Of a stretch of DNA of 56,614 bases, positions 1 through 56,614 are shown in pieces. The notes beneath the pieces are model-generated. The model did no database searches. It was not told the DNA's origin and was given only the letters and a program-made list of their open reading frames with translations. This stretch comes from a virus (taxonomy: Duplodnaviria; Caudoviricetes): IMG/VR virus record IMGVR_UViG_3300030606_000008, positions 1 to 56,614 of that record; one strand, given 5' to 3'. The position numbers and the translations under genes are program-made. Within the stretch, counting starts at the first letter, position 1; the number at the start of each line of letters is the position of its first letter.

Positions 1-652
1 TTTCTATGCCTCCGGGCGTTAAGCAGTCGTCACCGTCTCCACGGTCGTACAAGACAAGTCCGGTTCATCCGCTTTCTATGCCTCCGGGCGTTAAGCAGAT
101 AGGAGGCTGTCACTACAGACGCTGACCTCTCGGCTGTTCATCCGCTTTCTATGCCTCCGGGCGTTAAGCAGCACACGAAGGGAGCCCTCAGAAAACATCA
201 GTGGTTGAGTTCATCCGTTTTCTATGCCTCCGGGCGTTAAGCAGGAAAGCAGCCGAATCCACCGGGGCCTGTCGATCGGGTTCATCCGCTTTCTATGCCT
301 CCGGGCGTTAAGCAGGGATAGTTCGCCGCTCCGTCTCCACACGCCCCTAGGGGGTTCATCCGCTTTCTATGCCTCCGGGCGTTAAGCAGAACGAAAGTCG
401 CACCTGGAGGCCGAGGGCGTTCACGTTGTTCATCCGCTTTCTATGCCTCCGGGCGTTAAGCAGATCCGCAGGAGCTCAGAGACAGACGTGAGCTCACGAT
501 GTTCATCCGCTTTCTATGCCTCCGGGCGTTAAGCAGAGTAAGCCGTCCGTAGACCGCCAGCAGCGAACGTGTTCATCCGCTTTCTATGCCTCCGGGCGTT
601 AAGCAGGCGCCGACCAGTTCATCCGCTTTCTATGCCTCCGGGCGTTAAGCAG
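1..652 (+). CRISPR. CRISPR array, truncated by the window start; 36-bp repeat GTTCATCCGCTTTCTATGCCTCCGGGCGTTAAGCAG, 9 full + 1 partial repeats, 9 spacers
   Basis: Repeats at 1-26 (partial), 63, 136, 209 (one C>T), 280, 354, 428, 501, 571 and 617. Spacers are 36, 37, 37, 35, 38, 38, 37, 34 and 10 nt. The hairpin (A)TGCC-TCCG-GGCG(T) followed by an 8-nt 3' tag TTAAGCAG suggests + strand crRNA and Cas6-type processing. The 3' half resembles the ...GGCGTTGAGCAC repeats of Myxococcus/Leptospira I-B-type systems (recalled, not searched). Confidence 0.97.
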
Positions 653-699
653 CCTTCGGGCGTTTATCGATCGATTTCTTGAAAAAGTCTGAGGCCCTA

Positions 700-711
700 A
701 ATTTCATTGAT
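700..711 (+). promoter_or_regulatory. Candidate phage late-promoter motif AATTTCATTGAT
   Basis: Lies 15 nt upstream of the GTG at 727. Similar AT-rich motifs precede other + strand starts (8088, 8369, 45126, 48711). Confidence 0.35.
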
Positions 712-726
712 GGCCGGTCTTAGACA

Positions 727-1104
727 GTGACCGAGTCAGTCCCTATCACATCAGCCTACGAGTACCTGCTTACGCAAGGGGTCCTAGGTGTTCTGTGTGT
801 CCTACTGATCTTCGCATTGGTCTGGACAGTCAAAAATCTGTTGAAGTCTAAAGACGAGCGGGTTCACGACCAGAAAAAATACACGGAGGCCTTGCACGAC
901 CTCAACGAGGCCGTTAGGGAGTTGGCTATTGAACTGAACAAGTCCAGTTCGACCATGACGCACGAGGTCCTTCGCAGTAATGACCTGACCCGAACTACAC
1001 TTGGGACCTTGGAGAAGTCGCAGGACAACGTAGCGAGGTCACTAGATAGCCTCAAAAACGAGCAAGTACGCCTGGGGGCGACATTGACCTCGAGGGGATT
1101 CTGA
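727..1104 (+). CDS. Putative holin-like membrane protein (single N-terminal TM helix plus coiled coil)
   Basis: Hydrophobic segment YLLTQGVLGVLCVLLIFALVWTV followed by a heptad-rich tail; the layout resembles BhlA/UviB-type holins. Confidence 0.5.
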   Translation: MTESVPITSAYEYLLTQGVLGVLCVLLIFALVWTVKNLLKSKDERVHDQKKYTEALHDLNEAVRELAIELNKSSSTMTHEVLRSNDLTRTTLGTLEKSQDNVARSLDSLKNEQVRLGATLTSRGF

Positions 1105-1289
1105 TGTCTTGGTGGAAATTTTGGAAAGATACCGGGAGGTCTGAAGCTGAGAGGGAATTTCAGAACCAGCTCAACGAGGCATTTCTCAACCGTGACGACT
1201 TGAGGGAGCTGGCTAGAAAGCTCAAAGAAGACCGCCTCCGACGACTCTCTGAAACGCAGAGAAGAAAACTCAACAGCCAAACCTCCTAG
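1104..1289 (+). CDS. Small basic hypothetical protein (MSWWKFWK N-terminus)
   Basis: TGATG overlap with the previous gene; amphipathic WWKFWK motif, then a charged helix. Confidence 0.65.
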   Translation: MSWWKFWKDTGRSEAEREFQNQLNEAFLNRDDLRELARKLKEDRLRRLSETQRRKLNSQTS

Positions 1290-1300
1290 GAACCCAAAGG

Positions 1301-1993
1301 ATGCTCAGGTCCTCCCCTTCTGAGACGGAACCCAAGATGGCCAGGAAAAAACACACGCTCACCCCGTTGAGCACCCACCGCATGGACAAGACCCTCTCGG
1401 ACATATCTCCAGAAGACTTGAAGAAGGCTCGAGAGATGTTCGTACAAGCAAAAGCAGCCCTGCAAAAAAAAGAGGACTCACTAGCGCCCCCACCCTCTGG
1501 AGACGACGACGTCACGGACCGCTATAGTACGACTAGCTCGGAGGACATCAAGCGTACGGGAGAGATAGCGTCTCAGTTCATCGAGGGTTTGGACAAGATC
1601 CAAGACGTACTCTTAGTGCTGGTTCTCAAGTTCGGTCGATCAACGACAATGCTCCTAGCCGTCCTCCTGGGACTCATACCTGTGACGACCCTACTAATCT
1701 GGAATCTGACAGTAGGGTACGGCCAGCAATACGACACCAAAGAGCTGATTCGTCAGCTAGAATCGATACAACGCGAACAGCGAGGTATCCTGAGGCAGGT
1801 CAATGAGGCTGTCAGTAGGGCTACTGCCGCCGAAGCTAAGGCCAAGGAGGCCAAGGAAGCTGCTCCTAAAGTCGTCATGGACGAGGCGGGTAATGCCAAG
1901 TTGGTGGTCAAGGGAGAAGGGTCTCCTACAGACCCCCCAACGAAGAAACCACAAAAGTTGAGTAGGGAGATCCAGATAGAATTGGACTTCTAG
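1301..1993 (+). CDS. Membrane-anchored coiled-coil protein (possible lysis accessory or spanin-like)
   Basis: Central hydrophobic stretch (MLLAVLLGLIPVTTLLIWNL) followed by a coiled coil; co-oriented with the holin-like gene. Function is inferred. Confidence 0.5.
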   Translation: MLRSSPSETEPKMARKKHTLTPLSTHRMDKTLSDISPEDLKKAREMFVQAKAALQKKEDSLAPPPSGDDDVTDRYSTTSSEDIKRTGEIASQFIEGLDKIQDVLLVLVLKFGRSTTMLLAVLLGLIPVTTLLIWNLTVGYGQQYDTKELIRQLESIQREQRGILRQVNEAVSRATAAEAKAKEAKEAAPKVVMDEAGNAKLVVKGEGSPTDPPTKKPQKLSREIQIELDF

Positions 1994-2319
1994 TCCTCGA
2001 TAATCCCATCGACTACGTCCATGTCGATGATGCGGCACTTCTCCCCATCGAAGTCGAACTCCGTACCATGGTGCTTGGGGAGAATGATTTTATCCCCTGG
2101 TTTGAGACTCACCTCAGCCCTACCTCCACCTTTGAGGCGTTTACCCTTACCGACGGCAAGGACTTCAGCCGTAGTGCTGAACTTCCCGTCTTTGGCGGTC
2201 CGAGGGATGTAGAGACCCCCTTCGGACTTCTCAGGGAGGGGGTCTTCTTTGATGAGGGCTTTACCGTCTAGGGGTTTGACTTGCTCAACGCCCGGAGGCG
2301 TAGAAGGGGGGTGAGTCAT
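1990..2319 (-). CDS. groES: Co-chaperonin GroES (Cpn10) homolog with a 12-aa N-terminal extension
   Basis: Cpn10 motifs KPLDGKALIK, mobile loop EKSEGGLYIP, EVLAVGKGK, LKPGDKIILPKHHGTEFDFDGE. SD AAGGA lies 7 nt before the ATG at 2319. Confidence 0.93.
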   Translation of the reverse strand: MTHPPSTPPGVEQVKPLDGKALIKEDPLPEKSEGGLYIPRTAKDGKFSTTAEVLAVGKGKRLKGGGRAEVSLKPGDKIILPKHHGTEFDFDGEKCRIIDMDVVDGIIED

Positions 2320-2377
2320 GTGGGAATCCTTAGATTTAGGAGTGCTTAACGCCCGGAGGCATAGAAAGGCGGTCTCA
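2281..2377 (-). CRISPR. Mini-array of two degenerate CRISPR repeats flanking a 25-nt spacer-like segment that contains the groES RBS and ATG
   Basis: 2342-2377 and 2281-2316 each match the array repeat (reverse complement) at 28/36 positions ungapped; 2343-2368 is a 26-nt exact match. The hairpin and the 8-nt tag position are kept in both copies. Confidence 0.85.
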
Positions 2378-2779
2378 TAGGTACGCTAGAGCGATCGCAT
2401 TGCAAGCGACGTGCATGAGGTTGTCTGTGATAATCATCAACCAGACTGCCAGGAAAGGGGGGGTCTCTGGGTTGTAACCTGTACCCTTACACATGGCCCA
2501 GGGTTTGGGCCAACCCTTTCGGGGCGAGAGGAAATTCTTTGCCCAGCAGACATAGCGAGCGAGCCTCCAGTGGTCGATGACTACATGGGTACCGAAGATG
2601 AATGCAAGGGCTACTACAGATTGTGTGAGAAGCCCAAAAGGGATCGTGTAGACTAGCCCATGCGCTAGAGCCGGTCCCCAACTGGAGACCTTGCGTTGCG
2701 CCATCCAATCACTTTGAGTGACGTAATCCCCTACGACATGTAGTACAAGTGGGGCTAGGTCTCCAAATAGTACTGTCAT
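2375..2779 (-). CDS. DUF3307-like membrane protein
   Basis: Motifs HVVGDYVTQSDWMAQRK, LAHGLVY, THVVIDHW and DNLMH with hydrophobic helices, as recalled for DUF3307. Confidence 0.75.
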   Translation of the reverse strand: MTVLFGDLAPLVLHVVGDYVTQSDWMAQRKVSSWGPALAHGLVYTIPFGLLTQSVVALAFIFGTHVVIDHWRLARYVCWAKNFLSPRKGWPKPWAMCKGTGYNPETPPFLAVWLMIITDNLMHVACNAIALAYL

Positions 2780-2824
2780 CTCTTATGCTTTACACCGAAG
2801 ATCTATTAGTCCCCCCGGCAAAGG

Positions 2825-3154
2825 GTGGATTCCTACGATGAGCGCTGGCAGCGTAACTTCGAAGCTTCCCAAAGGCGCCTAGCTCTCAAAAAACGAGCTA
2901 TCGGGCACATGGGGGGCCACTGCGCTCTCTGTACCTACGACAACCCTGTGGGACTAGCTTTCCACCATACCGACCCAGCCAGTAAGGACTTTGAGATTAG
3001 CTCGAGTATGAACTGGGACGTTGTCCGTCCTGAGCTAGAGAAGTGTGTATTGCTCTGCCACAACCACCATTCTGAAGTGCACGCTGGCTTCCACCCTGAG
3101 CTGCTGGTTCTAGACGATGCTGACAGGTGCTACGACCCTACCTGTGAGGAGTAG
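2825..3154 (+). CDS. HNH-type endonuclease (small, Zn-binding)
   Basis: CALC...LAFHHTDP...ELEKCVLLCHNHHSEVH, a typical phage HNH pattern. Confidence 0.8.
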   Translation: MDSYDERWQRNFEASQRRLALKKRAIGHMGGHCALCTYDNPVGLAFHHTDPASKDFEISSSMNWDVVRPELEKCVLLCHNHHSEVHAGFHPELLVLDDADRCYDPTCEE

Positions 3155-3158
3155 GGTG

Positions 3159-3386
3159 TCAGTGCTTGGTGTTCTGGTAGAACAGCCAAAACAAGACCTG
3201 TTTTATGGCGAACTCTCGGAAGGTGGAGATAGCCCCCAACAGGATGATCCCGAACAAGAGTACGAAGTCTCGGAGTATCGAGTCCGGTTGAACAGCTACG
3301 ACCAGGAGTAAGAAGAAGGTCAGGACCCAATAGAAGGCTCGACTGTGGGCATAGCTGTGCGACCAGGCTTGTTGTACTTTATCCAT
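3159..3386 (-). CDS. Small membrane protein (2 TM helices)
   Basis: Hydrophobic FYWVLTFFLLLVVAV and FVLLFGIILLGAI. Start taken at ATG 3386 (MDKVQQ), just downstream of the J-domain gene, rather than the ORF-track start 3539 which overlaps that gene. Confidence 0.55.
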   Translation of the reverse strand: MDKVQQAWSHSYAHSRAFYWVLTFFLLLVVAVQPDSILRDFVLLFGIILLGAISTFREFAIKQVLFWLFYQNTKH

Positions 3387-3402
3387 GCAGTGCTCTTGTA
3401 GT

Positions 3403-3990
3403 TCAAAAAGTATTTTGTTGCGGGGGGCTCGTCCACGGACGCTGAGATTGTATATAGGCCGAGAGGGCCTGGTACGACTGATGTGCAGCACGAAAGTCTT
3501 CGAGTCCCCCTCCCAGGTCTGGGTGGGTTTTCCGGGCAACCCGCTTCCAAGCCGTACCCAAGTCGAGTATAGTCGGAAGTGTCGTGAGCTCTAACAACTC
3601 CAAGTGAGACTTGACCAACGGCGTCAGTTGTCGTGGCCCCACAGGCTGTTTCAGGGCTCTGGGGGGCGGCCTTGGAACCACCTCTTCGAGTAATTTTATG
3701 ATCTCTTTTTTTTGTTCGAGGATACTTTGAGCTAGCGCTCGGTCTCGGAGCAAAAATTCGAACTCCACAAATCTCGAAGCTACCTCCTGCCACCAGGGTA
3801 CGAGAGCCTCTTTCGCTTTGTTGTCGATACAGCAGCGTCGAATAGCCGGCGCCAAATAACCCAGGATCCAATAGTCCCCATTTTTGTAGAATCGAAGTCG
3901 AGGTGTCAGTTTGTAGGTAGGGACCCTACACTTGCACCAACTATTCGCCCGCAAACCCAGAACTGGTTTGCGTTTCCAGTGGACGTGCAT
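3403..3990 (-). CDS. Protein with a C-terminal DnaJ-type J-domain (HPD motif)
   Basis: DLGTAWKRVARKTHPDLGGGLEDFRAAHQSYQAL fits helix II-HPD-helix III of a J-domain; G-rich SD-like AGGGGG just before the start. Confidence 0.75.
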   Translation of the reverse strand: MHVHWKRKPVLGLRANSWCKCRVPTYKLTPRLRFYKNGDYWILGYLAPAIRRCCIDNKAKEALVPWWQEVASRFVEFEFLLRDRALAQSILEQKKEIIKLLEEVVPRPPPRALKQPVGPRQLTPLVKSHLELLELTTLPTILDLGTAWKRVARKTHPDLGGGLEDFRAAHQSYQALSAYIQSQRPWTSPPQQNTF

Positions 3991-4130
3991 CACCCCCTAG
4001 GTACCCCGATTGGGACATGAAACAGGCAAATATCCCTAAAAAATATTGGGCTGTAGGGCCAAGTACGGGTTGGTGTAAATCGAAGCGTAGCGTCAGCGCG
4101 ATCAACCGAGCCAGGGCGCTCGGCAAAGAC

Positions 4131-5078
4131 ATGAGTATCTATGAGCAACAATCGCCGGAACGGTTAACACAGCCCCGCGGCAGCGAGCCGGCTAGCAGCG
4201 AGGACTGGGATCCAGACGGCTGGTCCTGCCCACGCGTACTTGGTGCGCTCTTTCCTGCCGGCAGTGCGCTCCCGTACGTACAGGCTGGGACGACTACATT
4301 TGACTTCGGAGATGGGAAGGGGCCGGTCCAGGCCCGTCGCCACAAGAACCCTGACGGAACTGAGGGTGGTTGGGTCGCTGACACTGCGACCGTCGCTGAG
4401 ACTGCTCACATAGGTCCATATGCCCGTGTCTATGGGCAAGCTAGAGTCTATGCCCAGTCCCAAGTCAGTGGCCAGGCCCGCGTCAGTGGCCAGGCCCACG
4501 TCTACGATCAGGCCCAAGTCAGTGGCGAGGCCTGGGTCTATGGCGGGGCCCAAGTCAGTGGCGAGGCCCGAGTCTTTGGCCTGGCCCAAGTCTACGATCG
4601 GGCCCACGTCTATGGCCAGGCCCACGTCTTTGGCAAGGCCTGGATCTATGGCTGGGCCCAAGTCAGTGGACAAACCTTCATCTATGACCGGGCCCAAGTC
4701 AGTGGCCGCGTCCGTGGCCAGGCCCAAGTCAGTGGCGAGGCCCGCGTCTTTGACCGGGCCCAAGTCAGTGGCGAGGCCCGAGTCTCTGGGTCGACCAGAG
4801 TCAGTGGTACTTCCAAAGTACTTGACTCTACTCTATGCCTAGGCACGTACAAAGACATCGATTGCGATCAAACACCTGATGTCATCAGTCTCAAGGGAAG
4901 CCTCGCTATTGTAGTAAAAGACCGAATCATCATTGAGGCCCGACACAAGACTTTGGAGGAGTGGGATCGGGAGCCCCCACCTGACTGGGACCGACTGCGA
5001 CCCCACGTCGCGTTGGTGCTCCCGAAACCTCCCCCGACTGAAGGGGTACACTTCCTCGATCAAGTCCTGGAACAATGA
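4131..5078 (+). CDS. Hexapeptide-repeat left-handed beta-helix protein, paralog 1 (with N-terminal extension)
   Basis: Many [AT]-x-V-[YFS]-[GD]-x hexapeptides between a TTTFDFGDG...NPDGTEGGWVADTA cap and a KTLEEWD...HFLDQVLEQ cap. Start uncertain (4017 or 4131). Confidence 0.8.
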   Translation: MSIYEQQSPERLTQPRGSEPASSEDWDPDGWSCPRVLGALFPAGSALPYVQAGTTTFDFGDGKGPVQARRHKNPDGTEGGWVADTATVAETAHIGPYARVYGQARVYAQSQVSGQARVSGQAHVYDQAQVSGEAWVYGGAQVSGEARVFGLAQVYDRAHVYGQAHVFGKAWIYGWAQVSGQTFIYDRAQVSGRVRGQAQVSGEARVFDRAQVSGEARVSGSTRVSGTSKVLDSTLCLGTYKDIDCDQTPDVISLKGSLAIVVKDRIIIEARHKTLEEWDREPPPDWDRLRPHVALVLPKPPPTEGVHFLDQVLEQ

Positions 5079-5905
5079 CGACGACTACATTTGACTTCGG
5101 AGACGGACCGGTACCGGCCCGTCGTCATCGCAATCCAGACGGAACTGAGGGTGGTTGGGTAGCTGACACTGCAACTGTCTCTAAAACCGTTCAGGTCAGT
5201 CCAGATGCTCGGGTTTTTGGCGCGGCCCAGGTCTGTCATATGGCCATAGTCTGTGACCATGCCCACGTTTCTGACCGGGCTGACGTCTGGGGGCAGGCCT
5301 ACGTCGGTGGCTTTGCCTGCGTCTATGGGGATGCCAGAGTTGGTGGCCTGGCCCGAGTTAGTGACCATGCTCGAGTCTGGGGTCATGCCGCTATTTCTGG
5401 TCAGGCTCAAGTTTACGGCCATGCCGAAGTCAGGGGAGAAGCCAAAATCTATGACGGGGCCAACGTCTTTGGCGAGGCCCAAGTTTATGGTGTGACCCGA
5501 GTCTTTGGCGAGGCCCGAGTCAGGGGCTTTGCTCAAGTCTTTGGACAGACTGAAGTCTATGGTCAGGCTCAAGTTTACGGCCAATCTAAAATTTACGGAC
5601 AAGCCCGAATCTATGACTGCACCATAGTAAGAGGTACTTCCCAAATATCTGACGTGTCTCTGCATACAGGTATTTATCACGGTATCCACTGCGGTCATTC
5701 ACCAAATGTCATTACTTTCAATGGAAATACGGCTATCGTAGTAGAAGACCAAGTCATCATTGGAGAGCAGCACAAGACGCTGAGAGAGTGGGATCAAAAC
5801 CCCCCAGCTAATTGGGACCAACTACGACCCATTGTCGTGTTGATGCTCCCGAAACCTCCCCCGACTGAAGGGGTGCACTACCTCGACCAAGTTTTAGAAC
5901 AATGA
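5075..5905 (+). CDS. Hexapeptide-repeat beta-helix protein, paralog 2
   Basis: ATGA overlap with paralog 1; same N- and C-terminal caps. Confidence 0.88.
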   Translation: MTTTTFDFGDGPVPARRHRNPDGTEGGWVADTATVSKTVQVSPDARVFGAAQVCHMAIVCDHAHVSDRADVWGQAYVGGFACVYGDARVGGLARVSDHARVWGHAAISGQAQVYGHAEVRGEAKIYDGANVFGEAQVYGVTRVFGEARVRGFAQVFGQTEVYGQAQVYGQSKIYGQARIYDCTIVRGTSQISDVSLHTGIYHGIHCGHSPNVITFNGNTAIVVEDQVIIGEQHKTLREWDQNPPANWDQLRPIVVLMLPKPPPTEGVHYLDQVLEQ

Positions 5906-6560
5906 CGACGACTACGTTTGACTTCAAGGACGGGAAGGGGCCGGTCCCGGCCCGTCGCCACCGCAATCCAGACGGAACTGAGGGTGGTTGGGTGGCTGAC
6001 ACGGCAACCGTCGCTGAGACGGTTCATGTTGGTTCGGATGCTCGAGTCTATGACCAGGCCCACGTTTTTGATCAGGCCGAAGTCTATGACCATGCCCAAA
6101 TTTATGGCGAGGCCCGCGTCCATGGCCAGGCCTGGGTCTATGGCGAGGCTCGAATCTGTGGGGATGCTCGAATCTGTGGGGATGCTCGAATCTATGGCCA
6201 GGCCCGTGTCGACGGTGAGGCCCAAGTTTATGGCTGGGCTCGAGTCTTTGGCCAGGCCGAAGTCAGTGGTAATACCAAAATTTTTGACATGGCCTTTATT
6301 GGATACTCTTTGGGTACTATGAAGGTGTCCTGATCACGGAAGATCCTAAATTAGTCTATGTCTCTAGACATGTGGGTGCAGCGATTGTGGGTAGTCAAGT
6401 CATTATTGAAAAAGAACGCAAGACCCTGGAGGAGTGGGATCGGGAGCCCCCACCTAACTGGGACCAACTACGACAGCACGTAGTACTAATGCTCCCGAAA
6501 CATCTAGTCGAGGGAGCCCATTACTTAGATCAACTCATGGAATTCAGTGACCATGTTTGA
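5902..6560 (+). pseudogene. Hexapeptide-repeat beta-helix protein, paralog 3, frameshifted near 6290-6305
   Basis: The frame from 5902 stops at 6333. The -1 frame reads WILFGYYEGVLITEDPKLVYVSRHVGA...HYLDQLMEF, collinear with paralog 4 (WVHFGHYRDVLITEDPKLIYISRHVMA). Confidence 0.8.
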
Positions 6561-7224
6561 CTTCAAGGATGGAGACGGGTCGGTCCCGGCCCGTCTCCAC
6601 AAAAATCCAGACGGAACTGAAGGTGGTTGGATAGCTGACACTGCTCATGTCTCTAAGGCTGCTCACATTGGTCCAGATGCCCAAGTCTATGGTCAGGCTA
6701 AAGTTAGTGGTCATGCCCGAGTTCTGGGCCAGGCCCAAATCTATGATGGGGCTAACATCTATGACTCTGTCCTAGTCCGTGACCAGGCCCACGTCTATGG
6801 GGAGACCCACGTTTATGACCAGGCTCTAATTTATGGGGAGGCTAGAGTATATGATGAGGCCAGAATCTATGGTGGGGCCCTTGTCTATGGGGCGGCCCAC
6901 GTCTGTAATCAAGCCCGAATTTTTGGTAGTTCACGTATTTGTGGGACTACCAAAGTGGAGGCAGGTTGGGTGCATTTTGGACACTATCGGGATGTTCTGA
7001 TTACCGAAGACCCTAAGTTAATTTACATCTCTAGACATGTGATGGCCACGGTTGTGGGTAGTCAAGTCATCATTAAAGAAGAGCCTAAGACTTTGCTAGA
7101 ATGGGATTGTAAGCCTCCTGATGGGTGGGAGCAACTACGTCCTCTTCTGGAGATACTAATCCCCAAGGCCGCACTTACACCAAGTACCCATTACCTCGAC
7201 CAGTTGTTAGACGATGGTTCTTAG
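6547..7224 (+). CDS. Hexapeptide-repeat beta-helix protein, paralog 4
   Basis: FDFKDGDG...NPDGTEGGWIADTA cap, hexapeptide repeats, and KTLLEWD...HYLDQLLDD cap. Confidence 0.88.
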   Translation: MTMFDFKDGDGSVPARLHKNPDGTEGGWIADTAHVSKAAHIGPDAQVYGQAKVSGHARVLGQAQIYDGANIYDSVLVRDQAHVYGETHVYDQALIYGEARVYDEARIYGGALVYGAAHVCNQARIFGSSRICGTTKVEAGWVHFGHYRDVLITEDPKLIYISRHVMATVVGSQVIIKEEPKTLLEWDCKPPDGWEQLRPLLEILIPKAALTPSTHYLDQLLDDGS

Positions 7225-8014
7225 TCTCCATGTGGCGATCGATTCTCAACTTCCTATTGAGTTGGAGTTCCCGGCAGTAGCTTTTGGTTCATTTGTCTCG
7301 AAGCATCCTGGGGTCATTGTTTATGACGAGACTCCCGAGTCTTCCCCCCTTGCTCGTTTCTACATCGACTTGATCAGTGGTAGGCCTTTACCCCTCCAAT
7401 ATGTCACTCGACAAGTGGACAGTATAGCCTCTGTAGTGTCGGTGGTTCTGCACATGGATAGGGCGTCAGCTCTTCATCCTAGGATGCATAGCTTGGTAAC
7501 CTCTGTCGAGCTGGTGTCAGCTATGAAAGAGGCGGGGATGGCTCACATAGACCGGGACCTGTCCCGTCTCCTCCTGTTTATTGACCAGTACTTGTTTGAG
7601 CAACCTGCGACCAAGCAGGTACTAGAGGAGAGGCTGCCTCTAGTCATAGATTGGCTCAGGGGGTGGGTCTTCGAGGAGAGGCTCCCATCTCTACCGGCCG
7701 AGCCCCCACCCCCGCGAGTACTGGACTATGGGACGAACGGTTTTGTGGTCGCAGAGGGATCTCGACCAAATGAAGACGTCGTAGAACTCTACCGAATGGG
7801 GTATCTCAGGGGGGTACTGTACTCTCGGGACCACGTGTTGGCGTTTCGGAAGAGTCGGCACTTACAGTTTGACCTGGCCAAAGCGGCGGGGATGCTCAAC
7901 GCGGTGGCTCGAGAATTGGGTCAACCAGAAAATTGGGTAGTCGAGGGCCTTTTCTTGAGGGGGACCTCACAGCTCTCCAGGGAGAAGTTGACCGAGGTTT
8001 TTTTGAGAATTTGA
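7214..8014 (+). CDS. Hypothetical protein
   Basis: 266-aa ORF overlapping the previous stop; globular composition, no confidently recognised motif. Confidence 0.7.
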   Translation: MVLSLHVAIDSQLPIELEFPAVAFGSFVSKHPGVIVYDETPESSPLARFYIDLISGRPLPLQYVTRQVDSIASVVSVVLHMDRASALHPRMHSLVTSVELVSAMKEAGMAHIDRDLSRLLLFIDQYLFEQPATKQVLEERLPLVIDWLRGWVFEERLPSLPAEPPPPRVLDYGTNGFVVAEGSRPNEDVVELYRMGYLRGVLYSRDHVLAFRKSRHLQFDLAKAAGMLNAVARELGQPENWVVEGLFLRGTSQLSREKLTEVFLRI

Positions 8015-8118
8015 CGGAGTAGGGGCTGGTGGTACTAACCACAATCGCTCCGAGTGCTGTTGTGGGGGTTGCTAAACCTCCTCCGAAAATTCTTTTAAAA
8101 GGTCATGTCTAGGTAGAC

Positions 8119-9039
8119 ATGGCCTTTTTAGTTTCGGTGGGCACGGACGGCACTACGGATTGGGTTCAGACCCCAGATGGTAGCCGGTACAATCTGGGGC
8201 CTCTCAGCGTACTGAAATTCGTCACGAAGCTAGCGAGACCCAGTCAGGCCCGCTGGGTGCTGGATCAGTTCCTGGGGGAGGGTCAAGCGATGCTGGCAGT
8301 CGATGAGGAGCGGATGTGGGCCTTGTTGGCTCCCAAACGGTCACGTTGGGCTGCAGAAAAAGGTGGAGAATTTCCTTATGGGTTCGTTCCTGTGAGGTTA
8401 CCCATGGATATTTACGAGCACCTGACCCGTACTGAGAGAGTCGTCGCCTACCTGGATAAGAAGGCTAGCTTTGGGGAGACGGACCCTAAAGCGTTTGAGT
8501 ACCTGAGAAAAGAAGCTGGTAAAATCCAGAGCCCTAACCAGAGTGACAACTCGACCTACTATGGGTTGGGTGAGGTGCCGGTACATGAGGCGGCAGACCC
8601 GGCTCCCGAGCCACACACGGTAGCTGCTTCAGAGCACTTACAGTTCGACGTCTATGACCAGAACATGAGGTTAGCTCGAAAGATATTGGACTGGAGCAGA
8701 GTGACGGTTGCAACTATCGACTCGAAGGTTGCCGCAGGTCGCAAGTTTGACTCTAACCGTGCCAAGTTTGATGTGCACGCGCTCACTTCCAAGGTAGCAT
8801 CCATTTGTGAGGGAACCTCTCTCACGGAGGAATGGGTTCGGGGGGACCTACAGAAGCTTGCTGACCGGTCGAAGGGTCTTCTTCGGATGTTCACGGGGTC
8901 TAGGTTTGGGGATCTTCACGACTACAAGACGGGGAAGTACATTCGACCAGCTACTCGTAAGGAGCAGCAAGACTCTCGTCGAGCGGGGCCTGAGGGGGTC
9001 ATCAAGGTCGATGGCCGATCTGTGTACGTAGAAGATTAA
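8119..9039 (+). CDS. Hypothetical protein, probably late/virion-associated
   Basis: 306-aa ORF at the head of the structural operon; may have an internal start at 8404. Confidence 0.7.
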   Translation: MAFLVSVGTDGTTDWVQTPDGSRYNLGPLSVLKFVTKLARPSQARWVLDQFLGEGQAMLAVDEERMWALLAPKRSRWAAEKGGEFPYGFVPVRLPMDIYEHLTRTERVVAYLDKKASFGETDPKAFEYLRKEAGKIQSPNQSDNSTYYGLGEVPVHEAADPAPEPHTVAASEHLQFDVYDQNMRLARKILDWSRVTVATIDSKVAAGRKFDSNRAKFDVHALTSKVASICEGTSLTEEWVRGDLQKLADRSKGLLRMFTGSRFGDLHDYKTGKYIRPATRKEQQDSRRAGPEGVIKVDGRSVYVED

Positions 9040-9061
9040 ACATTCAAATTAGAGGTAATAC

Positions 9062-9763
9062 ATGGCAACACCATCGCAAACTTCGAACTACATCTATCGT
9101 CAAGGTACTACCCCGAACACCCGGGCGGCTATCAGTCAGAAGAACAAGGTCTACAGCTACCTGGCTGGGACAACAGAGTTTCGACAGATCGGGGTCCTGA
9201 GTGAATTTGGGCATGACGAGTCCCGGACTCCCGACCCTGTTCGAGGTATTGGTTTTGGGGACCAGATTGCTGAGCTGGTACCAGGTGTGACGGAGCCCAT
9301 GACTTTGACGGTCAACAAGACTCTACTTTACGCCGTGAACTTGTTTCAGACGTTTGGCTACAAGGGAGGGGTCGAGGGGCTTGTCCGTTCGTTGAAGCAC
9401 CATCGCTGGCCATTTGACATCAAGCAGGAGTTGGTATTTTCCGAGTTGGCAACAGCAAACGACCTCGAAGGCACCAAAACGGCTAATACTCAACCCTCAG
9501 GTGAAGGTTTTTTGACCACTGCAGTTCAAGCCCTCATTACGATCTACGAGGGTTGTTGGATGAACAGCTATTCTGCATCCTACACGGCGGACGCTTCGAT
9601 AGTGACGGAGAACAGTTCTGTGACGGTGACGGACATCCTCGACGGGACGAGTCAGTACGGGGAGTACGTAGATACTGGGTTGGCACCGACAGATGGGCTG
9701 GCTCCAGGTGCTGGAGCTTCGTACAGATTCTCTGGAAATAGTGCAGTAACCCCCACTTTCTAA
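9062..9763 (+). CDS. Putative tail tube protein
   Basis: SD GAGG. Beta-rich 233 aa (IGVLSEFGHDESR..DPVRGIG..ELVPG; YEGCWMNSYSASYTADASIVTENSSVTVTDI). Sits upstream of the chaperone-like and tape-measure genes. Confidence 0.7.
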   Translation: MATPSQTSNYIYRQGTTPNTRAAISQKNKVYSYLAGTTEFRQIGVLSEFGHDESRTPDPVRGIGFGDQIAELVPGVTEPMTLTVNKTLLYAVNLFQTFGYKGGVEGLVRSLKHHRWPFDIKQELVFSELATANDLEGTKTANTQPSGEGFLTTAVQALITIYEGCWMNSYSASYTADASIVTENSSVTVTDILDGTSQYGEYVDTGLAPTDGLAPGAGASYRFSGNSAVTPTF

Positions 9764-9770
9764 AATCTAT

Positions 9771-9796
9771 TCTAGGGGGGAGCTACTCCCCCTAGA
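9771..9796 (+). terminator. GC-rich hairpin after the tube gene (terminator or mRNA-stabilising stem)
   Basis: TCTAGGGGGGAG-CTA-CTCCCCCTAGA with one bulged G, 7 nt after the stop; no U-tract follows. Confidence 0.5.
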
Positions 9797-9810
9797 TAAG
9801 AGATATTACA

Positions 9811-9913
9811 GAGATGAAGATGCAGACTCAGATGAATATCCTGACGAGAGGTCTCGCACCCTCGTAGACTCTCTTTGGTCCGTCTTCATCTCCAGGTTGG
9901 AGATGAAACAGTG
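9811..9913 (+). promoter_or_regulatory. Structured 5' leader with alternative helices controlling SD access for the downstream gene
   Basis: The 9881-9894 segment can pair either with 9811-9822 (12 bp, one G.U) or with 9898-9907, which contains the GGAG SD (10 bp). Confidence 0.55.
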
Positions 9914-11020
9914 ACGACTCTACAAGTAGAACAGCTCAAGTCGGTCCTCGAGAGGGCTAAAAATACGGGTATTTGCGAGGAGGCGGTCACCGTCTCCGGT
10001 CTATCCTTAGTGGTCAGGAGCCTCCCTCCTGAAGCGTACAATGACATTTACGCTGAATTGGAGGCGTGCGCTGAAGGGTCAGAGTACATGCACGGTCATC
10101 AGATTGAGCACGTATGTAGGGCTATTTGCGAGATTGAGGGGGAAGACCTCAGGGACGTAGAGTACATCGAAGTCGAAAAGGAAAATCCGGATACCCACGA
10201 ATTGGAGATGGTCAAAGTCCCACGGCATGAGTGGCTGAAGGACAATCTCATGGCGACTTGGAGTCGGGAGGTCATACACACCCTCTACCGCAAGTTCATG
10301 GATGCTGTGAACCAGGCAACCGAGGAAGCTACGAAGGGGATTGTTTTTCGAGTCGAGACGGAGACGGCGGAGGAGAAGTTTCGCCGTTTGTTGGGGGAAG
10401 CTGTCCTAGCGGGAGACGACATCCCAGACGACATGCGAGAGGCTATTCTCAAGGAGCACGACCTTTTGTCAGCCACGAGTGAGGAGGAATTGGCTAAGTT
10501 CAACGAAGATGCCAAGAAGTTTTTGGCAGAGCAGCGGACAAAGATGGGTTTGGACGAGAGGGAAGCCCCTAAAACGACACCGGCCCCGCCCCCTTCAGAG
10601 CCCCCTCCAAGTACAGTCCCCATAGAGGATCTGATGGCTTCGAGGACACCTATGAACCAGGAGGCGGTTCAAGAGCGAACTCCCATCACTCCGGAAACGA
10701 GGGTTGAAGTAGCAAACAAGCGCCCCCCACTTCCGGCGGGGATAGAGGTGGTTGACTTGGGTAAAAAAGGGGCTGAACGAGCGGCTCAATTTGCGGCTTT
10801 GGAGGAGGCAGCGGCTTCAGATGGCTTGGCTCTAGACGAAGGGGTTTCTCCCAATCAGGTCTACCAGATACATCAAGGGGGTCACGTCCTCGAGAAGCGG
10901 ACTCAGCAGGGGGTGAAGTCCCCGCTGGTCATAGACAAGAAGCCTACCGGAGGTATCAACAAGAAGTACAATCCCCCTAGTGGAGGCGGTCTGGACCCTA
11001 GGTCTCACAAAGGCCGCTGA
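9911..11020 (+). CDS. Putative tail assembly chaperone 1
   Basis: Acidic protein between the tube and tape-measure genes, with VTVSGLSLVVRSL near the N-terminus. GTG 9911 has SD GGAG 8 nt upstream (the ORF track starts at TTG 9875). Confidence 0.55.
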   Translation: MTTLQVEQLKSVLERAKNTGICEEAVTVSGLSLVVRSLPPEAYNDIYAELEACAEGSEYMHGHQIEHVCRAICEIEGEDLRDVEYIEVEKENPDTHELEMVKVPRHEWLKDNLMATWSREVIHTLYRKFMDAVNQATEEATKGIVFRVETETAEEKFRRLLGEAVLAGDDIPDDMREAILKEHDLLSATSEEELAKFNEDAKKFLAEQRTKMGLDEREAPKTTPAPPPSEPPPSTVPIEDLMASRTPMNQEAVQERTPITPETRVEVANKRPPLPAGIEVVDLGKKGAERAAQFAALEEAAASDGLALDEGVSPNQVYQIHQGGHVLEKRTQQGVKSPLVIDKKPTGGINKKYNPPSGGGLDPRSHKGR

Positions 11021-12285
11021 TGCCGGGCACTACGGAATCGGTTGAACGGTACGAGGCCGAACAACGTAAGCTACGTCAGGAATACGGCTCGGAAGAGAGT
11101 GACGAGGCCGTTCCTGAGGTTCAGGACATCCCCGAGGTCAACCCAGAGATATACAAGGACGTAGAGCCCCTTTTGTTTCAAGGATTTTTGACGGCTTCCG
11201 CTACCATCTACAAGCAACGGTTCATCTTCAAGAGTCTCAACCATCACGAGTTCAATCGTTTGTCCTTATTCGAGGAGGTTGGGAGAGACCCCGTAGCTTT
11301 ACAACACTACTATGACTTGTTCTTGGCCTACGGGGTCTTCATGGTGGCTGGGCAGAATGTTCTCTCGAATCGGGAGGACCACATCCAGGACTTGGTGAAG
11401 TTCTTTTCAGAGCTCAACCAAGAAGCCAAGCAACTGGTCATAAGGAGGCTGAGTGACGTCAACCGACGCGCGGCTCGAGCGACCATTCTAACGGAGGCCT
11501 TTTCGATAGAGCCAAAGTCTCGAATGAGGTGGGCTCAACTGAAGAACTTAGACTTGACTTCGACGGCTGTGACGGGGTTTGAAGGCACGACTTCTTTGGG
11601 ATTGAACTGGGGACAGCTCACGTGGAGGGCCCTCAACTCCTTCGAGGACACACGAGAGCAGGCTGAGAGGGAGTGGGAGAACGCCAAGTTCATCGCCTCT
11701 GCCATGGCGGGTAAAGGTATGAACAAGATCTACAGTCGAGACAAGCGACGGCGGGAAGAAGAGAAACAGGAGAAGATTGACCGTCGGGAAAGGCTCATCC
11801 GCTATGTACTTCTGAACGAGCCCCTGGAGGGCCCTTCACGAGGCCCCATCCAAGTTGCCCGGTCTGTAGCAGACCTCTCCACACAGTTGGAGAGGGACCT
11901 CAAAGGTGAGCAGGACTGGCACGATAAGGTCATCACAGACCACGAGAATCGTGTCCAGAAGAACTATGAGAGCAAAGTGGCCCACATTCGAGAGTTGCAG
12001 GAGAGGCACCTCGAGAAGTTTGGGGACAAGGCTTTCATCACTACGACGGACATCAAGTATGGTCTGACACCTCAGGAGGTCAAACAGCACATCGAGAGAC
12101 GTCGGGAAGAGAACGCGCGCAGTCTTGCGACGAAACAAAAATTCTTGGAATTTACGGATGAGAAGCAGGCTCAGTTGACCAACAAGTGGGTGCGCAGATC
12201 CACTTCTCAGGGAACTTCTGGTGTGATCCCTGCTCAGGCTTCGAGTCGACCTAAGTCTAAGCCTTTTAATGGGGGAAGCTCCTGA
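11020..12285 (+). CDS. Putative tail assembly chaperone 2
   Basis: TGATG coupling on both sides; immediately upstream of the tape measure gene; FIFKSLNHHEF and helical charged segments. Confidence 0.5.
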   Translation: MPGTTESVERYEAEQRKLRQEYGSEESDEAVPEVQDIPEVNPEIYKDVEPLLFQGFLTASATIYKQRFIFKSLNHHEFNRLSLFEEVGRDPVALQHYYDLFLAYGVFMVAGQNVLSNREDHIQDLVKFFSELNQEAKQLVIRRLSDVNRRAARATILTEAFSIEPKSRMRWAQLKNLDLTSTAVTGFEGTTSLGLNWGQLTWRALNSFEDTREQAEREWENAKFIASAMAGKGMNKIYSRDKRRREEEKQEKIDRRERLIRYVLLNEPLEGPSRGPIQVARSVADLSTQLERDLKGEQDWHDKVITDHENRVQKNYESKVAHIRELQERHLEKFGDKAFITTTDIKYGLTPQEVKQHIERRREENARSLATKQKFLEFTDEKQAQLTNKWVRRSTSQGTSGVIPAQASSRPKSKPFNGGSS

Positions 12286-15200
12286 TGCCGACCAACGAAG
12301 ATATCCTAAACTTAGGTGTAGAGGTAGACATCCGAGAGTCTCTCAGAGCTATGGAGAGATTTCAGAAGGAGATGGTCGACGCCCTGAAGACCATCGCCAG
12401 CTCCAGTAAGGAGATGGGCAAGACTGCCGAGGAGGCATCGAATAGGGCAACTGAGGCGTCAGAGGAACAGAAAGAAGCCGTCGAAGAGGTAGCCGACGCC
12501 TATAAAGGCCAGAACAAAGCCATCATAGGACTACAGGCAACCATCAAAGAGTTGAAGAAGTTGGAGAGGCAGGCTTCCGGTGATGAGAAGAAGCATATCG
12601 AGGAGCAAATCAAACTTTTCGAGAACAAAATGAAAGTTCGTCGAAAGGTAGACCGGTCTTCGAGTAAGAAAAAACCAAAGTCCGAGGGAGTAACTTCTCC
12701 AAGGAAAACTACGGAAGAGTTGCGAGCTTCGTTGAAAGAGGCTGGGGAAGAGCTCAAGCGCCCCCTCGAGAGTTTTCTGTCTCGGGATGCCAAGGGGCTC
12801 ATCGAGGGAAGCTTCAAAGGTATTGGGAGCATTTTCAAGGGGGCTATCACGGGTCTTCGCCTCGGGGGCCGAGGGGCGAGAGACCTAGCCCTAGGGGCTC
12901 GTCAGTCGGCAGGGAGGGTTGGGGCCGGAGTCCGCACTGGCTTCGCTCGAGGCGGCGTGAGAGGAGCTATGGGGGGAGGCCTCAAGGCTATGGGGGGAGA
13001 GACCCTCAAGGGGCTCTCCGGCGCTCTCAAGGGCCTTTCCAAGCTAGGTCCTATCCTGGGGATGGCTACCTCGGCTCTAGTGGGCATCATCAAGCTATTT
13101 TTGGATGCGGATTCGATGGTGAAGGACTTCAATAAGAGCGTTCTTCAGTCAGCGTCCAACATCGAGTTCCTGGCAGGTACACAGGGGAATTCTCAAGTAG
13201 CCTCTGCAAATATGGAGAATGCCTTGAGGGGGGTAGCCGATGCCGCTTTCGACGCTCGCTTCAATCTGGACTGGGGAATCACGAAAGATGAGCACGGGGC
13301 TGTTCTGAACGTGTTGACCCAGGAAGGGGTGGCTCTGGGTCGACTGTCCCAGATGGCGGGTCATTCTCGCAAGGGGGTGGAGGCCCTGTCTAAGACGTTG
13401 GTGGCCACAGGGATCAGTTACTCTCGCTCGCTGGGCGTACCTCTTCAAGAGATCAATCAGATCCAAGCGGAGATGATTACCGAGCTTGGAATGAGCATCG
13501 ATGACACGAGGGAAGCCTTCTCGAAAATCTCTCGGTCGGCAACCGAGTCGGGTATTGCAGCGAACAAGTTCTTCGGCATGATCCGAGGGGTCTCTCAAGA
13601 CCTGAGTCTGTGGAACTTTCGTATGACGGAGGCCATCGACCTTCTCGGTAAACTGGGGAAGATCATGAGCCCGAAAACTGCGCAGAAGTTCTTCCAAGAA
13701 CTGTCTTCGGGGTTCAAGAACATGGGTAGTCAAGAACTTTTTCAGCAAACCACGTACGCGGGAGTAGGCAAAGTTCGTAAAGTCGTTCAGGAAGACATCG
13801 AGGTAAAGCAGAAAAAGTTGGCCAAAGACATTGCGGAGGCTCAGGGGAAGGCGACCGACACGAAGTTCGTAGCGGACACCCTCACGAAGATTCAAAAGGG
13901 TGGGTACAATGCTGCATTTCGAGAGATCCGTAACATAGCCAAAGTGGGAGGAGACACGGCTCAGATGGGCGTCTTCCGGGAGAGGGCCTCTCAGATACAG
14001 CGGCAGCAAACGGCTATGAAAAGGGATGACTTTGGGGTGGCTATTGCCTCTAAAGACATCCAAGACATGGGGGGTCAGTTGGAAATCATGGAGTCGGCAC
14101 TCAGCCGTTTTGGGGGAGACATCGTAGAGGCTTATGGGTCGATAGGACAGGTTTCTACGGCGAATGCTCTCGGTAAGTCCCTAGAACAGGTAGACCAGAT
14201 GGTGGCCCTCCGCATGGCCGTCGACGCTCAGCGAGAGATACTGATGGAGGAAGCCAAGACTCAGGAGGAGCGGGCCAAGGTGGCTAACATGACGACGGAA
14301 GAGGTCATCAGCAAGTTAGACGAGGGGGTCAAAGATCAGATTAAGCAAGTGGGGATGACGTCCGAGGACGTTCAGAAAGAAATCAGGACTCTGGCCAAGA
14401 ACCAGGGGGCCCAGACCATGAGCTTCATGCAGAAGTTCGAAGTCTTGACGGACTGGTTCATGCACACGTTCTATGAGACTATCCTGGGGATCTGGGAAGC
14501 TATCTTGAGTATCCCGGGTGTGGGCAACAAGGAGGAGAAGGCTCGGGTCGCCGCTCTTCGTGGGGCTCGAGGTGACGCGGAGCTCACTCAGGTTGTGAAC
14601 CGAGGAGGGGACGTCAAGACAGGGCTGGCCAATTCTCAGATTATGTCGGACTTCATTCGAGCCTTGGAGTCGCGAGAACAGCTGTCCAAGCAGAGGGGTG
14701 CTGTCGACAAGGAAATAGGACAGCTGCAAGAAGCTCTCAGTAGAACGAATGAGATGGATCCCCAAAATGCGATCCTGGAGAAGCAGCTGGAGACCGCCAA
14801 AGCTCAAAAAGATCGTCTGGATACCTTATTTGACGGCATCAACGACATGTCTCAGAAGGTTGCTAGGGGCTTCTCCGACAAGGCCCTATTAGAGTCCTTG
14901 CAGATGGACACGGGTTTCAGTTTTGGGAAGGGTCCGGACGTAAACCTCAAAAAAGAGTTGTTCCAGAAGGATGTTCAGACTCAGGGCTTTGAGGCGGCGG
15001 CCTACAAGGCCGGGGCTACGACGGAGCAGATAGCCAAGGCTTTGTCCAAGACGGTTTGGTCGTCAGATTCTGAAGCCCGCAAAGTCGACGTATTCAAGGG
15101 TGTCTCTGATGACCTGAAAAAGTTAGGTCTAGCGAAAGGCAGTGTGGCGGAGACGGGGGTAGCTAGAAAGGCTCCCAAATCTGAGGGGGCAGTTCGAACG

Positions 15201-15884
15201 ACTTCCCAAGTTGAGGAAATAGCCAGAAAAGCTCCTCAACTTGAGAAGAAGGGTGGAGTAGAGGACGCCCAACTCAAAGAGCAGTTAGGTTTTTCCGAGA
15301 CTCAAACTAGTGAGTTGACGACTCTTCGGGAGAATCAGACAGATCAGAACGAAGCCTCTCTTGCAGCCATCCAAGATGGGAACTCAGACATTTCAAGAGC
15401 CTTGGACAAGAACTACCGGTTCTACAAGACGGATTTCGAGAAGGACGTAGAGAGGGCGACACTTGCCGCTCTCCGTCAAGGTCTATACGAGTACTACCTC
15501 TACAGTGGCATAGAGGACAGGGGGCAGGTGGCAGAAGCTTTCAATCGTGTGGGAGCCGGGGAGGCTGCCAAGATGTTTGGGGAGACGTTCAAGGGAGGTG
15601 AGGGCGCCAACCTCGCAGACACTCTCAACCTCATCAAGGCCCCCGCTAATGCTGCGGGGGGGTTGGTCACGGGTACTCGTGGGGGGCTAGCCATGGTCAC
15701 CGCGGCTGCGGGAGAGGGGTTGGCTTCGGTGGGGGCAGGAGAACGCATCGTCCCTTCTGGTGGGGGGGCTTCTCCGATCCAGGTGGTCGTCAATGGGGTT
15801 GGGGGTCAGGACTTGGCGGTACTCATCAAGGGGAAGGTGGTTGAGGGTATTCGAGAGTACAAGCGGCGTGAGAAGTATCACTGA
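12285..15884 (+). CDS. Tape measure protein
   Basis: 1199 aa, helical, Ala/Gly/Lys/Glu-rich, with a hydrophobic GPILGMATSALVGIIKLF segment and a TMP-like C-terminal AAGGLV...GEG...GERIVP...IQVVVN motif; gene order fits. Confidence 0.8.
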   Translation: MPTNEDILNLGVEVDIRESLRAMERFQKEMVDALKTIASSSKEMGKTAEEASNRATEASEEQKEAVEEVADAYKGQNKAIIGLQATIKELKKLERQASGDEKKHIEEQIKLFENKMKVRRKVDRSSSKKKPKSEGVTSPRKTTEELRASLKEAGEELKRPLESFLSRDAKGLIEGSFKGIGSIFKGAITGLRLGGRGARDLALGARQSAGRVGAGVRTGFARGGVRGAMGGGLKAMGGETLKGLSGALKGLSKLGPILGMATSALVGIIKLFLDADSMVKDFNKSVLQSASNIEFLAGTQGNSQVASANMENALRGVADAAFDARFNLDWGITKDEHGAVLNVLTQEGVALGRLSQMAGHSRKGVEALSKTLVATGISYSRSLGVPLQEINQIQAEMITELGMSIDDTREAFSKISRSATESGIAANKFFGMIRGVSQDLSLWNFRMTEAIDLLGKLGKIMSPKTAQKFFQELSSGFKNMGSQELFQQTTYAGVGKVRKVVQEDIEVKQKKLAKDIAEAQGKATDTKFVADTLTKIQKGGYNAAFREIRNIAKVGGDTAQMGVFRERASQIQRQQTAMKRDDFGVAIASKDIQDMGGQLEIMESALSRFGGDIVEAYGSIGQVSTANALGKSLEQVDQMVALRMAVDAQREILMEEAKTQEERAKVANMTTEEVISKLDEGVKDQIKQVGMTSEDVQKEIRTLAKNQGAQTMSFMQKFEVLTDWFMHTFYETILGIWEAILSIPGVGNKEEKARVAALRGARGDAELTQVVNRGGDVKTGLANSQIMSDFIRALESREQLSKQRGAVDKEIGQLQEALSRTNEMDPQNAILEKQLETAKAQKDRLDTLFDGINDMSQKVARGFSDKALLESLQMDTGFSFGKGPDVNLKKELFQKDVQTQGFEAAAYKAGATTEQIAKALSKTVWSSDSEARKVDVFKGVSDDLKKLGLAKGSVAETGVARKAPKSEGAVRTTSQVEEIARKAPQLEKKGGVEDAQLKEQLGFSETQTSELTTLRENQTDQNEASLAAIQDGNSDISRALDKNYRFYKTDFEKDVERATLAALRQGLYEYYLYSGIEDRGQVAEAFNRVGAGEAAKMFGETFKGGEGANLADTLNLIKAPANAAGGLVTGTRGGLAMVTAAAGEGLASVGAGERIVPSGGGASPIQVVVNGVGGQDLAVLIKGKVVEGIREYKRREKYH

Positions 15885-16519
15885 TGCCTATCCACTCTGC
15901 CAACCCCGACTTCCAGAATGTCGCGACCCCTGGGTATGAGACTGGCTATTCTCACCCTTTGGACACCAAGATCAAGGGTATCCCCATGGCTTTCCAGGTC
16001 ACTAGTCCGTTCGACCAACGAAAGGTTTTGATGCCCCATGCTCTGGTTCTCCACGTAAACCCTGCGAACCTGAGTGAGAGCTACAACAAGAAGATTGAGA
16101 GGATTCAAACTAGGGGAGGTTGGGTCGAGCAGCATTGGGGGGACCAACTAACAGAAATTAGTGCAGACGGTTCGACCGGCGCGTTCATGAACGTCTTTAC
16201 TGGTTTGTCTTCTCTCCTGCGTCAAAGGACCATCGCTTGGGACAGGTATCGCGACCTCTACGACCTCTACTACAACAATGCGTCGGTCCACGACCCTTCT
16301 GGAAACGTCGTACTTCAGGGGAACATCATGCTACTGTACGACCGAGGGACGTACTTGGGAACCTTTAGGACGTTTGAGGTGGAGGAGACGGACGACTCCC
16401 CGTTTGCGTTCAAGTTGAATTGGACCTTCAAAGTGGAGCACACCATTTTGAGTATCTCTAGTTTGCGGTCGGCGGGTGAGGCTCCAAGATTTCAGAGGGA
16501 GAACACTTTGAGTGTCTGA
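15884..16519 (+). CDS. Tail tube initiator / distal-tail-like baseplate protein
   Basis: Follows the TMP gene; LHVNPANLSESY..IQTRGGWVEQHWG..ISADG and YLGTFRTFEVEE..PF..WTFKV pattern. Confidence 0.6.
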   Translation: MPIHSANPDFQNVATPGYETGYSHPLDTKIKGIPMAFQVTSPFDQRKVLMPHALVLHVNPANLSESYNKKIERIQTRGGWVEQHWGDQLTEISADGSTGAFMNVFTGLSSLLRQRTIAWDRYRDLYDLYYNNASVHDPSGNVVLQGNIMLLYDRGTYLGTFRTFEVEETDDSPFAFKLNWTFKVEHTILSISSLRSAGEAPRFQRENTLSV

Positions 16520-18557
16520 CCCTAGGAACAGAAACCCCGTGGGCTCGGGGATCCTCTCACAGATAGAGAAGACGTCGGACTACCACCCTCCGGGGAGGTA
16601 TTCTCTGGGAGGGGGATGGGACCCCAGTTTCTTGACTTTCTTCAAGGACCTGAGTGTCACGGCAGACCCTCAAACGGGGGGTTTCATTCCTCTGTCAGGG
16701 GCTGGGAAAAATCCTAAGAGGTTTGTGGTCGGGGTCTTACCCCCTATCCAAAACATCACGGGGAGAGTCCTAGACCGCTCTCAGACGGCTTCATTGATAG
16801 CCAACCCAGAAAACCCTTTCGAGAACTTGTCGGTCCCTACCTCCACACCAGAGGGTGTCGTAACCGCTCCAGGTTATCAGATGGCTACTGTGGAGGCGTC
16901 GGGGAGTTTTCGGTCAGCCCCAGACCCTGGTAATGATGCCTCCCTGTGTAATGACGGAGAACTAGCGTGGACTAACATCGATGGGAAAATGGTTGCCAAT
17001 GGTAAGGTAGATTCTAGAGGGGTACCTACTTCAGTTTGTTCACGTAGTTATTCCCCTGCCCAAGTCTACAGAGCTTTGGGGGAGGCCTATGTCAGGGTAC
17101 ATGGGGTAGAGCCTACTCCGGTCGAGCTGCAGTTCTACACAGCTCAATGCCTCCGAGAGACTTCTGGATTCCTTCAAAGTAACAACTTTGGTCAGATTGG
17201 AAATAGGGCAGAGCCTAATAGTTGCCCAGAATGTCTTCGAGAAACAAAGCCCTGTAGTTGCTCGGAGTATGCGGTCGAGTACTCTCATCGGGGGGGGACC
17301 CTCGTTCGGTATTTCAATTCCTATGCAACGTTGGAGGAGGGGTCTGATGCCTATGTGAGGCTCATTACGAAGCGTAACCCCAACGTGCGGGAGTCGGCTC
17401 GGAATGGGGACGCCCTAGGCTACGTTACGTCTCTAGCACAACAAGGCTATTTTCAGGAGCCCGTCTCAGTCTACTACCGGAACATGCCCAGGTACTTGGA
17501 CCGCGTGGCAAAGGACACGTCTAAGTACGGTATCAACCTTCCTTCCTCGAAGAGTATCCCCAATGAGGCTCCAGACGTGCCTGGGTTTGAGGAGGGCGTC
17601 CTCGACTATCAGGCTAGGGTAAAGGACTTGGGTCTTTCTGGGGAGGCGGCCTTGTTTCGCTTCAATGAAGGATCCCCCTATGGGGAAGGGGCCCTCCCTA
17701 CGAATAACCAGCCGGTATCTACGGACTCGACGTGGAAAGCTTCAGGGAGCAAAGCAGCTAAGGAAGCTACTAAGGACTTAGAAAAGAAGGCAGATACGGA
17801 CGTAGTATTTACTGAGGAGGGCGGGCGACTGATCGCGGCTCAAGTGGATCAGGCTCGTAAGGCCCAAGCTGTCTTGAAGGCGATGGCCAGCACTCCTCCT
17901 TTGAGACTACTCGTCAATCCCAACAAGTTCTCGGTCAAGTCTCAGAAGATCGTCTCGGATGGGAATTGGACTCGGAACGGGCCGGTCATCGAGTTTTGGG
18001 GGGATGACCAGGATAAAATTAGTGGATCGGGACAGGTCGCAGCTTTCTACTCGGTGAAAACCAACCCTACTTTGGGGGAGGGTGGTCCAGGTCTTTCTAG
18101 AGCCGCGCGTAACCACAGTCAGGCTTGGCAGAACATCCAGTCCCTGTGGCTTCTCTACAAGAACAACGGGGCTCTCTACCTGCAAAACCTCAGCCAGGAG
18201 GAGCGCGACTACGTCTTATCGACGGTGGGGAGCATCTATATCCTCTATGACAACATCTTGTACATCGGGAGCTTCGACAGTTTCAACTTGAGCGAGACAG
18301 ACACCAAACCGTTTACGGCTGAGTACAGCTTCGAGTTCACGGTTCGAGCAGCTTTCATGCTGGAGTTCCCCAACGACTTCAACTACGGGGCTCCAGTGAC
18401 ACTCACAGAGCGTAGGGCCGCGATCCCAGTTGAGCGCTCGACCTATGACCGAGAGAGTGGGGGGGCCGTGGGACTTCCTGGGGCCGTGAGTCTTCCCCCA
18501 GAGAATCGGTCGACTGGGACTTCGGCTAGTCAGCAGGAAAGCGCGTCCGATGGCTAG
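16512..18557 (+). CDS. Baseplate protein with a central GH73/glucosaminidase-like peptidoglycan hydrolase domain and a C-terminal domain paralogous to 15884-16519
   Basis: AQCLRETSG..NNFGQIG..YFNSYATLEEGSDAYVRLI..YVTSLAQQGYFQEP resembles FlgJ/GH73. The C-terminal LLVNPNKF..EFWGDDQDKISGSG..YIGSFDSFNLSETDTKPF aligns with the upstream gene. Confidence 0.6.
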   Translation: MSDPRNRNPVGSGILSQIEKTSDYHPPGRYSLGGGWDPSFLTFFKDLSVTADPQTGGFIPLSGAGKNPKRFVVGVLPPIQNITGRVLDRSQTASLIANPENPFENLSVPTSTPEGVVTAPGYQMATVEASGSFRSAPDPGNDASLCNDGELAWTNIDGKMVANGKVDSRGVPTSVCSRSYSPAQVYRALGEAYVRVHGVEPTPVELQFYTAQCLRETSGFLQSNNFGQIGNRAEPNSCPECLRETKPCSCSEYAVEYSHRGGTLVRYFNSYATLEEGSDAYVRLITKRNPNVRESARNGDALGYVTSLAQQGYFQEPVSVYYRNMPRYLDRVAKDTSKYGINLPSSKSIPNEAPDVPGFEEGVLDYQARVKDLGLSGEAALFRFNEGSPYGEGALPTNNQPVSTDSTWKASGSKAAKEATKDLEKKADTDVVFTEEGGRLIAAQVDQARKAQAVLKAMASTPPLRLLVNPNKFSVKSQKIVSDGNWTRNGPVIEFWGDDQDKISGSGQVAAFYSVKTNPTLGEGGPGLSRAARNHSQAWQNIQSLWLLYKNNGALYLQNLSQEERDYVLSTVGSIYILYDNILYIGSFDSFNLSETDTKPFTAEYSFEFTVRAAFMLEFPNDFNYGAPVTLTERRAAIPVERSTYDRESGGAVGLPGAVSLPPENRSTGTSASQQESASDG

Positions 18558-21500
18558 AGGACCTTTTCAAGGGACGTGGAAAGCCGGGGTACGGCCCACT
18601 GTCGTGACCGCGCCCGATGCCATTGTCTATATCAATGGTCAGCCGGACATGATTACCTGTGGGAATTGCAAACGACGGTTCGACATCAACAAGTACATCA
18701 CGAGTGTGCAGGTTGACTTGAATGTCGACAATGCTCCTGGGACAGCCAACATCAATCTCAGTATCCCGAGGCATACCATCGACGACTTCATGTTTGAGGG
18801 GGAAGCCATCGTAGTCCCGATGATGGAAGTAGAGGTCTTCGCCAAAGGTTACTACCTGGTAGAGGGTCTCCCCCAGTACTATCCCATTTTTTGGGGGTTG
18901 GTAACAGAAACGAGCGACAGCTATTCTGGAGGGGAGCATACTTTCAGCATCAACTGTGCCGACATTCTAAAGTGGTGGGAGTTGTGTCGCATGAACGTCA
19001 ACCCGGCCTACGAACAACCTGCAGGTCAGCTGGGGAAGAATTACACCACGGGAAATGTTTTTCATGGGGCCAACGTCTACGACGTCATCTGGACGTTAGC
19101 TCAACAGGCATTTGGAGACGTAATTCACGCTACGGGGTCTCTCACTAGTTTGATCAAAGAGAAACAGCAGAGGGACACGTTTGCTAGAGCTCTCTCGGAC
19201 ATGATGGGCTATTGGAGCCAACGCTTTGGTCAGGTTCGGTCCAACCTCTTACTTTACGGGACTAGAGGTACGGCCGTTCGGGGAGACGTCCTCTATGAGT
19301 CACTACCGACGAAGGGGGGACGAGGAATAGCAAACTACGCCTCTGCCGCGGTTCGGAAGGCGAATGGTGGGGACAACGGGAGCCAACTCCTGTTCAGTCC
19401 CGACTCGGTCACACCTTTTCGGTCCGACATCGCCAATGCGGCTCAACCCAACTTTTGGCAGAGTACGTTTCAGACTAAACTAGAAGTAGCCAACATTTGC
19501 AAAGAGGCCGTAGGGTTCGAGTTCTTCATGGACGTCACGGGAGACATCGTATTCAAGCCCCCGTTTTACAACCTGGACGTCCTCTCGAACAAGCCCGTTT
19601 CTTGGATTCAAGACATCGATATAATAGACTGGGATTTTTCGGAGTCCGAAGCCGAAGTAGTTACCCACCTTCAGATACAGGGTTCTTATGAAGGTGGGGC
19701 GATGGACATGGGCATCACTGCTGACTACAATACCCCCTATACTCAAGTCATAGACTACCATTTGTTGAGGAAGTATGGGTGGCGGCCAGAGACTTACAAC
19801 GCCGAGTACCTCAACGACCCCTACGCTATGTTTTGGGTGGGGGTAGACGTCTTGGATAGGATGAATGCCCGGAGGCATCGAGCAACGGTCAACATCCCGT
19901 TGAGGCCGGAGTTGAGGTTGGGTTTTCCAATCTACGTCGCCCCCAAAGACCAGATCTGGTACATCCAGGGTATCAGCCACAACATCCAATTTGGAGGGAG
20001 AGCTCAGACGACGCTGACTTTGACAGCCAAACGTAACAAGTTCATAGCTCCCAGGGGGATTGGGAGCTTAGAGTTGGTTGGGTACAAGACCCCTGCTGAA
20101 GAAAAGGGCAAGGAGCAGAGTGAGCAAGTCCAGACGAAACCCAACAAGCCCTCGACGAAGCAGCTGAGTCAGACGGGTACGTTCAAGGTGAAGATCGGGG
20201 ACGCAGCAGAGATTCCTCGACGGGTGCTCTCCAATGAGGTGACGAACGACCCCTACGCCCCACTAGTCCTGCGCCACCCAAAAACTGGGCGTGTCGTGGG
20301 TTACCCCAATGTCGTCATGGCTTACCTGAGACCCTACCAGCCAACTAAGGCAGAGGCCAAAAAAGCTTTGGGTCAATCCGTTTCGGGGAAGCGGGGGGGT
20401 AAGAAGATTCGAAAGAGGGAGGGGAAGGAAGCCGACGAGCAAAATTTGGGTAAAATTTTGGAGGGGTACACACAGAATACTGAACGAGACCTAGTAGACA
20501 AGCACCTCAGCAACCGCTACACCTTCGGATTGACTTCGGCGGGGTCGTACACGTACGTCCACGACTCTTCGGACGTAATCCAAGAGCTAGTTATCATCGA
20601 AGCGTCCAAGATTGAATTAGAGGGGGAGAGTGCCTCGAAGAGGTTGGGCAAGACTACGGTCATTCGACCGGTTTCGGACGAGCGGGGTTTCGAGCTCGTA
20701 GGTCAATTCCGCTACGGGAGGGGGGTAGCCTTGAGGGATGGGTCGCTGGTCTTGACAGAGGGAGACGGCCTCAACGCGAGAGCTGCAGTGAGTACCCAGT
20801 TAGCCCTATCCGGGGGTCTCTACGAGTCCCTCACGGCACAGTCGGCGGGAGTTACGACAGCCGTCGACAAGGCGGCTAATCCCGCTGACTCTTTGATGAG
20901 AATGCAGCCAGAAGACCTTCAGACTGCGGGTACCATCAACCCTGAGACGAGGTCCCCCGAGTTCTCCACGACCAAACCCAACTTTGTCGACGTAGCTCCT
21001 CTTGGGTCGGTTGAAAACCAAGGGGTCGCCGTCAATGTGGAAGCCTCACAGCTCTCTCGTGCTTTGACGTTGACTGAGATGCGGGTAAAGGACGGTCTCG
21101 ACACGGATGTGGACGCCCTCTGTAACTGCCTTCTAGGGAGGTCGGACCTGGCCTTCATCAACGTCGGGTATCAGGTGAAGTTCCTGACAGGGACTGCCCC
21201 TGACAACACGACGGGGGGGTCTACGTCGACTGGGACGGGGTCTCCCCGATCAGCGGAGCTAGAACGCCTCTGGGCCCAACTAGACACCATCACCGAGGAG
21301 CTGGGAACTACTTCCACCTTACGAGAGTTTAGTGAGGAGTACAGGGAGGTGAGCGCCAAGATAGCGGCCTTAGAGCAGGAGTTTTACTCGGAGTCTGAGC
21401 TGGGGGCTCCCGTATCAGCAGCGACGTTCGCCCCTTCCGCTTCCACTATCTCGAACCGAGTAGAGTACTTTCTCGCGGACTTGTACGCGGCCTTGGACAC

Positions 21501-21948
21501 CCCCCACCAAGAGTTGGAAAAGGCTATTCGAGGAGGCTTTCTGCCTATCACGAGTCGAGAGGAGGCTTTGGGTGAACCCGGGGCCACCCCTCCCAGAAGT
21601 CCACTATCTCCCCCATTTTCAGCCATTGGAAGAGCTCAGGGAGGGGACCCGGCTGCTCTAGCTCTACAGGGGTCTCAGGCCTTGAACGGCATGGCTGAAG
21701 CTTGGCAGGAATTCGGGGAAAGTCTTCAGAAGAATCCCAAGCGCGCAGCCCTCGAGGGTGAGATCGAGCGCCTGGAGAAGAACATCCTGGACTTGAACGC
21801 AGAGGAGCTGCGTCTAGACCAGGGGAACAACATACAAGGGATCCCCGACCCCTCGGAGAGACTCCGCACTCTACGCGAGAACCGGACGAAGTTGGAGCGA
21901 GACCTGGCGAACGTCAAAGGCCGCTTGAACAAGCTGAACAATGGCTAA
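18550..21948 (+). CDS. Baseplate hub protein (gp27/gpD-like) with long C-terminal extension
   Basis: DINKYITSVQVDLNVDNAPGTANINL; FEFFMDVTGDIVFKPPFY; LLRKYGWR; ATVNIPLRPELRLGFPI..WYIQGISHNI..TTLTLT. C-terminal coiled coil. Confidence 0.7.
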   Translation: MARGPFQGTWKAGVRPTVVTAPDAIVYINGQPDMITCGNCKRRFDINKYITSVQVDLNVDNAPGTANINLSIPRHTIDDFMFEGEAIVVPMMEVEVFAKGYYLVEGLPQYYPIFWGLVTETSDSYSGGEHTFSINCADILKWWELCRMNVNPAYEQPAGQLGKNYTTGNVFHGANVYDVIWTLAQQAFGDVIHATGSLTSLIKEKQQRDTFARALSDMMGYWSQRFGQVRSNLLLYGTRGTAVRGDVLYESLPTKGGRGIANYASAAVRKANGGDNGSQLLFSPDSVTPFRSDIANAAQPNFWQSTFQTKLEVANICKEAVGFEFFMDVTGDIVFKPPFYNLDVLSNKPVSWIQDIDIIDWDFSESEAEVVTHLQIQGSYEGGAMDMGITADYNTPYTQVIDYHLLRKYGWRPETYNAEYLNDPYAMFWVGVDVLDRMNARRHRATVNIPLRPELRLGFPIYVAPKDQIWYIQGISHNIQFGGRAQTTLTLTAKRNKFIAPRGIGSLELVGYKTPAEEKGKEQSEQVQTKPNKPSTKQLSQTGTFKVKIGDAAEIPRRVLSNEVTNDPYAPLVLRHPKTGRVVGYPNVVMAYLRPYQPTKAEAKKALGQSVSGKRGGKKIRKREGKEADEQNLGKILEGYTQNTERDLVDKHLSNRYTFGLTSAGSYTYVHDSSDVIQELVIIEASKIELEGESASKRLGKTTVIRPVSDERGFELVGQFRYGRGVALRDGSLVLTEGDGLNARAAVSTQLALSGGLYESLTAQSAGVTTAVDKAANPADSLMRMQPEDLQTAGTINPETRSPEFSTTKPNFVDVAPLGSVENQGVAVNVEASQLSRALTLTEMRVKDGLDTDVDALCNCLLGRSDLAFINVGYQVKFLTGTAPDNTTGGSTSTGTGSPRSAELERLWAQLDTITEELGTTSTLREFSEEYREVSAKIAALEQEFYSESELGAPVSAATFAPSASTISNRVEYFLADLYAALDTPHQELEKAIRGGFLPITSREEALGEPGATPPRSPLSPPFSAIGRAQGGDPAALALQGSQALNGMAEAWQEFGESLQKNPKRAALEGEIERLEKNILDLNAEELRLDQGNNIQGIPDPSERLRTLRENRTKLERDLANVKGRLNKLNNG

Positions 21949-24127
21949 CGCGAATACAGACTTGGTAGGACACACCCCTGGGAGTCAGTTCTCCAGTGAT
22001 GACTACGGCATCAAGGTAGCTGTCGTCCAGAGGGTGGACGAGGTCAACTTTACAGCAGACCTAAAGGTACTGACGGGGTCAGTCTCCGAGCGCTTCGAGA
22101 TCAAGCTGACACAAGCCATGTTCGGTCCCCGTAGTTTTTGGGGAGGCATCCCGGAGGTCAATTCTCTGGTCGTCATAGGGTATCGACGTATCCAGAGTAA
22201 GCTCCGCGAAGCCACCATCCTGGGGTACCTACCGACCGCCATACGGTCTAGTTTGCGCTTCGACCCCGTCTCAGCGGATGACCCCAGGGAAATAGACCCA
22301 TCCCAAGTCGGTACTTTCGAGAGCTTGTTCGGGCCCACGACACGGTTCAAACGCCTAAACCTACGTCCCGGCGACGTAGGAGGGATGTCTTCTGCGGGAG
22401 CAGAACTCGTCCTCTCCTCTGACTATCGGGCCTGTAATCGTGCAGGAGACCTCCTGGAGTTGAGGGACTCGGACAGGACTCTTGTTTCCTCGTCCATACA
22501 CAGCATTACGACGACCTCGGGGGTGCGGGGGTTGTCTGGACCCGTACGTCGTGGTGCCTTCTTCTTACCGGAAGACATCTTCGAGGGGGACGGGATCACC
22601 CTCAAGTCGGACTCCAGTAGCCCCAACCCCTACTACGGTAGAGAGGAGCTGCAAGCCGCTGGTCCTGGAGCGGTCGATGGGGAGGAGCCTAGATTTGCAC
22701 TGTCTAGTGGACGAGTCTTAGACATCTTCAACGACTTCAGTAGCTACCCTGCCACCATCTACTCGAATGGCAGGAAGGTTCACTACCCCCCAACCATTCG
22801 GGGGGCCTCAATTGACGATGAAAAGGAATTTGCAGACGCTTTCGTCGAGAAGAGAGTCGAACTCAGTCACACGACAGACTTGACGCAGGAGGTCCTCGAG
22901 GAAATCGATGGTTTCTCCATGGACCGCAGGCTCCCCTACATCGAGCAGGTTCTCGGAACGGTCGTGGGAAACTCCCTCAATTCTACGAGAGACCAGCGTC
23001 AATACGGTCAAGTTCTCAAGCCTACTTTGTTCGAGGACTTCGACTCGAGAAAACCTGGGAAGTTCGAGTTGGAGGTCGTCGACCGAAAACCCACCGCTCC
23101 GGACGACGAGGTCAACACCCTAGCGGGAGCGAGCCTTTTTCGGATTCGGCCCCCTACGGGGTTGAACGGGGCTGACAACCCCTTCGTTGCAGCGGTGAGC
23201 AAGCAGGGGAAGTTCTTTTTGAACGTCCCGGGGTCCTCGTTCGAGACCTACCCCAGCGGTACCAAGAACATCTCGGCAGAGGTCAGTTTGCAAGGGGCCC
23301 TCAAAGCTTACCTCGGGGCTGCCAGTTCCAACAGGGTTTCAGCTCACATCACGTGTGCAGGAGGTGTTCATCTAGACATTGGTAGGGATGCCGCGGGTAA
23401 CGCGGTTACAGTTCAATACCACTCTGGCGTCAAGACGATTGCTGACGGCAACCCCAACGCCGATGGGGTTGCCTCCGATGAGGAAATTCGAGGGACCAAG
23501 CGACTGAAAGTCAGTGGTAAACATGAGAACCTGGTCGAAGGTACCAAGTTGGACACTGTCAGTGGTCTCTATCAAACCAAGGCAGACCGGTACAACCTGA
23601 ACGCGTTCAGTGGGGTCAGTATCAACGCGGGTGAGATGAACCAGATGATCTCGGGTTCGTCTCAATACAACCATGCCGACCAGGTACTGGAGAACATTGC
23701 TCTGGGGGGTAAAGTCTCTACCATTTTGGCGGGGGGGTTGACTCAAACAGTCGTGGCAGGGGCCATCACGTACACGGCGTCGGCGGGAACTACTGCGTTC
23801 AACAACCCGGCGGGAGCTTTCAACGTCGTAGTAGGTACGGGGGCGCTGAGCATGACGGTGGCGAGTGGAGCCGTGACACTGTCGACCGCAGCGGGAGCCG
23901 TGTCCATCAGTGCGGCTACGGGGGCCGTGTCGGTCGCGGCGGGTCTGGCCCTCAACCTCACAGCTGGGACTACCATCAATCTGGTCGCCCCCCAGTATTT
24001 GGTAGGTGGCCCCGCAGCGACTTTAGGGGTGAGTAGGGGGCTTCCCATTCTACCTCCCGGCTCCCCGTCATTGGACTACATCACCAACGCACCCCTGCAG
24101 GGGAGTGCCGTCTTTCGCTCGGTTTGA
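21941..24127 (+). CDS. Central spike protein (gp5/gpV/VgrG-like)
   Basis: N-terminal OB-fold-like region (VAVVQRVDEV..GGIPEVNSLVVIGY) and a C-terminal beta-helix of small-residue repeats (GAVTLSTAAGAVSISAATGAVSV). Confidence 0.7.
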   Translation: MANANTDLVGHTPGSQFSSDDYGIKVAVVQRVDEVNFTADLKVLTGSVSERFEIKLTQAMFGPRSFWGGIPEVNSLVVIGYRRIQSKLREATILGYLPTAIRSSLRFDPVSADDPREIDPSQVGTFESLFGPTTRFKRLNLRPGDVGGMSSAGAELVLSSDYRACNRAGDLLELRDSDRTLVSSSIHSITTTSGVRGLSGPVRRGAFFLPEDIFEGDGITLKSDSSSPNPYYGREELQAAGPGAVDGEEPRFALSSGRVLDIFNDFSSYPATIYSNGRKVHYPPTIRGASIDDEKEFADAFVEKRVELSHTTDLTQEVLEEIDGFSMDRRLPYIEQVLGTVVGNSLNSTRDQRQYGQVLKPTLFEDFDSRKPGKFELEVVDRKPTAPDDEVNTLAGASLFRIRPPTGLNGADNPFVAAVSKQGKFFLNVPGSSFETYPSGTKNISAEVSLQGALKAYLGAASSNRVSAHITCAGGVHLDIGRDAAGNAVTVQYHSGVKTIADGNPNADGVASDEEIRGTKRLKVSGKHENLVEGTKLDTVSGLYQTKADRYNLNAFSGVSINAGEMNQMISGSSQYNHADQVLENIALGGKVSTILAGGLTQTVVAGAITYTASAGTTAFNNPAGAFNVVVGTGALSMTVASGAVTLSTAAGAVSISAATGAVSVAAGLALNLTAGTTINLVAPQYLVGGPAATLGVSRGLPILPPGSPSLDYITNAPLQGSAVFRSV

Positions 24128-24134
24128 TTAAAAA

Positions 24135-24704
24135 ATGCCTGTCACGGTAGTCCAAACAGTCTCCATCATGGTCCCCAGTTTGGCTGGAGTGACTTTTATT
24201 GGATACAAGACTCCAGACTGGTCCAGAGGTTTGGGTGTGGGGTTGTCTACCTGGACCCCCACCATCGTAATCAATACGAAAGACGCCGGTACCGCGGGGG
24301 CAGGTAAGGGCACCCCCATGCCTATTACGCTGTCCCCAACACTCAGGTCCAACTTGGTCTCTAGCTTTCGAGGGCAGGGGCTGATCGGGACTTCCATGCC
24401 CATTTTCGTGACGGCTTTGGCGTCGGGTTTGCGGGCCCTGTACCTACAAACAGTAACGAATACGATCCATACCGGGGTCGCTGTGGGGACGGGGGTAGCC
24501 ACGTTCGTTCCAACAGCAGCGGTGTCTCACTTAGTTCGGGGATTTACCTCGGTAGGAATGACGGGAGAGGGGCCTACCAAGATGGCGTCTGCCATCGCGT
24601 CAGGACTAGAGACTACTTTTCGTGCGATGACTTTGACCCAGCCCATCGTTGGTCCGGCCAACTCGTCGACAGCGGTTGGGACGGGGACGGGCAGCATTGT
24701 GTGA
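24135..24704 (+). CDS. Small virion protein downstream of the spike gene
   Basis: 189 aa, Gly/Thr/Ala-rich, with an internal duplication (SSFRGQGLIG / RGFTSVGMTG). Confidence 0.65.
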   Translation: MPVTVVQTVSIMVPSLAGVTFIGYKTPDWSRGLGVGLSTWTPTIVINTKDAGTAGAGKGTPMPITLSPTLRSNLVSSFRGQGLIGTSMPIFVTALASGLRALYLQTVTNTIHTGVAVGTGVATFVPTAAVSHLVRGFTSVGMTGEGPTKMASAIASGLETTFRAMTLTQPIVGPANSSTAVGTGTGSIV

Positions 24705-24767
24705 AAAAGCATTGATTATCGGGCCCATAGTGCAGGGTCTAAAACTCTGCAAAAGATGGAGACCCAG

Positions 24768-24833
24768 ATGATTACTAACCCCTTCAAATCCAGTTTCGTG
24801 AACGCCGGCACCTCTACTCAGCTCGAGCTGTAA
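24768..24833 (+). CDS. Possible 21-aa small ORF or leader peptide MITNPFKSSFVNAGTSTQLEL (25 aa if started at 24756)
   Basis: GGAG SD-like sequence 6 nt upstream of ATG 24768; TAA at 24831-24833, just before the next gene's SD. Confidence 0.3.
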   Translation: MITNPFKSSFVNAGTSTQLEL

Positions 24834-24842
24834 AGGGGGTTT

Positions 24843-27800
24843 GTGAGTCTGAGTATTACTGGGTACGTACTGGATCCGGTCAGGGTTGGGGTCTCAACTT
24901 CTCCCTTTACGCTGTCCCCAGACAATCTCATTTCGAATCAGACGTCGTTTGATTCGGCCTACCCTTCCGATGAGTCTGAGCCGAGGGCGGAGTACCTCGT
25001 CCAGGTACTGGAGGAGTCTTTTTCGGGCCCTACGGGTCCAGACGGGCGACTCAGCCTTCCAGACGCTCGGTTTTTTTGGACGAAGAACGAGGGGGAGGTC
25101 CAGAACGGGGTCCAGATACCGTTTCAGCGATTTGACTACTCGGGTCTAGACCAGCGATTCAAGACGCTTCAGGGCCTCCCTGCAACCCTCCTAGGCACGC
25201 TTCAAGCGGACTCCAACACCAACCGTTTGGCGGTAGAGGTCATCCCCCTGATGACGAGCCTGTCAAACTACCCGGTTCGGATTACGACCAACAACCCCAC
25301 CAACCCTACTCTAACGCTGACGGTTTTGTTGGTGGACGATGACGGCTCGTTTGGCAGCCCCTCGTCGGGTACGGTCGAATTATCTCGCTCGACGGGCAAC
25401 CTTCATTGGAATACCACAGACGTCACAAACGAGCAGGGGAGAGAGGTCTACTTTCAGCGACAGAGCTTTGGTCGACCTTCTGAGACTACGGGGTCTATTG
25501 GAGTTATCGGTACCGATGACCTCGTATTGACCCCGATCCCAGCTACGGGGCAAGTTCCTCTACTCAGAATGGGTAACGGAGGTTTTGCTGCGGTCGTGGA
25601 AGTCGGGTCTTTTGGGTCCCCGTCGGCTGGGACTATAGAGTGGCAGACGGGAACGGGGGTCCTCAACCTCAATGCGACGGACTTGGGGACCTACGCGGGG
25701 CAACCCCTGTTGTACGAGGGGGCAGCTGTCCAGTTATTTCAGGTCCCTACTGCTACAGTGGGGACGGTCAGTAGTCCGGGAACGGTGTCCCCTTTCGATG
25801 AGGGGGAGGACCTCTACTTCCGGGTATCGGGGGTAGTGCAGTTTCCTACTACGAAGTTTGTGGACGCTTTCACGACGGGCAGGTCTGGAGAAGTTCAAGT
25901 ACGACGATCTGACGGGCAGGTGCAAACATCTGCAGCGGATCAGAGTAAGTACGGGGCGTCGACGTTGGAGGTTGTTCGACCAGATATCGAACTAGAAAAC
26001 GGCCACACCCTACGCCTATTCCGAACCCCTGTCGACCCTGCCAACGTCACGACCGCGCAGGACGTCACTGCAACGTACGAGAAAGTAGGGGCGATCCTGG
26101 CTGACCCCATCGTTGGCCAACCCGCGGTTTTTTTGCCAGCCACCCCTCTAGACACAGAACCACTCACGGTCCGGGTCACGCAAGGGACGGGTTTTTTCGT
26201 AGGAACGTTGCAGAGACTCGACGCGGGGTCTCCCACGGGGGGGTTGGGCTACGTCATTGACGCCTCTCAAAGGCAGCTACAATACGGATTTCGTACGGAA
26301 AACTTCATCGTAGCCCCGCCGACGTCTTACGGTGCCGTACAACTTCCGTTACTTCCCATTTTTCAGTCAGGATTGGTTGTCGAACTAGAGGAGACGGCGG
26401 GCGTAGGGGATTGGCAGACTCTGACGGTCGGTCAAGACTTTGTCGTAGACTACGCTTCGGGCGTGGTGTCGTTCACTCAAACGAGTGGGGAGGTCAAAGC
26501 TTCGGGCACTACTGATTCTACGGCGGGGAGCACCCTGACGGACGCTCTTCGAGACTTTACGGCGGAGGGAGTGGGGTCTGGGAATACTCTCGAAGTCTAT
26601 GCCGGCGTCAACCAGGGGGTCTATACCGTTGCTACAGTTGGGACGGAGACGGTCACGGTCACTCCAGCCTTCCCGGGAGGAGGGTCGGACGAAGTTTACG
26701 AGATACGGACTGCTCGAGAAGTGCTGGCTGATCGCTTCTTCAGGGAGATACCCTCAGTAGACCCGAACACGACAGTCGAGCGCCTACAAAATCTGGGAAC
26801 CACGGTAAATAGCCCACGTCTCTCCGTCGATACCAGCCACATAAACGTGAGTCGATTCAGGTTTGGGTCGTCGACTTTTTCCACGACAGTTACGACGGTA
26901 GTTAACGACGGAGCATTTACAGCCCCGGCTTCGCTGGCAGTAGGCGAAGTAGAGGTCAGTCTAGATACGGGGAATCTCAACTTCAGTCAGACGGACGTCA
27001 CGGAGGGTCTCGACGTGTTTTGGGCTAGGACCCTCACTTTGGGGGTAGACTACAAAGTCCAATCGGGTTTGGGGTTCTTAGAGTTCACGGAGAGGTTATT
27101 CTCAGAAGAAGAACTCGTCCTCAACTACGCCCATCTAGACGACGTCTTATCGGACGGGACGGTTGTCAAAACCGCAGTCGTGGACGAACGGGGGGCATTT
27201 TTGGTCTCCAAAGAGTTGACTCAAGACCACCCCGACCCCACCAACACGCTCTCCTTCAATCCCGAAGGGAGGGAGGTGGCGAGTAGTCCTACTCCCAGGG
27301 CGTATCGGGGAGGAAGACCGCAGCGTTCGGACCAAGTTTCCTTCGACGTTACGGCCTCGACGGTCACTTTTACTGAGCCCTCCACTGTGACGGACGCCCT
27401 CCCCTCGGGGTCTAGGGTTGACCCCAGTGAGAACGTCTACGTCGACTACTACATCTTGGGGGCGCTTGGGGGGGAGAAGAACGTCTCGGTGCTACAGCCC
27501 CCCATGGCTACCGTGACAGTTGTCATCGAGGAAGGGGGTACCTCTTTCACTGTCGAGGGTGACCGTACGGCAGAGTTCTTAGCCAACCACGTCCTACTCC
27601 TGAATAGGACGGACGCCTACCTCATCGGGTCGTCCTCGTTCGACGGGACGGACACGACAGTCACCCTGGACCAGAGCCCTCCTCAATCGTTCAAGTCTGA
27701 CTATCGTAATCCTACGTTGAAGGTTACCTCTGGAGAGATACGAAGGGTTGCCGCAGGAATCGGTCTTCCAGCTTACTTCGAGACGGAGGCCTCTAGCTTC

Positions 27801-30731
27801 GACCCCGTCCCCAGGGGTTCCAACCGATTCAAGATTTTAGGGGACGTCACTCGACTGTATCAGGAGGGGGTAGTGGTGTTGTACACGGACGACACCACTT
27901 TTCAAGACTACAGCCTCGTCGAGGGTTCGGAGTACAACGCCTCTTCCAATCGTACTACCGTTACTTTGAGTTCGAACGTGCGTCGAGGTTACGACAGCCT
28001 GACAACCGTCCGACGAACGATCCGAGCCATCCTCAAAAACCCATCGGCAGATGTCTTCACCTCTGCACCTCCTTTGTCGGGGTCTACTTTCAATGTCTAC
28101 AAGCAGACGGAGGGCGATTCGAGCGAACTTTTGGCTAGGGGGACCGACTACACTTTGGACGATGCGGGTAGGCTATCCTTTACTGAACCTCTAGACTTGA
28201 ATGAGTCGTGGAGCATTTCCTATACGGGGTCGGTCCTAATTGAAGTGGGGAGACGGGTACGGGCCACTTGGAATGCAGCCTCCATCCCGAGTGTCACCAA
28301 CGGGTTACTCAATCAAACGTTGGTGATGGACTACACGACCTACGTTCCCGATACGTTCTACTACCGCGTGGAGACGATGACCAACTTTCGGGGGGAACTC
28401 TTGACGCAGTTCAATGAGGATGCCAAGGCACGGGCCTCTTCTCAAGGTCCCATACTAGAGAATACGCCGGGGGCTCGCCTACACGACCAAGGAAATGAGG
28501 GCCTCTTCTTCAAGGAACGGGACTTAGTCAATCAAGACGTCGTGGCGGTCCCTACTCTAAAGTACTACAACGACGCCATCAATCACCTGGAAGACTACCT
28601 CCAGGCTTGTGATGGTAGAGTCGTGGGGGATGGAGACGGGAGGTTTTTGTTCGACGGGAATCTAGACAACCCAGTGAGGTCTTCTTTTGCTACCGTCACC
28701 AATCAGATAGACGACTATGTAGAGCTCTCAGGAAACATGGTCGTTCAGGCTTACGAAGCTTCGGCGGTCAGTCGATTTTATCCGACTACTCGGGTGAGTA
28801 TTGGGGATACAGAGGACACGACTAGTCTAGACACGGGGGACACCGTGTTCGACACGGGTCACCAACCGTTGACGACGGTCAACTCGATACGACGCCGGTT
28901 TCCTTTCGCCATGGTTACGGTGGCTGCAGAAGCGGGGGCTACGGTTCTCACGGTAGACGACGCTGACGGGAACTCTGTTTTTACACGTCCTGCGTTTCCG
29001 GACACAGTAGTCGTCGAGGTCGTTGACCAAGACGGGACTCCTATTGATACCACGGGTCTCACGGTTGACAGCTCTACACCTACGACAATCACTTTGAGTG
29101 GTGGGGTAGCTGCCCCTGTTCCAGTGGGGGCCACCGTACGCCTCTCAGAGACGGATACGGCCTACCAGCAGTCTTACATCGTAGACGTGGACGTAGGGGT
29201 CAACTCGAATGACGGCCTCTTGACATTTGTAGAGGCGGGGGATGTCCCCCCTCCTTTTACTCCGAAGACCTTTCTGACGATAGAGCAGTGGGACGTGGAC
29301 TTGGGGACGTCTCCCAGTACGACCCGACCTGAGAGAGCCCCATTTTTGGATGGGGGGGTCTCTGACGATGACGGAGACGTTCAGACTCCCCTTTTGACGC
29401 CGAGGGTCGCTTCCGAGCTGGCTTTGAGTCCGTTGGACGGGCTTTCGATGGGGTTGGGGTTGTTGGATCTCGAGGCGGGTTACTTGACCGATATTCAAGC
29501 TGACGCGGTAGACCCTTTTCAGGGGGTTGGGGACGTCTCAGGAGGGACGCTTACAGTAACTACCCCATCGTCTTTTCCTACTACGCCTAGGAGGGGAGAC
29601 CTCGTCCAAATCCTAGACGGGGTGCATGGCCCGAGTAATTACGTACGGGTTCTTTCTGCAGACCCCACCACCATTACCCTGGAGGAGTCGTTTTCAGCAG
29701 ACACGGGACTCACGTTCACGGTGACGACGGTGACGGCACCTCTAGTCAGTTCGGGGTCTACCTCAGACACGAACGGGACGTCTTTTAACGACACGGGAGA
29801 GGACTTCGTGTCTGCGGGGGTCCTGCCGGGACACACCGTAGTCATTATCAGTGGGTCCAACGACTTGGAGAGGCGTCAAGTAGCGTCAGTCAACTCGACG
29901 ACGTCTATCACCTTGGTCAGTGCGTTTACGAACGTCTCGTCGGGGTTCAGCTATCGTATCGATAACCCCGTCAACACCTTTGGGCTTGCTTCTACCTCTT
30001 CTGCCGAATTGGAACGACTCAACTTGGAGAAGCAGAAGGACGTCCTCAGCGATGACGCAAGTTCTGAGATCAACGCCTTGGAAGATTATGTCGACTCAGT
30101 AGGAACGGATATCTCTAGTTCAGCGGCGGGGAGTACGGTCCTCTCCAGTACTTTCGAAGACCTTACGGCTGACTTCGAGGCGGACGGGGTATCTCTCACG
30201 GACTACCTCCACATCACGTCTGGAGCCGATGCCGGGTTCTATGCCGTAGCTTCCATCGACAGTGCTACGGAGTTGACCGTAGGGGGTACCTTTACCGAGG
30301 CCGCGGGGAGTCTTTCCTATCGAGTCATTCGAGTCTCTGGCATCAGTTTGACTGGCTTGAATGAGGTCTTTGACGTACTGACTAACTCTCAGACCTCCTT
30401 GGCTGAAGTCAATACTTTGTTGGGGAGGTTGGCTACGGTTACGGTAGAGAACGACGCCGGAGCTTACGCGCAGACGGTTCGGGCTTCAGACATTACGACT
30501 AGGGTTTCGGAAAATACGGCAAGAGTAACGCAGGCAGGCATAGATACTTCCAACATCGAGGCGGTGCTGAATGACATCGACCGCCTCTACAACACGAGGT
30601 TCGTATGGATCGACGGCAGGATCAACCTAGGGACGGGAATACTGACGAGGAAAGTGCGCGCAGTGGAGGACAGGGAGGAAGCTCTGACGGCCCTGATATC
30701 GGACCTGACGAAGATCCTGACATCGGCGTGA
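24843..30731 (+). CDS. Very large acidic beta-rich virion structural protein (baseplate/fibre)
   Basis: 1962-aa uninterrupted ORF, Thr/Ser/Val/Gly/Asp-rich, with internal repeats (DFxxxGV..G..YxV; GxDYxV). Confidence 0.75.
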   Translation: MSLSITGYVLDPVRVGVSTSPFTLSPDNLISNQTSFDSAYPSDESEPRAEYLVQVLEESFSGPTGPDGRLSLPDARFFWTKNEGEVQNGVQIPFQRFDYSGLDQRFKTLQGLPATLLGTLQADSNTNRLAVEVIPLMTSLSNYPVRITTNNPTNPTLTLTVLLVDDDGSFGSPSSGTVELSRSTGNLHWNTTDVTNEQGREVYFQRQSFGRPSETTGSIGVIGTDDLVLTPIPATGQVPLLRMGNGGFAAVVEVGSFGSPSAGTIEWQTGTGVLNLNATDLGTYAGQPLLYEGAAVQLFQVPTATVGTVSSPGTVSPFDEGEDLYFRVSGVVQFPTTKFVDAFTTGRSGEVQVRRSDGQVQTSAADQSKYGASTLEVVRPDIELENGHTLRLFRTPVDPANVTTAQDVTATYEKVGAILADPIVGQPAVFLPATPLDTEPLTVRVTQGTGFFVGTLQRLDAGSPTGGLGYVIDASQRQLQYGFRTENFIVAPPTSYGAVQLPLLPIFQSGLVVELEETAGVGDWQTLTVGQDFVVDYASGVVSFTQTSGEVKASGTTDSTAGSTLTDALRDFTAEGVGSGNTLEVYAGVNQGVYTVATVGTETVTVTPAFPGGGSDEVYEIRTAREVLADRFFREIPSVDPNTTVERLQNLGTTVNSPRLSVDTSHINVSRFRFGSSTFSTTVTTVVNDGAFTAPASLAVGEVEVSLDTGNLNFSQTDVTEGLDVFWARTLTLGVDYKVQSGLGFLEFTERLFSEEELVLNYAHLDDVLSDGTVVKTAVVDERGAFLVSKELTQDHPDPTNTLSFNPEGREVASSPTPRAYRGGRPQRSDQVSFDVTASTVTFTEPSTVTDALPSGSRVDPSENVYVDYYILGALGGEKNVSVLQPPMATVTVVIEEGGTSFTVEGDRTAEFLANHVLLLNRTDAYLIGSSSFDGTDTTVTLDQSPPQSFKSDYRNPTLKVTSGEIRRVAAGIGLPAYFETEASSFDPVPRGSNRFKILGDVTRLYQEGVVVLYTDDTTFQDYSLVEGSEYNASSNRTTVTLSSNVRRGYDSLTTVRRTIRAILKNPSADVFTSAPPLSGSTFNVYKQTEGDSSELLARGTDYTLDDAGRLSFTEPLDLNESWSISYTGSVLIEVGRRVRATWNAASIPSVTNGLLNQTLVMDYTTYVPDTFYYRVETMTNFRGELLTQFNEDAKARASSQGPILENTPGARLHDQGNEGLFFKERDLVNQDVVAVPTLKYYNDAINHLEDYLQACDGRVVGDGDGRFLFDGNLDNPVRSSFATVTNQIDDYVELSGNMVVQAYEASAVSRFYPTTRVSIGDTEDTTSLDTGDTVFDTGHQPLTTVNSIRRRFPFAMVTVAAEAGATVLTVDDADGNSVFTRPAFPDTVVVEVVDQDGTPIDTTGLTVDSSTPTTITLSGGVAAPVPVGATVRLSETDTAYQQSYIVDVDVGVNSNDGLLTFVEAGDVPPPFTPKTFLTIEQWDVDLGTSPSTTRPERAPFLDGGVSDDDGDVQTPLLTPRVASELALSPLDGLSMGLGLLDLEAGYLTDIQADAVDPFQGVGDVSGGTLTVTTPSSFPTTPRRGDLVQILDGVHGPSNYVRVLSADPTTITLEESFSADTGLTFTVTTVTAPLVSSGSTSDTNGTSFNDTGEDFVSAGVLPGHTVVIISGSNDLERRQVASVNSTTSITLVSAFTNVSSGFSYRIDNPVNTFGLASTSSAELERLNLEKQKDVLSDDASSEINALEDYVDSVGTDISSSAAGSTVLSSTFEDLTADFEADGVSLTDYLHITSGADAGFYAVASIDSATELTVGGTFTEAAGSLSYRVIRVSGISLTGLNEVFDVLTNSQTSLAEVNTLLGRLATVTVENDAGAYAQTVRASDITTRVSENTARVTQAGIDTSNIEAVLNDIDRLYNTRFVWIDGRINLGTGILTRKVRAVEDREEALTALISDLTKILTSA

Positions 30732-30868
30732 AGCCGAAGTGGCAGTACCGTCAAAGGCTGGGGATACACGACCGTATGGCAGAGGTGGTCCAATTGACTA
30801 TTGAAGCTACTAGGAAGCAGATAGAGCATGAGCGTAAGAAGTTGAGAAAGTTGAAGTACGGAAGCTGA
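30728..30868 (+). CDS. Small basic protein (46 aa)
   Basis: GTGA overlap with the previous stop; MKPKWQYRQRLG...KLKYGS fills the gap to 30873. The ORF-track start 30605 overlaps the large gene. Confidence 0.55.
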   Translation: MKPKWQYRQRLGIHDRMAEVVQLTIEATRKQIEHERKKLRKLKYGS

Positions 30869-30872
30869 GTAG

Positions 30873-32948
30873 ATGGCTAATTGGCAAACCTTCCAAGTTC
30901 AGGTCCCCGGTAAAGACCTCCTAGAACCGGCTCGAAACATTCTCGAGCAGCTGATGATCTTCTTGGATGTCCTGAAGGCCATACTCGACACCATCAAGGT
31001 CTTTCTAGTAGACTTCGGCAACCCCCTCAAAGCATTGGTAGAAGCTTTGATCGGCCTCATAGAGGAGATGGTCTTAGCCTTGACTGTATCGGGGATTTTT
31101 GCGTTGTATCATGTCCCAAACCCCATAGCAGACCCCAACTTCAACTACATCAAGGGGTACGACTCTTTCATCAACGTCTTCAAGTCGAGTCTCGTGGACA
31201 GCAAGGACCCCAAAAGACCCCAGCCCCGACAAGGGTCTGCGCAGGGGGGATTTGTACTCCTAGTAGTCCAGGCGGACTCACTTTCGGCGATTTTGGGTAG
31301 GATTCAACAGCTGTTGAGGTTCTTCTCCAGGGAGTTCGAGACTCCCAGGTATGAGACCCCTCGAAACCTTCAGGTCTCCCCGTTGAGTGCGAGTGGGGAC
31401 CCTCTTTTGTCAGTAGCCCGAGTATTCATCGATTCTGCGACGTCGATAGCTTTGACCTGGTCGTTACCCACTTCTCAGGAGACTCCAGACCCCAGCTTCG
31501 GAGACGTCATCGACAGGGTGGCTAAGGAGTTTATCCCGTCGAAGTTTTTGATCGAGCGCTCGGTGGAGATAAATCCTGCTGCTCAACTCATCGACATAGC
31601 AGACATCAAGAATGCAAGTCGGGCTGGCACTGTGGAATTTGGGAGGGAGGTACGTACGGTAGGGGGGCATACAATCATCAAACGAGACATCCTGCGAGAC
31701 AACTTCCAAGAGCCTGTTACTAAGTTCACGGACTACATTGTTTTGGACCAGTCGACACTGGCCAATATTTCAGGTCAATTAGGCAAGTTTCGGTACGTCG
31801 ACACGGACGTTGAACCCAACAAGACCTACTACTACCGGGTTCGAGCTTTCAGTGGGGACCTGGACATCGATGGGAACGGGCAGCTGAACTGGGGAGACCC
31901 CGTCCCTACTGACAACCAAGTCCCAAGTGTTACCTGGCCTTCAGCGGATGAGTCCCCTATTCTGGCTGGCAAAGCAACTGGGATTCTTCATACGAGGCTA
32001 CCCCAACCCATTACCGGGACCTTTGATGTCATAGACAGTTTACAGAGAGTCTTTCAAGCGGCTTTCACTTGCGACTTTCATCGAGAAGTAGGTCCCGAGA
32101 CTTCTCCTGCCATAGGGGCGGGGTCCCTGTCCAAGCACGCGGGTATGGCCAAAACGGTGAACGCCGACCTCATTCGGGGGACGTTGGTCAGCGCGTCTAC
32201 CATCAATGAGGGGTTGGCCCTGAACTCGCGAGACTTTCCGTGGGAGGACTTCAAAGTACTCAAGAAGTCCATTGAGTTGGCCGATCTCGTGGGGTCGAGG
32301 ATGTTGGACTCGGAGGCTTCTGTGGTTCTACGTTTTCAGTCCTTGATGGAGTCCCCGAACCCGCAGACCCCTCTGGGGGAGTCTACGACTCTGGCCGCGA
32401 TCCAGAAGTTAACCGATATGGATACGACGGACGTGGAGAAAGCCAACATTTTTGTGGCTGCCTACACAGACACCCAGTTTAGGGAGGAACTCTTGGGGGT
32501 GGTAAATTACTTAGTTCCTCTCTTGTTTCAGGGGATCCCCCCCAATTGGCTATCTGTCGCGCCCCTACGGGACATAGTCCCTTGGGCGGGTCAGATCATC
32601 TATGGTATCTTAGATAAGATTCAGGCTTTGGCCGATGCTTTCAATGGGGTCCTAGGGGAGATCAATGCTTTTACCGACTTGTTAGAGCAAAAGATCAACA
32701 CTCTGGAGGATACCTTAGCTTTCCTCATATCGGTTCTCAACCTCATCGAGACCCTACAGTTCTCAGCCTTCGTACTTCATGTCCCTGAGATTGGGGGGAC
32801 AGTGCAGAATTGGATACAGGCAGTTGATACGGCAGGAGGCACAGCCCCCTTGACCGGACCTGGTGGGTACTCCAGTGGGGTGGCGCTAGCCTATGTCGCC
32901 CCAAATGTCAAAGCATTCAAAACCGCCTTTTCAGTCATCTTTGGATAA
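30873..32948 (+). CDS. Baseplate-region structural protein with an FN3-like domain and helical ends
   Basis: IALTWSLP..FLIERS..YVDTDVEPNKTYYYRVRAFS is an FN3 signature; amphipathic helices at both termini. Confidence 0.65.
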   Translation: MANWQTFQVQVPGKDLLEPARNILEQLMIFLDVLKAILDTIKVFLVDFGNPLKALVEALIGLIEEMVLALTVSGIFALYHVPNPIADPNFNYIKGYDSFINVFKSSLVDSKDPKRPQPRQGSAQGGFVLLVVQADSLSAILGRIQQLLRFFSREFETPRYETPRNLQVSPLSASGDPLLSVARVFIDSATSIALTWSLPTSQETPDPSFGDVIDRVAKEFIPSKFLIERSVEINPAAQLIDIADIKNASRAGTVEFGREVRTVGGHTIIKRDILRDNFQEPVTKFTDYIVLDQSTLANISGQLGKFRYVDTDVEPNKTYYYRVRAFSGDLDIDGNGQLNWGDPVPTDNQVPSVTWPSADESPILAGKATGILHTRLPQPITGTFDVIDSLQRVFQAAFTCDFHREVGPETSPAIGAGSLSKHAGMAKTVNADLIRGTLVSASTINEGLALNSRDFPWEDFKVLKKSIELADLVGSRMLDSEASVVLRFQSLMESPNPQTPLGESTTLAAIQKLTDMDTTDVEKANIFVAAYTDTQFREELLGVVNYLVPLLFQGIPPNWLSVAPLRDIVPWAGQIIYGILDKIQALADAFNGVLGEINAFTDLLEQKINTLEDTLAFLISVLNLIETLQFSAFVLHVPEIGGTVQNWIQAVDTAGGTAPLTGPGGYSSGVALAYVAPNVKAFKTAFSVIFG

Positions 32949-32960
32949 GGGTTTTAAGGT

Positions 32961-33737
32961 GTGAGCTACGACTTTTTAGGTACATTCAACAAGTCCCAGT
33001 TCGACCGCTTCATAGCGTTCGCTAGGTCTCAGGTGCCGTACGTCGAGGCTCGGATCAACCATATTCGTCGGGAGCAGGTCCGAATAGGGAGTCTCAGCTT
33101 TACGTTTGACGCCAACAACCTTCCCAGTGAGGTAGTAGCAAATCCCACTACCTCCTACTTGGCCAAGTTGTTAGCAGCCTATGAGGTGTTGGGGGGCAAT
33201 CCATTTTTGGACTTGCGATCTCGAACTATGGACCAGGCTGTATTCGTTCGGAAGGGGTCTGAGACGCTACCGGCATCGATGATGTCCAGTGGGGAGGTCC
33301 TACCGACAAAAGGGCTTAGGGACGCTTTTAGTGCAGAGCTAGTGCGGTCTTTGAGGGGTCCCCTCCAAGAGACCCTGCACCGACGATTTGAGGCACTGGA
33401 GCGAAAGATTCGTCGAAGTCTGGACTATTCGGACCAGTTAACTAAGGAACTGGTCACGTTACAGCTCTATCAGGAGGTTGGGACTCTAGAGGGGTCGTTG
33501 GAGTTCGTAGCCGACCAGGTTCAAAACCTACTTGGTGACCCTACCTATCGAGCCATTTACAATGACAACGGGACTGACCCGTTGGGTCTCAACACGTACG
33601 CCCCTTTCAGTCAATACGACGTGGAGCCATCGGTAGACCCGCAGGTAGGAGGACCTCGGAGGACGGCCGACCTCCCTCGCCGGCAGGATACTGGGTTTAT
33701 CGGTCCCGGGGGTACGAAGGGTTCTGGTTCGATATGA
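32961..33737 (+). CDS. Hypothetical virion protein
   Basis: 258-aa ORF within the operon; ATGA coupling to the next gene. Confidence 0.7.
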   Translation: MSYDFLGTFNKSQFDRFIAFARSQVPYVEARINHIRREQVRIGSLSFTFDANNLPSEVVANPTTSYLAKLLAAYEVLGGNPFLDLRSRTMDQAVFVRKGSETLPASMMSSGEVLPTKGLRDAFSAELVRSLRGPLQETLHRRFEALERKIRRSLDYSDQLTKELVTLQLYQEVGTLEGSLEFVADQVQNLLGDPTYRAIYNDNGTDPLGLNTYAPFSQYDVEPSVDPQVGGPRRTADLPRRQDTGFIGPGGTKGSGSI

Positions 33738-34807
33738 GCTTTGATCGAAAGATAGACCAGGTTTGCACGCACCACGTAGTAGAAGAGGCGCTTTTTTTCA
33801 ACCCTGACCGAGTCATCGTCAAGCCTTTGAGGCCTATCTCGAACTCAGCCTCGGTGCGAGTTCGACTCAATGGGGTAGCCAACGTGACTCCTGCTGGGGT
33901 TCGCGTCCCAGCGGTCGGAAAGGGGTCTATCCCTGGGCCTTACAGCATTCAAGCTGGGGTCAATGACAGCCTGTCCATCGCTGTTGACAACGGGGCGGTA
34001 CAGACAGTTACTGCCGCTGCTGGAAAAGTGATCTCCGCGGCGTCCTTGGCGAGGGACCTCTCGAGTAAGATAAGTGGGGCCTCCTTCTCCGTTACGAAGA
34101 GGGGTCAAGTTCAGGCTAAGACGTCTACCAGGGGCAAAGCGGCCCGTCTCATCTTTCCTAGTAGTACTCTAGGCCCCATTCTCGGTCTTACGCCCGATAG
34201 GGTCTACCGTGGGCAGCAGACCGTCCCTTCTTGGTCTTTAGTCACGGACCCGAATACCCTAGCGGACCGCCCTGCTAGACTCATCGTTTTTGACTCTCCC
34301 ATCAACGGGACTAACGACTATGTCGAGATCTCCTATACGACCTTACGTCAGGAGTGTAGGCGGTGTGAGGGGGTGGGGATAGAAAACGACTGGAGGTACG
34401 ACCGCCGCTTTGGAGAGGTTGTCAAAGCCCGGAACGCTGAACTCCTCGTTCAAGAGGTTCTCAAGATCACCTACACGGACAAGGGGTCCAACCCTTTTCA
34501 CACGTGGTACGGCACGGGCTTGTTGGAGGCTATCGGTAAAAAGGTCACGAACCAAGGACTTCTCCAGAACCTCATCCTCAACGATGTACAAGACGCTTTC
34601 AAGAGGTGGCAGAGTATCAAGAAGCAGCAGGAAAAAATACAGGACGTTACGGATGAGGAGTACCCGTTCCGGCTGTTAGTAGTAAATCTGGAAGTAGACC
34701 CCCAAGACCCGACCATAATTTTCGTGAACGCTCTCGTTCAGAATAGGTCTGATAGCCCTATTCAAGTGACCAGGGGACTTCAACTTCCAGTTCCCCTCGA
34801 GGTTTAA
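33734..34807 (+). CDS. Baseplate wedge protein with a C-terminal gp25/gpW-like domain
   Basis: LLVQEVLKITYTDKGSNPFHTWYGTGL..DPTIIFVNALV resembles gp25; a CRRC motif precedes it; upstream of the baseplate J-like gene. Confidence 0.65.
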   Translation: MSFDRKIDQVCTHHVVEEALFFNPDRVIVKPLRPISNSASVRVRLNGVANVTPAGVRVPAVGKGSIPGPYSIQAGVNDSLSIAVDNGAVQTVTAAAGKVISAASLARDLSSKISGASFSVTKRGQVQAKTSTRGKAARLIFPSSTLGPILGLTPDRVYRGQQTVPSWSLVTDPNTLADRPARLIVFDSPINGTNDYVEISYTTLRQECRRCEGVGIENDWRYDRRFGEVVKARNAELLVQEVLKITYTDKGSNPFHTWYGTGLLEAIGKKVTNQGLLQNLILNDVQDAFKRWQSIKKQQEKIQDVTDEEYPFRLLVVNLEVDPQDPTIIFVNALVQNRSDSPIQVTRGLQLPVPLEV

Positions 34808-34836
34808 GTTCTACTGTTGAGTAGGCTCTGTAATAT

Positions 34837-37800
34837 ATGGCTGACGCACCTCTAATCGAGTCCCGAGACGGTAGCTTTTCCACGAACCAAGTTCTCACGA
34901 CTAATTTGGAAACGCTTTTCGTCACGGGGACGGTATCTACCAACATTGTGGATATCCAGGTATCCATCAACGGGGCTGCTTTTGTTTCGGACGCGGCGTT
35001 GATCTCCTTTAGTGGCATGGCGTTCAGTGTGCCTAACCCAGTATCCTTCCCAGAAGGGTTGGAGTTGAAGCTGGGGGCCAATACGATCTCGTTGCGGGCG
35101 ATTGACCTCGTGGGGGGCGTCAGTGCTGTTTCAACGGCAGAAATTACTAGGATACAAGACTCGGATGATGCTGCACTCTTCATACCTACTGGGATTAGGG
35201 TGCGTAGAGGGCGCGGTACGGTCAATATCCTAGCAGCGAAGCCTAATACAGTAGTGGTTTCAGACGGTCAGACTTTTGGGAGTACCTTGGAATTCCAGGG
35301 GTTCAACTTCTACGCGTCTGTCGAGGAGGGAGGGACTTCTGGACGCTTCAAAGTCAACTCAGCTCTCGTCACGGCGGTGATGACCCAGGAAGAGGACCTC
35401 CTGGAATTGGAAGCGGGGGGTGCCACGTACACCCCATCCATGGGGGCCACCTCGATTCGAACAACTGTGACCGAAGAGGACGAGTTTGGTCAAGTTCTCC
35501 ACACAGTCATCAACAAGACTACAGACATTACGACAGTCGTCAACGACTTGAAATTCCAGAACACTCTTTCTAGCCGAACCTTCACAGACTTCATCGGGTT
35601 TGTCCACAGTCGTTCTGGTACGTTGGCAAGTAACACCATCAACTCTGACCAATTTTCCGACGTCGACAGCTCGGAACCCTTGTACTACACGGTAACGGCC
35701 GTCTTGTATGATACAGTACAGAACATAGAGATCGAGACTCCCCATTCTCAAGAAGTTCTGGGTTCTCCTTTCATCTTGGACACCAACATTCGAGACTTAC
35801 CAGGACGAACGGCCAGTGACATCACTCTCTCCTACATATCAGCAATTTTGCGTGTCAATGAGGAGATCAGTCTCATTCCGGGGTCTACGACGAAGGACGT
35901 GTCCATAGACCCCTTCGCCAGTGAAGCTGAGCGCCTGTGGTTCATGATGGACTTCGTCCACCGTTCCCAGAGTTTCTTGACGCTTCTACAGATTGACGAC
36001 GCCAACAATGACGGCGTTTCAGACCCGGTAGTTGGGAGCTCTTACAAGCAAGCCCTGAAGAACGCCTTGGGCTTGAGTACAGATTCAGCCGTTCAAACTC
36101 TCATCGATACTCAATTCGAGAAGCTAGCCAGTAACTTCCAAAAGACGAGGCTCTCTGGTCGACCTTCGGTGGGGCAAGTAGTCTACTACACTTCTGTCAG
36201 ACCTACCAAAGACATCATAATCGCTTCGGGTTCGAGTGTTTCTACGAATGCCGATCCCGATCAGGGGCTGCCTTCCGTCCGCTACATCGTGGGGGGTACC
36301 TTTACGCTTTCAGCCGATGAGGCGGATGCTTTCTTCAACTTCGATACTCAGCAGTACGAGGTCATAGTCGATATTACTGCTGAAGTCGCGGGGGAAAATG
36401 GTAATCGGTCGGCGGGGCAAATCATCAACGTCGTCTCGGGAGTTTCAGGCCTTTCGGTCATCAACCGAGAGGCTACGACTTTTGGCTCGGACCGTGAGAG
36501 TAATGCAGAGCTCGCAGCTAGAGCCCAATTGGGGTTTGTCTCCGTAGACTCTGGCACGGAAGGGGGTTATGCCGCCCTGGCGGCTGAAACCACAGGGATT
36601 GTCAAAAACAAGATCGTCAAGTCGGGCGACCCCCTCATGATGCGGGACTATGACGAGGTCCGTAGGAAGCACATTGGGGGTAAAGTAGACGCCTGGGTTC
36701 AAGGGCTTAGGGAGCGGACGGTCACTGAAAAGTTTGCCTTCAGTTTTGAGATCGCCCAGGATGTTCGATGCCAAATTATCGATGTTCCCACTCTGACCTT
36801 CCGTGTGTTGGACGCGAGGGTGACAGTCGACACCCCGGTGGTGGAAATTCTAGACGACCTCGCCCAAGGTTTTGGCGTACGGAACGTCACTACGGGGGAG
36901 GACTATGACTTGACGGGTTTGGTGTTAGTCGACTTCGAGACTTTTCGACTGAGCACTAGTATCTCGCAACCAACCACGGACATTGACGACATCGTTACGG
37001 CGGACTTCCGCTTCCGCAGTATCAATCAATTCACGTTCTCGCTACAACCCGTTCGGCGTGTTGTGAGCGTCTCAGGGCAGTCCTCAGGTGCTTTGGACAT
37101 CGACGAAGGCTTTGACCTCTACAAGACAGACGACCCCCTTCTGACGGGGGAGAGCACCATCGCTAGGGACTACCTGGTCATCAACCAGGTGGGGGGCATT
37201 CCGACTGGGGCGGCTATCACGGTCACTAATGAGTCCCACATCCTCATAGGTTTTTTCGAGGAGCCCCTCAGTAATGTGGGGGTCAACGCAGCGACCCTCA
37301 AAGTATTCAGTGCAGACCGGTCGGTTGAATACAATGGCCCTAACACCCCTACTCCAGACTATGAAGTCATCCAAGGGACAGCTACGACCCCTATCAAGAT
37401 TGTCAGAACGACCTCCTCACAGATCGTGAGTGGGGAGACTGTCGTTGCAGACTACTCCCACGACGAAAACTTCACAGTCATGTACGTGATCAACGACCTC
37501 TTACAGCAGCTCCAACAGAAGATCAACGGTAAGAGGCACGTCACGGCAGACGTCTTGGTCAAGCAAGCAATTCAGAACTCTATCAATCTAGACAGTACTG
37601 TGCAGCTCAAGAGAGGGGCGACGAAGGATAAGGCTGATCCTGCCATTCGAACGAACGTCAGTATCGAGCTCAACACCAAGCTCATTGGGAGTGGGCTAGC
37701 ACAGTCGGACATCGTCAACAGCATCGACTCGACGGAAGGGGTGGACTTTCAGGTTCTTCCTCTGGCTAGGATGGGGTATGCAGACGGTTCTAGGAAGCTT

Positions 37801-38307
37801 CGAGAATCAGTTCTCAGCTCTAATACCCGACTGACGGCTTTGGACAGTGGGAGTAACCGAGCCTTCATCTTAAACAACCCCTTACAGTTCCCCACCACAG
37901 ACGGGGGAGGACTGGAAACGGAGCACAAGGGGGTCTTTCAGGATGACGAGGCCATGGTCTTGAGTACTGTTTTGGCGACAGTAGTAACTGCTCCCAACCA
38001 AGCCTATATCATCGGGGCGACTGGGGCTTCCATTACAGGGTATTCGGATGATGCTACTTTGATTTCAGACGGATTTACGGAAGCAGACGACAGGGAGGAA
38101 GAGAGACTTCGAAGGACGGCCAACCACGTAGTCTTATCTCTGAACGATAGTGGTACCCCGTCAGACAACCCGGACCAGCACAAGTATGCGGTCAGCTATG
38201 TCGTGAGAAATGATAGGGGTCCTCATGACATCCCGTCGTCGGAAGTCGAATCCATCGACTTGGGAGCCTTTACTTTGACGGTCAAACAGGTCAAACAGGT
38301 GACATGA
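34837..38307 (+). CDS. Baseplate J-like (gp6-like) wedge protein, extended
   Basis: DITAEVAGENGNRSAGQI..SVINREATTFGSDRESNAELAARA..GTEGGY..GGKVDAWV is a baseplate-J pattern. Confidence 0.8.
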   Translation: MADAPLIESRDGSFSTNQVLTTNLETLFVTGTVSTNIVDIQVSINGAAFVSDAALISFSGMAFSVPNPVSFPEGLELKLGANTISLRAIDLVGGVSAVSTAEITRIQDSDDAALFIPTGIRVRRGRGTVNILAAKPNTVVVSDGQTFGSTLEFQGFNFYASVEEGGTSGRFKVNSALVTAVMTQEEDLLELEAGGATYTPSMGATSIRTTVTEEDEFGQVLHTVINKTTDITTVVNDLKFQNTLSSRTFTDFIGFVHSRSGTLASNTINSDQFSDVDSSEPLYYTVTAVLYDTVQNIEIETPHSQEVLGSPFILDTNIRDLPGRTASDITLSYISAILRVNEEISLIPGSTTKDVSIDPFASEAERLWFMMDFVHRSQSFLTLLQIDDANNDGVSDPVVGSSYKQALKNALGLSTDSAVQTLIDTQFEKLASNFQKTRLSGRPSVGQVVYYTSVRPTKDIIIASGSSVSTNADPDQGLPSVRYIVGGTFTLSADEADAFFNFDTQQYEVIVDITAEVAGENGNRSAGQIINVVSGVSGLSVINREATTFGSDRESNAELAARAQLGFVSVDSGTEGGYAALAAETTGIVKNKIVKSGDPLMMRDYDEVRRKHIGGKVDAWVQGLRERTVTEKFAFSFEIAQDVRCQIIDVPTLTFRVLDARVTVDTPVVEILDDLAQGFGVRNVTTGEDYDLTGLVLVDFETFRLSTSISQPTTDIDDIVTADFRFRSINQFTFSLQPVRRVVSVSGQSSGALDIDEGFDLYKTDDPLLTGESTIARDYLVINQVGGIPTGAAITVTNESHILIGFFEEPLSNVGVNAATLKVFSADRSVEYNGPNTPTPDYEVIQGTATTPIKIVRTTSSQIVSGETVVADYSHDENFTVMYVINDLLQQLQQKINGKRHVTADVLVKQAIQNSINLDSTVQLKRGATKDKADPAIRTNVSIELNTKLIGSGLAQSDIVNSIDSTEGVDFQVLPLARMGYADGSRKLRESVLSSNTRLTALDSGSNRAFILNNPLQFPTTDGGGLETEHKGVFQDDEAMVLSTVLATVVTAPNQAYIIGATGASITGYSDDATLISDGFTEADDREEERLRRTANHVVLSLNDSGTPSDNPDQHKYAVSYVVRNDRGPHDIPSSEVESIDLGAFTLTVKQVKQVT

Positions 38308-38308
38308 C

Positions 38309-39118
38309 ATGGCTCGATTTACGGTAGACCCTAACCGAGTCAACTTTAGTATCCAGCGTAAGGGTAAAGAATACAACTTGAGAGTACTTCAGAGGTCTCA
38401 AGCTATCTTCAGTACTCTCTTGGGGTTGTTGCCATCGAACTATCGCTCCACTATCAATGGCCCAAACTACACTCAGGAACTCAGGGCTGTCGCCGTCGAG
38501 CTGGCTAAGATTGAACTCGCTCTGGAGGACATCAACCTAGACCTAGATTACCAAAAGACTCGAAGTGAATTCCTATTTTCAATCATAGGATATCTCATAT
38601 TTTTGAACAATCGCCTCCCCGGTCTCGACTACGACGACCAGGAATTCAGGACTTTTTTCCTCAACCTAATACGGATCTATTTCCAGGGATCTACTCCGAA
38701 GTCCATGGGGGACGCGGTAGGTCTATTTTTGGATACAGAATTCCAGATTCTAGAGAACTTCATCCTAGTTCGTAACGGGTCAGCCAACTTAGACATCTCC
38801 GACCAATTTGGATTTCAGGTCGGGGTGGTTACTGACAACCAATTCCCATCGGAGGTGTTCGACTTACAGAGCAGTCTTCGGATTGTGTTGGACATCGTAC
38901 GACCCGCCCACGTCTTGTTTTCGATTAGGTTCATTTTTACGGACGAGTTCATTCCTTCGGACGAGACGGGGAAGATCATAGATTCCATGCGATGGGAGAT
39001 GGCGAGCTACTACTATGAAGATTACAGGTCGTACTGGGCTGGTCTCAAAGACGTCGATCGACTGGGCAAAAAGACTTGTAAGTCGGTAATAGGTGAAGAT
39101 CACTCGATGGATTTTTGA
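38309..39118 (+). CDS. Baseplate wedge protein (gpI/gp7-like)
   Basis: Follows baseplate J; DDQEFR..LIRIYFQGSTPKSM and LDIVRPAHVLF motifs. Confidence 0.65.
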   Translation: MARFTVDPNRVNFSIQRKGKEYNLRVLQRSQAIFSTLLGLLPSNYRSTINGPNYTQELRAVAVELAKIELALEDINLDLDYQKTRSEFLFSIIGYLIFLNNRLPGLDYDDQEFRTFFLNLIRIYFQGSTPKSMGDAVGLFLDTEFQILENFILVRNGSANLDISDQFGFQVGVVTDNQFPSEVFDLQSSLRIVLDIVRPAHVLFSIRFIFTDEFIPSDETGKIIDSMRWEMASYYYEDYRSYWAGLKDVDRLGKKTCKSVIGEDHSMDF

Positions 39119-42100
39119 TGGCTACGGAGTCTACAAACGGGACCACCCTGAGTTTCACTTACTCTGAAAACCTGCACTTTGACGGGGTTCAGGTAAGGGA
39201 CAACTACGTCCTGGAGGTAGATGAGAGCAATCCAGGAACTTCGGCGGCTATTCTAGTCATTACTCCTGTCTATACTGTCAAGCGAACTGGGTCGTCAGGG
39301 AGGTTCGTCCCTGAGCGGTCAGGGGGACTCCCTATTCTGGACTCTGGGTTCAGCAAAGCCTTCGAGTTCCATGGTACCATAGACGCTATTGAAGACGTCG
39401 ACGACTTCATAGAGATACTCAACGGGTCTAATGCAGGGACTTACCAGATCCAGGCCATACTGGACGTCTCTACCGAGCCTGATATAGTCAGGGTCCTACT
39501 AGATAGAGACGCCATCCTGAGAGACGGCGTCAATGGCATAGAGATCCCTCTGACTGTCGAGCTGATATCCGTCTACAATGAGGGGGACTTCGGAGGGGGT
39601 TTCGAGTACACCTACACTTTTCGCGTCACTGATCCCAGGGTCACCTCCGAGACTCCTATCCAAGAAGTCTATAGGGTAGAGAGACGTCCTAGGTCCCCTT
39701 CTGCGGAGGGGGACGTCATAAACCCCTTGGCTGGGCCTCCTGCGGCGGAGACAGGGACCCAACCCTCCCATCTATTCGACGTGACCGAATCGGATGTCAC
39801 TTTGATAGACTACCGAACGTTCTCCATTAGAGAGGGCACAGGCGTCCCGTTCATCCGTTCAATCGACTCTACTGCACCCGGGGTTGGCAGCTCCTCCCCC
39901 GTCACGACTACCGTGGATTCTTTCGTAGGAGTTATCCAGTTAGCTGGTAGTGTGGACTACGAGCACCGGTCGGGGGTAGAGAGCGTTCAGTTGGCTACGA
40001 CCAAACTGACTTCTGGAACTGGGTACCGTTTGAAAGTATCCCACTTGCAGACGCAAGTAGATCGGGACCCAGTAGAGGTAGTAGACACCTTTACAGCAAC
40101 GAATGTAGCGAGACCTCGGTTGGATACGGTAGAAGCCTCTGAGAATGTGGTAGAGGTCTCTTACGACGAGGCTATGCAGATAGACGCAAGTCACCTCAAC
40201 AGCCCGTCAAACTACACCATCTCTGGCTCTACGCTGGTGACAGTGCAGAAGATCCAGCCCATCGATGCAAGGACGGTAGCTCTCTACACACAAGGGTTGT
40301 CAGCTGGGGACTACACGTTGACCATCAGTGCTTCAACGCCCAAAGACGTCGCTGGAAACCCTCTCGACCCAGCTTTCAACTCGGCTATATTTACAGCTAC
40401 GACGCCCCTACTGTCTAGAAGTATTTTCACCGATAAGGGTCCCATCAACAAGCCTCCCTTAACCCTTCAATCAGGAACGGCCGCTACTCTCGATAATTCG
40501 AACACAGTAACGTTGACGGGAGCTGCCCTAACTCTCACGGACATTGGGAAGACGTTGAGGTTATCGGCGAGTGCCACGAACGACAGTGACTACAGGGTCG
40601 CGGCTATTCTCTCCTCTGAGCAGGCTAAAGTTACGGCCAACTTCATTCTTCCAGACGCCAACGATGGGTTGATTGACTGGGTGTTGATTGACCCGAGGAC
40701 GGGACAAATTGCGGACGACCCCTCGGATGTAGTCGTACGCATCAATGGTAATCCCGAGACTCCTGAAGCGGTAGCGGGTCTCCTAGGCCAAGTTGTACTG
40801 GCGTCCACGCCCGACGTGGATGACGACGTCGAAGTAGACTACGACTACTGCTGCAATCCAAGAGTCGAGATACGGCGGCTGAATTCCCAAGAATTCCGCC
40901 TCAATAGTTGGAATCGAGACCGTGGGGGAGGAGCGGGGTCCCAGCATCACTATCGCTACAACAACGTCCTGATCAAGCCATCAGAGTATGACCCCTCGAA
41001 TACGGCAACATCTTTGCCGGCGCCGCGCCTCAGAGGGTTGAAGTATCGAGCCTATGAACGAGCCTACACGGCTGTCTTGAACGACCCCAACCTGTTACTT
41101 CTCAACTCCCCGCACCATAGGGTGGGTTTCCCTCCAGCGACGAGACCTCTGACGGAGAGCTCTGTTTTCTATGAGGGGGACGTCCTACCTGAAAATGACA
41201 CTCCCTGGGTCAGAAAAGGCAGTGGTTCGGCTTCAGCAGCGTCGAGTATTTTGGTCGTCAACGACAACGTGACTGGACCCTTTCCTGCGGGTCAGCCCCT
41301 GTTTTGGACACAGTCTCTCGACTTGACCTTCAACCACGTCTTCTCTGCTGCTTGGCGTTTTTCATTGGACGGGGTAACGACTTCGGAGGGGGTTTGGACA
41401 GGGATAGCGGCTGGATTTTCTGATGACGTGAAAGCCTACGTCGTTGGATTCATCGATAATGGGGGTGCTAAACAGATTGGTTTTCTCGAGATAGGGGCGG
41501 AAGAGAACTTGGCTGAGGTCGGAGCTTGGACTGGAGCAGTCGATAGCAATGGGGACCCTACGGGGGTTCCAGCTGACTTGGATTGGAGTGTCCTACACAG
41601 CTATCGCATTTCGCAGAGTCAGACGGGAACGGTGCGGCTGTTCGTGGACGGGGGTGTAGTCGAGACCCTGAAGATTACTCCAGCCGAGGCCCCCAACCTC
41701 AAAGACCTGAGCTCTCCTTTTGATGAAATTCAAGGAGCATTTTTTGGGAGCCTGTCACGAGAGGCCGAAAGTAACTCTAGCTGGGACTTCTACCGGTATC
41801 TAACTCAACCCATCAATACTCAACAGTCGGCGACGTCCAGTTTCGTCAGTTACGAAGCGAACGTAGCCCCAGAGCTAGATCCCTCCCCATGGACGCCTGT
41901 TGGTTTTCACGGGACGGCCACCGTCCTCAGCACGGACTACCTCCTACTGGATTCTACGAGTGCCGCCGACGCGGGGACGACAGCCCTCGCAGGACTCGTT
42001 GGGGGAGACTTCAGGGGCTATGTCAAGGTTGAACCTCTCCTGACTGTATCTTCTCAATTTTCCGTAGACTTCGACGTTCAACTTTTGACCCACTCTCACG

Positions 42101-44292
42101 GTCCGGACCCTGATGGATTGACGGTTATCGTGAATGACGGCAACCGACTCATCCAGTTGAGCTTTTTTCCCGACCAAAGTACCCCTATCTTGTCGTACGG
42201 AGGGCGTTCGTTGCCCACCGAGTTCTCCCCCTATACGTGGTCGGAGCTAGGCACACAGACATCAGGGATGCTGGGGAGGTACCTGCGAATTGAAGACGGC
42301 AGCTCGACGGACGGTAAGGTCTACTACATCGAGGACACGGCTCCCGGAACCTCTGCTAGTCGCGTCGCTTCCGTGAGCACGGACTACTTCCTGGAGTGTC
42401 GCGTACACGTAGAGAGCTTTGCAGCAGACGGGGACGGGTTCGTGGGGGCGTTCATGCAAGTCTTCGACTCCACCCGCTCCGTAGGCATCTTTCTCAAGGA
42501 GGACGCAGGGGCGCGGTACGTAGCATTACACTCGGACGGGGTTTACTTGGGAGTCCAGTTTGCTTTTGAGTGGCACGACGGGCAGTTCCATACTTTCCGC
42601 CTCCGAAAGAGCACCTCGGGGGATCTGGTCAGTGTCTTTGCTGACGGAACCCTTCTAGGGTCGCTAGCTTACAGCTCGTTCTCCGCACCCCCTGCCGATC
42701 CCATTGGTGTGGTGAGTTTTGGTAGTTCTACGGCCGCCAGTGCTCAGGCCCAGTCGGTTGTTCAGTGGGCTTATTGTAATGCCTGGAGGGTCGATACCAA
42801 TACAGCAGTCTTGACCAAACCTCGTAATTACCTGGGGCTTTGGAGGGGGACTTCGTTAGGGGACTTGAGAGACTACCACGTACCTCTAAAGGCTCAGGGT
42901 AAGAACGCCGGGATCGCAGGAAACACCCTCAACGACCCACTGGCTGACTTCGTTACAGCGGGAGTCGCTCAAGGGGATAAGATCGTCGTAGATGTTGGGC
43001 CCAATGCGGGTACCTATACGGTAGACGTCGTCTTGGACGGTCAAAACCTTACTTTGACTCCAATTTGGCCCCTACAACCCTCGTCGATAGATTACCGGAT
43101 TGCCAAAGAAACAGACTGGACGTTGTCTGGAAGCTACCGCTTGTTCCGGAACAACACGGGAGAAGTCAGTGTCTTTTCTAACGTCGACTCGAACCCCCTC
43201 CTCACAATTTCCTACGACTCCATCAACCTACCCCCGAGTGGTACTGGGTTCCTCCGGACAGTAACGAATGGGCTCCCAGCAATAGCTTTCGGAGCATTTA
43301 GCCCGGAACATTTGAGTCAATCTCAATGGGGATATCTTCGTTATGGTATTACGAAGCACAGTAATGATGAGAGAATCGTCCCTCCTCATCAAGTCTTGAA
43401 CCAGTGGAATGTGATGGAGAGCCCTGAAAGGCTGTTCACTACGATACCACATACGTTGACAGACTTCAGGTCTAGTTCGACGGGGATTACACCCCAGACT
43501 GACCCCGACTTTCTGGACAGTGTCCCCGCCTATACTCAACTGAACGAGGGGACTCCCCTCTTCCCCCAAACGCAGAGCTTTGAGAACCGGGGTCCCTACG
43601 TCAATCAAGTCTTCATATCTACTCTAAATTCTCCCGATGACCTCCTAAACAGTGGGGATTTTCTGCTGAATGACGGAGCTGTCCGCTACACGTTGGTAGT
43701 CCCCGACGACGTCCTGTACACGAGTTTGAGAATTACGGAGGACGTCGATGGGGAGACGAACCTCATCGCTCCGTTTGATGACGGCTGCCAACCTGAGTTT
43801 AGTGGCTTCTCCTACCAGAATGAGGTTTGTCTCAATTACACGGGGGACCTCCTACCCGAGAATGATACGACGGCGGGAACGTCGTGGACCCTCAACAGTG
43901 ACAACCCTGCAGAGGTGTCTACTACGACGTTTGCTGGGGAGCTGACTTACGGGACGGGAGCAGGTGGGACCAAGACGGTCTACTTGAACAATACTCCTCT
44001 CCCCAATGCGTCGAGTCTCTCGACTACGGTTACGTTTCGACTGAAGTTGCTGACCGATGCGACGGGAGGAATCGGGGATACCCAGGTGAGGTTTGGCTTG
44101 TCCGCCCCCGGCATGACAATCGGGCTTGGTCTCGTGACGACTACCCAGGGAGACCGGGTGGTCCTGGCTTTCGACGTCAACAGCGGGTCTATCTTAGGGC
44201 AGATCGTGTTCGACTTCCTAGACGGAGAATACCACACGTACACAATCACTAGAAATCCCAACACTAGACTTGTCGACATCTCGGTAGAGTAG
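39118..44292 (+). CDS. Very large virion structural protein with Ig-like and lectin/LamG-like beta domains
   Basis: About 1724 aa; VEVSYDEAM..SNYTI..YTLTISA..KDVAGNPL Ig-like unit; repeated DWSVLHSYRI / WHDGQFHTFRL..VFADG / FLDGEYHTYTI beta-sandwich units. Confidence 0.72.
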   Translation: MATESTNGTTLSFTYSENLHFDGVQVRDNYVLEVDESNPGTSAAILVITPVYTVKRTGSSGRFVPERSGGLPILDSGFSKAFEFHGTIDAIEDVDDFIEILNGSNAGTYQIQAILDVSTEPDIVRVLLDRDAILRDGVNGIEIPLTVELISVYNEGDFGGGFEYTYTFRVTDPRVTSETPIQEVYRVERRPRSPSAEGDVINPLAGPPAAETGTQPSHLFDVTESDVTLIDYRTFSIREGTGVPFIRSIDSTAPGVGSSSPVTTTVDSFVGVIQLAGSVDYEHRSGVESVQLATTKLTSGTGYRLKVSHLQTQVDRDPVEVVDTFTATNVARPRLDTVEASENVVEVSYDEAMQIDASHLNSPSNYTISGSTLVTVQKIQPIDARTVALYTQGLSAGDYTLTISASTPKDVAGNPLDPAFNSAIFTATTPLLSRSIFTDKGPINKPPLTLQSGTAATLDNSNTVTLTGAALTLTDIGKTLRLSASATNDSDYRVAAILSSEQAKVTANFILPDANDGLIDWVLIDPRTGQIADDPSDVVVRINGNPETPEAVAGLLGQVVLASTPDVDDDVEVDYDYCCNPRVEIRRLNSQEFRLNSWNRDRGGGAGSQHHYRYNNVLIKPSEYDPSNTATSLPAPRLRGLKYRAYERAYTAVLNDPNLLLLNSPHHRVGFPPATRPLTESSVFYEGDVLPENDTPWVRKGSGSASAASSILVVNDNVTGPFPAGQPLFWTQSLDLTFNHVFSAAWRFSLDGVTTSEGVWTGIAAGFSDDVKAYVVGFIDNGGAKQIGFLEIGAEENLAEVGAWTGAVDSNGDPTGVPADLDWSVLHSYRISQSQTGTVRLFVDGGVVETLKITPAEAPNLKDLSSPFDEIQGAFFGSLSREAESNSSWDFYRYLTQPINTQQSATSSFVSYEANVAPELDPSPWTPVGFHGTATVLSTDYLLLDSTSAADAGTTALAGLVGGDFRGYVKVEPLLTVSSQFSVDFDVQLLTHSHGPDPDGLTVIVNDGNRLIQLSFFPDQSTPILSYGGRSLPTEFSPYTWSELGTQTSGMLGRYLRIEDGSSTDGKVYYIEDTAPGTSASRVASVSTDYFLECRVHVESFAADGDGFVGAFMQVFDSTRSVGIFLKEDAGARYVALHSDGVYLGVQFAFEWHDGQFHTFRLRKSTSGDLVSVFADGTLLGSLAYSSFSAPPADPIGVVSFGSSTAASAQAQSVVQWAYCNAWRVDTNTAVLTKPRNYLGLWRGTSLGDLRDYHVPLKAQGKNAGIAGNTLNDPLADFVTAGVAQGDKIVVDVGPNAGTYTVDVVLDGQNLTLTPIWPLQPSSIDYRIAKETDWTLSGSYRLFRNNTGEVSVFSNVDSNPLLTISYDSINLPPSGTGFLRTVTNGLPAIAFGAFSPEHLSQSQWGYLRYGITKHSNDERIVPPHQVLNQWNVMESPERLFTTIPHTLTDFRSSSTGITPQTDPDFLDSVPAYTQLNEGTPLFPQTQSFENRGPYVNQVFISTLNSPDDLLNSGDFLLNDGAVRYTLVVPDDVLYTSLRITEDVDGETNLIAPFDDGCQPEFSGFSYQNEVCLNYTGDLLPENDTTAGTSWTLNSDNPAEVSTTTFAGELTYGTGAGGTKTVYLNNTPLPNASSLSTTVTFRLKLLTDATGGIGDTQVRFGLSAPGMTIGLGLVTTTQGDRVVLAFDVNSGSILGQIVFDFLDGEYHTYTITRNPNTRLVDISVE

Positions 44293-44299
44293 GAGTTAC

Positions 44300-45115
44300 A
44301 TGCCCACCTTCGTAGCGGCTGCCCAATCCTTGCGGAAAGTCCAGGTTGTTTTCTCTGAGGCGATGACCGTCGACGCGGAGTACACGGATGCCTCCAACTA
44401 CACGGTAACCAAGACGGACGGCACCTCGATTGCGGTCACTGGTGCGACGTCTCTAGGCAACCAAAACGTGGAGTTGACTTTGGGGGCAGACCTAGAAGTA
44501 GTCTCTAGATACACTCTCCAAATTAGTTCGGACGTGACGACAGCTGGGGCTCAAAGTTTGTCCCCGGACACTTTCGTGTTCCAATTTTTAGCTACCAAAC
44601 CCTTGAGACTGGGGTTTGAGTCCTTTACGGGGGAAGTAACGGGGGGCCTACTGGGGTCCCCGGCAGGACAGGTGTTCTTTTCGCCGGCTCTGGAAGTTGC
44701 TACGGCGAGTTCCACTATCCAAGTAGATGACATTTCTGTCTGTACTCGAGCGTACGACGTCTACGAAATCCCAGAAATTCCAGACCCCCCCTACCTCTAC
44801 ACATATCCTTCTCCGGACCAGGTAGCCACCAGTTCGTTGCTGAACACGGCAGCTTTATTTGCCTCCGCAGAGAGGATGGGTCTGGCTCGACTAGATCTCG
44901 TGGACGCTCAGGAGGACACGTTTACAGCCCCCGAGGATGGTCCGGCGGACGCCGTCTTGGTAGAGACCATAGATATTACGACGGGCGGGTTTTTGAACGA
45001 CCTTCGGTGGGAAACCTACCCCGCGGATACGGCCACCATAGGTGTCTTCACGACGGCTGACAACTCGGCTCCAATAGGGGACGGGGGCACGACGAACATC
45101 AGTCTCCAGGCATAA
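44300..45115 (+). CDS. Virion protein with an N-terminal Ig-like domain
   Basis: SD AGGAG; KVQVVFSEAM..DASNYTV..VELTL..YTLQIS matches the Ig-like unit in the upstream gene. Confidence 0.7.
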   Translation: MPTFVAAAQSLRKVQVVFSEAMTVDAEYTDASNYTVTKTDGTSIAVTGATSLGNQNVELTLGADLEVVSRYTLQISSDVTTAGAQSLSPDTFVFQFLATKPLRLGFESFTGEVTGGLLGSPAGQVFFSPALEVATASSTIQVDDISVCTRAYDVYEIPEIPDPPYLYTYPSPDQVATSSLLNTAALFASAERMGLARLDLVDAQEDTFTAPEDGPADAVLVETIDITTGGFLNDLRWETYPADTATIGVFTTADNSAPIGDGGTTNISLQA

Positions 45116-45186
45116 AAATACTCTGAATTTCCTCTTATTGTCCTGCATTTCTGACGTTGAAGCTGTGCTTCACGGGAGATGCAAGG

Positions 45187-45825
45187 ATGAAGATTAAAGA
45201 TGCTTTCAGGAACGCAAAAAACGCCTTTTCGCTAACCCTGGCGAATCGCTACCAGGACCGAGTACCCGGGATCAGGGGCGACGTTTTTCTGGAAATGCGG
45301 AACGCGTACACGGGGGCTCTAGAGTATGAGTGGGAGCGCCGCAACCTCGTAGTCCGGGACGCCTCGATTTTGCTTGCCAGGCTCGTCAAAGACAACACAG
45401 AGCCGTCTTTCGGCGTCTTGGTCTTGGCAGTGGGCTCGGGGGACGTGGCGTGGGACCCCATGAACCCTCCAGCAGCGACCGACACTCAGAGGTCTCTGCA
45501 CGTCGAGATCACTCGAAAGACTTTCTCCTCGACTCAATTCGTGGACTCGGGGGGAACTCCCGTAGCGTATCCCACGAACATCGTAGATTTCCAGACGACC
45601 TTCACTGAGTCAGAAGCCGTGGGACCTCTAGTTGAGATGGGGCTTCTGGGGGGGACGATCTCATCGAACTTGATGGTCAAGAACCCCGTGACTCCACCCA
45701 ACGGACCCTATGACGACACGGTGGACCACACGATGTTCGAGACGATGCTGAACTACTTAATTTTTCCGGTAGTAAATAAGCCAGCCACTTCAACGCTCAC
45801 AATCACATGGCGCTTGACCTTTTAA
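45187..45825 (+). CDS. Tail-collar/baseplate fibre-attachment-like protein
   Basis: NLVV..LAVGSGD..TQRSLHVEITRK..FQTTFTESEAVGPLVEMGL..FPVVNKPATSTLTITWRLTF. ATG 45187 has SD GGGAG upstream (the ORF track starts at TTG 45157). Confidence 0.65.
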   Translation: MKIKDAFRNAKNAFSLTLANRYQDRVPGIRGDVFLEMRNAYTGALEYEWERRNLVVRDASILLARLVKDNTEPSFGVLVLAVGSGDVAWDPMNPPAATDTQRSLHVEITRKTFSSTQFVDSGGTPVAYPTNIVDFQTTFTESEAVGPLVEMGLLGGTISSNLMVKNPVTPPNGPYDDTVDHTMFETMLNYLIFPVVNKPATSTLTITWRLTF

Positions 45826-46085
45826 CCCCAACGACTTCAAAGACCTGCACACGATGCGGTCTCTCTGGGGTTCAAGTGGAGTTCAGCTCTTACAAACGTG
45901 GGGACCGGGTACAGGTCAGGTCTTCATGCAAGGACTGCAATAAGAAGTCGTTACCGCACTTGTTGGGAGTTGTTTCGGACAAGTCCCTAGCGGAGCAAAC
46001 AGGTACTTCTAGAGACATGGTTGCTTGGCACCGTCGAAAGTTAGGGATCAAGTTGAATTCCCAAGGTGAGAGGATCGCAGCCTGA
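45807..46085 (+). CDS. Zn-finger + HTH protein, resembling the DNA-binding part of a homing endonuclease
   Basis: KTCTRC..SSCKDC followed by LLGVVSDKSLAEQTGTSRDMVAWHRRKLGI; no nuclease motif. Confidence 0.55.
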   Translation: MALDLLTPTTSKTCTRCGLSGVQVEFSSYKRGDRVQVRSSCKDCNKKSLPHLLGVVSDKSLAEQTGTSRDMVAWHRRKLGIKLNSQGERIAA

Positions 46086-48709
46086 TGGTAACCAAAGATT
46101 ATGGCGCGGGCGCTAGTACGTACTTGGATCCAGAAGGTCGGAACTGGGAGACGATTGTCTATCAACAGAGCAAGCCAGTTCTAGACTCCGAGCTCAACTT
46201 CATACAAGACTTGAATCAACAGGAGAACGGGCGTCGTCGACGGATCACGATGCCTTCTGGGTGGCTGTCTTCAGACATTACGGACACCTCCAGTGCAGTC
46301 TCGGCCATCTTCACGGCTAGTACTACGGCGAACGAGCTAGAGATTCCCCAAGACCTCCGAGCTCACATCAATGGTTGGGTCATTCGGGTAGGGAACACCA
46401 ACGCCAATGGGACGAACACACTCGACTTGGGCGCGGCACCTTCCGGGGCTGGGGCGGTTCGCACAGATCTCGTGATCTTGGAGGTTTGGCGCAGGCAACT
46501 AGATTCTTCGACGGGGGCGGGCAAGTCTACTGGGGGGCGTATTTGGTGGTACGGCAACGTCAAGATTGCGTCAGCCGACGACGCCACGTTCAACTTCGTT
46601 GCTGACATCGAGGACGCGAACGTTGGGGCGGAGACCACGCAGAGGGTCCAGATCCAGTATCGTCTCAGGGTCATCAACGACGTAGATACACAGACCTACC
46701 CAGACGGGATCAGTGACCCCGCGGTGTTCGCTCACTCAGTCCCCACAGCGCCGGGCACTCCGGACGGGACTGTCACTGTCTTCAATTACTCGAACCAGTC
46801 AGCCAACGGGGATCCAGGTCTCTGGAGGGCGGGGGACGGCAGTCCAGCCAACACGTTGAGCACGGTGGACGGCTACATGTACGCCGTTCCTTTATGCGCC
46901 GTTTTTAGGCGCAATACGACGGCGTTTGCGAGGAACACCAATCACAACGGGGGGGTGGCCGACCCTGGACCTTCGGACCGCCCTGACGGTCTCTTCCACG
47001 ACATCTTCGTCGCTCGAGACGTCATGGACCTGCGCCGGAACGTCAACCCCAACGGGTGGGACTTGCAGGAGCTCCTCGACAAGAACATGAACTACCTGCT
47101 GGACAACAGTCTCCAGACGGAGGTCGGGGCGACTCTAGTTGGGGGAGGGACCGTTGGGCATACTGTCCTGACCGCGGACGAGATAGGGGTATCTAACGCT
47201 AACGGTGGGGACGGGACTACGACGGGAGACACCCCGGGAGCCACGTTTGTAGGGGAGTTCGACGCGCTCAGACGGAGGTTCTCGGACAGAGCCACCTTAG
47301 AAACTGTGCGGCTCGCCTATACGCCGGCAGACGGTTCGGGTGGGGGCCCCAACTGGGGGGCTGGGGATACGGTCACGCTGGACCCCACTTCACTGCAGGT
47401 CTACGGGTATTCCGCTTTCAACTGGGCTGCCTACGCGCCTGCGGGGGTGACTTTCGTAGCCGTCAAGGCGATTAGTTTTCTCCCGACGAGTGGGGGGTCT
47501 GGGGGTGCTAACGACGCCTTCGGTCAAATTGGAGACGGCACCCCGGTGGACCTGTCGGACGTCGAGATTACGGGACTGGGAGCTGTCCCGGTCTCGAGTG
47601 TCACGGTCACTCTCCGCAGTGGTATTCTGACGAACATCACGGACGAGACGATGGTGGTCACACTCGTGGTCACGTACCCCAAGGGGGTAGGACTCACCAA
47701 GACTCCGACCGCCGACTTCGGGGCAGACAGCTTTTCCGTAAACAACCCCGGACAGCTCCCGGCCACGACTCCAGTCTTCTTTGAAGCCTTCGAGGACCAG
47801 AGCATCGACGCGCCGCACCGAGAGGTTGCCCTCACCTATCGTACGGTCACTCAAACTCTGGAGACACAGCACACGGGGTCGGACACCGACACGTGGTACA
47901 TGCCGGAGAGAGTTGAGTCGGTCTCCGAGATTCGGGTAGATTCCATCGCTTTTGGGGGAGCCATCACGATATCAGACGACGGGTACGTCATCTCACTGGA
48001 CTCTGACGGGTTTACTGCAGACCCCATAGAGATCGACTACAAAGCCCGGCGCCCTCTCCCACAGAACGACGAGCAGCTGACGATCTACTACGAGTCGAGG
48101 GTAGCTCAAATGACTCGCAGTGCCATCGTGGGCACGTCTCTCCAAGTCATTCCAAAGTACTTGGACTCCCATATGTACGTGATGACTGTGGGAAGCGGGT
48201 CGCAGGACGAGGCCTATCCCTTCCCGTCTCAATACGTACAAGTTCCAGGGGTCTATCCCACGTCGGGGGGGTCATTTGGGGGTGACCACGAATTTGATGC
48301 GACGAGCAACGTGAACGTCACGGGGTTCAGTTCGGCCACTGGCTTTCTCAAGCTTCCTACGCTGCTCCCTCTCGTCCCCCATCCGGAGGACATCACCCTC
48401 TCTAGGGTTGGAGGGGACATCGACGCGGAAGGTCGAGCATTTTTCAAGGCTACTTCAGGCTATCCTTTGGGAGCTTGGGCGCAGCCTCTGTCCGATTCGA
48501 CGAATCATCGCACGGTCGTTCCCATGATAGCGGAGTTCGCCTCTGACGTATCTGCAGGTCCTGCTGGAACTTTGGTCTTGGCCTTGGTCTCCAACGTGCA
48601 CAGTACGGCGGACAACATGGTGGGGTTTGATTCGGACTTGGCTCAAAACCGCACGACTGTCAGCGTCTATCGACTAAAGGGGAATCCTTTGAGTAACCGC
48701 AGGTCTTGA
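46085..48709 (+). CDS. Large baseplate/tail-fibre-base protein, paralog A
   Basis: 874 aa; N-terminal IVYQQSKPVLDSELNFIQDL, RTDLVILEVW, ETTQRVQIQYRLRV, DPGLWRAGDG, TVDGYMYAVPL, RPDGLFHD. Confidence 0.72.
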   Translation: MVTKDYGAGASTYLDPEGRNWETIVYQQSKPVLDSELNFIQDLNQQENGRRRRITMPSGWLSSDITDTSSAVSAIFTASTTANELEIPQDLRAHINGWVIRVGNTNANGTNTLDLGAAPSGAGAVRTDLVILEVWRRQLDSSTGAGKSTGGRIWWYGNVKIASADDATFNFVADIEDANVGAETTQRVQIQYRLRVINDVDTQTYPDGISDPAVFAHSVPTAPGTPDGTVTVFNYSNQSANGDPGLWRAGDGSPANTLSTVDGYMYAVPLCAVFRRNTTAFARNTNHNGGVADPGPSDRPDGLFHDIFVARDVMDLRRNVNPNGWDLQELLDKNMNYLLDNSLQTEVGATLVGGGTVGHTVLTADEIGVSNANGGDGTTTGDTPGATFVGEFDALRRRFSDRATLETVRLAYTPADGSGGGPNWGAGDTVTLDPTSLQVYGYSAFNWAAYAPAGVTFVAVKAISFLPTSGGSGGANDAFGQIGDGTPVDLSDVEITGLGAVPVSSVTVTLRSGILTNITDETMVVTLVVTYPKGVGLTKTPTADFGADSFSVNNPGQLPATTPVFFEAFEDQSIDAPHREVALTYRTVTQTLETQHTGSDTDTWYMPERVESVSEIRVDSIAFGGAITISDDGYVISLDSDGFTADPIEIDYKARRPLPQNDEQLTIYYESRVAQMTRSAIVGTSLQVIPKYLDSHMYVMTVGSGSQDEAYPFPSQYVQVPGVYPTSGGSFGGDHEFDATSNVNVTGFSSATGFLKLPTLLPLVPHPEDITLSRVGGDIDAEGRAFFKATSGYPLGAWAQPLSDSTNHRTVVPMIAEFASDVSAGPAGTLVLALVSNVHSTADNMVGFDSDLAQNRTTVSVYRLKGNPLSNRRS

Positions 48710-48744
48710 GATCCCTTTGATAACCCCTCAAATGAAGAAATCGT

Positions 48745-51700
48745 ATGACTGACAATTACGGACCCGGTCCATCCCGCGTATTGGAGCCCAGTAAGTCTCA
48801 GATGACTCAAGTCATCTGGCAGATGGCCAAACCACCATTGGATTCCGAGCTCAACTTTCTCCAACAACTGGCTACGGACTGGAGAAAGACAGCCGTCCTC
48901 ACGGGGACACCTTCGGGGTGGTTGGGCAACGGGGTGAACGACGGGGAGGCTTTCATCACGAACGCTTCGTGGTCTAACTGGTTTCGATTCGGGCATCAAC
49001 GTACGGGGGAGAAGGCCCCGATTCAGTGGGCAGTGGTCAATGGTTGGTTGGTCCCTGTCACGGGGACGTTGACGGGCACTCCTCCAGGGTCTCCCAACGA
49101 CACGGATACTTGGAACAAGGTCACTCTCGGACCTCCCCCGTCCAATTCTGGGGACAGTCGAATCGACTTCGTGTTCTTGGAGGTGTGGCAGGCCAAGATC
49201 GCCCCCAACTCCAGCACGACCAACAAACCCTCTGCGAGCAGTGTCTATACTTACGGTAACGTCGAGGGTGGGTACTCTTTCCTAGCGGACGACCTGATCG
49301 ACCCTGAACTAGGCTTTGAGACGACTCAAAGAGTCCAGGTCCAGTATCGAATCCGTGTCGTGACGGGGCTCGTAGGACTGACGACTTTCCCTGACGGGTT
49401 CGATCCGGCTAACGTCAAGGGGCGGGGGGCGGCCGCATCGGACACTGCTTATACGTTCTCGAACATGAGGACAGAGTTGGGAGACCCAGGTCTTTGGAGG
49501 GCGGGGGACGGGACAGCCAACAGCCTCGGTACGGTAGACGGGTACACCTACGCCATACCCCTAACCGTAGTGTTTAGGAGAAACTCTGTTGCTTGGGACG
49601 GGGACCCTGGGCAGAACCTCAACGGCGGGTTCAACCGCAATCCAACGGCGGTAGACCGTACGGGGGTCCTGACGTTCTCGACGGTTCCGACGTTGGACGC
49701 GAGCATGACGTCGTCACAACTGACGCTCGAGCTAGCAAGTGCCTCGAACATTCCTCTCCCCAAGAGCCCGGCTACTTCCGTGACCATAAAAGTTGGGGAC
49801 GAGTTCATGTCTTACTCGTCCATCACGGGGACGACCATGACGTTAGACGGTCGTGGTATCTTAGGTAGTAAGGCAGAAGTCCACAGTTCTGGAGAAACGG
49901 TAGAGGTAGTTTCGGGGCGTCCAGACGGTCTTTTCTCCGACCAGGTCATACGAGACGACATCCTAGACCTCCGACATGTCGTAAACCCCAACGGGTTCAA
50001 TTACCGAACGCTATTGAAGGCGACTTTGGACAAGTGCCTCAAGGGGACTTTGAAGTCCAACTGGAAGCGTAGTGGTGGTGGACCTCAGGGGGCCATGGTT
50101 TTTTACCAGGATAAAGTTTCTGGGTCTGCCGCGGCTCTGGGGGTATCCAAGCTCGACGCTCCAGACAACATACGTCAGATCTTTTCGGACGCGTCAGTCC
50201 TACAACCCATCGAGTTCATCGCCACTCCCCCGACTGGCACGGGGGCCTCGGAGGACGTCTCTACGACGTGGGGTCTGGGGTTGGACGGTACGGTAGACAA
50301 CACTGGGGGGTCTGCCAACCAGTGGTCGGACGGGGACGTCATCACCATACCGGTAGCTCAGTTCAAGACTACGGTCTCCGGTCCAGACGCTGACCAGGTC
50401 TCTTTTCCCAAGAGAAGTGCCTCTGCCTCGCCAGCGGTAATCAAGATCCGAGTAGCGGGGTTGGAGACTGACCTCACGGAAGGCTCCAACTTCTCCGTAA
50501 CGACCCCTACGGGTCCGGACGATGACCTGGTCATTACGTTGGACGACATCGAGTCCACGGTGAACACGGAGCTGCTGTTCATCACTTTCCACATCCAGTA
50601 CGGACCGGGTAGGGGGCTCAGTCGCAGACCGGATAAGTACCACAGCACGGCCTACCTCAATGCTGCTTCGGGTACGATGCTGCGCCAGCACGGGGTCCCG
50701 TCCAACAACACGCCTTTGAGTGTCGCGTACGCCCCCCTGTGGTCCAAGTTCCGGAAGACGATGTTCAACTCGCAGCTCCCGGTAACGGCTGAGAGTTACG
50801 TCGACCCCGGGAGTAAGACCCTGATTCTCAACCCCTTCCGGAGGCTGGACCTACCTCCGGACCCCTTCAGAGGGATACGCAACACCTCTCTGCACAGCAG
50901 TAACGGCCCCATGCCGGACACGGGGAAGTTCGGGGGTACGAATGACCCCCTGACTCTTTTCAGTTCGGGGGCTCACGCGGGGGCTTCAGGGTCCACGTTC
51001 ATCATCCTTCCTAGAAATCTCGTGCCGGGGTGGGGGGCGGTACACTGCCCCATCATACACACGGACACGGCGGACTTTGCAGAGGGCGTCAACTTTGGAT
51101 TTCGAGTACCGAAAGGTCTGGCTGGGGGAACGGAGCACTCCAACATCATCCCCGACTTGGGGACTCGGGTCACTACGTTCAGTACGGAAAACCTGAATAC
51201 AGATACGCCAGCAGCGTACAACACGCAATTCCTATACACGATTCCAATGGCGGGAATCCGTCACTTCACGGACGGTCGTGGGTTGGGCCGAGAAGGTTTG
51301 GAGCTCCCACCTTTCTATGGGATTGCACGACTTTTTGCCGTATACGAGTCACAAGACTACAAGTCGAACCTCAGCAACTACAACGTCGACCGAACGTTGA
51401 AGGGGGCGCCGGCTTCGACGAACCTCCTCCGGCAAGACTTCGAAGGTCCTACGTTCTGGATCGAGATCGACAGTGACGGGGACTCTACGTTCGTTCTCAA
51501 CGCGGACGCCGTCGACATCTCGAAGTCCCCGAACGCGATCGCCTCTTTCGGGGTAGGTAACTACGTCGTCGAAGCGGACATCTTCGGGTTCGACCGAGGA
51601 GCCTTCGACTTGGACGAAGACTGTCGAATCGTACTCACGAGGGAGCGTCCTGACGCCACTGACGTAACCGCCGACGCAGACGTAAACTTGAACTCAGTTT

Positions 51701-52794
51701 CTCTGGCTGTCCCTGGCCCTGCTCAAGGGTCCGAGTCGATCGCGGCGAACTTCTCCCGAAACGTGTACCAGGGGGACATCTGGGGGTCCCAAGGGGCTCA
51801 ACAGGACATCCCGCAGTTGGTGGGGCCCTTAACGTCTGGTACAGCCTACCAGATAAGTTCTACGGAGTTGGATACGGACTCCCTGACCCGACCCAACCCG
51901 AAGGTGTTGGAGGTCTTAGACTCCATCGGGTTCATGACGACTTTGGGGACGGGTAGGATATCTGGAGACTTCGACGCGGCGGCTGAACTAGACTATAGAT
52001 TTCCCGGGTACGAAGACGGCTCTGTCTACCCACCAGCGTCGGCTGTGGCGGACAGACCCGAGCTGGAGGTGGGCGCGACCAACGACACTCTAGGAGCGCT
52101 GGACAGCCTTCTCAACCTAGGGACGGAGTACAGCGGTTGCACTTCGAGGCTACCCCTGGGGGCCTTCTACAGGGACAAGGACTTCCGAGGGAACACGATA
52201 CACGCGGAGACTAACTCGAACCCCTTGGGACTGCTGTTCCAGGAAGTGGCCGGAGGTCTGGTGTCCGGCCTCAGCGTGGACCCGGAGACGAGTGGCGCCG
52301 CGGTCTTCACGACTTCCCAGTCCTCTGGGGCCCCGGGAAACATCGTGGTTCATTTGGACGGGGAGAACGGAAACTACTCCTTGTTGACCAACTTCCGGAC
52401 GACTCGAGGGGGCTCCGTATTCACTGCGTCGGGGCCTCGACCGGGAGGTGAGGTGGGGGCTCAACTGTCTAGACAGTCCAGTCTCAGCAACTTCAACTCT
52501 ACGCTCGTAGGGGTTGCTCATCTGGTCCGGAACTCCGTGACGAGTATTGGAGCCGCCGAGGTCTCGGCGGGACAGGAGCTCCAGATGCTCATTACGACTA
52601 TGGTCATCCGAAATGACGGGGCTACCAAACCATTGTTCGTCCTCGTCGGGTCTCAGGGGACGGGAGAAGGGTTCGGAGCGGCGGACGTCTATCGGTTGGA
52701 AGGGCGCCCCCTGACCAACGACGGGGTCCGCATCAACTTGGACTCCACCACCATCGCGTTGAGCACTCAGACGTCGCTCAAGCCGGTAATCTAA
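48745..52794 (+). CDS. Large baseplate/tail-fibre-base protein, paralog B
   Basis: 1349 aa; same blocks as paralog A (VIWQMAKPPLDSELNFLQQL, RIDFVFLEVW, ETTQRVQVQYRIRV, DPGLWRAGDG, RPDGLFSD) and a similar C-terminus VYRLEGRPL. Confidence 0.72.
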   Translation: MTDNYGPGPSRVLEPSKSQMTQVIWQMAKPPLDSELNFLQQLATDWRKTAVLTGTPSGWLGNGVNDGEAFITNASWSNWFRFGHQRTGEKAPIQWAVVNGWLVPVTGTLTGTPPGSPNDTDTWNKVTLGPPPSNSGDSRIDFVFLEVWQAKIAPNSSTTNKPSASSVYTYGNVEGGYSFLADDLIDPELGFETTQRVQVQYRIRVVTGLVGLTTFPDGFDPANVKGRGAAASDTAYTFSNMRTELGDPGLWRAGDGTANSLGTVDGYTYAIPLTVVFRRNSVAWDGDPGQNLNGGFNRNPTAVDRTGVLTFSTVPTLDASMTSSQLTLELASASNIPLPKSPATSVTIKVGDEFMSYSSITGTTMTLDGRGILGSKAEVHSSGETVEVVSGRPDGLFSDQVIRDDILDLRHVVNPNGFNYRTLLKATLDKCLKGTLKSNWKRSGGGPQGAMVFYQDKVSGSAAALGVSKLDAPDNIRQIFSDASVLQPIEFIATPPTGTGASEDVSTTWGLGLDGTVDNTGGSANQWSDGDVITIPVAQFKTTVSGPDADQVSFPKRSASASPAVIKIRVAGLETDLTEGSNFSVTTPTGPDDDLVITLDDIESTVNTELLFITFHIQYGPGRGLSRRPDKYHSTAYLNAASGTMLRQHGVPSNNTPLSVAYAPLWSKFRKTMFNSQLPVTAESYVDPGSKTLILNPFRRLDLPPDPFRGIRNTSLHSSNGPMPDTGKFGGTNDPLTLFSSGAHAGASGSTFIILPRNLVPGWGAVHCPIIHTDTADFAEGVNFGFRVPKGLAGGTEHSNIIPDLGTRVTTFSTENLNTDTPAAYNTQFLYTIPMAGIRHFTDGRGLGREGLELPPFYGIARLFAVYESQDYKSNLSNYNVDRTLKGAPASTNLLRQDFEGPTFWIEIDSDGDSTFVLNADAVDISKSPNAIASFGVGNYVVEADIFGFDRGAFDLDEDCRIVLTRERPDATDVTADADVNLNSVSLAVPGPAQGSESIAANFSRNVYQGDIWGSQGAQQDIPQLVGPLTSGTAYQISSTELDTDSLTRPNPKVLEVLDSIGFMTTLGTGRISGDFDAAAELDYRFPGYEDGSVYPPASAVADRPELEVGATNDTLGALDSLLNLGTEYSGCTSRLPLGAFYRDKDFRGNTIHAETNSNPLGLLFQEVAGGLVSGLSVDPETSGAAVFTTSQSSGAPGNIVVHLDGENGNYSLLTNFRTTRGGSVFTASGPRPGGEVGAQLSRQSSLSNFNSTLVGVAHLVRNSVTSIGAAEVSAGQELQMLITTMVIRNDGATKPLFVLVGSQGTGEGFGAADVYRLEGRPLTNDGVRINLDSTTIALSTQTSLKPVI

Positions 52795-52795
52795 G

Positions 52796-53449
52796 ATGGC
52801 AACGATCTACCTCATAGACGGTCACACCAACCCGATCGCCAACTCACAGATCAACGACGTGCAGTTTACGGACGTGAACGACCAGGTCCCCCTCACGGAC
52901 AACTTTCCCATCCGTATTGGAGACCAGCTATCTATTGACGAGCCGTCCTCTTACTCAGACTTGTTAGCGAAGAAGGGGCTCGCTCTACTGGCTGACTTCC
53001 CGGGTTTTGCGACCATTCTTTTCGACGACTTGACGGACGCGACGGGGATTAGCGCAGCCAACAGTACGTCGTTCGTTTCGGGAAGTAGGCAGACCGTAGG
53101 TCTGAGTGGACCCGGGACTGGGAGCGACTCTCGACTGCAGACCGTAGCCACGGCCTTGGGCTCGACTCCCACGCAGTTCGTGTTGGTTTGGGAGGCGTTT
53201 CAGGTCGTCTACAACGAGGACCCCAAGACGGGTCGCCTAACTCGCAGTTATCAGGACGGTACCGACGCGTCCATCGAAGCGGAGGTCAGTTTCAACAACG
53301 GGTCCACGTTTATCACGGGAGTTCAGAGCGGGGTCATGACGGACATCCTGGTCGCTGACCAGGGGTCTACGGGGATCATCCGACTCCAGGACAGTTCGGA
53401 CTCCATCACGACCCCGACCTACTTCAATTCACTTGCGTTGATCTACTGA
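52796..53449 (+). CDS. Hypothetical virion protein
   Basis: 217-aa acidic beta-rich ORF in the operon (EAEVSFNNGSTF). Confidence 0.7.
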   Translation: MATIYLIDGHTNPIANSQINDVQFTDVNDQVPLTDNFPIRIGDQLSIDEPSSYSDLLAKKGLALLADFPGFATILFDDLTDATGISAANSTSFVSGSRQTVGLSGPGTGSDSRLQTVATALGSTPTQFVLVWEAFQVVYNEDPKTGRLTRSYQDGTDASIEAEVSFNNGSTFITGVQSGVMTDILVADQGSTGIIRLQDSSDSITTPTYFNSLALIY

Positions 53450-53461
53450 GGAGGGCTTCGG

Positions 53462-55597
53462 ATGGTTTCTAGTAAAAATCCCAGGACGCTCTCGACGGGG
53501 GGTGGAAAGGTTCCCGCCAAGACGGCGGACGCTTCAGCCTTGAGGTCTCCTCCCAGCACGGTCCCTGCCTTCCACACTCACCCCCCTCCTGCAACGGCTT
53601 CCGCCGTAGAGATCACGGACAGTACCAACTCAGAGGGGGTGGCCTTAACCTACGCTCTATCTGACCACGAGCACGCCCACGGTTCTCGAGGAGGGGGTAA
53701 CCTGCACCCTCTGGTATCGGATTCAGACAATGGGTTCGCCCCATCTGCCGCCGGTGAGCCAGTGGGGGCGCTCCTCAAAGTGGACAGCAATGGGGTACCC
53801 AACTGGGATGTCCCGGCTGGGTACGGGGATGGTTCGAGTGGGAACCTCAACATCACGACTAGTAACGTGACTCTCACTGGGGTGGAGCAGTATGACACGA
53901 TTACTTTCGGCAGTGGTCATACGGGCGTCATTCAGACAGCCAACCACACTCTACGTTGTTTAGTTCTAAACTTAGCCAACGTTCAGACGAGGGCGATACA
54001 CGTGGACGGGACCGCGGGGTCCCCCGGTGTCGGGAACGGTTCCCTATCGCTGACGACGCCCCAGACGGACTACAACTTCGTCGTCCCGAACGACGTTACC
54101 GAGATCACGTACACTCTCGACGGAGCCGGTGGTGGGGGTGGTTCGAGTAACTTTAGCCCCGGGATTGCTGGTGGAAATGGTGGCGACGGGGGTCAAGTAA
54201 CGGGAACCTTGACTGTCACACCGACGGAGACACTTCTTTTTACAATCGGCTCCGGTGGTGCTGGTGGGGCTGGAGGCCAAAGTGAACCCGGCGGTGGTGG
54301 TGGCTATACTGCTATCTACCGTTCTACAACACCGCTGGCCGTAGCAGGTGGCGGCGGTGGTGGAGGTGGTCCCCATAGCTCAACAGATCCGGCTGGAGGT
54401 AGAGACGGTGGTGCCGGTGGTGGTAATGGACCTGGTGCAGATGGTGGGGCTGTAGGAGGAACTCCTGCTGGAGGGGGGTCTGGAGGGTCTGGAGGGTCTG
54501 GAGGTATTGCTGTCAATACGGGTGAAGCAGGAAGTACTCAAGCGGGTGGGGACGGTGGTTCCTCGGGAAGTGATACTGGTGGGGGGGCTCTCGGAGGAAC
54601 TCACGGTCAAGGTGGAGATGGAGGTAATGTAAATATTGGTGGGGGTGGCGGTGGTGGTGGCTATGGTGGTGGTGGTGGCGGTGGTCGAGGTGGTAATGGT
54701 AGCAGCGGGGCCCCAGGGGGTCAGGGTGGCGGCGGTGGTGGTGGCGTAGCTACTGGAACTGGTACTGGAGGTACTCAAGGAGGGGGTGCTGCAGGAGGAG
54801 GTGCTGCAAGTGGTGATGCAGACCCCGGGGATTCAGGTGATGATGGTTCCCTCACGATCACTTGGACAGTAGGGTCCCAAACAGCTCCGACAGACAACCA
54901 CCCCAATAACGAGCTGTCTCCAGGTCAGGCTGGAGGTGACGTCAATACGGCTGTCAGCGCTCAAACTTGGGCCCTGGGTGGAGACGGTGGTGCCAGCGGG
55001 GGCGCAGGGGGTGCATCAGGGTCTGTGGCTGACAAAAAGGCTGGAGGAGTAGCAACCTACCATGTCAAGACACCTACCCCAGGCCCACTTTATTGTGGCT
55101 TAGGCGGGGGTGGGGGGGACACTCCCGACGCAGACCCCACTGGTGGGATCGGGGGTCAGGGTGGAGGCTACCTCCGGATCTACGCCCAGAGAATCATCAC
55201 GGACGGGACTACGGCCGCCGGGGCGATCTCCGCTCGAGGCGGTAACGGGGGAGACGGCGTTACCGACGCCTCCCCCACACTCGGCGGTGGCGGGGGCGGT
55301 GGCGGGGGTGGTGGAATTATCGAGGTCGTTACGGAATCCAAGACGGGAACTGTCGTGACGGACCTTTTGGACGCCTCTGGTGGAGATGGGGGCACTGGGG
55401 GGGACTCGACGGGTGCCGGCAACGAGGGTGCTGGTGGTGGGGACGGAGGTGGTGGGGGCCTAATCGTCATTCGGGTGGGGACTACCATCACGACCGTCGT
55501 GGGCTCTGCTGGGGCAGCGGGAACACAGATCGCGGACTCCGGTGGGCTCTCCGGCGGCGCCGGCGGCGCTGGAGGAAGTTGTGTGGGAGACCTCTGA
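53462..55597 (+). CDS. Glycine-rich tail fibre / adhesin-like protein, paralog 1
   Basis: SD GAGGAGG; N-terminal YALSDHEHAH fibre-type motif, YGDGSSG motif and extensive poly-Gly blocks. Confidence 0.72.
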   Translation: MVSSKNPRTLSTGGGKVPAKTADASALRSPPSTVPAFHTHPPPATASAVEITDSTNSEGVALTYALSDHEHAHGSRGGGNLHPLVSDSDNGFAPSAAGEPVGALLKVDSNGVPNWDVPAGYGDGSSGNLNITTSNVTLTGVEQYDTITFGSGHTGVIQTANHTLRCLVLNLANVQTRAIHVDGTAGSPGVGNGSLSLTTPQTDYNFVVPNDVTEITYTLDGAGGGGGSSNFSPGIAGGNGGDGGQVTGTLTVTPTETLLFTIGSGGAGGAGGQSEPGGGGGYTAIYRSTTPLAVAGGGGGGGGPHSSTDPAGGRDGGAGGGNGPGADGGAVGGTPAGGGSGGSGGSGGIAVNTGEAGSTQAGGDGGSSGSDTGGGALGGTHGQGGDGGNVNIGGGGGGGGYGGGGGGGRGGNGSSGAPGGQGGGGGGGVATGTGTGGTQGGGAAGGGAASGDADPGDSGDDGSLTITWTVGSQTAPTDNHPNNELSPGQAGGDVNTAVSAQTWALGGDGGASGGAGGASGSVADKKAGGVATYHVKTPTPGPLYCGLGGGGGDTPDADPTGGIGGQGGGYLRIYAQRIITDGTTAAGAISARGGNGGDGVTDASPTLGGGGGGGGGGGIIEVVTESKTGTVVTDLLDASGGDGGTGGDSTGAGNEGAGGGDGGGGGLIVIRVGTTITTVVGSAGAAGTQIADSGGLSGGAGGAGGSCVGDL
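55172..55313 (+). repeat. 142-bp near-identical direct repeat, copy 1 (copy 2 at 56473-56614)
   Basis: 138/142 identical by manual alignment; the second copy is cut by the window end. Confidence 0.85.
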
Positions 55598-56614
55598 TGC
55601 CTTCGAGTGCCAAACCCACAGGTATCCAGACGGGTCCGGGGAAGTTATCCCCTGACAGCCTCAGCGGGTCTTCTCTCAAGAAGGCCTACACTTCCATTCC
55701 GGGCTTCCACACCCACCCCCCTCCAGGCTCAGACAGCGCATTAGAGGTCACGGACAGTACCAACTCAGAAGGTGACTCACTTCTCTACAGTCGGTCAGAC
55801 CACGTCCATGCTCATGGGGTGAGAGGAGGGGGGTCTACCCACGCCACCTCGACGAGTTCAGCAGCGGGGTACGTTCCCTCAGCCTCGGGCCAAAGTGTAG
55901 GATACGTCTATAGAGTAGATGCCGGGGGGACTCCTGATTGGGAGCCGCCCCCACTTTTTCTATACGGGGACGGGTCTGACGGGGACTTGAACGTCACCTC
56001 GAGTGACACGACTCTCACGGGGGGTGAGCAGTACGATACGATCACGTTTGGGAGCAGCCACACCGGGTTTATCTTCACGGCTAACAACGCCCTCCGGTGT
56101 TTAGTCCTAGACCTCACGAACGCTCAAGCCGGTGCAATTAATACAGATGGGGCTACCGGGGCAGATGGTGGGGGCTCTCCCCCGGCTCCGACGGAGGAGA
56201 ATACCGACCAAGAGCTGCCGTTTGGTCAGGCGGGGGCGCCCAGTAATACTGCAGTTTCTTCCGTGACGTGGAGTTTAGGAGGAAATGGGGGAGCTTCTGG
56301 AGGCGCCGGAACTTCGGCGGGTAGTGCCAACGACAAGAAGGCGGGAGGGGTCTCGACTCTCAAGATTCGGGGACCCTATCCGGGCCCACTTCACTGTGGT
56401 CTAGGGGGTGGTGGGGGAGATGCTCCGGACGCAGACCAAACTGGAGGTCAGGGTGGCAATGGGGCTGGTTATCTCCGGATCTACGCCCAGAGAATCATCA
56501 CGGACGGGACTACGATCGCCGGGGCGATCTCCGCTCGAGGCGGGAACGGGGGAGACGGCGTTACCGACGCCTCCCCCACACTCGGCGGTGGCGGTGGCGG
56601 TGGCGGGGGTGGTG
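55597..56614 (+). CDS. Glycine-rich tail fibre / adhesin-like protein, paralog 2 (runs off the window end; absent from the ORF track)
   Basis: TGATG coupling. My translation MPSSAKPTG..FHTHPPP..TDSTNSEG..SDHVHAHG..YGDGSDG..EQYDTITFGS..YLRIYAQRIITDG stays open to 56614 and is collinear with paralog 1. Confidence 0.8.
   Translation, partial: MPSSAKPTGIQTGPGKLSPDSLSGSSLKKAYTSIPGFHTHPPPGSDSALEVTDSTNSEGDSLLYSRSDHVHAHGVRGGGSTHATSTSSAAGYVPSASGQSVGYVYRVDAGGTPDWEPPPLFLYGDGSDGDLNVTSSDTTLTGGEQYDTITFGSSHTGFIFTANNALRCLVLDLTNAQAGAINTDGATGADGGGSPPAPTEENTDQELPFGQAGAPSNTAVSSVTWSLGGNGGASGGAGTSAGSANDKKAGGVSTLKIRGPYPGPLHCGLGGGGGDAPDADQTGGQGGNGAGYLRIYAQRIITDGTTIAGAISARGGNGGDGVTDASPTLGGGGGGGGGG
56473..56614 (+). 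repeat. 142-bp near-identical direct repeat, copy 2
   Basis: Matches 55172-55313 with 4 substitutions. Confidence 0.85.

What the first reader, a model, noticed from the sequence alone, without database searches (positions are those of the whole stretch)
2281..2377. Two CRISPR-repeat copies bracket the RBS and start codon of phage groES, and one encodes the GroES N-terminus: possible Cas6-controlled mRNA or crRNA-like regulator
Seen: the minus strand reads TGAGACCGCCTTTCTATGCCTCCGGGCGTTAAGCAC - TCCTAAATCTAAGGATTCCCACATG - ACTCACCCCCCTTCTACGCCTCCGGGCGTTGAGCAA. Both 36-mers match the array repeat at 28/36, with most mismatches in the 5' third. The hairpin is kept, and in the second copy a U.G pair becomes C-G, which suggests selection on structure. 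Repeat 1 begins exactly at the stop codon of the DUF3307-like gene. The 25-nt 'spacer' carries the SD (AAGGA) and ends with the ATG. Repeat 2 is read in frame as THPPSTPPGVEQ, an extension ahead of the usual GroES 'KPL' start. Known: Cas6 cuts 3' of such hairpins leaving an 8-nt tag, and degenerate two-repeat units give regulatory crRNA-like RNAs (CreA/CreR) or RNA anti-CRISPRs (Racr). Inference: Cas6 would excise a ~61-nt RNA holding the whole translation-initiation region. That would switch off the co-chaperonin and release a short-guide crRNA mimic, coupling CRISPR RNA processing to a protein-folding factor. I know of no described case with this architecture. Alternatives are an antisense anti-repeat RNA or a neutral relic of a mini-array.
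Basis: partly seen in the sequence, partly recalled or inferred. Interest (0 to 1): 0.92.

Follow-up and report, generated by a model that had tools for sequence, protein, structure and literature searches.

The report
CRISPR mini-array straddling phage groES start
A fragment of a very large soil phage carries two decayed copies of its own CRISPR repeat on either side of the ribosome-binding site and start codon of its co-chaperonin gene; the arrangement is real and unusual, but sequence alone cannot say whether it makes a guide-like RNA, a decoy or a gene switch, or is only a relic.

Summary
On the minus strand, two copies of the window's 36-nt CRISPR repeat (R1 2342-2377, R2 2281-2316; 28/36 each) bracket 25 nt that carry the AAGGA and ATG of a Cpn10/GroES gene. 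R2 is translated as a 12-residue N-terminal extension that 4 of 4 relatives lack. Contigs from 4 of 4 soil DNA runs (2 studies) bridge the site without a difference.

New here:
- The repeat belongs to the type I-MYXAN family (Cas6/Cmx6).
- Both copies lie in crRNA sense on the groES mRNA strand.
- Both keep all 15 family-invariant positions.
- R1 is really a 5'-truncated 26-nt repeat.
- The 'structure-saving' U.G to C-G change is one-sided and weak evidence.
- No Cmx6 gene is in the window, which is about 12% of a huge phage.
- No host, target or RNA data were found.

Best reading (0.45): a Cas6-processed crRNA-like mini-array embedded in an mRNA, akin to viral crlRNAs (Cracr) and RNA anti-CRISPRs. 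Cutting would also sever groES from its start region.

Main rival (0.35): a tolerated relic.

The scan noted comparable repeat-in-mRNA layouts in other soil phages, with other repeat types, but not this sequence. This is a new variant of a known kind, and its function is untested.

The parts
1..652 (+). Phage-borne CRISPR array. It has 10 repeats of 36 nt (the first cut by the contig end) and spacers of 34-38 nt, plus a last spacer of only 10 nt. The crRNA sense is the + strand.
   Evidence: Orientation is inferred from cas-operon-to-array order in L001 and L014.
653..666 (+). Partial repeat-like remnant directly after the last repeat, at the degenerate trailer end.
   Evidence: Read: about 12 of 14 letters match repeat positions 20-33 by my own count by eye. 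Not scored by a tool.
2375..2779 (-). DUF3307 membrane-protein gene. Its stop codon TGA (2377-2375) overlaps the nominal start of R1. The gene is complete to its family-typical C-terminus.
   Evidence: PF11750, E 5.1e-8; phrog_6676, E 2.1e-46, residues 10-134 on profile 10-131 of 131; alignments reach residue 134 in 25 of 25 listed rows.
2342..2377 (-). R1, a repeat-like copy. Only about 2342-2367 (the 3' 26 nt: hairpin plus 8-nt tail) is homologous, at 25/26. The 5' 10 nt match at chance level.
   Evidence: (33.7 bits, E 4.8e-7).
2317..2341 (-). 25-nt 'spacer'. It is the translation-initiation region of groES, with AAGGA at 2331-2327 and ATG at 2319-2317.
2281..2316 (-). R2, a repeat-like copy read in frame as THPPSTPPGVEQ. 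It keeps the hairpin (C17-G28) and a tail that matches the family consensus at position 31.
   Evidence: (35.6 bits, E 1.4e-7).
2289..2349 (-). Predicted 61-nt crRNA-like product if a Cas6 cuts 8 nt before each repeat end (2350|2349 and 2289|2288).
   Evidence: Inference from repeat anatomy and general type I Cas6 behaviour (recalled). Not tested.
1990..2319 (-). groES (Cpn10) gene of 109 aa. Residues 2-13 are the repeat-encoded extension.
19864..19879 (-). Possible third, hairpin-only remnant (U17-A28), antisense inside the + strand gene 18550-21948. It may be chance.
   Evidence: 16.2 bits, E 0.03. As a full-length match at 23/36 it is not significant: 23 of 200 shuffles give such a site.

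Best explanation
R1-25 nt-R2 is a two-repeat, short-guide CRISPR mini-array of the type I-MYXAN repeat family. It is embedded in the DUF3307-groES messenger of a huge soil phage.

Inferred mechanism:
- In a cell that holds a cognate Cas6 (Cmx6), from the host or from the unseen 88% of the phage, the enzyme binds the two conserved hairpins. It cuts 8 nt before each repeat end.
- This releases a 61-nt crRNA-like RNA: an 8-nt 5' handle from R1, a 25-nt guide, and the 5' part and hairpin of R2.
- That RNA takes up Cas6, Cas5 and Cas7 subunits as a short-guide complex. This is the way viral crlRNAs (Cracr), CreA/CreR and RNA anti-CRISPRs work: as a decoy, a re-programmer, or a guide against close relatives that lack the flanking repeats.
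- The same two cuts remove the SD and AUG from the groES reading frame. GroES output would then fall as Cas6 activity rises.

Shown: the anatomy, family membership, orientation and integrity of the units. Inferred: processing, loading and any effect.
For: - Real homology, not chance.
- The family is I-MYXAN. Of 16 stretches that share the hairpin core, 12 are arrays of 36-nt repeats ending in GTTGAGCAC or GTTGCTCAA. Two of these were examined. They lie beside Cas6/Cmx6, Cas8a1/Cmx1, DevR and DevS (L014) or Cas4-Cas1 and Cas2 (L001).
- Sense orientation. In L001 and L014 the array follows the cas operon on the same strand, and L014 has an AT-rich leader and a degenerate far end. In that sense the window's array is + and R1/R2 are -, the strand of DUF3307 and groES.
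- Both copies keep 15 of 15 family-invariant columns. Their mismatches cluster in the 5' part: 11 of 16 fall in the first 10 nt, P 1e-4. On the most conservative count (R2 alone, last 25 nt) P is 0.05.
- Both hairpins form in the minimum-energy and centroid folds of the 171-nt context. R2 alone folds at -10.6 kcal/mol, z -2.2.
- R2 position 31 (G) restores the family's outer C14-G31 pair, which the phage's own array lacks.
- A 25-nt guide against canonical 34-38 nt parallels the shortened guides of known regulatory crlRNAs: I-F CreA/CreR 23-27 nt and viral Cracr 17-21 nt against 32 nt (section read).
- Viral crlRNAs, SRUs and mini-arrays are established phage tools.
- The phage carries a full array of the same family, so it meets cells with that Cas machinery.
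Against: - There is only one genome. 4 of 4 GroES relatives (52-60% identity) lack the extension, and the one seen as DNA (L017) has no repeat. Conservation is therefore untestable and the unit is lineage-specific.
- Degenerate trailer repeats of a natural array (L014) score 35.9 and 30.7 bits, the same range as R1 and R2. The scores fit plain decay as well.
- No base pair shows a change on both sides (0 of 8).
- The 5'-biased mismatch pattern is largely explained by R1 being truncated.
- All five four-fold-degenerate third positions in R2's hairpin codons equal the repeat (read). At this divergence that is expected about one time in three (my arithmetic), so it is weak.
- The 171-nt region as a whole folds no better than shuffles (z -0.35).
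- Cutting an apparently useful chaperone mRNA looks costly for the phage.
- A decoy role sits oddly with a phage that also carries a working-looking array.
Confidence: 0.45

Rival explanations
1. Neutral relic. A rearrangement or illegitimate recombination with the phage's own array, 1.6 kb away and inverted, or with a host array, left two repeat fragments around the groES start. A 36-nt in-frame insertion at a disordered N-terminus is tolerated, and nothing reads the repeats.
For: - The extension is absent from 4 of 4 relatives and equals exactly one repeat length (12 codons).
- Two of the three frames of the repeat are open (read).
- Residues 1-12 have pLDDT below 50 in a low-confidence model with mean pLDDT 66.
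- R1 is truncated.
- R1 and R2 score like the natural degenerate trailer repeats.
- There is no covariation and no target.
- The array itself shows rearrangement: a 10-nt spacer, a partial repeat at 653-666, and another version of the array in run X1.
Against: - It needs the SD and ATG to sit exactly between two repeat fragments, both in mRNA sense.
- All 15 invariant family positions survive in both copies, while R2 differs from the array at 8 other positions.
- If the phage infects Cmx6-bearing cells, as its array implies, intact hairpins in a useful mRNA should be selected against. Silent escape changes are available.
Confidence: 0.35
2. A dedicated gene switch or processing site. The selected function would be Cas6-dependent control of GroES. 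Either both cuts shut the gene off, or a cut at R1 alone frees a defined, stable monocistronic groES mRNA from the DUF3307 cistron. The released small RNA would be incidental. The Cas6 may be the phage's own.
For: - The placement is precise. The R1 tail ends 22 nt before the AUG, R2 starts at codon 2, and its hairpin lies at about +19 to +32.
- AAGGA is one of the clearer SD-like sites among the 36 starts listed.
- The record is about 12% complete, so a phage Cas6 cannot be excluded.
- Engineered Cas6-based translational control exists (PMC13478208, seen only in the listing).
Against: - No Cas6 is in the window.
- There is no second gene with such a unit. The filter-off model search finds only R1, R2 and one marginal hairpin.
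- I found no natural precedent.
- Relatives regulate groES without it.
Confidence: 0.12
3. Antisense anti-repeat. Transcription on the + strand, running out of the array and the three + genes (727-1993) into 2281-2377, would make RNA complementary to the repeats. That RNA could pair with pre-crRNA and block or redirect its processing.
For: The + genes and groES converge and overlap by 4 nt, sharing CTAG stops. R1's complement would pair with 25 consecutive nt of every array repeat.
Against: Terminator-like sites on the + strand lie before the unit, at 2224-2245. Nothing shows + transcription here. No such mechanism is known for type I systems (recalled).
Confidence: 0.03
4. Chance similarity or an assembly artefact.
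For: None found.
Against: E about 1e-7; contigs of 4 of 4 runs from 2 studies bridge the unit with 0 differences.
Confidence: 0.01

Closest known systems
Viral crRNA-like regulatory RNAs (Cracr) and their cellular models CreA/CreR (preprint 10.1101/2024.10.29.618823; abstract and sections 7 and 11 read)
   Same: Two degenerate repeats flank a shortened guide. The unit is encoded by a phage outside any cas locus. It is expected to load host Cas proteins without canonical interference.
   Different: Known Cracrs were found by similarity to host CreA/CreR and match cas or creT promoters. Here no host and no target are known. The subtype (I-MYXAN) is not among those listed there (V-A, I-F, I-E, I-C, I-B). 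The unit is not a separate small gene: its guide is a translation start region and its second repeat is coding.
RNA anti-CRISPRs (Racr) / solitary repeat units (PMC10651486; abstract and found passages read)
   Same: Phage-borne repeat mimics that keep the Cas6-binding hairpin. RacrIF1 is bound and cut by Cas6f and traps Cas proteins in aberrant complexes.
   Different: Racrs are solitary and intergenic. The published SRU search masks ORFs and drops candidates with a partial copy within 100 bp, so it would not have reported a unit like this one. Here there are two copies 61 nt apart, and one lies inside a gene.
Virus-borne mini-CRISPR arrays (PMC6858448, listing only; review PMC11656645, passages read)
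   Same: A repeat-spacer-repeat unit in a virus that relies on host Cas proteins. The spacers of such arrays mostly target related viruses, which would fit a guide made of the phage's own sequence.
   Different: Those arrays have canonical spacers and repeats identical to the host's (review passage). Here the repeats are degenerate, the guide is short, and the unit overlaps a gene start.
Engineered Cas6/Csy4 RNA-processing and translational-control devices (PMC13478208, listing only; earlier Csy4 insulator work recalled)
   Same: A Cas6 hairpin next to a ribosome-binding site sets the mRNA 5' end or blocks translation.
   Different: Those are synthetic. I found no natural example.
Degenerate trailer-end repeats of ordinary CRISPR arrays
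   Same: Similar model scores: L014's last two repeats score 35.9 and 30.7 bits, against 35.6 and 33.7 for R2 and R1.
   Different: Trailer repeats sit at the array end with normal spacing. These lie 1.6 kb away, inverted, 61 nt apart and inside an mRNA.

Membership tests
Type I-MYXAN CRISPR repeat family | 36-nt unit with a 3'-proximal hairpin (GCC-UCCG-GGC core) and a GUU-N-AGCA-N tail | tested here: met
   15 of 15 invariant columns are kept in R1 and R2. Model scores are 33.7 and 35.6 bits.
Type I-MYXAN CRISPR repeat family | Regular array spacing with spacers of canonical length | tested here: not met
   The R1-to-R2 period is 61 nt, against 70-74 nt between full units of the array. The guide is 25 nt, against 34-38 nt.
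Type I-MYXAN CRISPR repeat family | Cognate cas genes (Cas6/Cmx6 and others) in the same genome | tested here: inconclusive
   No Cmx6 match in the window at E up to 1. The record is about 12% complete, and the other cas families were not searched six-frame.
Viral crlRNA (Cracr) | Two degenerate repeats around a shortened guide, in a virus, outside a cas locus | tested here: met
   criterion taken.
Viral crlRNA (Cracr) | Guide with at least 9 PAM-proximal matches to a host CreA/CreR target (cas or creT promoter) | tested here: inconclusive
   The best seed match in the window and in loci L001-L017 is 10 of 12, at unrelated places. The host is unknown: 0 of 3 genomes and 0 of 401 genomes in each of three phylum samples hold the repeat.
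Viral crlRNA (Cracr) | Expressed and Cas-processed as a small RNA | not testable with these tools
   No sigma-70-like promoter lies before R1 (consensus scan only).
Racr / solitary repeat unit | Solitary and intergenic | tested here: not met
   There are two copies 61 nt apart, and R2 lies inside the groES ORF. The criterion is from the SRUFinder passage.
Racr / solitary repeat unit | Inhibits the cognate CRISPR-Cas system | not testable with these tools
   Needs an experiment.
Virus-borne mini-CRISPR array | Repeats identical to host repeats, and a canonical spacer that matches related viruses | tested here: not met
   28/36 identity to the phage's own array. The guide is 25 nt. No match in relatives L017-L020. 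The host repeat is unknown.
GroES / Cpn10 (PF00166) | Pfam score over the gathering cut-off across the whole domain | tested here: met
   66.4 bits against a cut-off of 21.1, residues 14-103 on profile 2-89 of 93. The predicted mobile-loop region 29-45 has low confidence, as a flexible GroES mobile loop (recalled) might.

The most novel reading that the evidence does not exclude
The huge phage, or its host, uses a Cas6 endoribonuclease as a post-transcriptional regulator of a phage chaperone gene. One stretch of RNA would then be three things at once: the translation start of groES, part of the protein, and a guide RNA. CRISPR RNA processing would directly set GroES output and emit a short-guide RNA built from the phage's own sequence. 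That guide would mark relatives lacking the flanking repeats for host Cascade. Together with the repeat-before-start-codon layouts that the scan noted in other soil phages, this would point to a general use of CRISPR repeats as cis-regulatory elements in phage mRNAs.
Probability: 0.12. Interest if true: 0.85.

Novelty: new variant of a known kind. Interest (0 to 1): 0.58.

Why it matters
Phage-borne repeat mimics (Racr, Cracr, mini-arrays) are a recent and fast-growing class of counter-defence RNAs. All described examples are separate small genes. The published SRU screen read here masks coding sequence and drops paired copies, so it could not have reported units like this one. If this unit is read by Cas6, a messenger's start region can double as a guide RNA, and CRISPR RNA processing can be wired to the expression of an ordinary phage gene. 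It would also give a simple, testable substrate for the little-studied I-MYXAN Cas6 (Cmx6). If it is a relic, it still records recombination between a phage's array and its genes, with a CRISPR repeat translated into protein.

Tried and rejected
- Close relatives. None were found in the phage collection by DNA or by GroES tblastn. None were found in IMG/VR by GroES, by ORF 9875-11020, by the repeat core or by paired hairpin cores.
- Exact repeat in genomes. The 22-nt core with Y/R gave 0 hits in genome contigs.
- Distant relatives. A 1199-aa protein found three at 30-32% identity. Two of them could be searched whole, and they hold neither a GroES nor a significant repeat. They are 10-18% fragments, so this says little.
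- DUF3307. The protein is common in actinophages (131 records). It informs neither on the host nor on the unit.
- Host hunt. The 26-nt 3' part of the repeat, at up to 3 mismatches, was not found in 3 I-MYXAN genomes. It was not found in 401 sampled genomes of each of their three phyla. This means 'not found in those searched', not 'absent'.
- Targets. The 25-mer, a 36-mer version and the eight full-length array spacers (the 10-nt one was left out) have only short chance matches (12 nt or less, or 16 nt or less with a mismatch; E 0.27 or more) in the rest of the window and in loci L001-L022.
- Solitary repeats near cas genes. The model search of 9 loci found only the arrays.
- RNA evidence. No RNA holder was listed, so expression and cut sites could not be examined.
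- Promoter scan. No site lies before R1. The scan covers the sigma-70 consensus only, and the host is unknown.
- Covariation. No pair changes on both sides. This is uninformative, because the core was fixed by the search pattern.
- Tandem duplication. I considered a 61-nt duplication as the origin. By my own count, the 25 nt after R1 and after R2 match at only 7/25.
- Split spacer. I considered a spacer split by an inversion (10 + 25 = 35 nt). I rejected it because both short pieces have repeats on both sides.
- J domain. Pfam finds no J domain in ORF 3403-3993 even at E up to 1. The HPD motif there is seen by eye only.
- Supplements. They were closed. Tables S1-S3 of the Cracr preprint and the SRU lists of the Racr paper might hold I-MYXAN or gene-overlapping cases that I could not see.
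- Not used.
Full report
**What is there**

The window is a linear virus record with a CheckV completeness estimate of 12%, so it is probably a piece of a very large phage. Recognisable phage genes include a baseplate hub / tail lysozyme, an HNH endonuclease and a DUF3307 membrane protein of a phage family.

Its left end is a CRISPR array on the + strand (1-652). The array has ten 36-nt repeats, the first cut by the contig end. It has eight spacers of 34-38 nt and a last spacer of only 10 nt.

About 1.6 kb further on, the minus strand carries the 97 nt of the finding: R1 (2377-2342), 25 nt (2341-2317) and R2 (2316-2281).

**Check of the observation**

- The 22-nt repeat core occurs only in the array and at these two places (0 and 2 mismatches). 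No match was expected in 100 shuffles.
- Each copy matches the repeat at 28/36.
- A covariance model built from ten I-MYXAN repeats, without R1 or R2, was run over the whole window with filters off. It scores R2 at 35.6 bits and R1 at 33.7 bits (E about 1e-7). It scores 39.7 bits for the array repeat, which was one of its training rows. Apart from one marginal hairpin at 19864-19879 (16.2 bits, E 0.03), it finds nothing convincing: all other hits have E of 0.12 or more.
- The DUF3307 ORF ends with TGA at 2377-2375. It is complete to the family's usual C-terminus.
- The 25 nt hold AAGGA and end with the ATG of a 109-aa Cpn10/GroES (E 2.4e-18). The domain begins at residue 14. That ATG is the first start codon after the upstream in-frame stop.
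- R2 therefore encodes residues 2-13, THPPSTPPGVEQ.
- Contigs from four DNA runs of two soil samples and two studies each bridge the unit without a single difference. They differ elsewhere in the 4 kb at 12 places. One of the samples may be the window's source. The other is independent, so this is not a misassembly.

**Corrections to the description**

- R1 matches the repeat at only 3 of its first 10 positions, which is chance level, and at 25 of the last 26. It is a 5'-truncated repeat, so its 'start at the stop codon' has no meaning.
- R2 matches 6 of its first 11 positions (P 0.03). The guide is thus 25 nt if R2 is whole and up to 36 nt if it is truncated too.
- The U.G to C-G change in R2 keeps the pair, but it is a change on one side. 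The same C occurs in a natural repeat (L002). Across 12 sequences no pair has a change on both sides. It is compatible with the structure but does not demonstrate selection.

**What family**

A scan of one genome per prokaryotic species for two hairpin cores at array spacing returned 16 stretches. Twelve of them are arrays of 36-nt repeats ending in GTTGAGCAC or GTTGCTCAA. They come from Planctomycetota, several Myxococcota, a Microcystaceae cyanobacterium and others.

Next to two of them lie Cas6/Cmx6, Cas8a1/Cmx1, Cas7/DevR and Cas5/DevS (L014), or a Cas4-Cas1 fusion of the MYXAN type and Cas2 (L001). The repeat therefore belongs to the type I-MYXAN variant of type I-B.

In both loci the array follows the cas operon on the same strand. 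L014 has an AT-rich leader of about 250 nt, and its repeats decay away from it. In that sense the hairpin sits near the 3' end of the repeat, followed by a tail of 7-8 nt. This is the layout that type I Cas6 enzymes use to leave an 8-nt 5' handle (general knowledge, recalled).

In this sense the window's array is + and R1 and R2 are -, the strand of DUF3307 and groES. The messenger would carry both units as Cas6 substrates, not as their complements.

**Signs of constraint**

- The ten-repeat family alignment has 15 invariant columns (18-30, 34, 35). R1 and R2 keep all 15.
- If the 8 mismatches of a copy fell at random, none would hit those columns with P 0.007.
- On the most conservative reading (R2's last 25 nt only, 3 mismatches) P is 0.05. 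For R1 it is 0.44.
- At position 31, R2 has the family's G rather than the A of the phage's own array. This restores the outer C14-G31 pair.
- Both inner hairpins appear in the minimum-energy and centroid folds of the 171-nt context.

Against this:
- The two degenerate trailer repeats of the natural L014 array score 35.9 and 30.7 bits, like R1 and R2.
- The region as a whole folds no better than shuffles (z -0.35).
- The five silent third positions in R2's hairpin codons all equal the repeat. At this divergence that would happen about one time in three, by my arithmetic.

**Relatives**

The nearest GroES proteins (three at 52-60% identity, and one metagenome locus at 56%) start MTEKIRPL, MIRPL or MNVRPI. 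4 of 4 lack the extension.

The one available as DNA has a plain AGGAG-type start region, a different upstream gene and no model hit. The unit is therefore specific to this lineage. Its length in the protein is exactly one repeat (12 codons).

AlphaFold gives pLDDT below 50 for residues 1-12. The model has low confidence overall, with a mean of 66 from four aligned sequences. This is consistent with a tolerated, disordered tail.

**What it most likely does**

Three bodies of published work frame it:
- RNA anti-CRISPRs are phage-borne solitary repeats that Cas6f binds and cuts, and that trap Cas proteins (PMC10651486, passages read).
- Viral crRNA-like RNAs (Cracr) are two degenerate repeats around a shortened guide. 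They re-programme host Cas complexes. In I-F systems viral guides are 17-21 nt and cellular CreA/CreR guides 23-27 nt, against the canonical 32 nt (preprint 10.1101/2024.10.29.618823, sections 7 and 11).
- Viral mini-arrays mostly carry spacers against related viruses (PMC11656645, passage).

The present unit has the Cracr anatomy: two degenerate repeats, and 25 nt against 34-38 nt. I therefore take as most likely (0.45) that a cognate Cmx6 cuts at 2350|2349 and 2289|2288 and frees a 61-nt crRNA-like RNA that occupies Cas subunits. Every step after the anatomy is inference.

A consequence that cannot be avoided, if the cuts occur, is that the groES frame loses its SD and AUG. As a dedicated switch I give it 0.12.

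Because the guide is the phage's own start region, a further possibility is that it marks close relatives without the flanking repeats. An agent of this scan proposed the same logic for Cas12m repeats in another soil phage (e1-6095080). I could not test it.

**Main rival**

The main rival (0.35) is a relic of recombination with an array, tolerated because it is in frame and sits at a disordered N-terminus.

It is favoured by:
- the lack of any conservation data;
- the truncation of R1;
- scores typical of decaying repeats;
- visible instability of the array. The array has a 10-nt spacer and a partial repeat after the last unit. In run X1 a contig carries 391 other letters in place of the 78 letters skipped between 538 and 617.

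It is disfavoured by:
- the exact bracketing of a working start region;
- the shared mRNA-sense orientation;
- the intact invariant positions.

**What could not be settled**

- No Cmx6 is in the window, but 88% of the genome is unseen.
- No host was found.
- No target of the 25-mer or of the array spacers was found.
- No sigma-70-like promoter lies before R1.
- The paper supplements were closed.

**Novelty**

Searches for natural Cas6 sites at translation starts, or for repeat units overlapping gene starts, found nothing. These cover open-access text only.

The published SRU screen masks ORFs and discards candidates with a partial copy within 100 bp. Units like this one would have been filtered out of it.

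The scan's own notes list comparable layouts in other soil phages: repeats just before start codons, and a gene tail encoded by repeat-spacer-repeat. Those involve other repeat types and are unchecked by me. I file this as a new variant of a known kind, real in sequence and untested in function.

Noticed in passing
window 537-666: The array's trailer end is irregular. The last spacer is only 10 nt (607-616), and a 14-nt partial repeat follows the last repeat (653-666). In run X1 a 5.6-kb contig carries 391 other letters between 538 and 617, in place of the 78 it skips. The array content therefore differs within the population.
   Followed up: partly
window 19858-19893 (-): A third, hairpin-only repeat-like site, with U-A in place of the U.G pair, lies antisense inside the large + strand gene 18550-21948. 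The model gives 16.2 bits, E 0.03. As a 23/36 match it is not significant (23 of 200 shuffles).
   Followed up: partly
window 3403-3993 (-): An ORF upstream on the groES strand carries a J-domain-like 'KTHPDLGG' motif, seen by eye. With GroES that would make a small chaperone cluster. Pfam and PHROGs give no hit, even at Pfam E up to 1.
   Followed up: partly
window 2825-3154 (+): An HNH endonuclease gene (phrog_2255, E 6.8e-22) sits on the opposite strand, between the minus-strand J-like ORF and the DUF3307-groES pair. It looks like a homing-type insertion.
   Followed up: no
window 1990-1993: groES (-) and the 230-aa ORF 1301-1993 (+) converge and overlap by 4 nt, sharing CTAG so that each strand reads TAG. 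No strong terminator lies between them, so antisense read-through is possible.
   Followed up: no
window 4017-7224 (+): Four consecutive paralogous beta-solenoid genes (YdcK repeat, bactofilin-like) are built of 18-nt units.
   Followed up: no
window 53462-56614 (+): Glycine-rich repetitive genes with long GGT/GGC runs and a 235-nt repeat (55079-55313 and 56380-56614, 87% identity) lie at the right contig end. This probably explains why the assembly stops there.
   Followed up: no
window 727-1104 (+): The small membrane-protein ORF directly after the array has weak holin and bacteriocin-immunity-like hits (Holin_BhlA E 0.0011, phrog_2429 E 4.2e-5).
   Followed up: no
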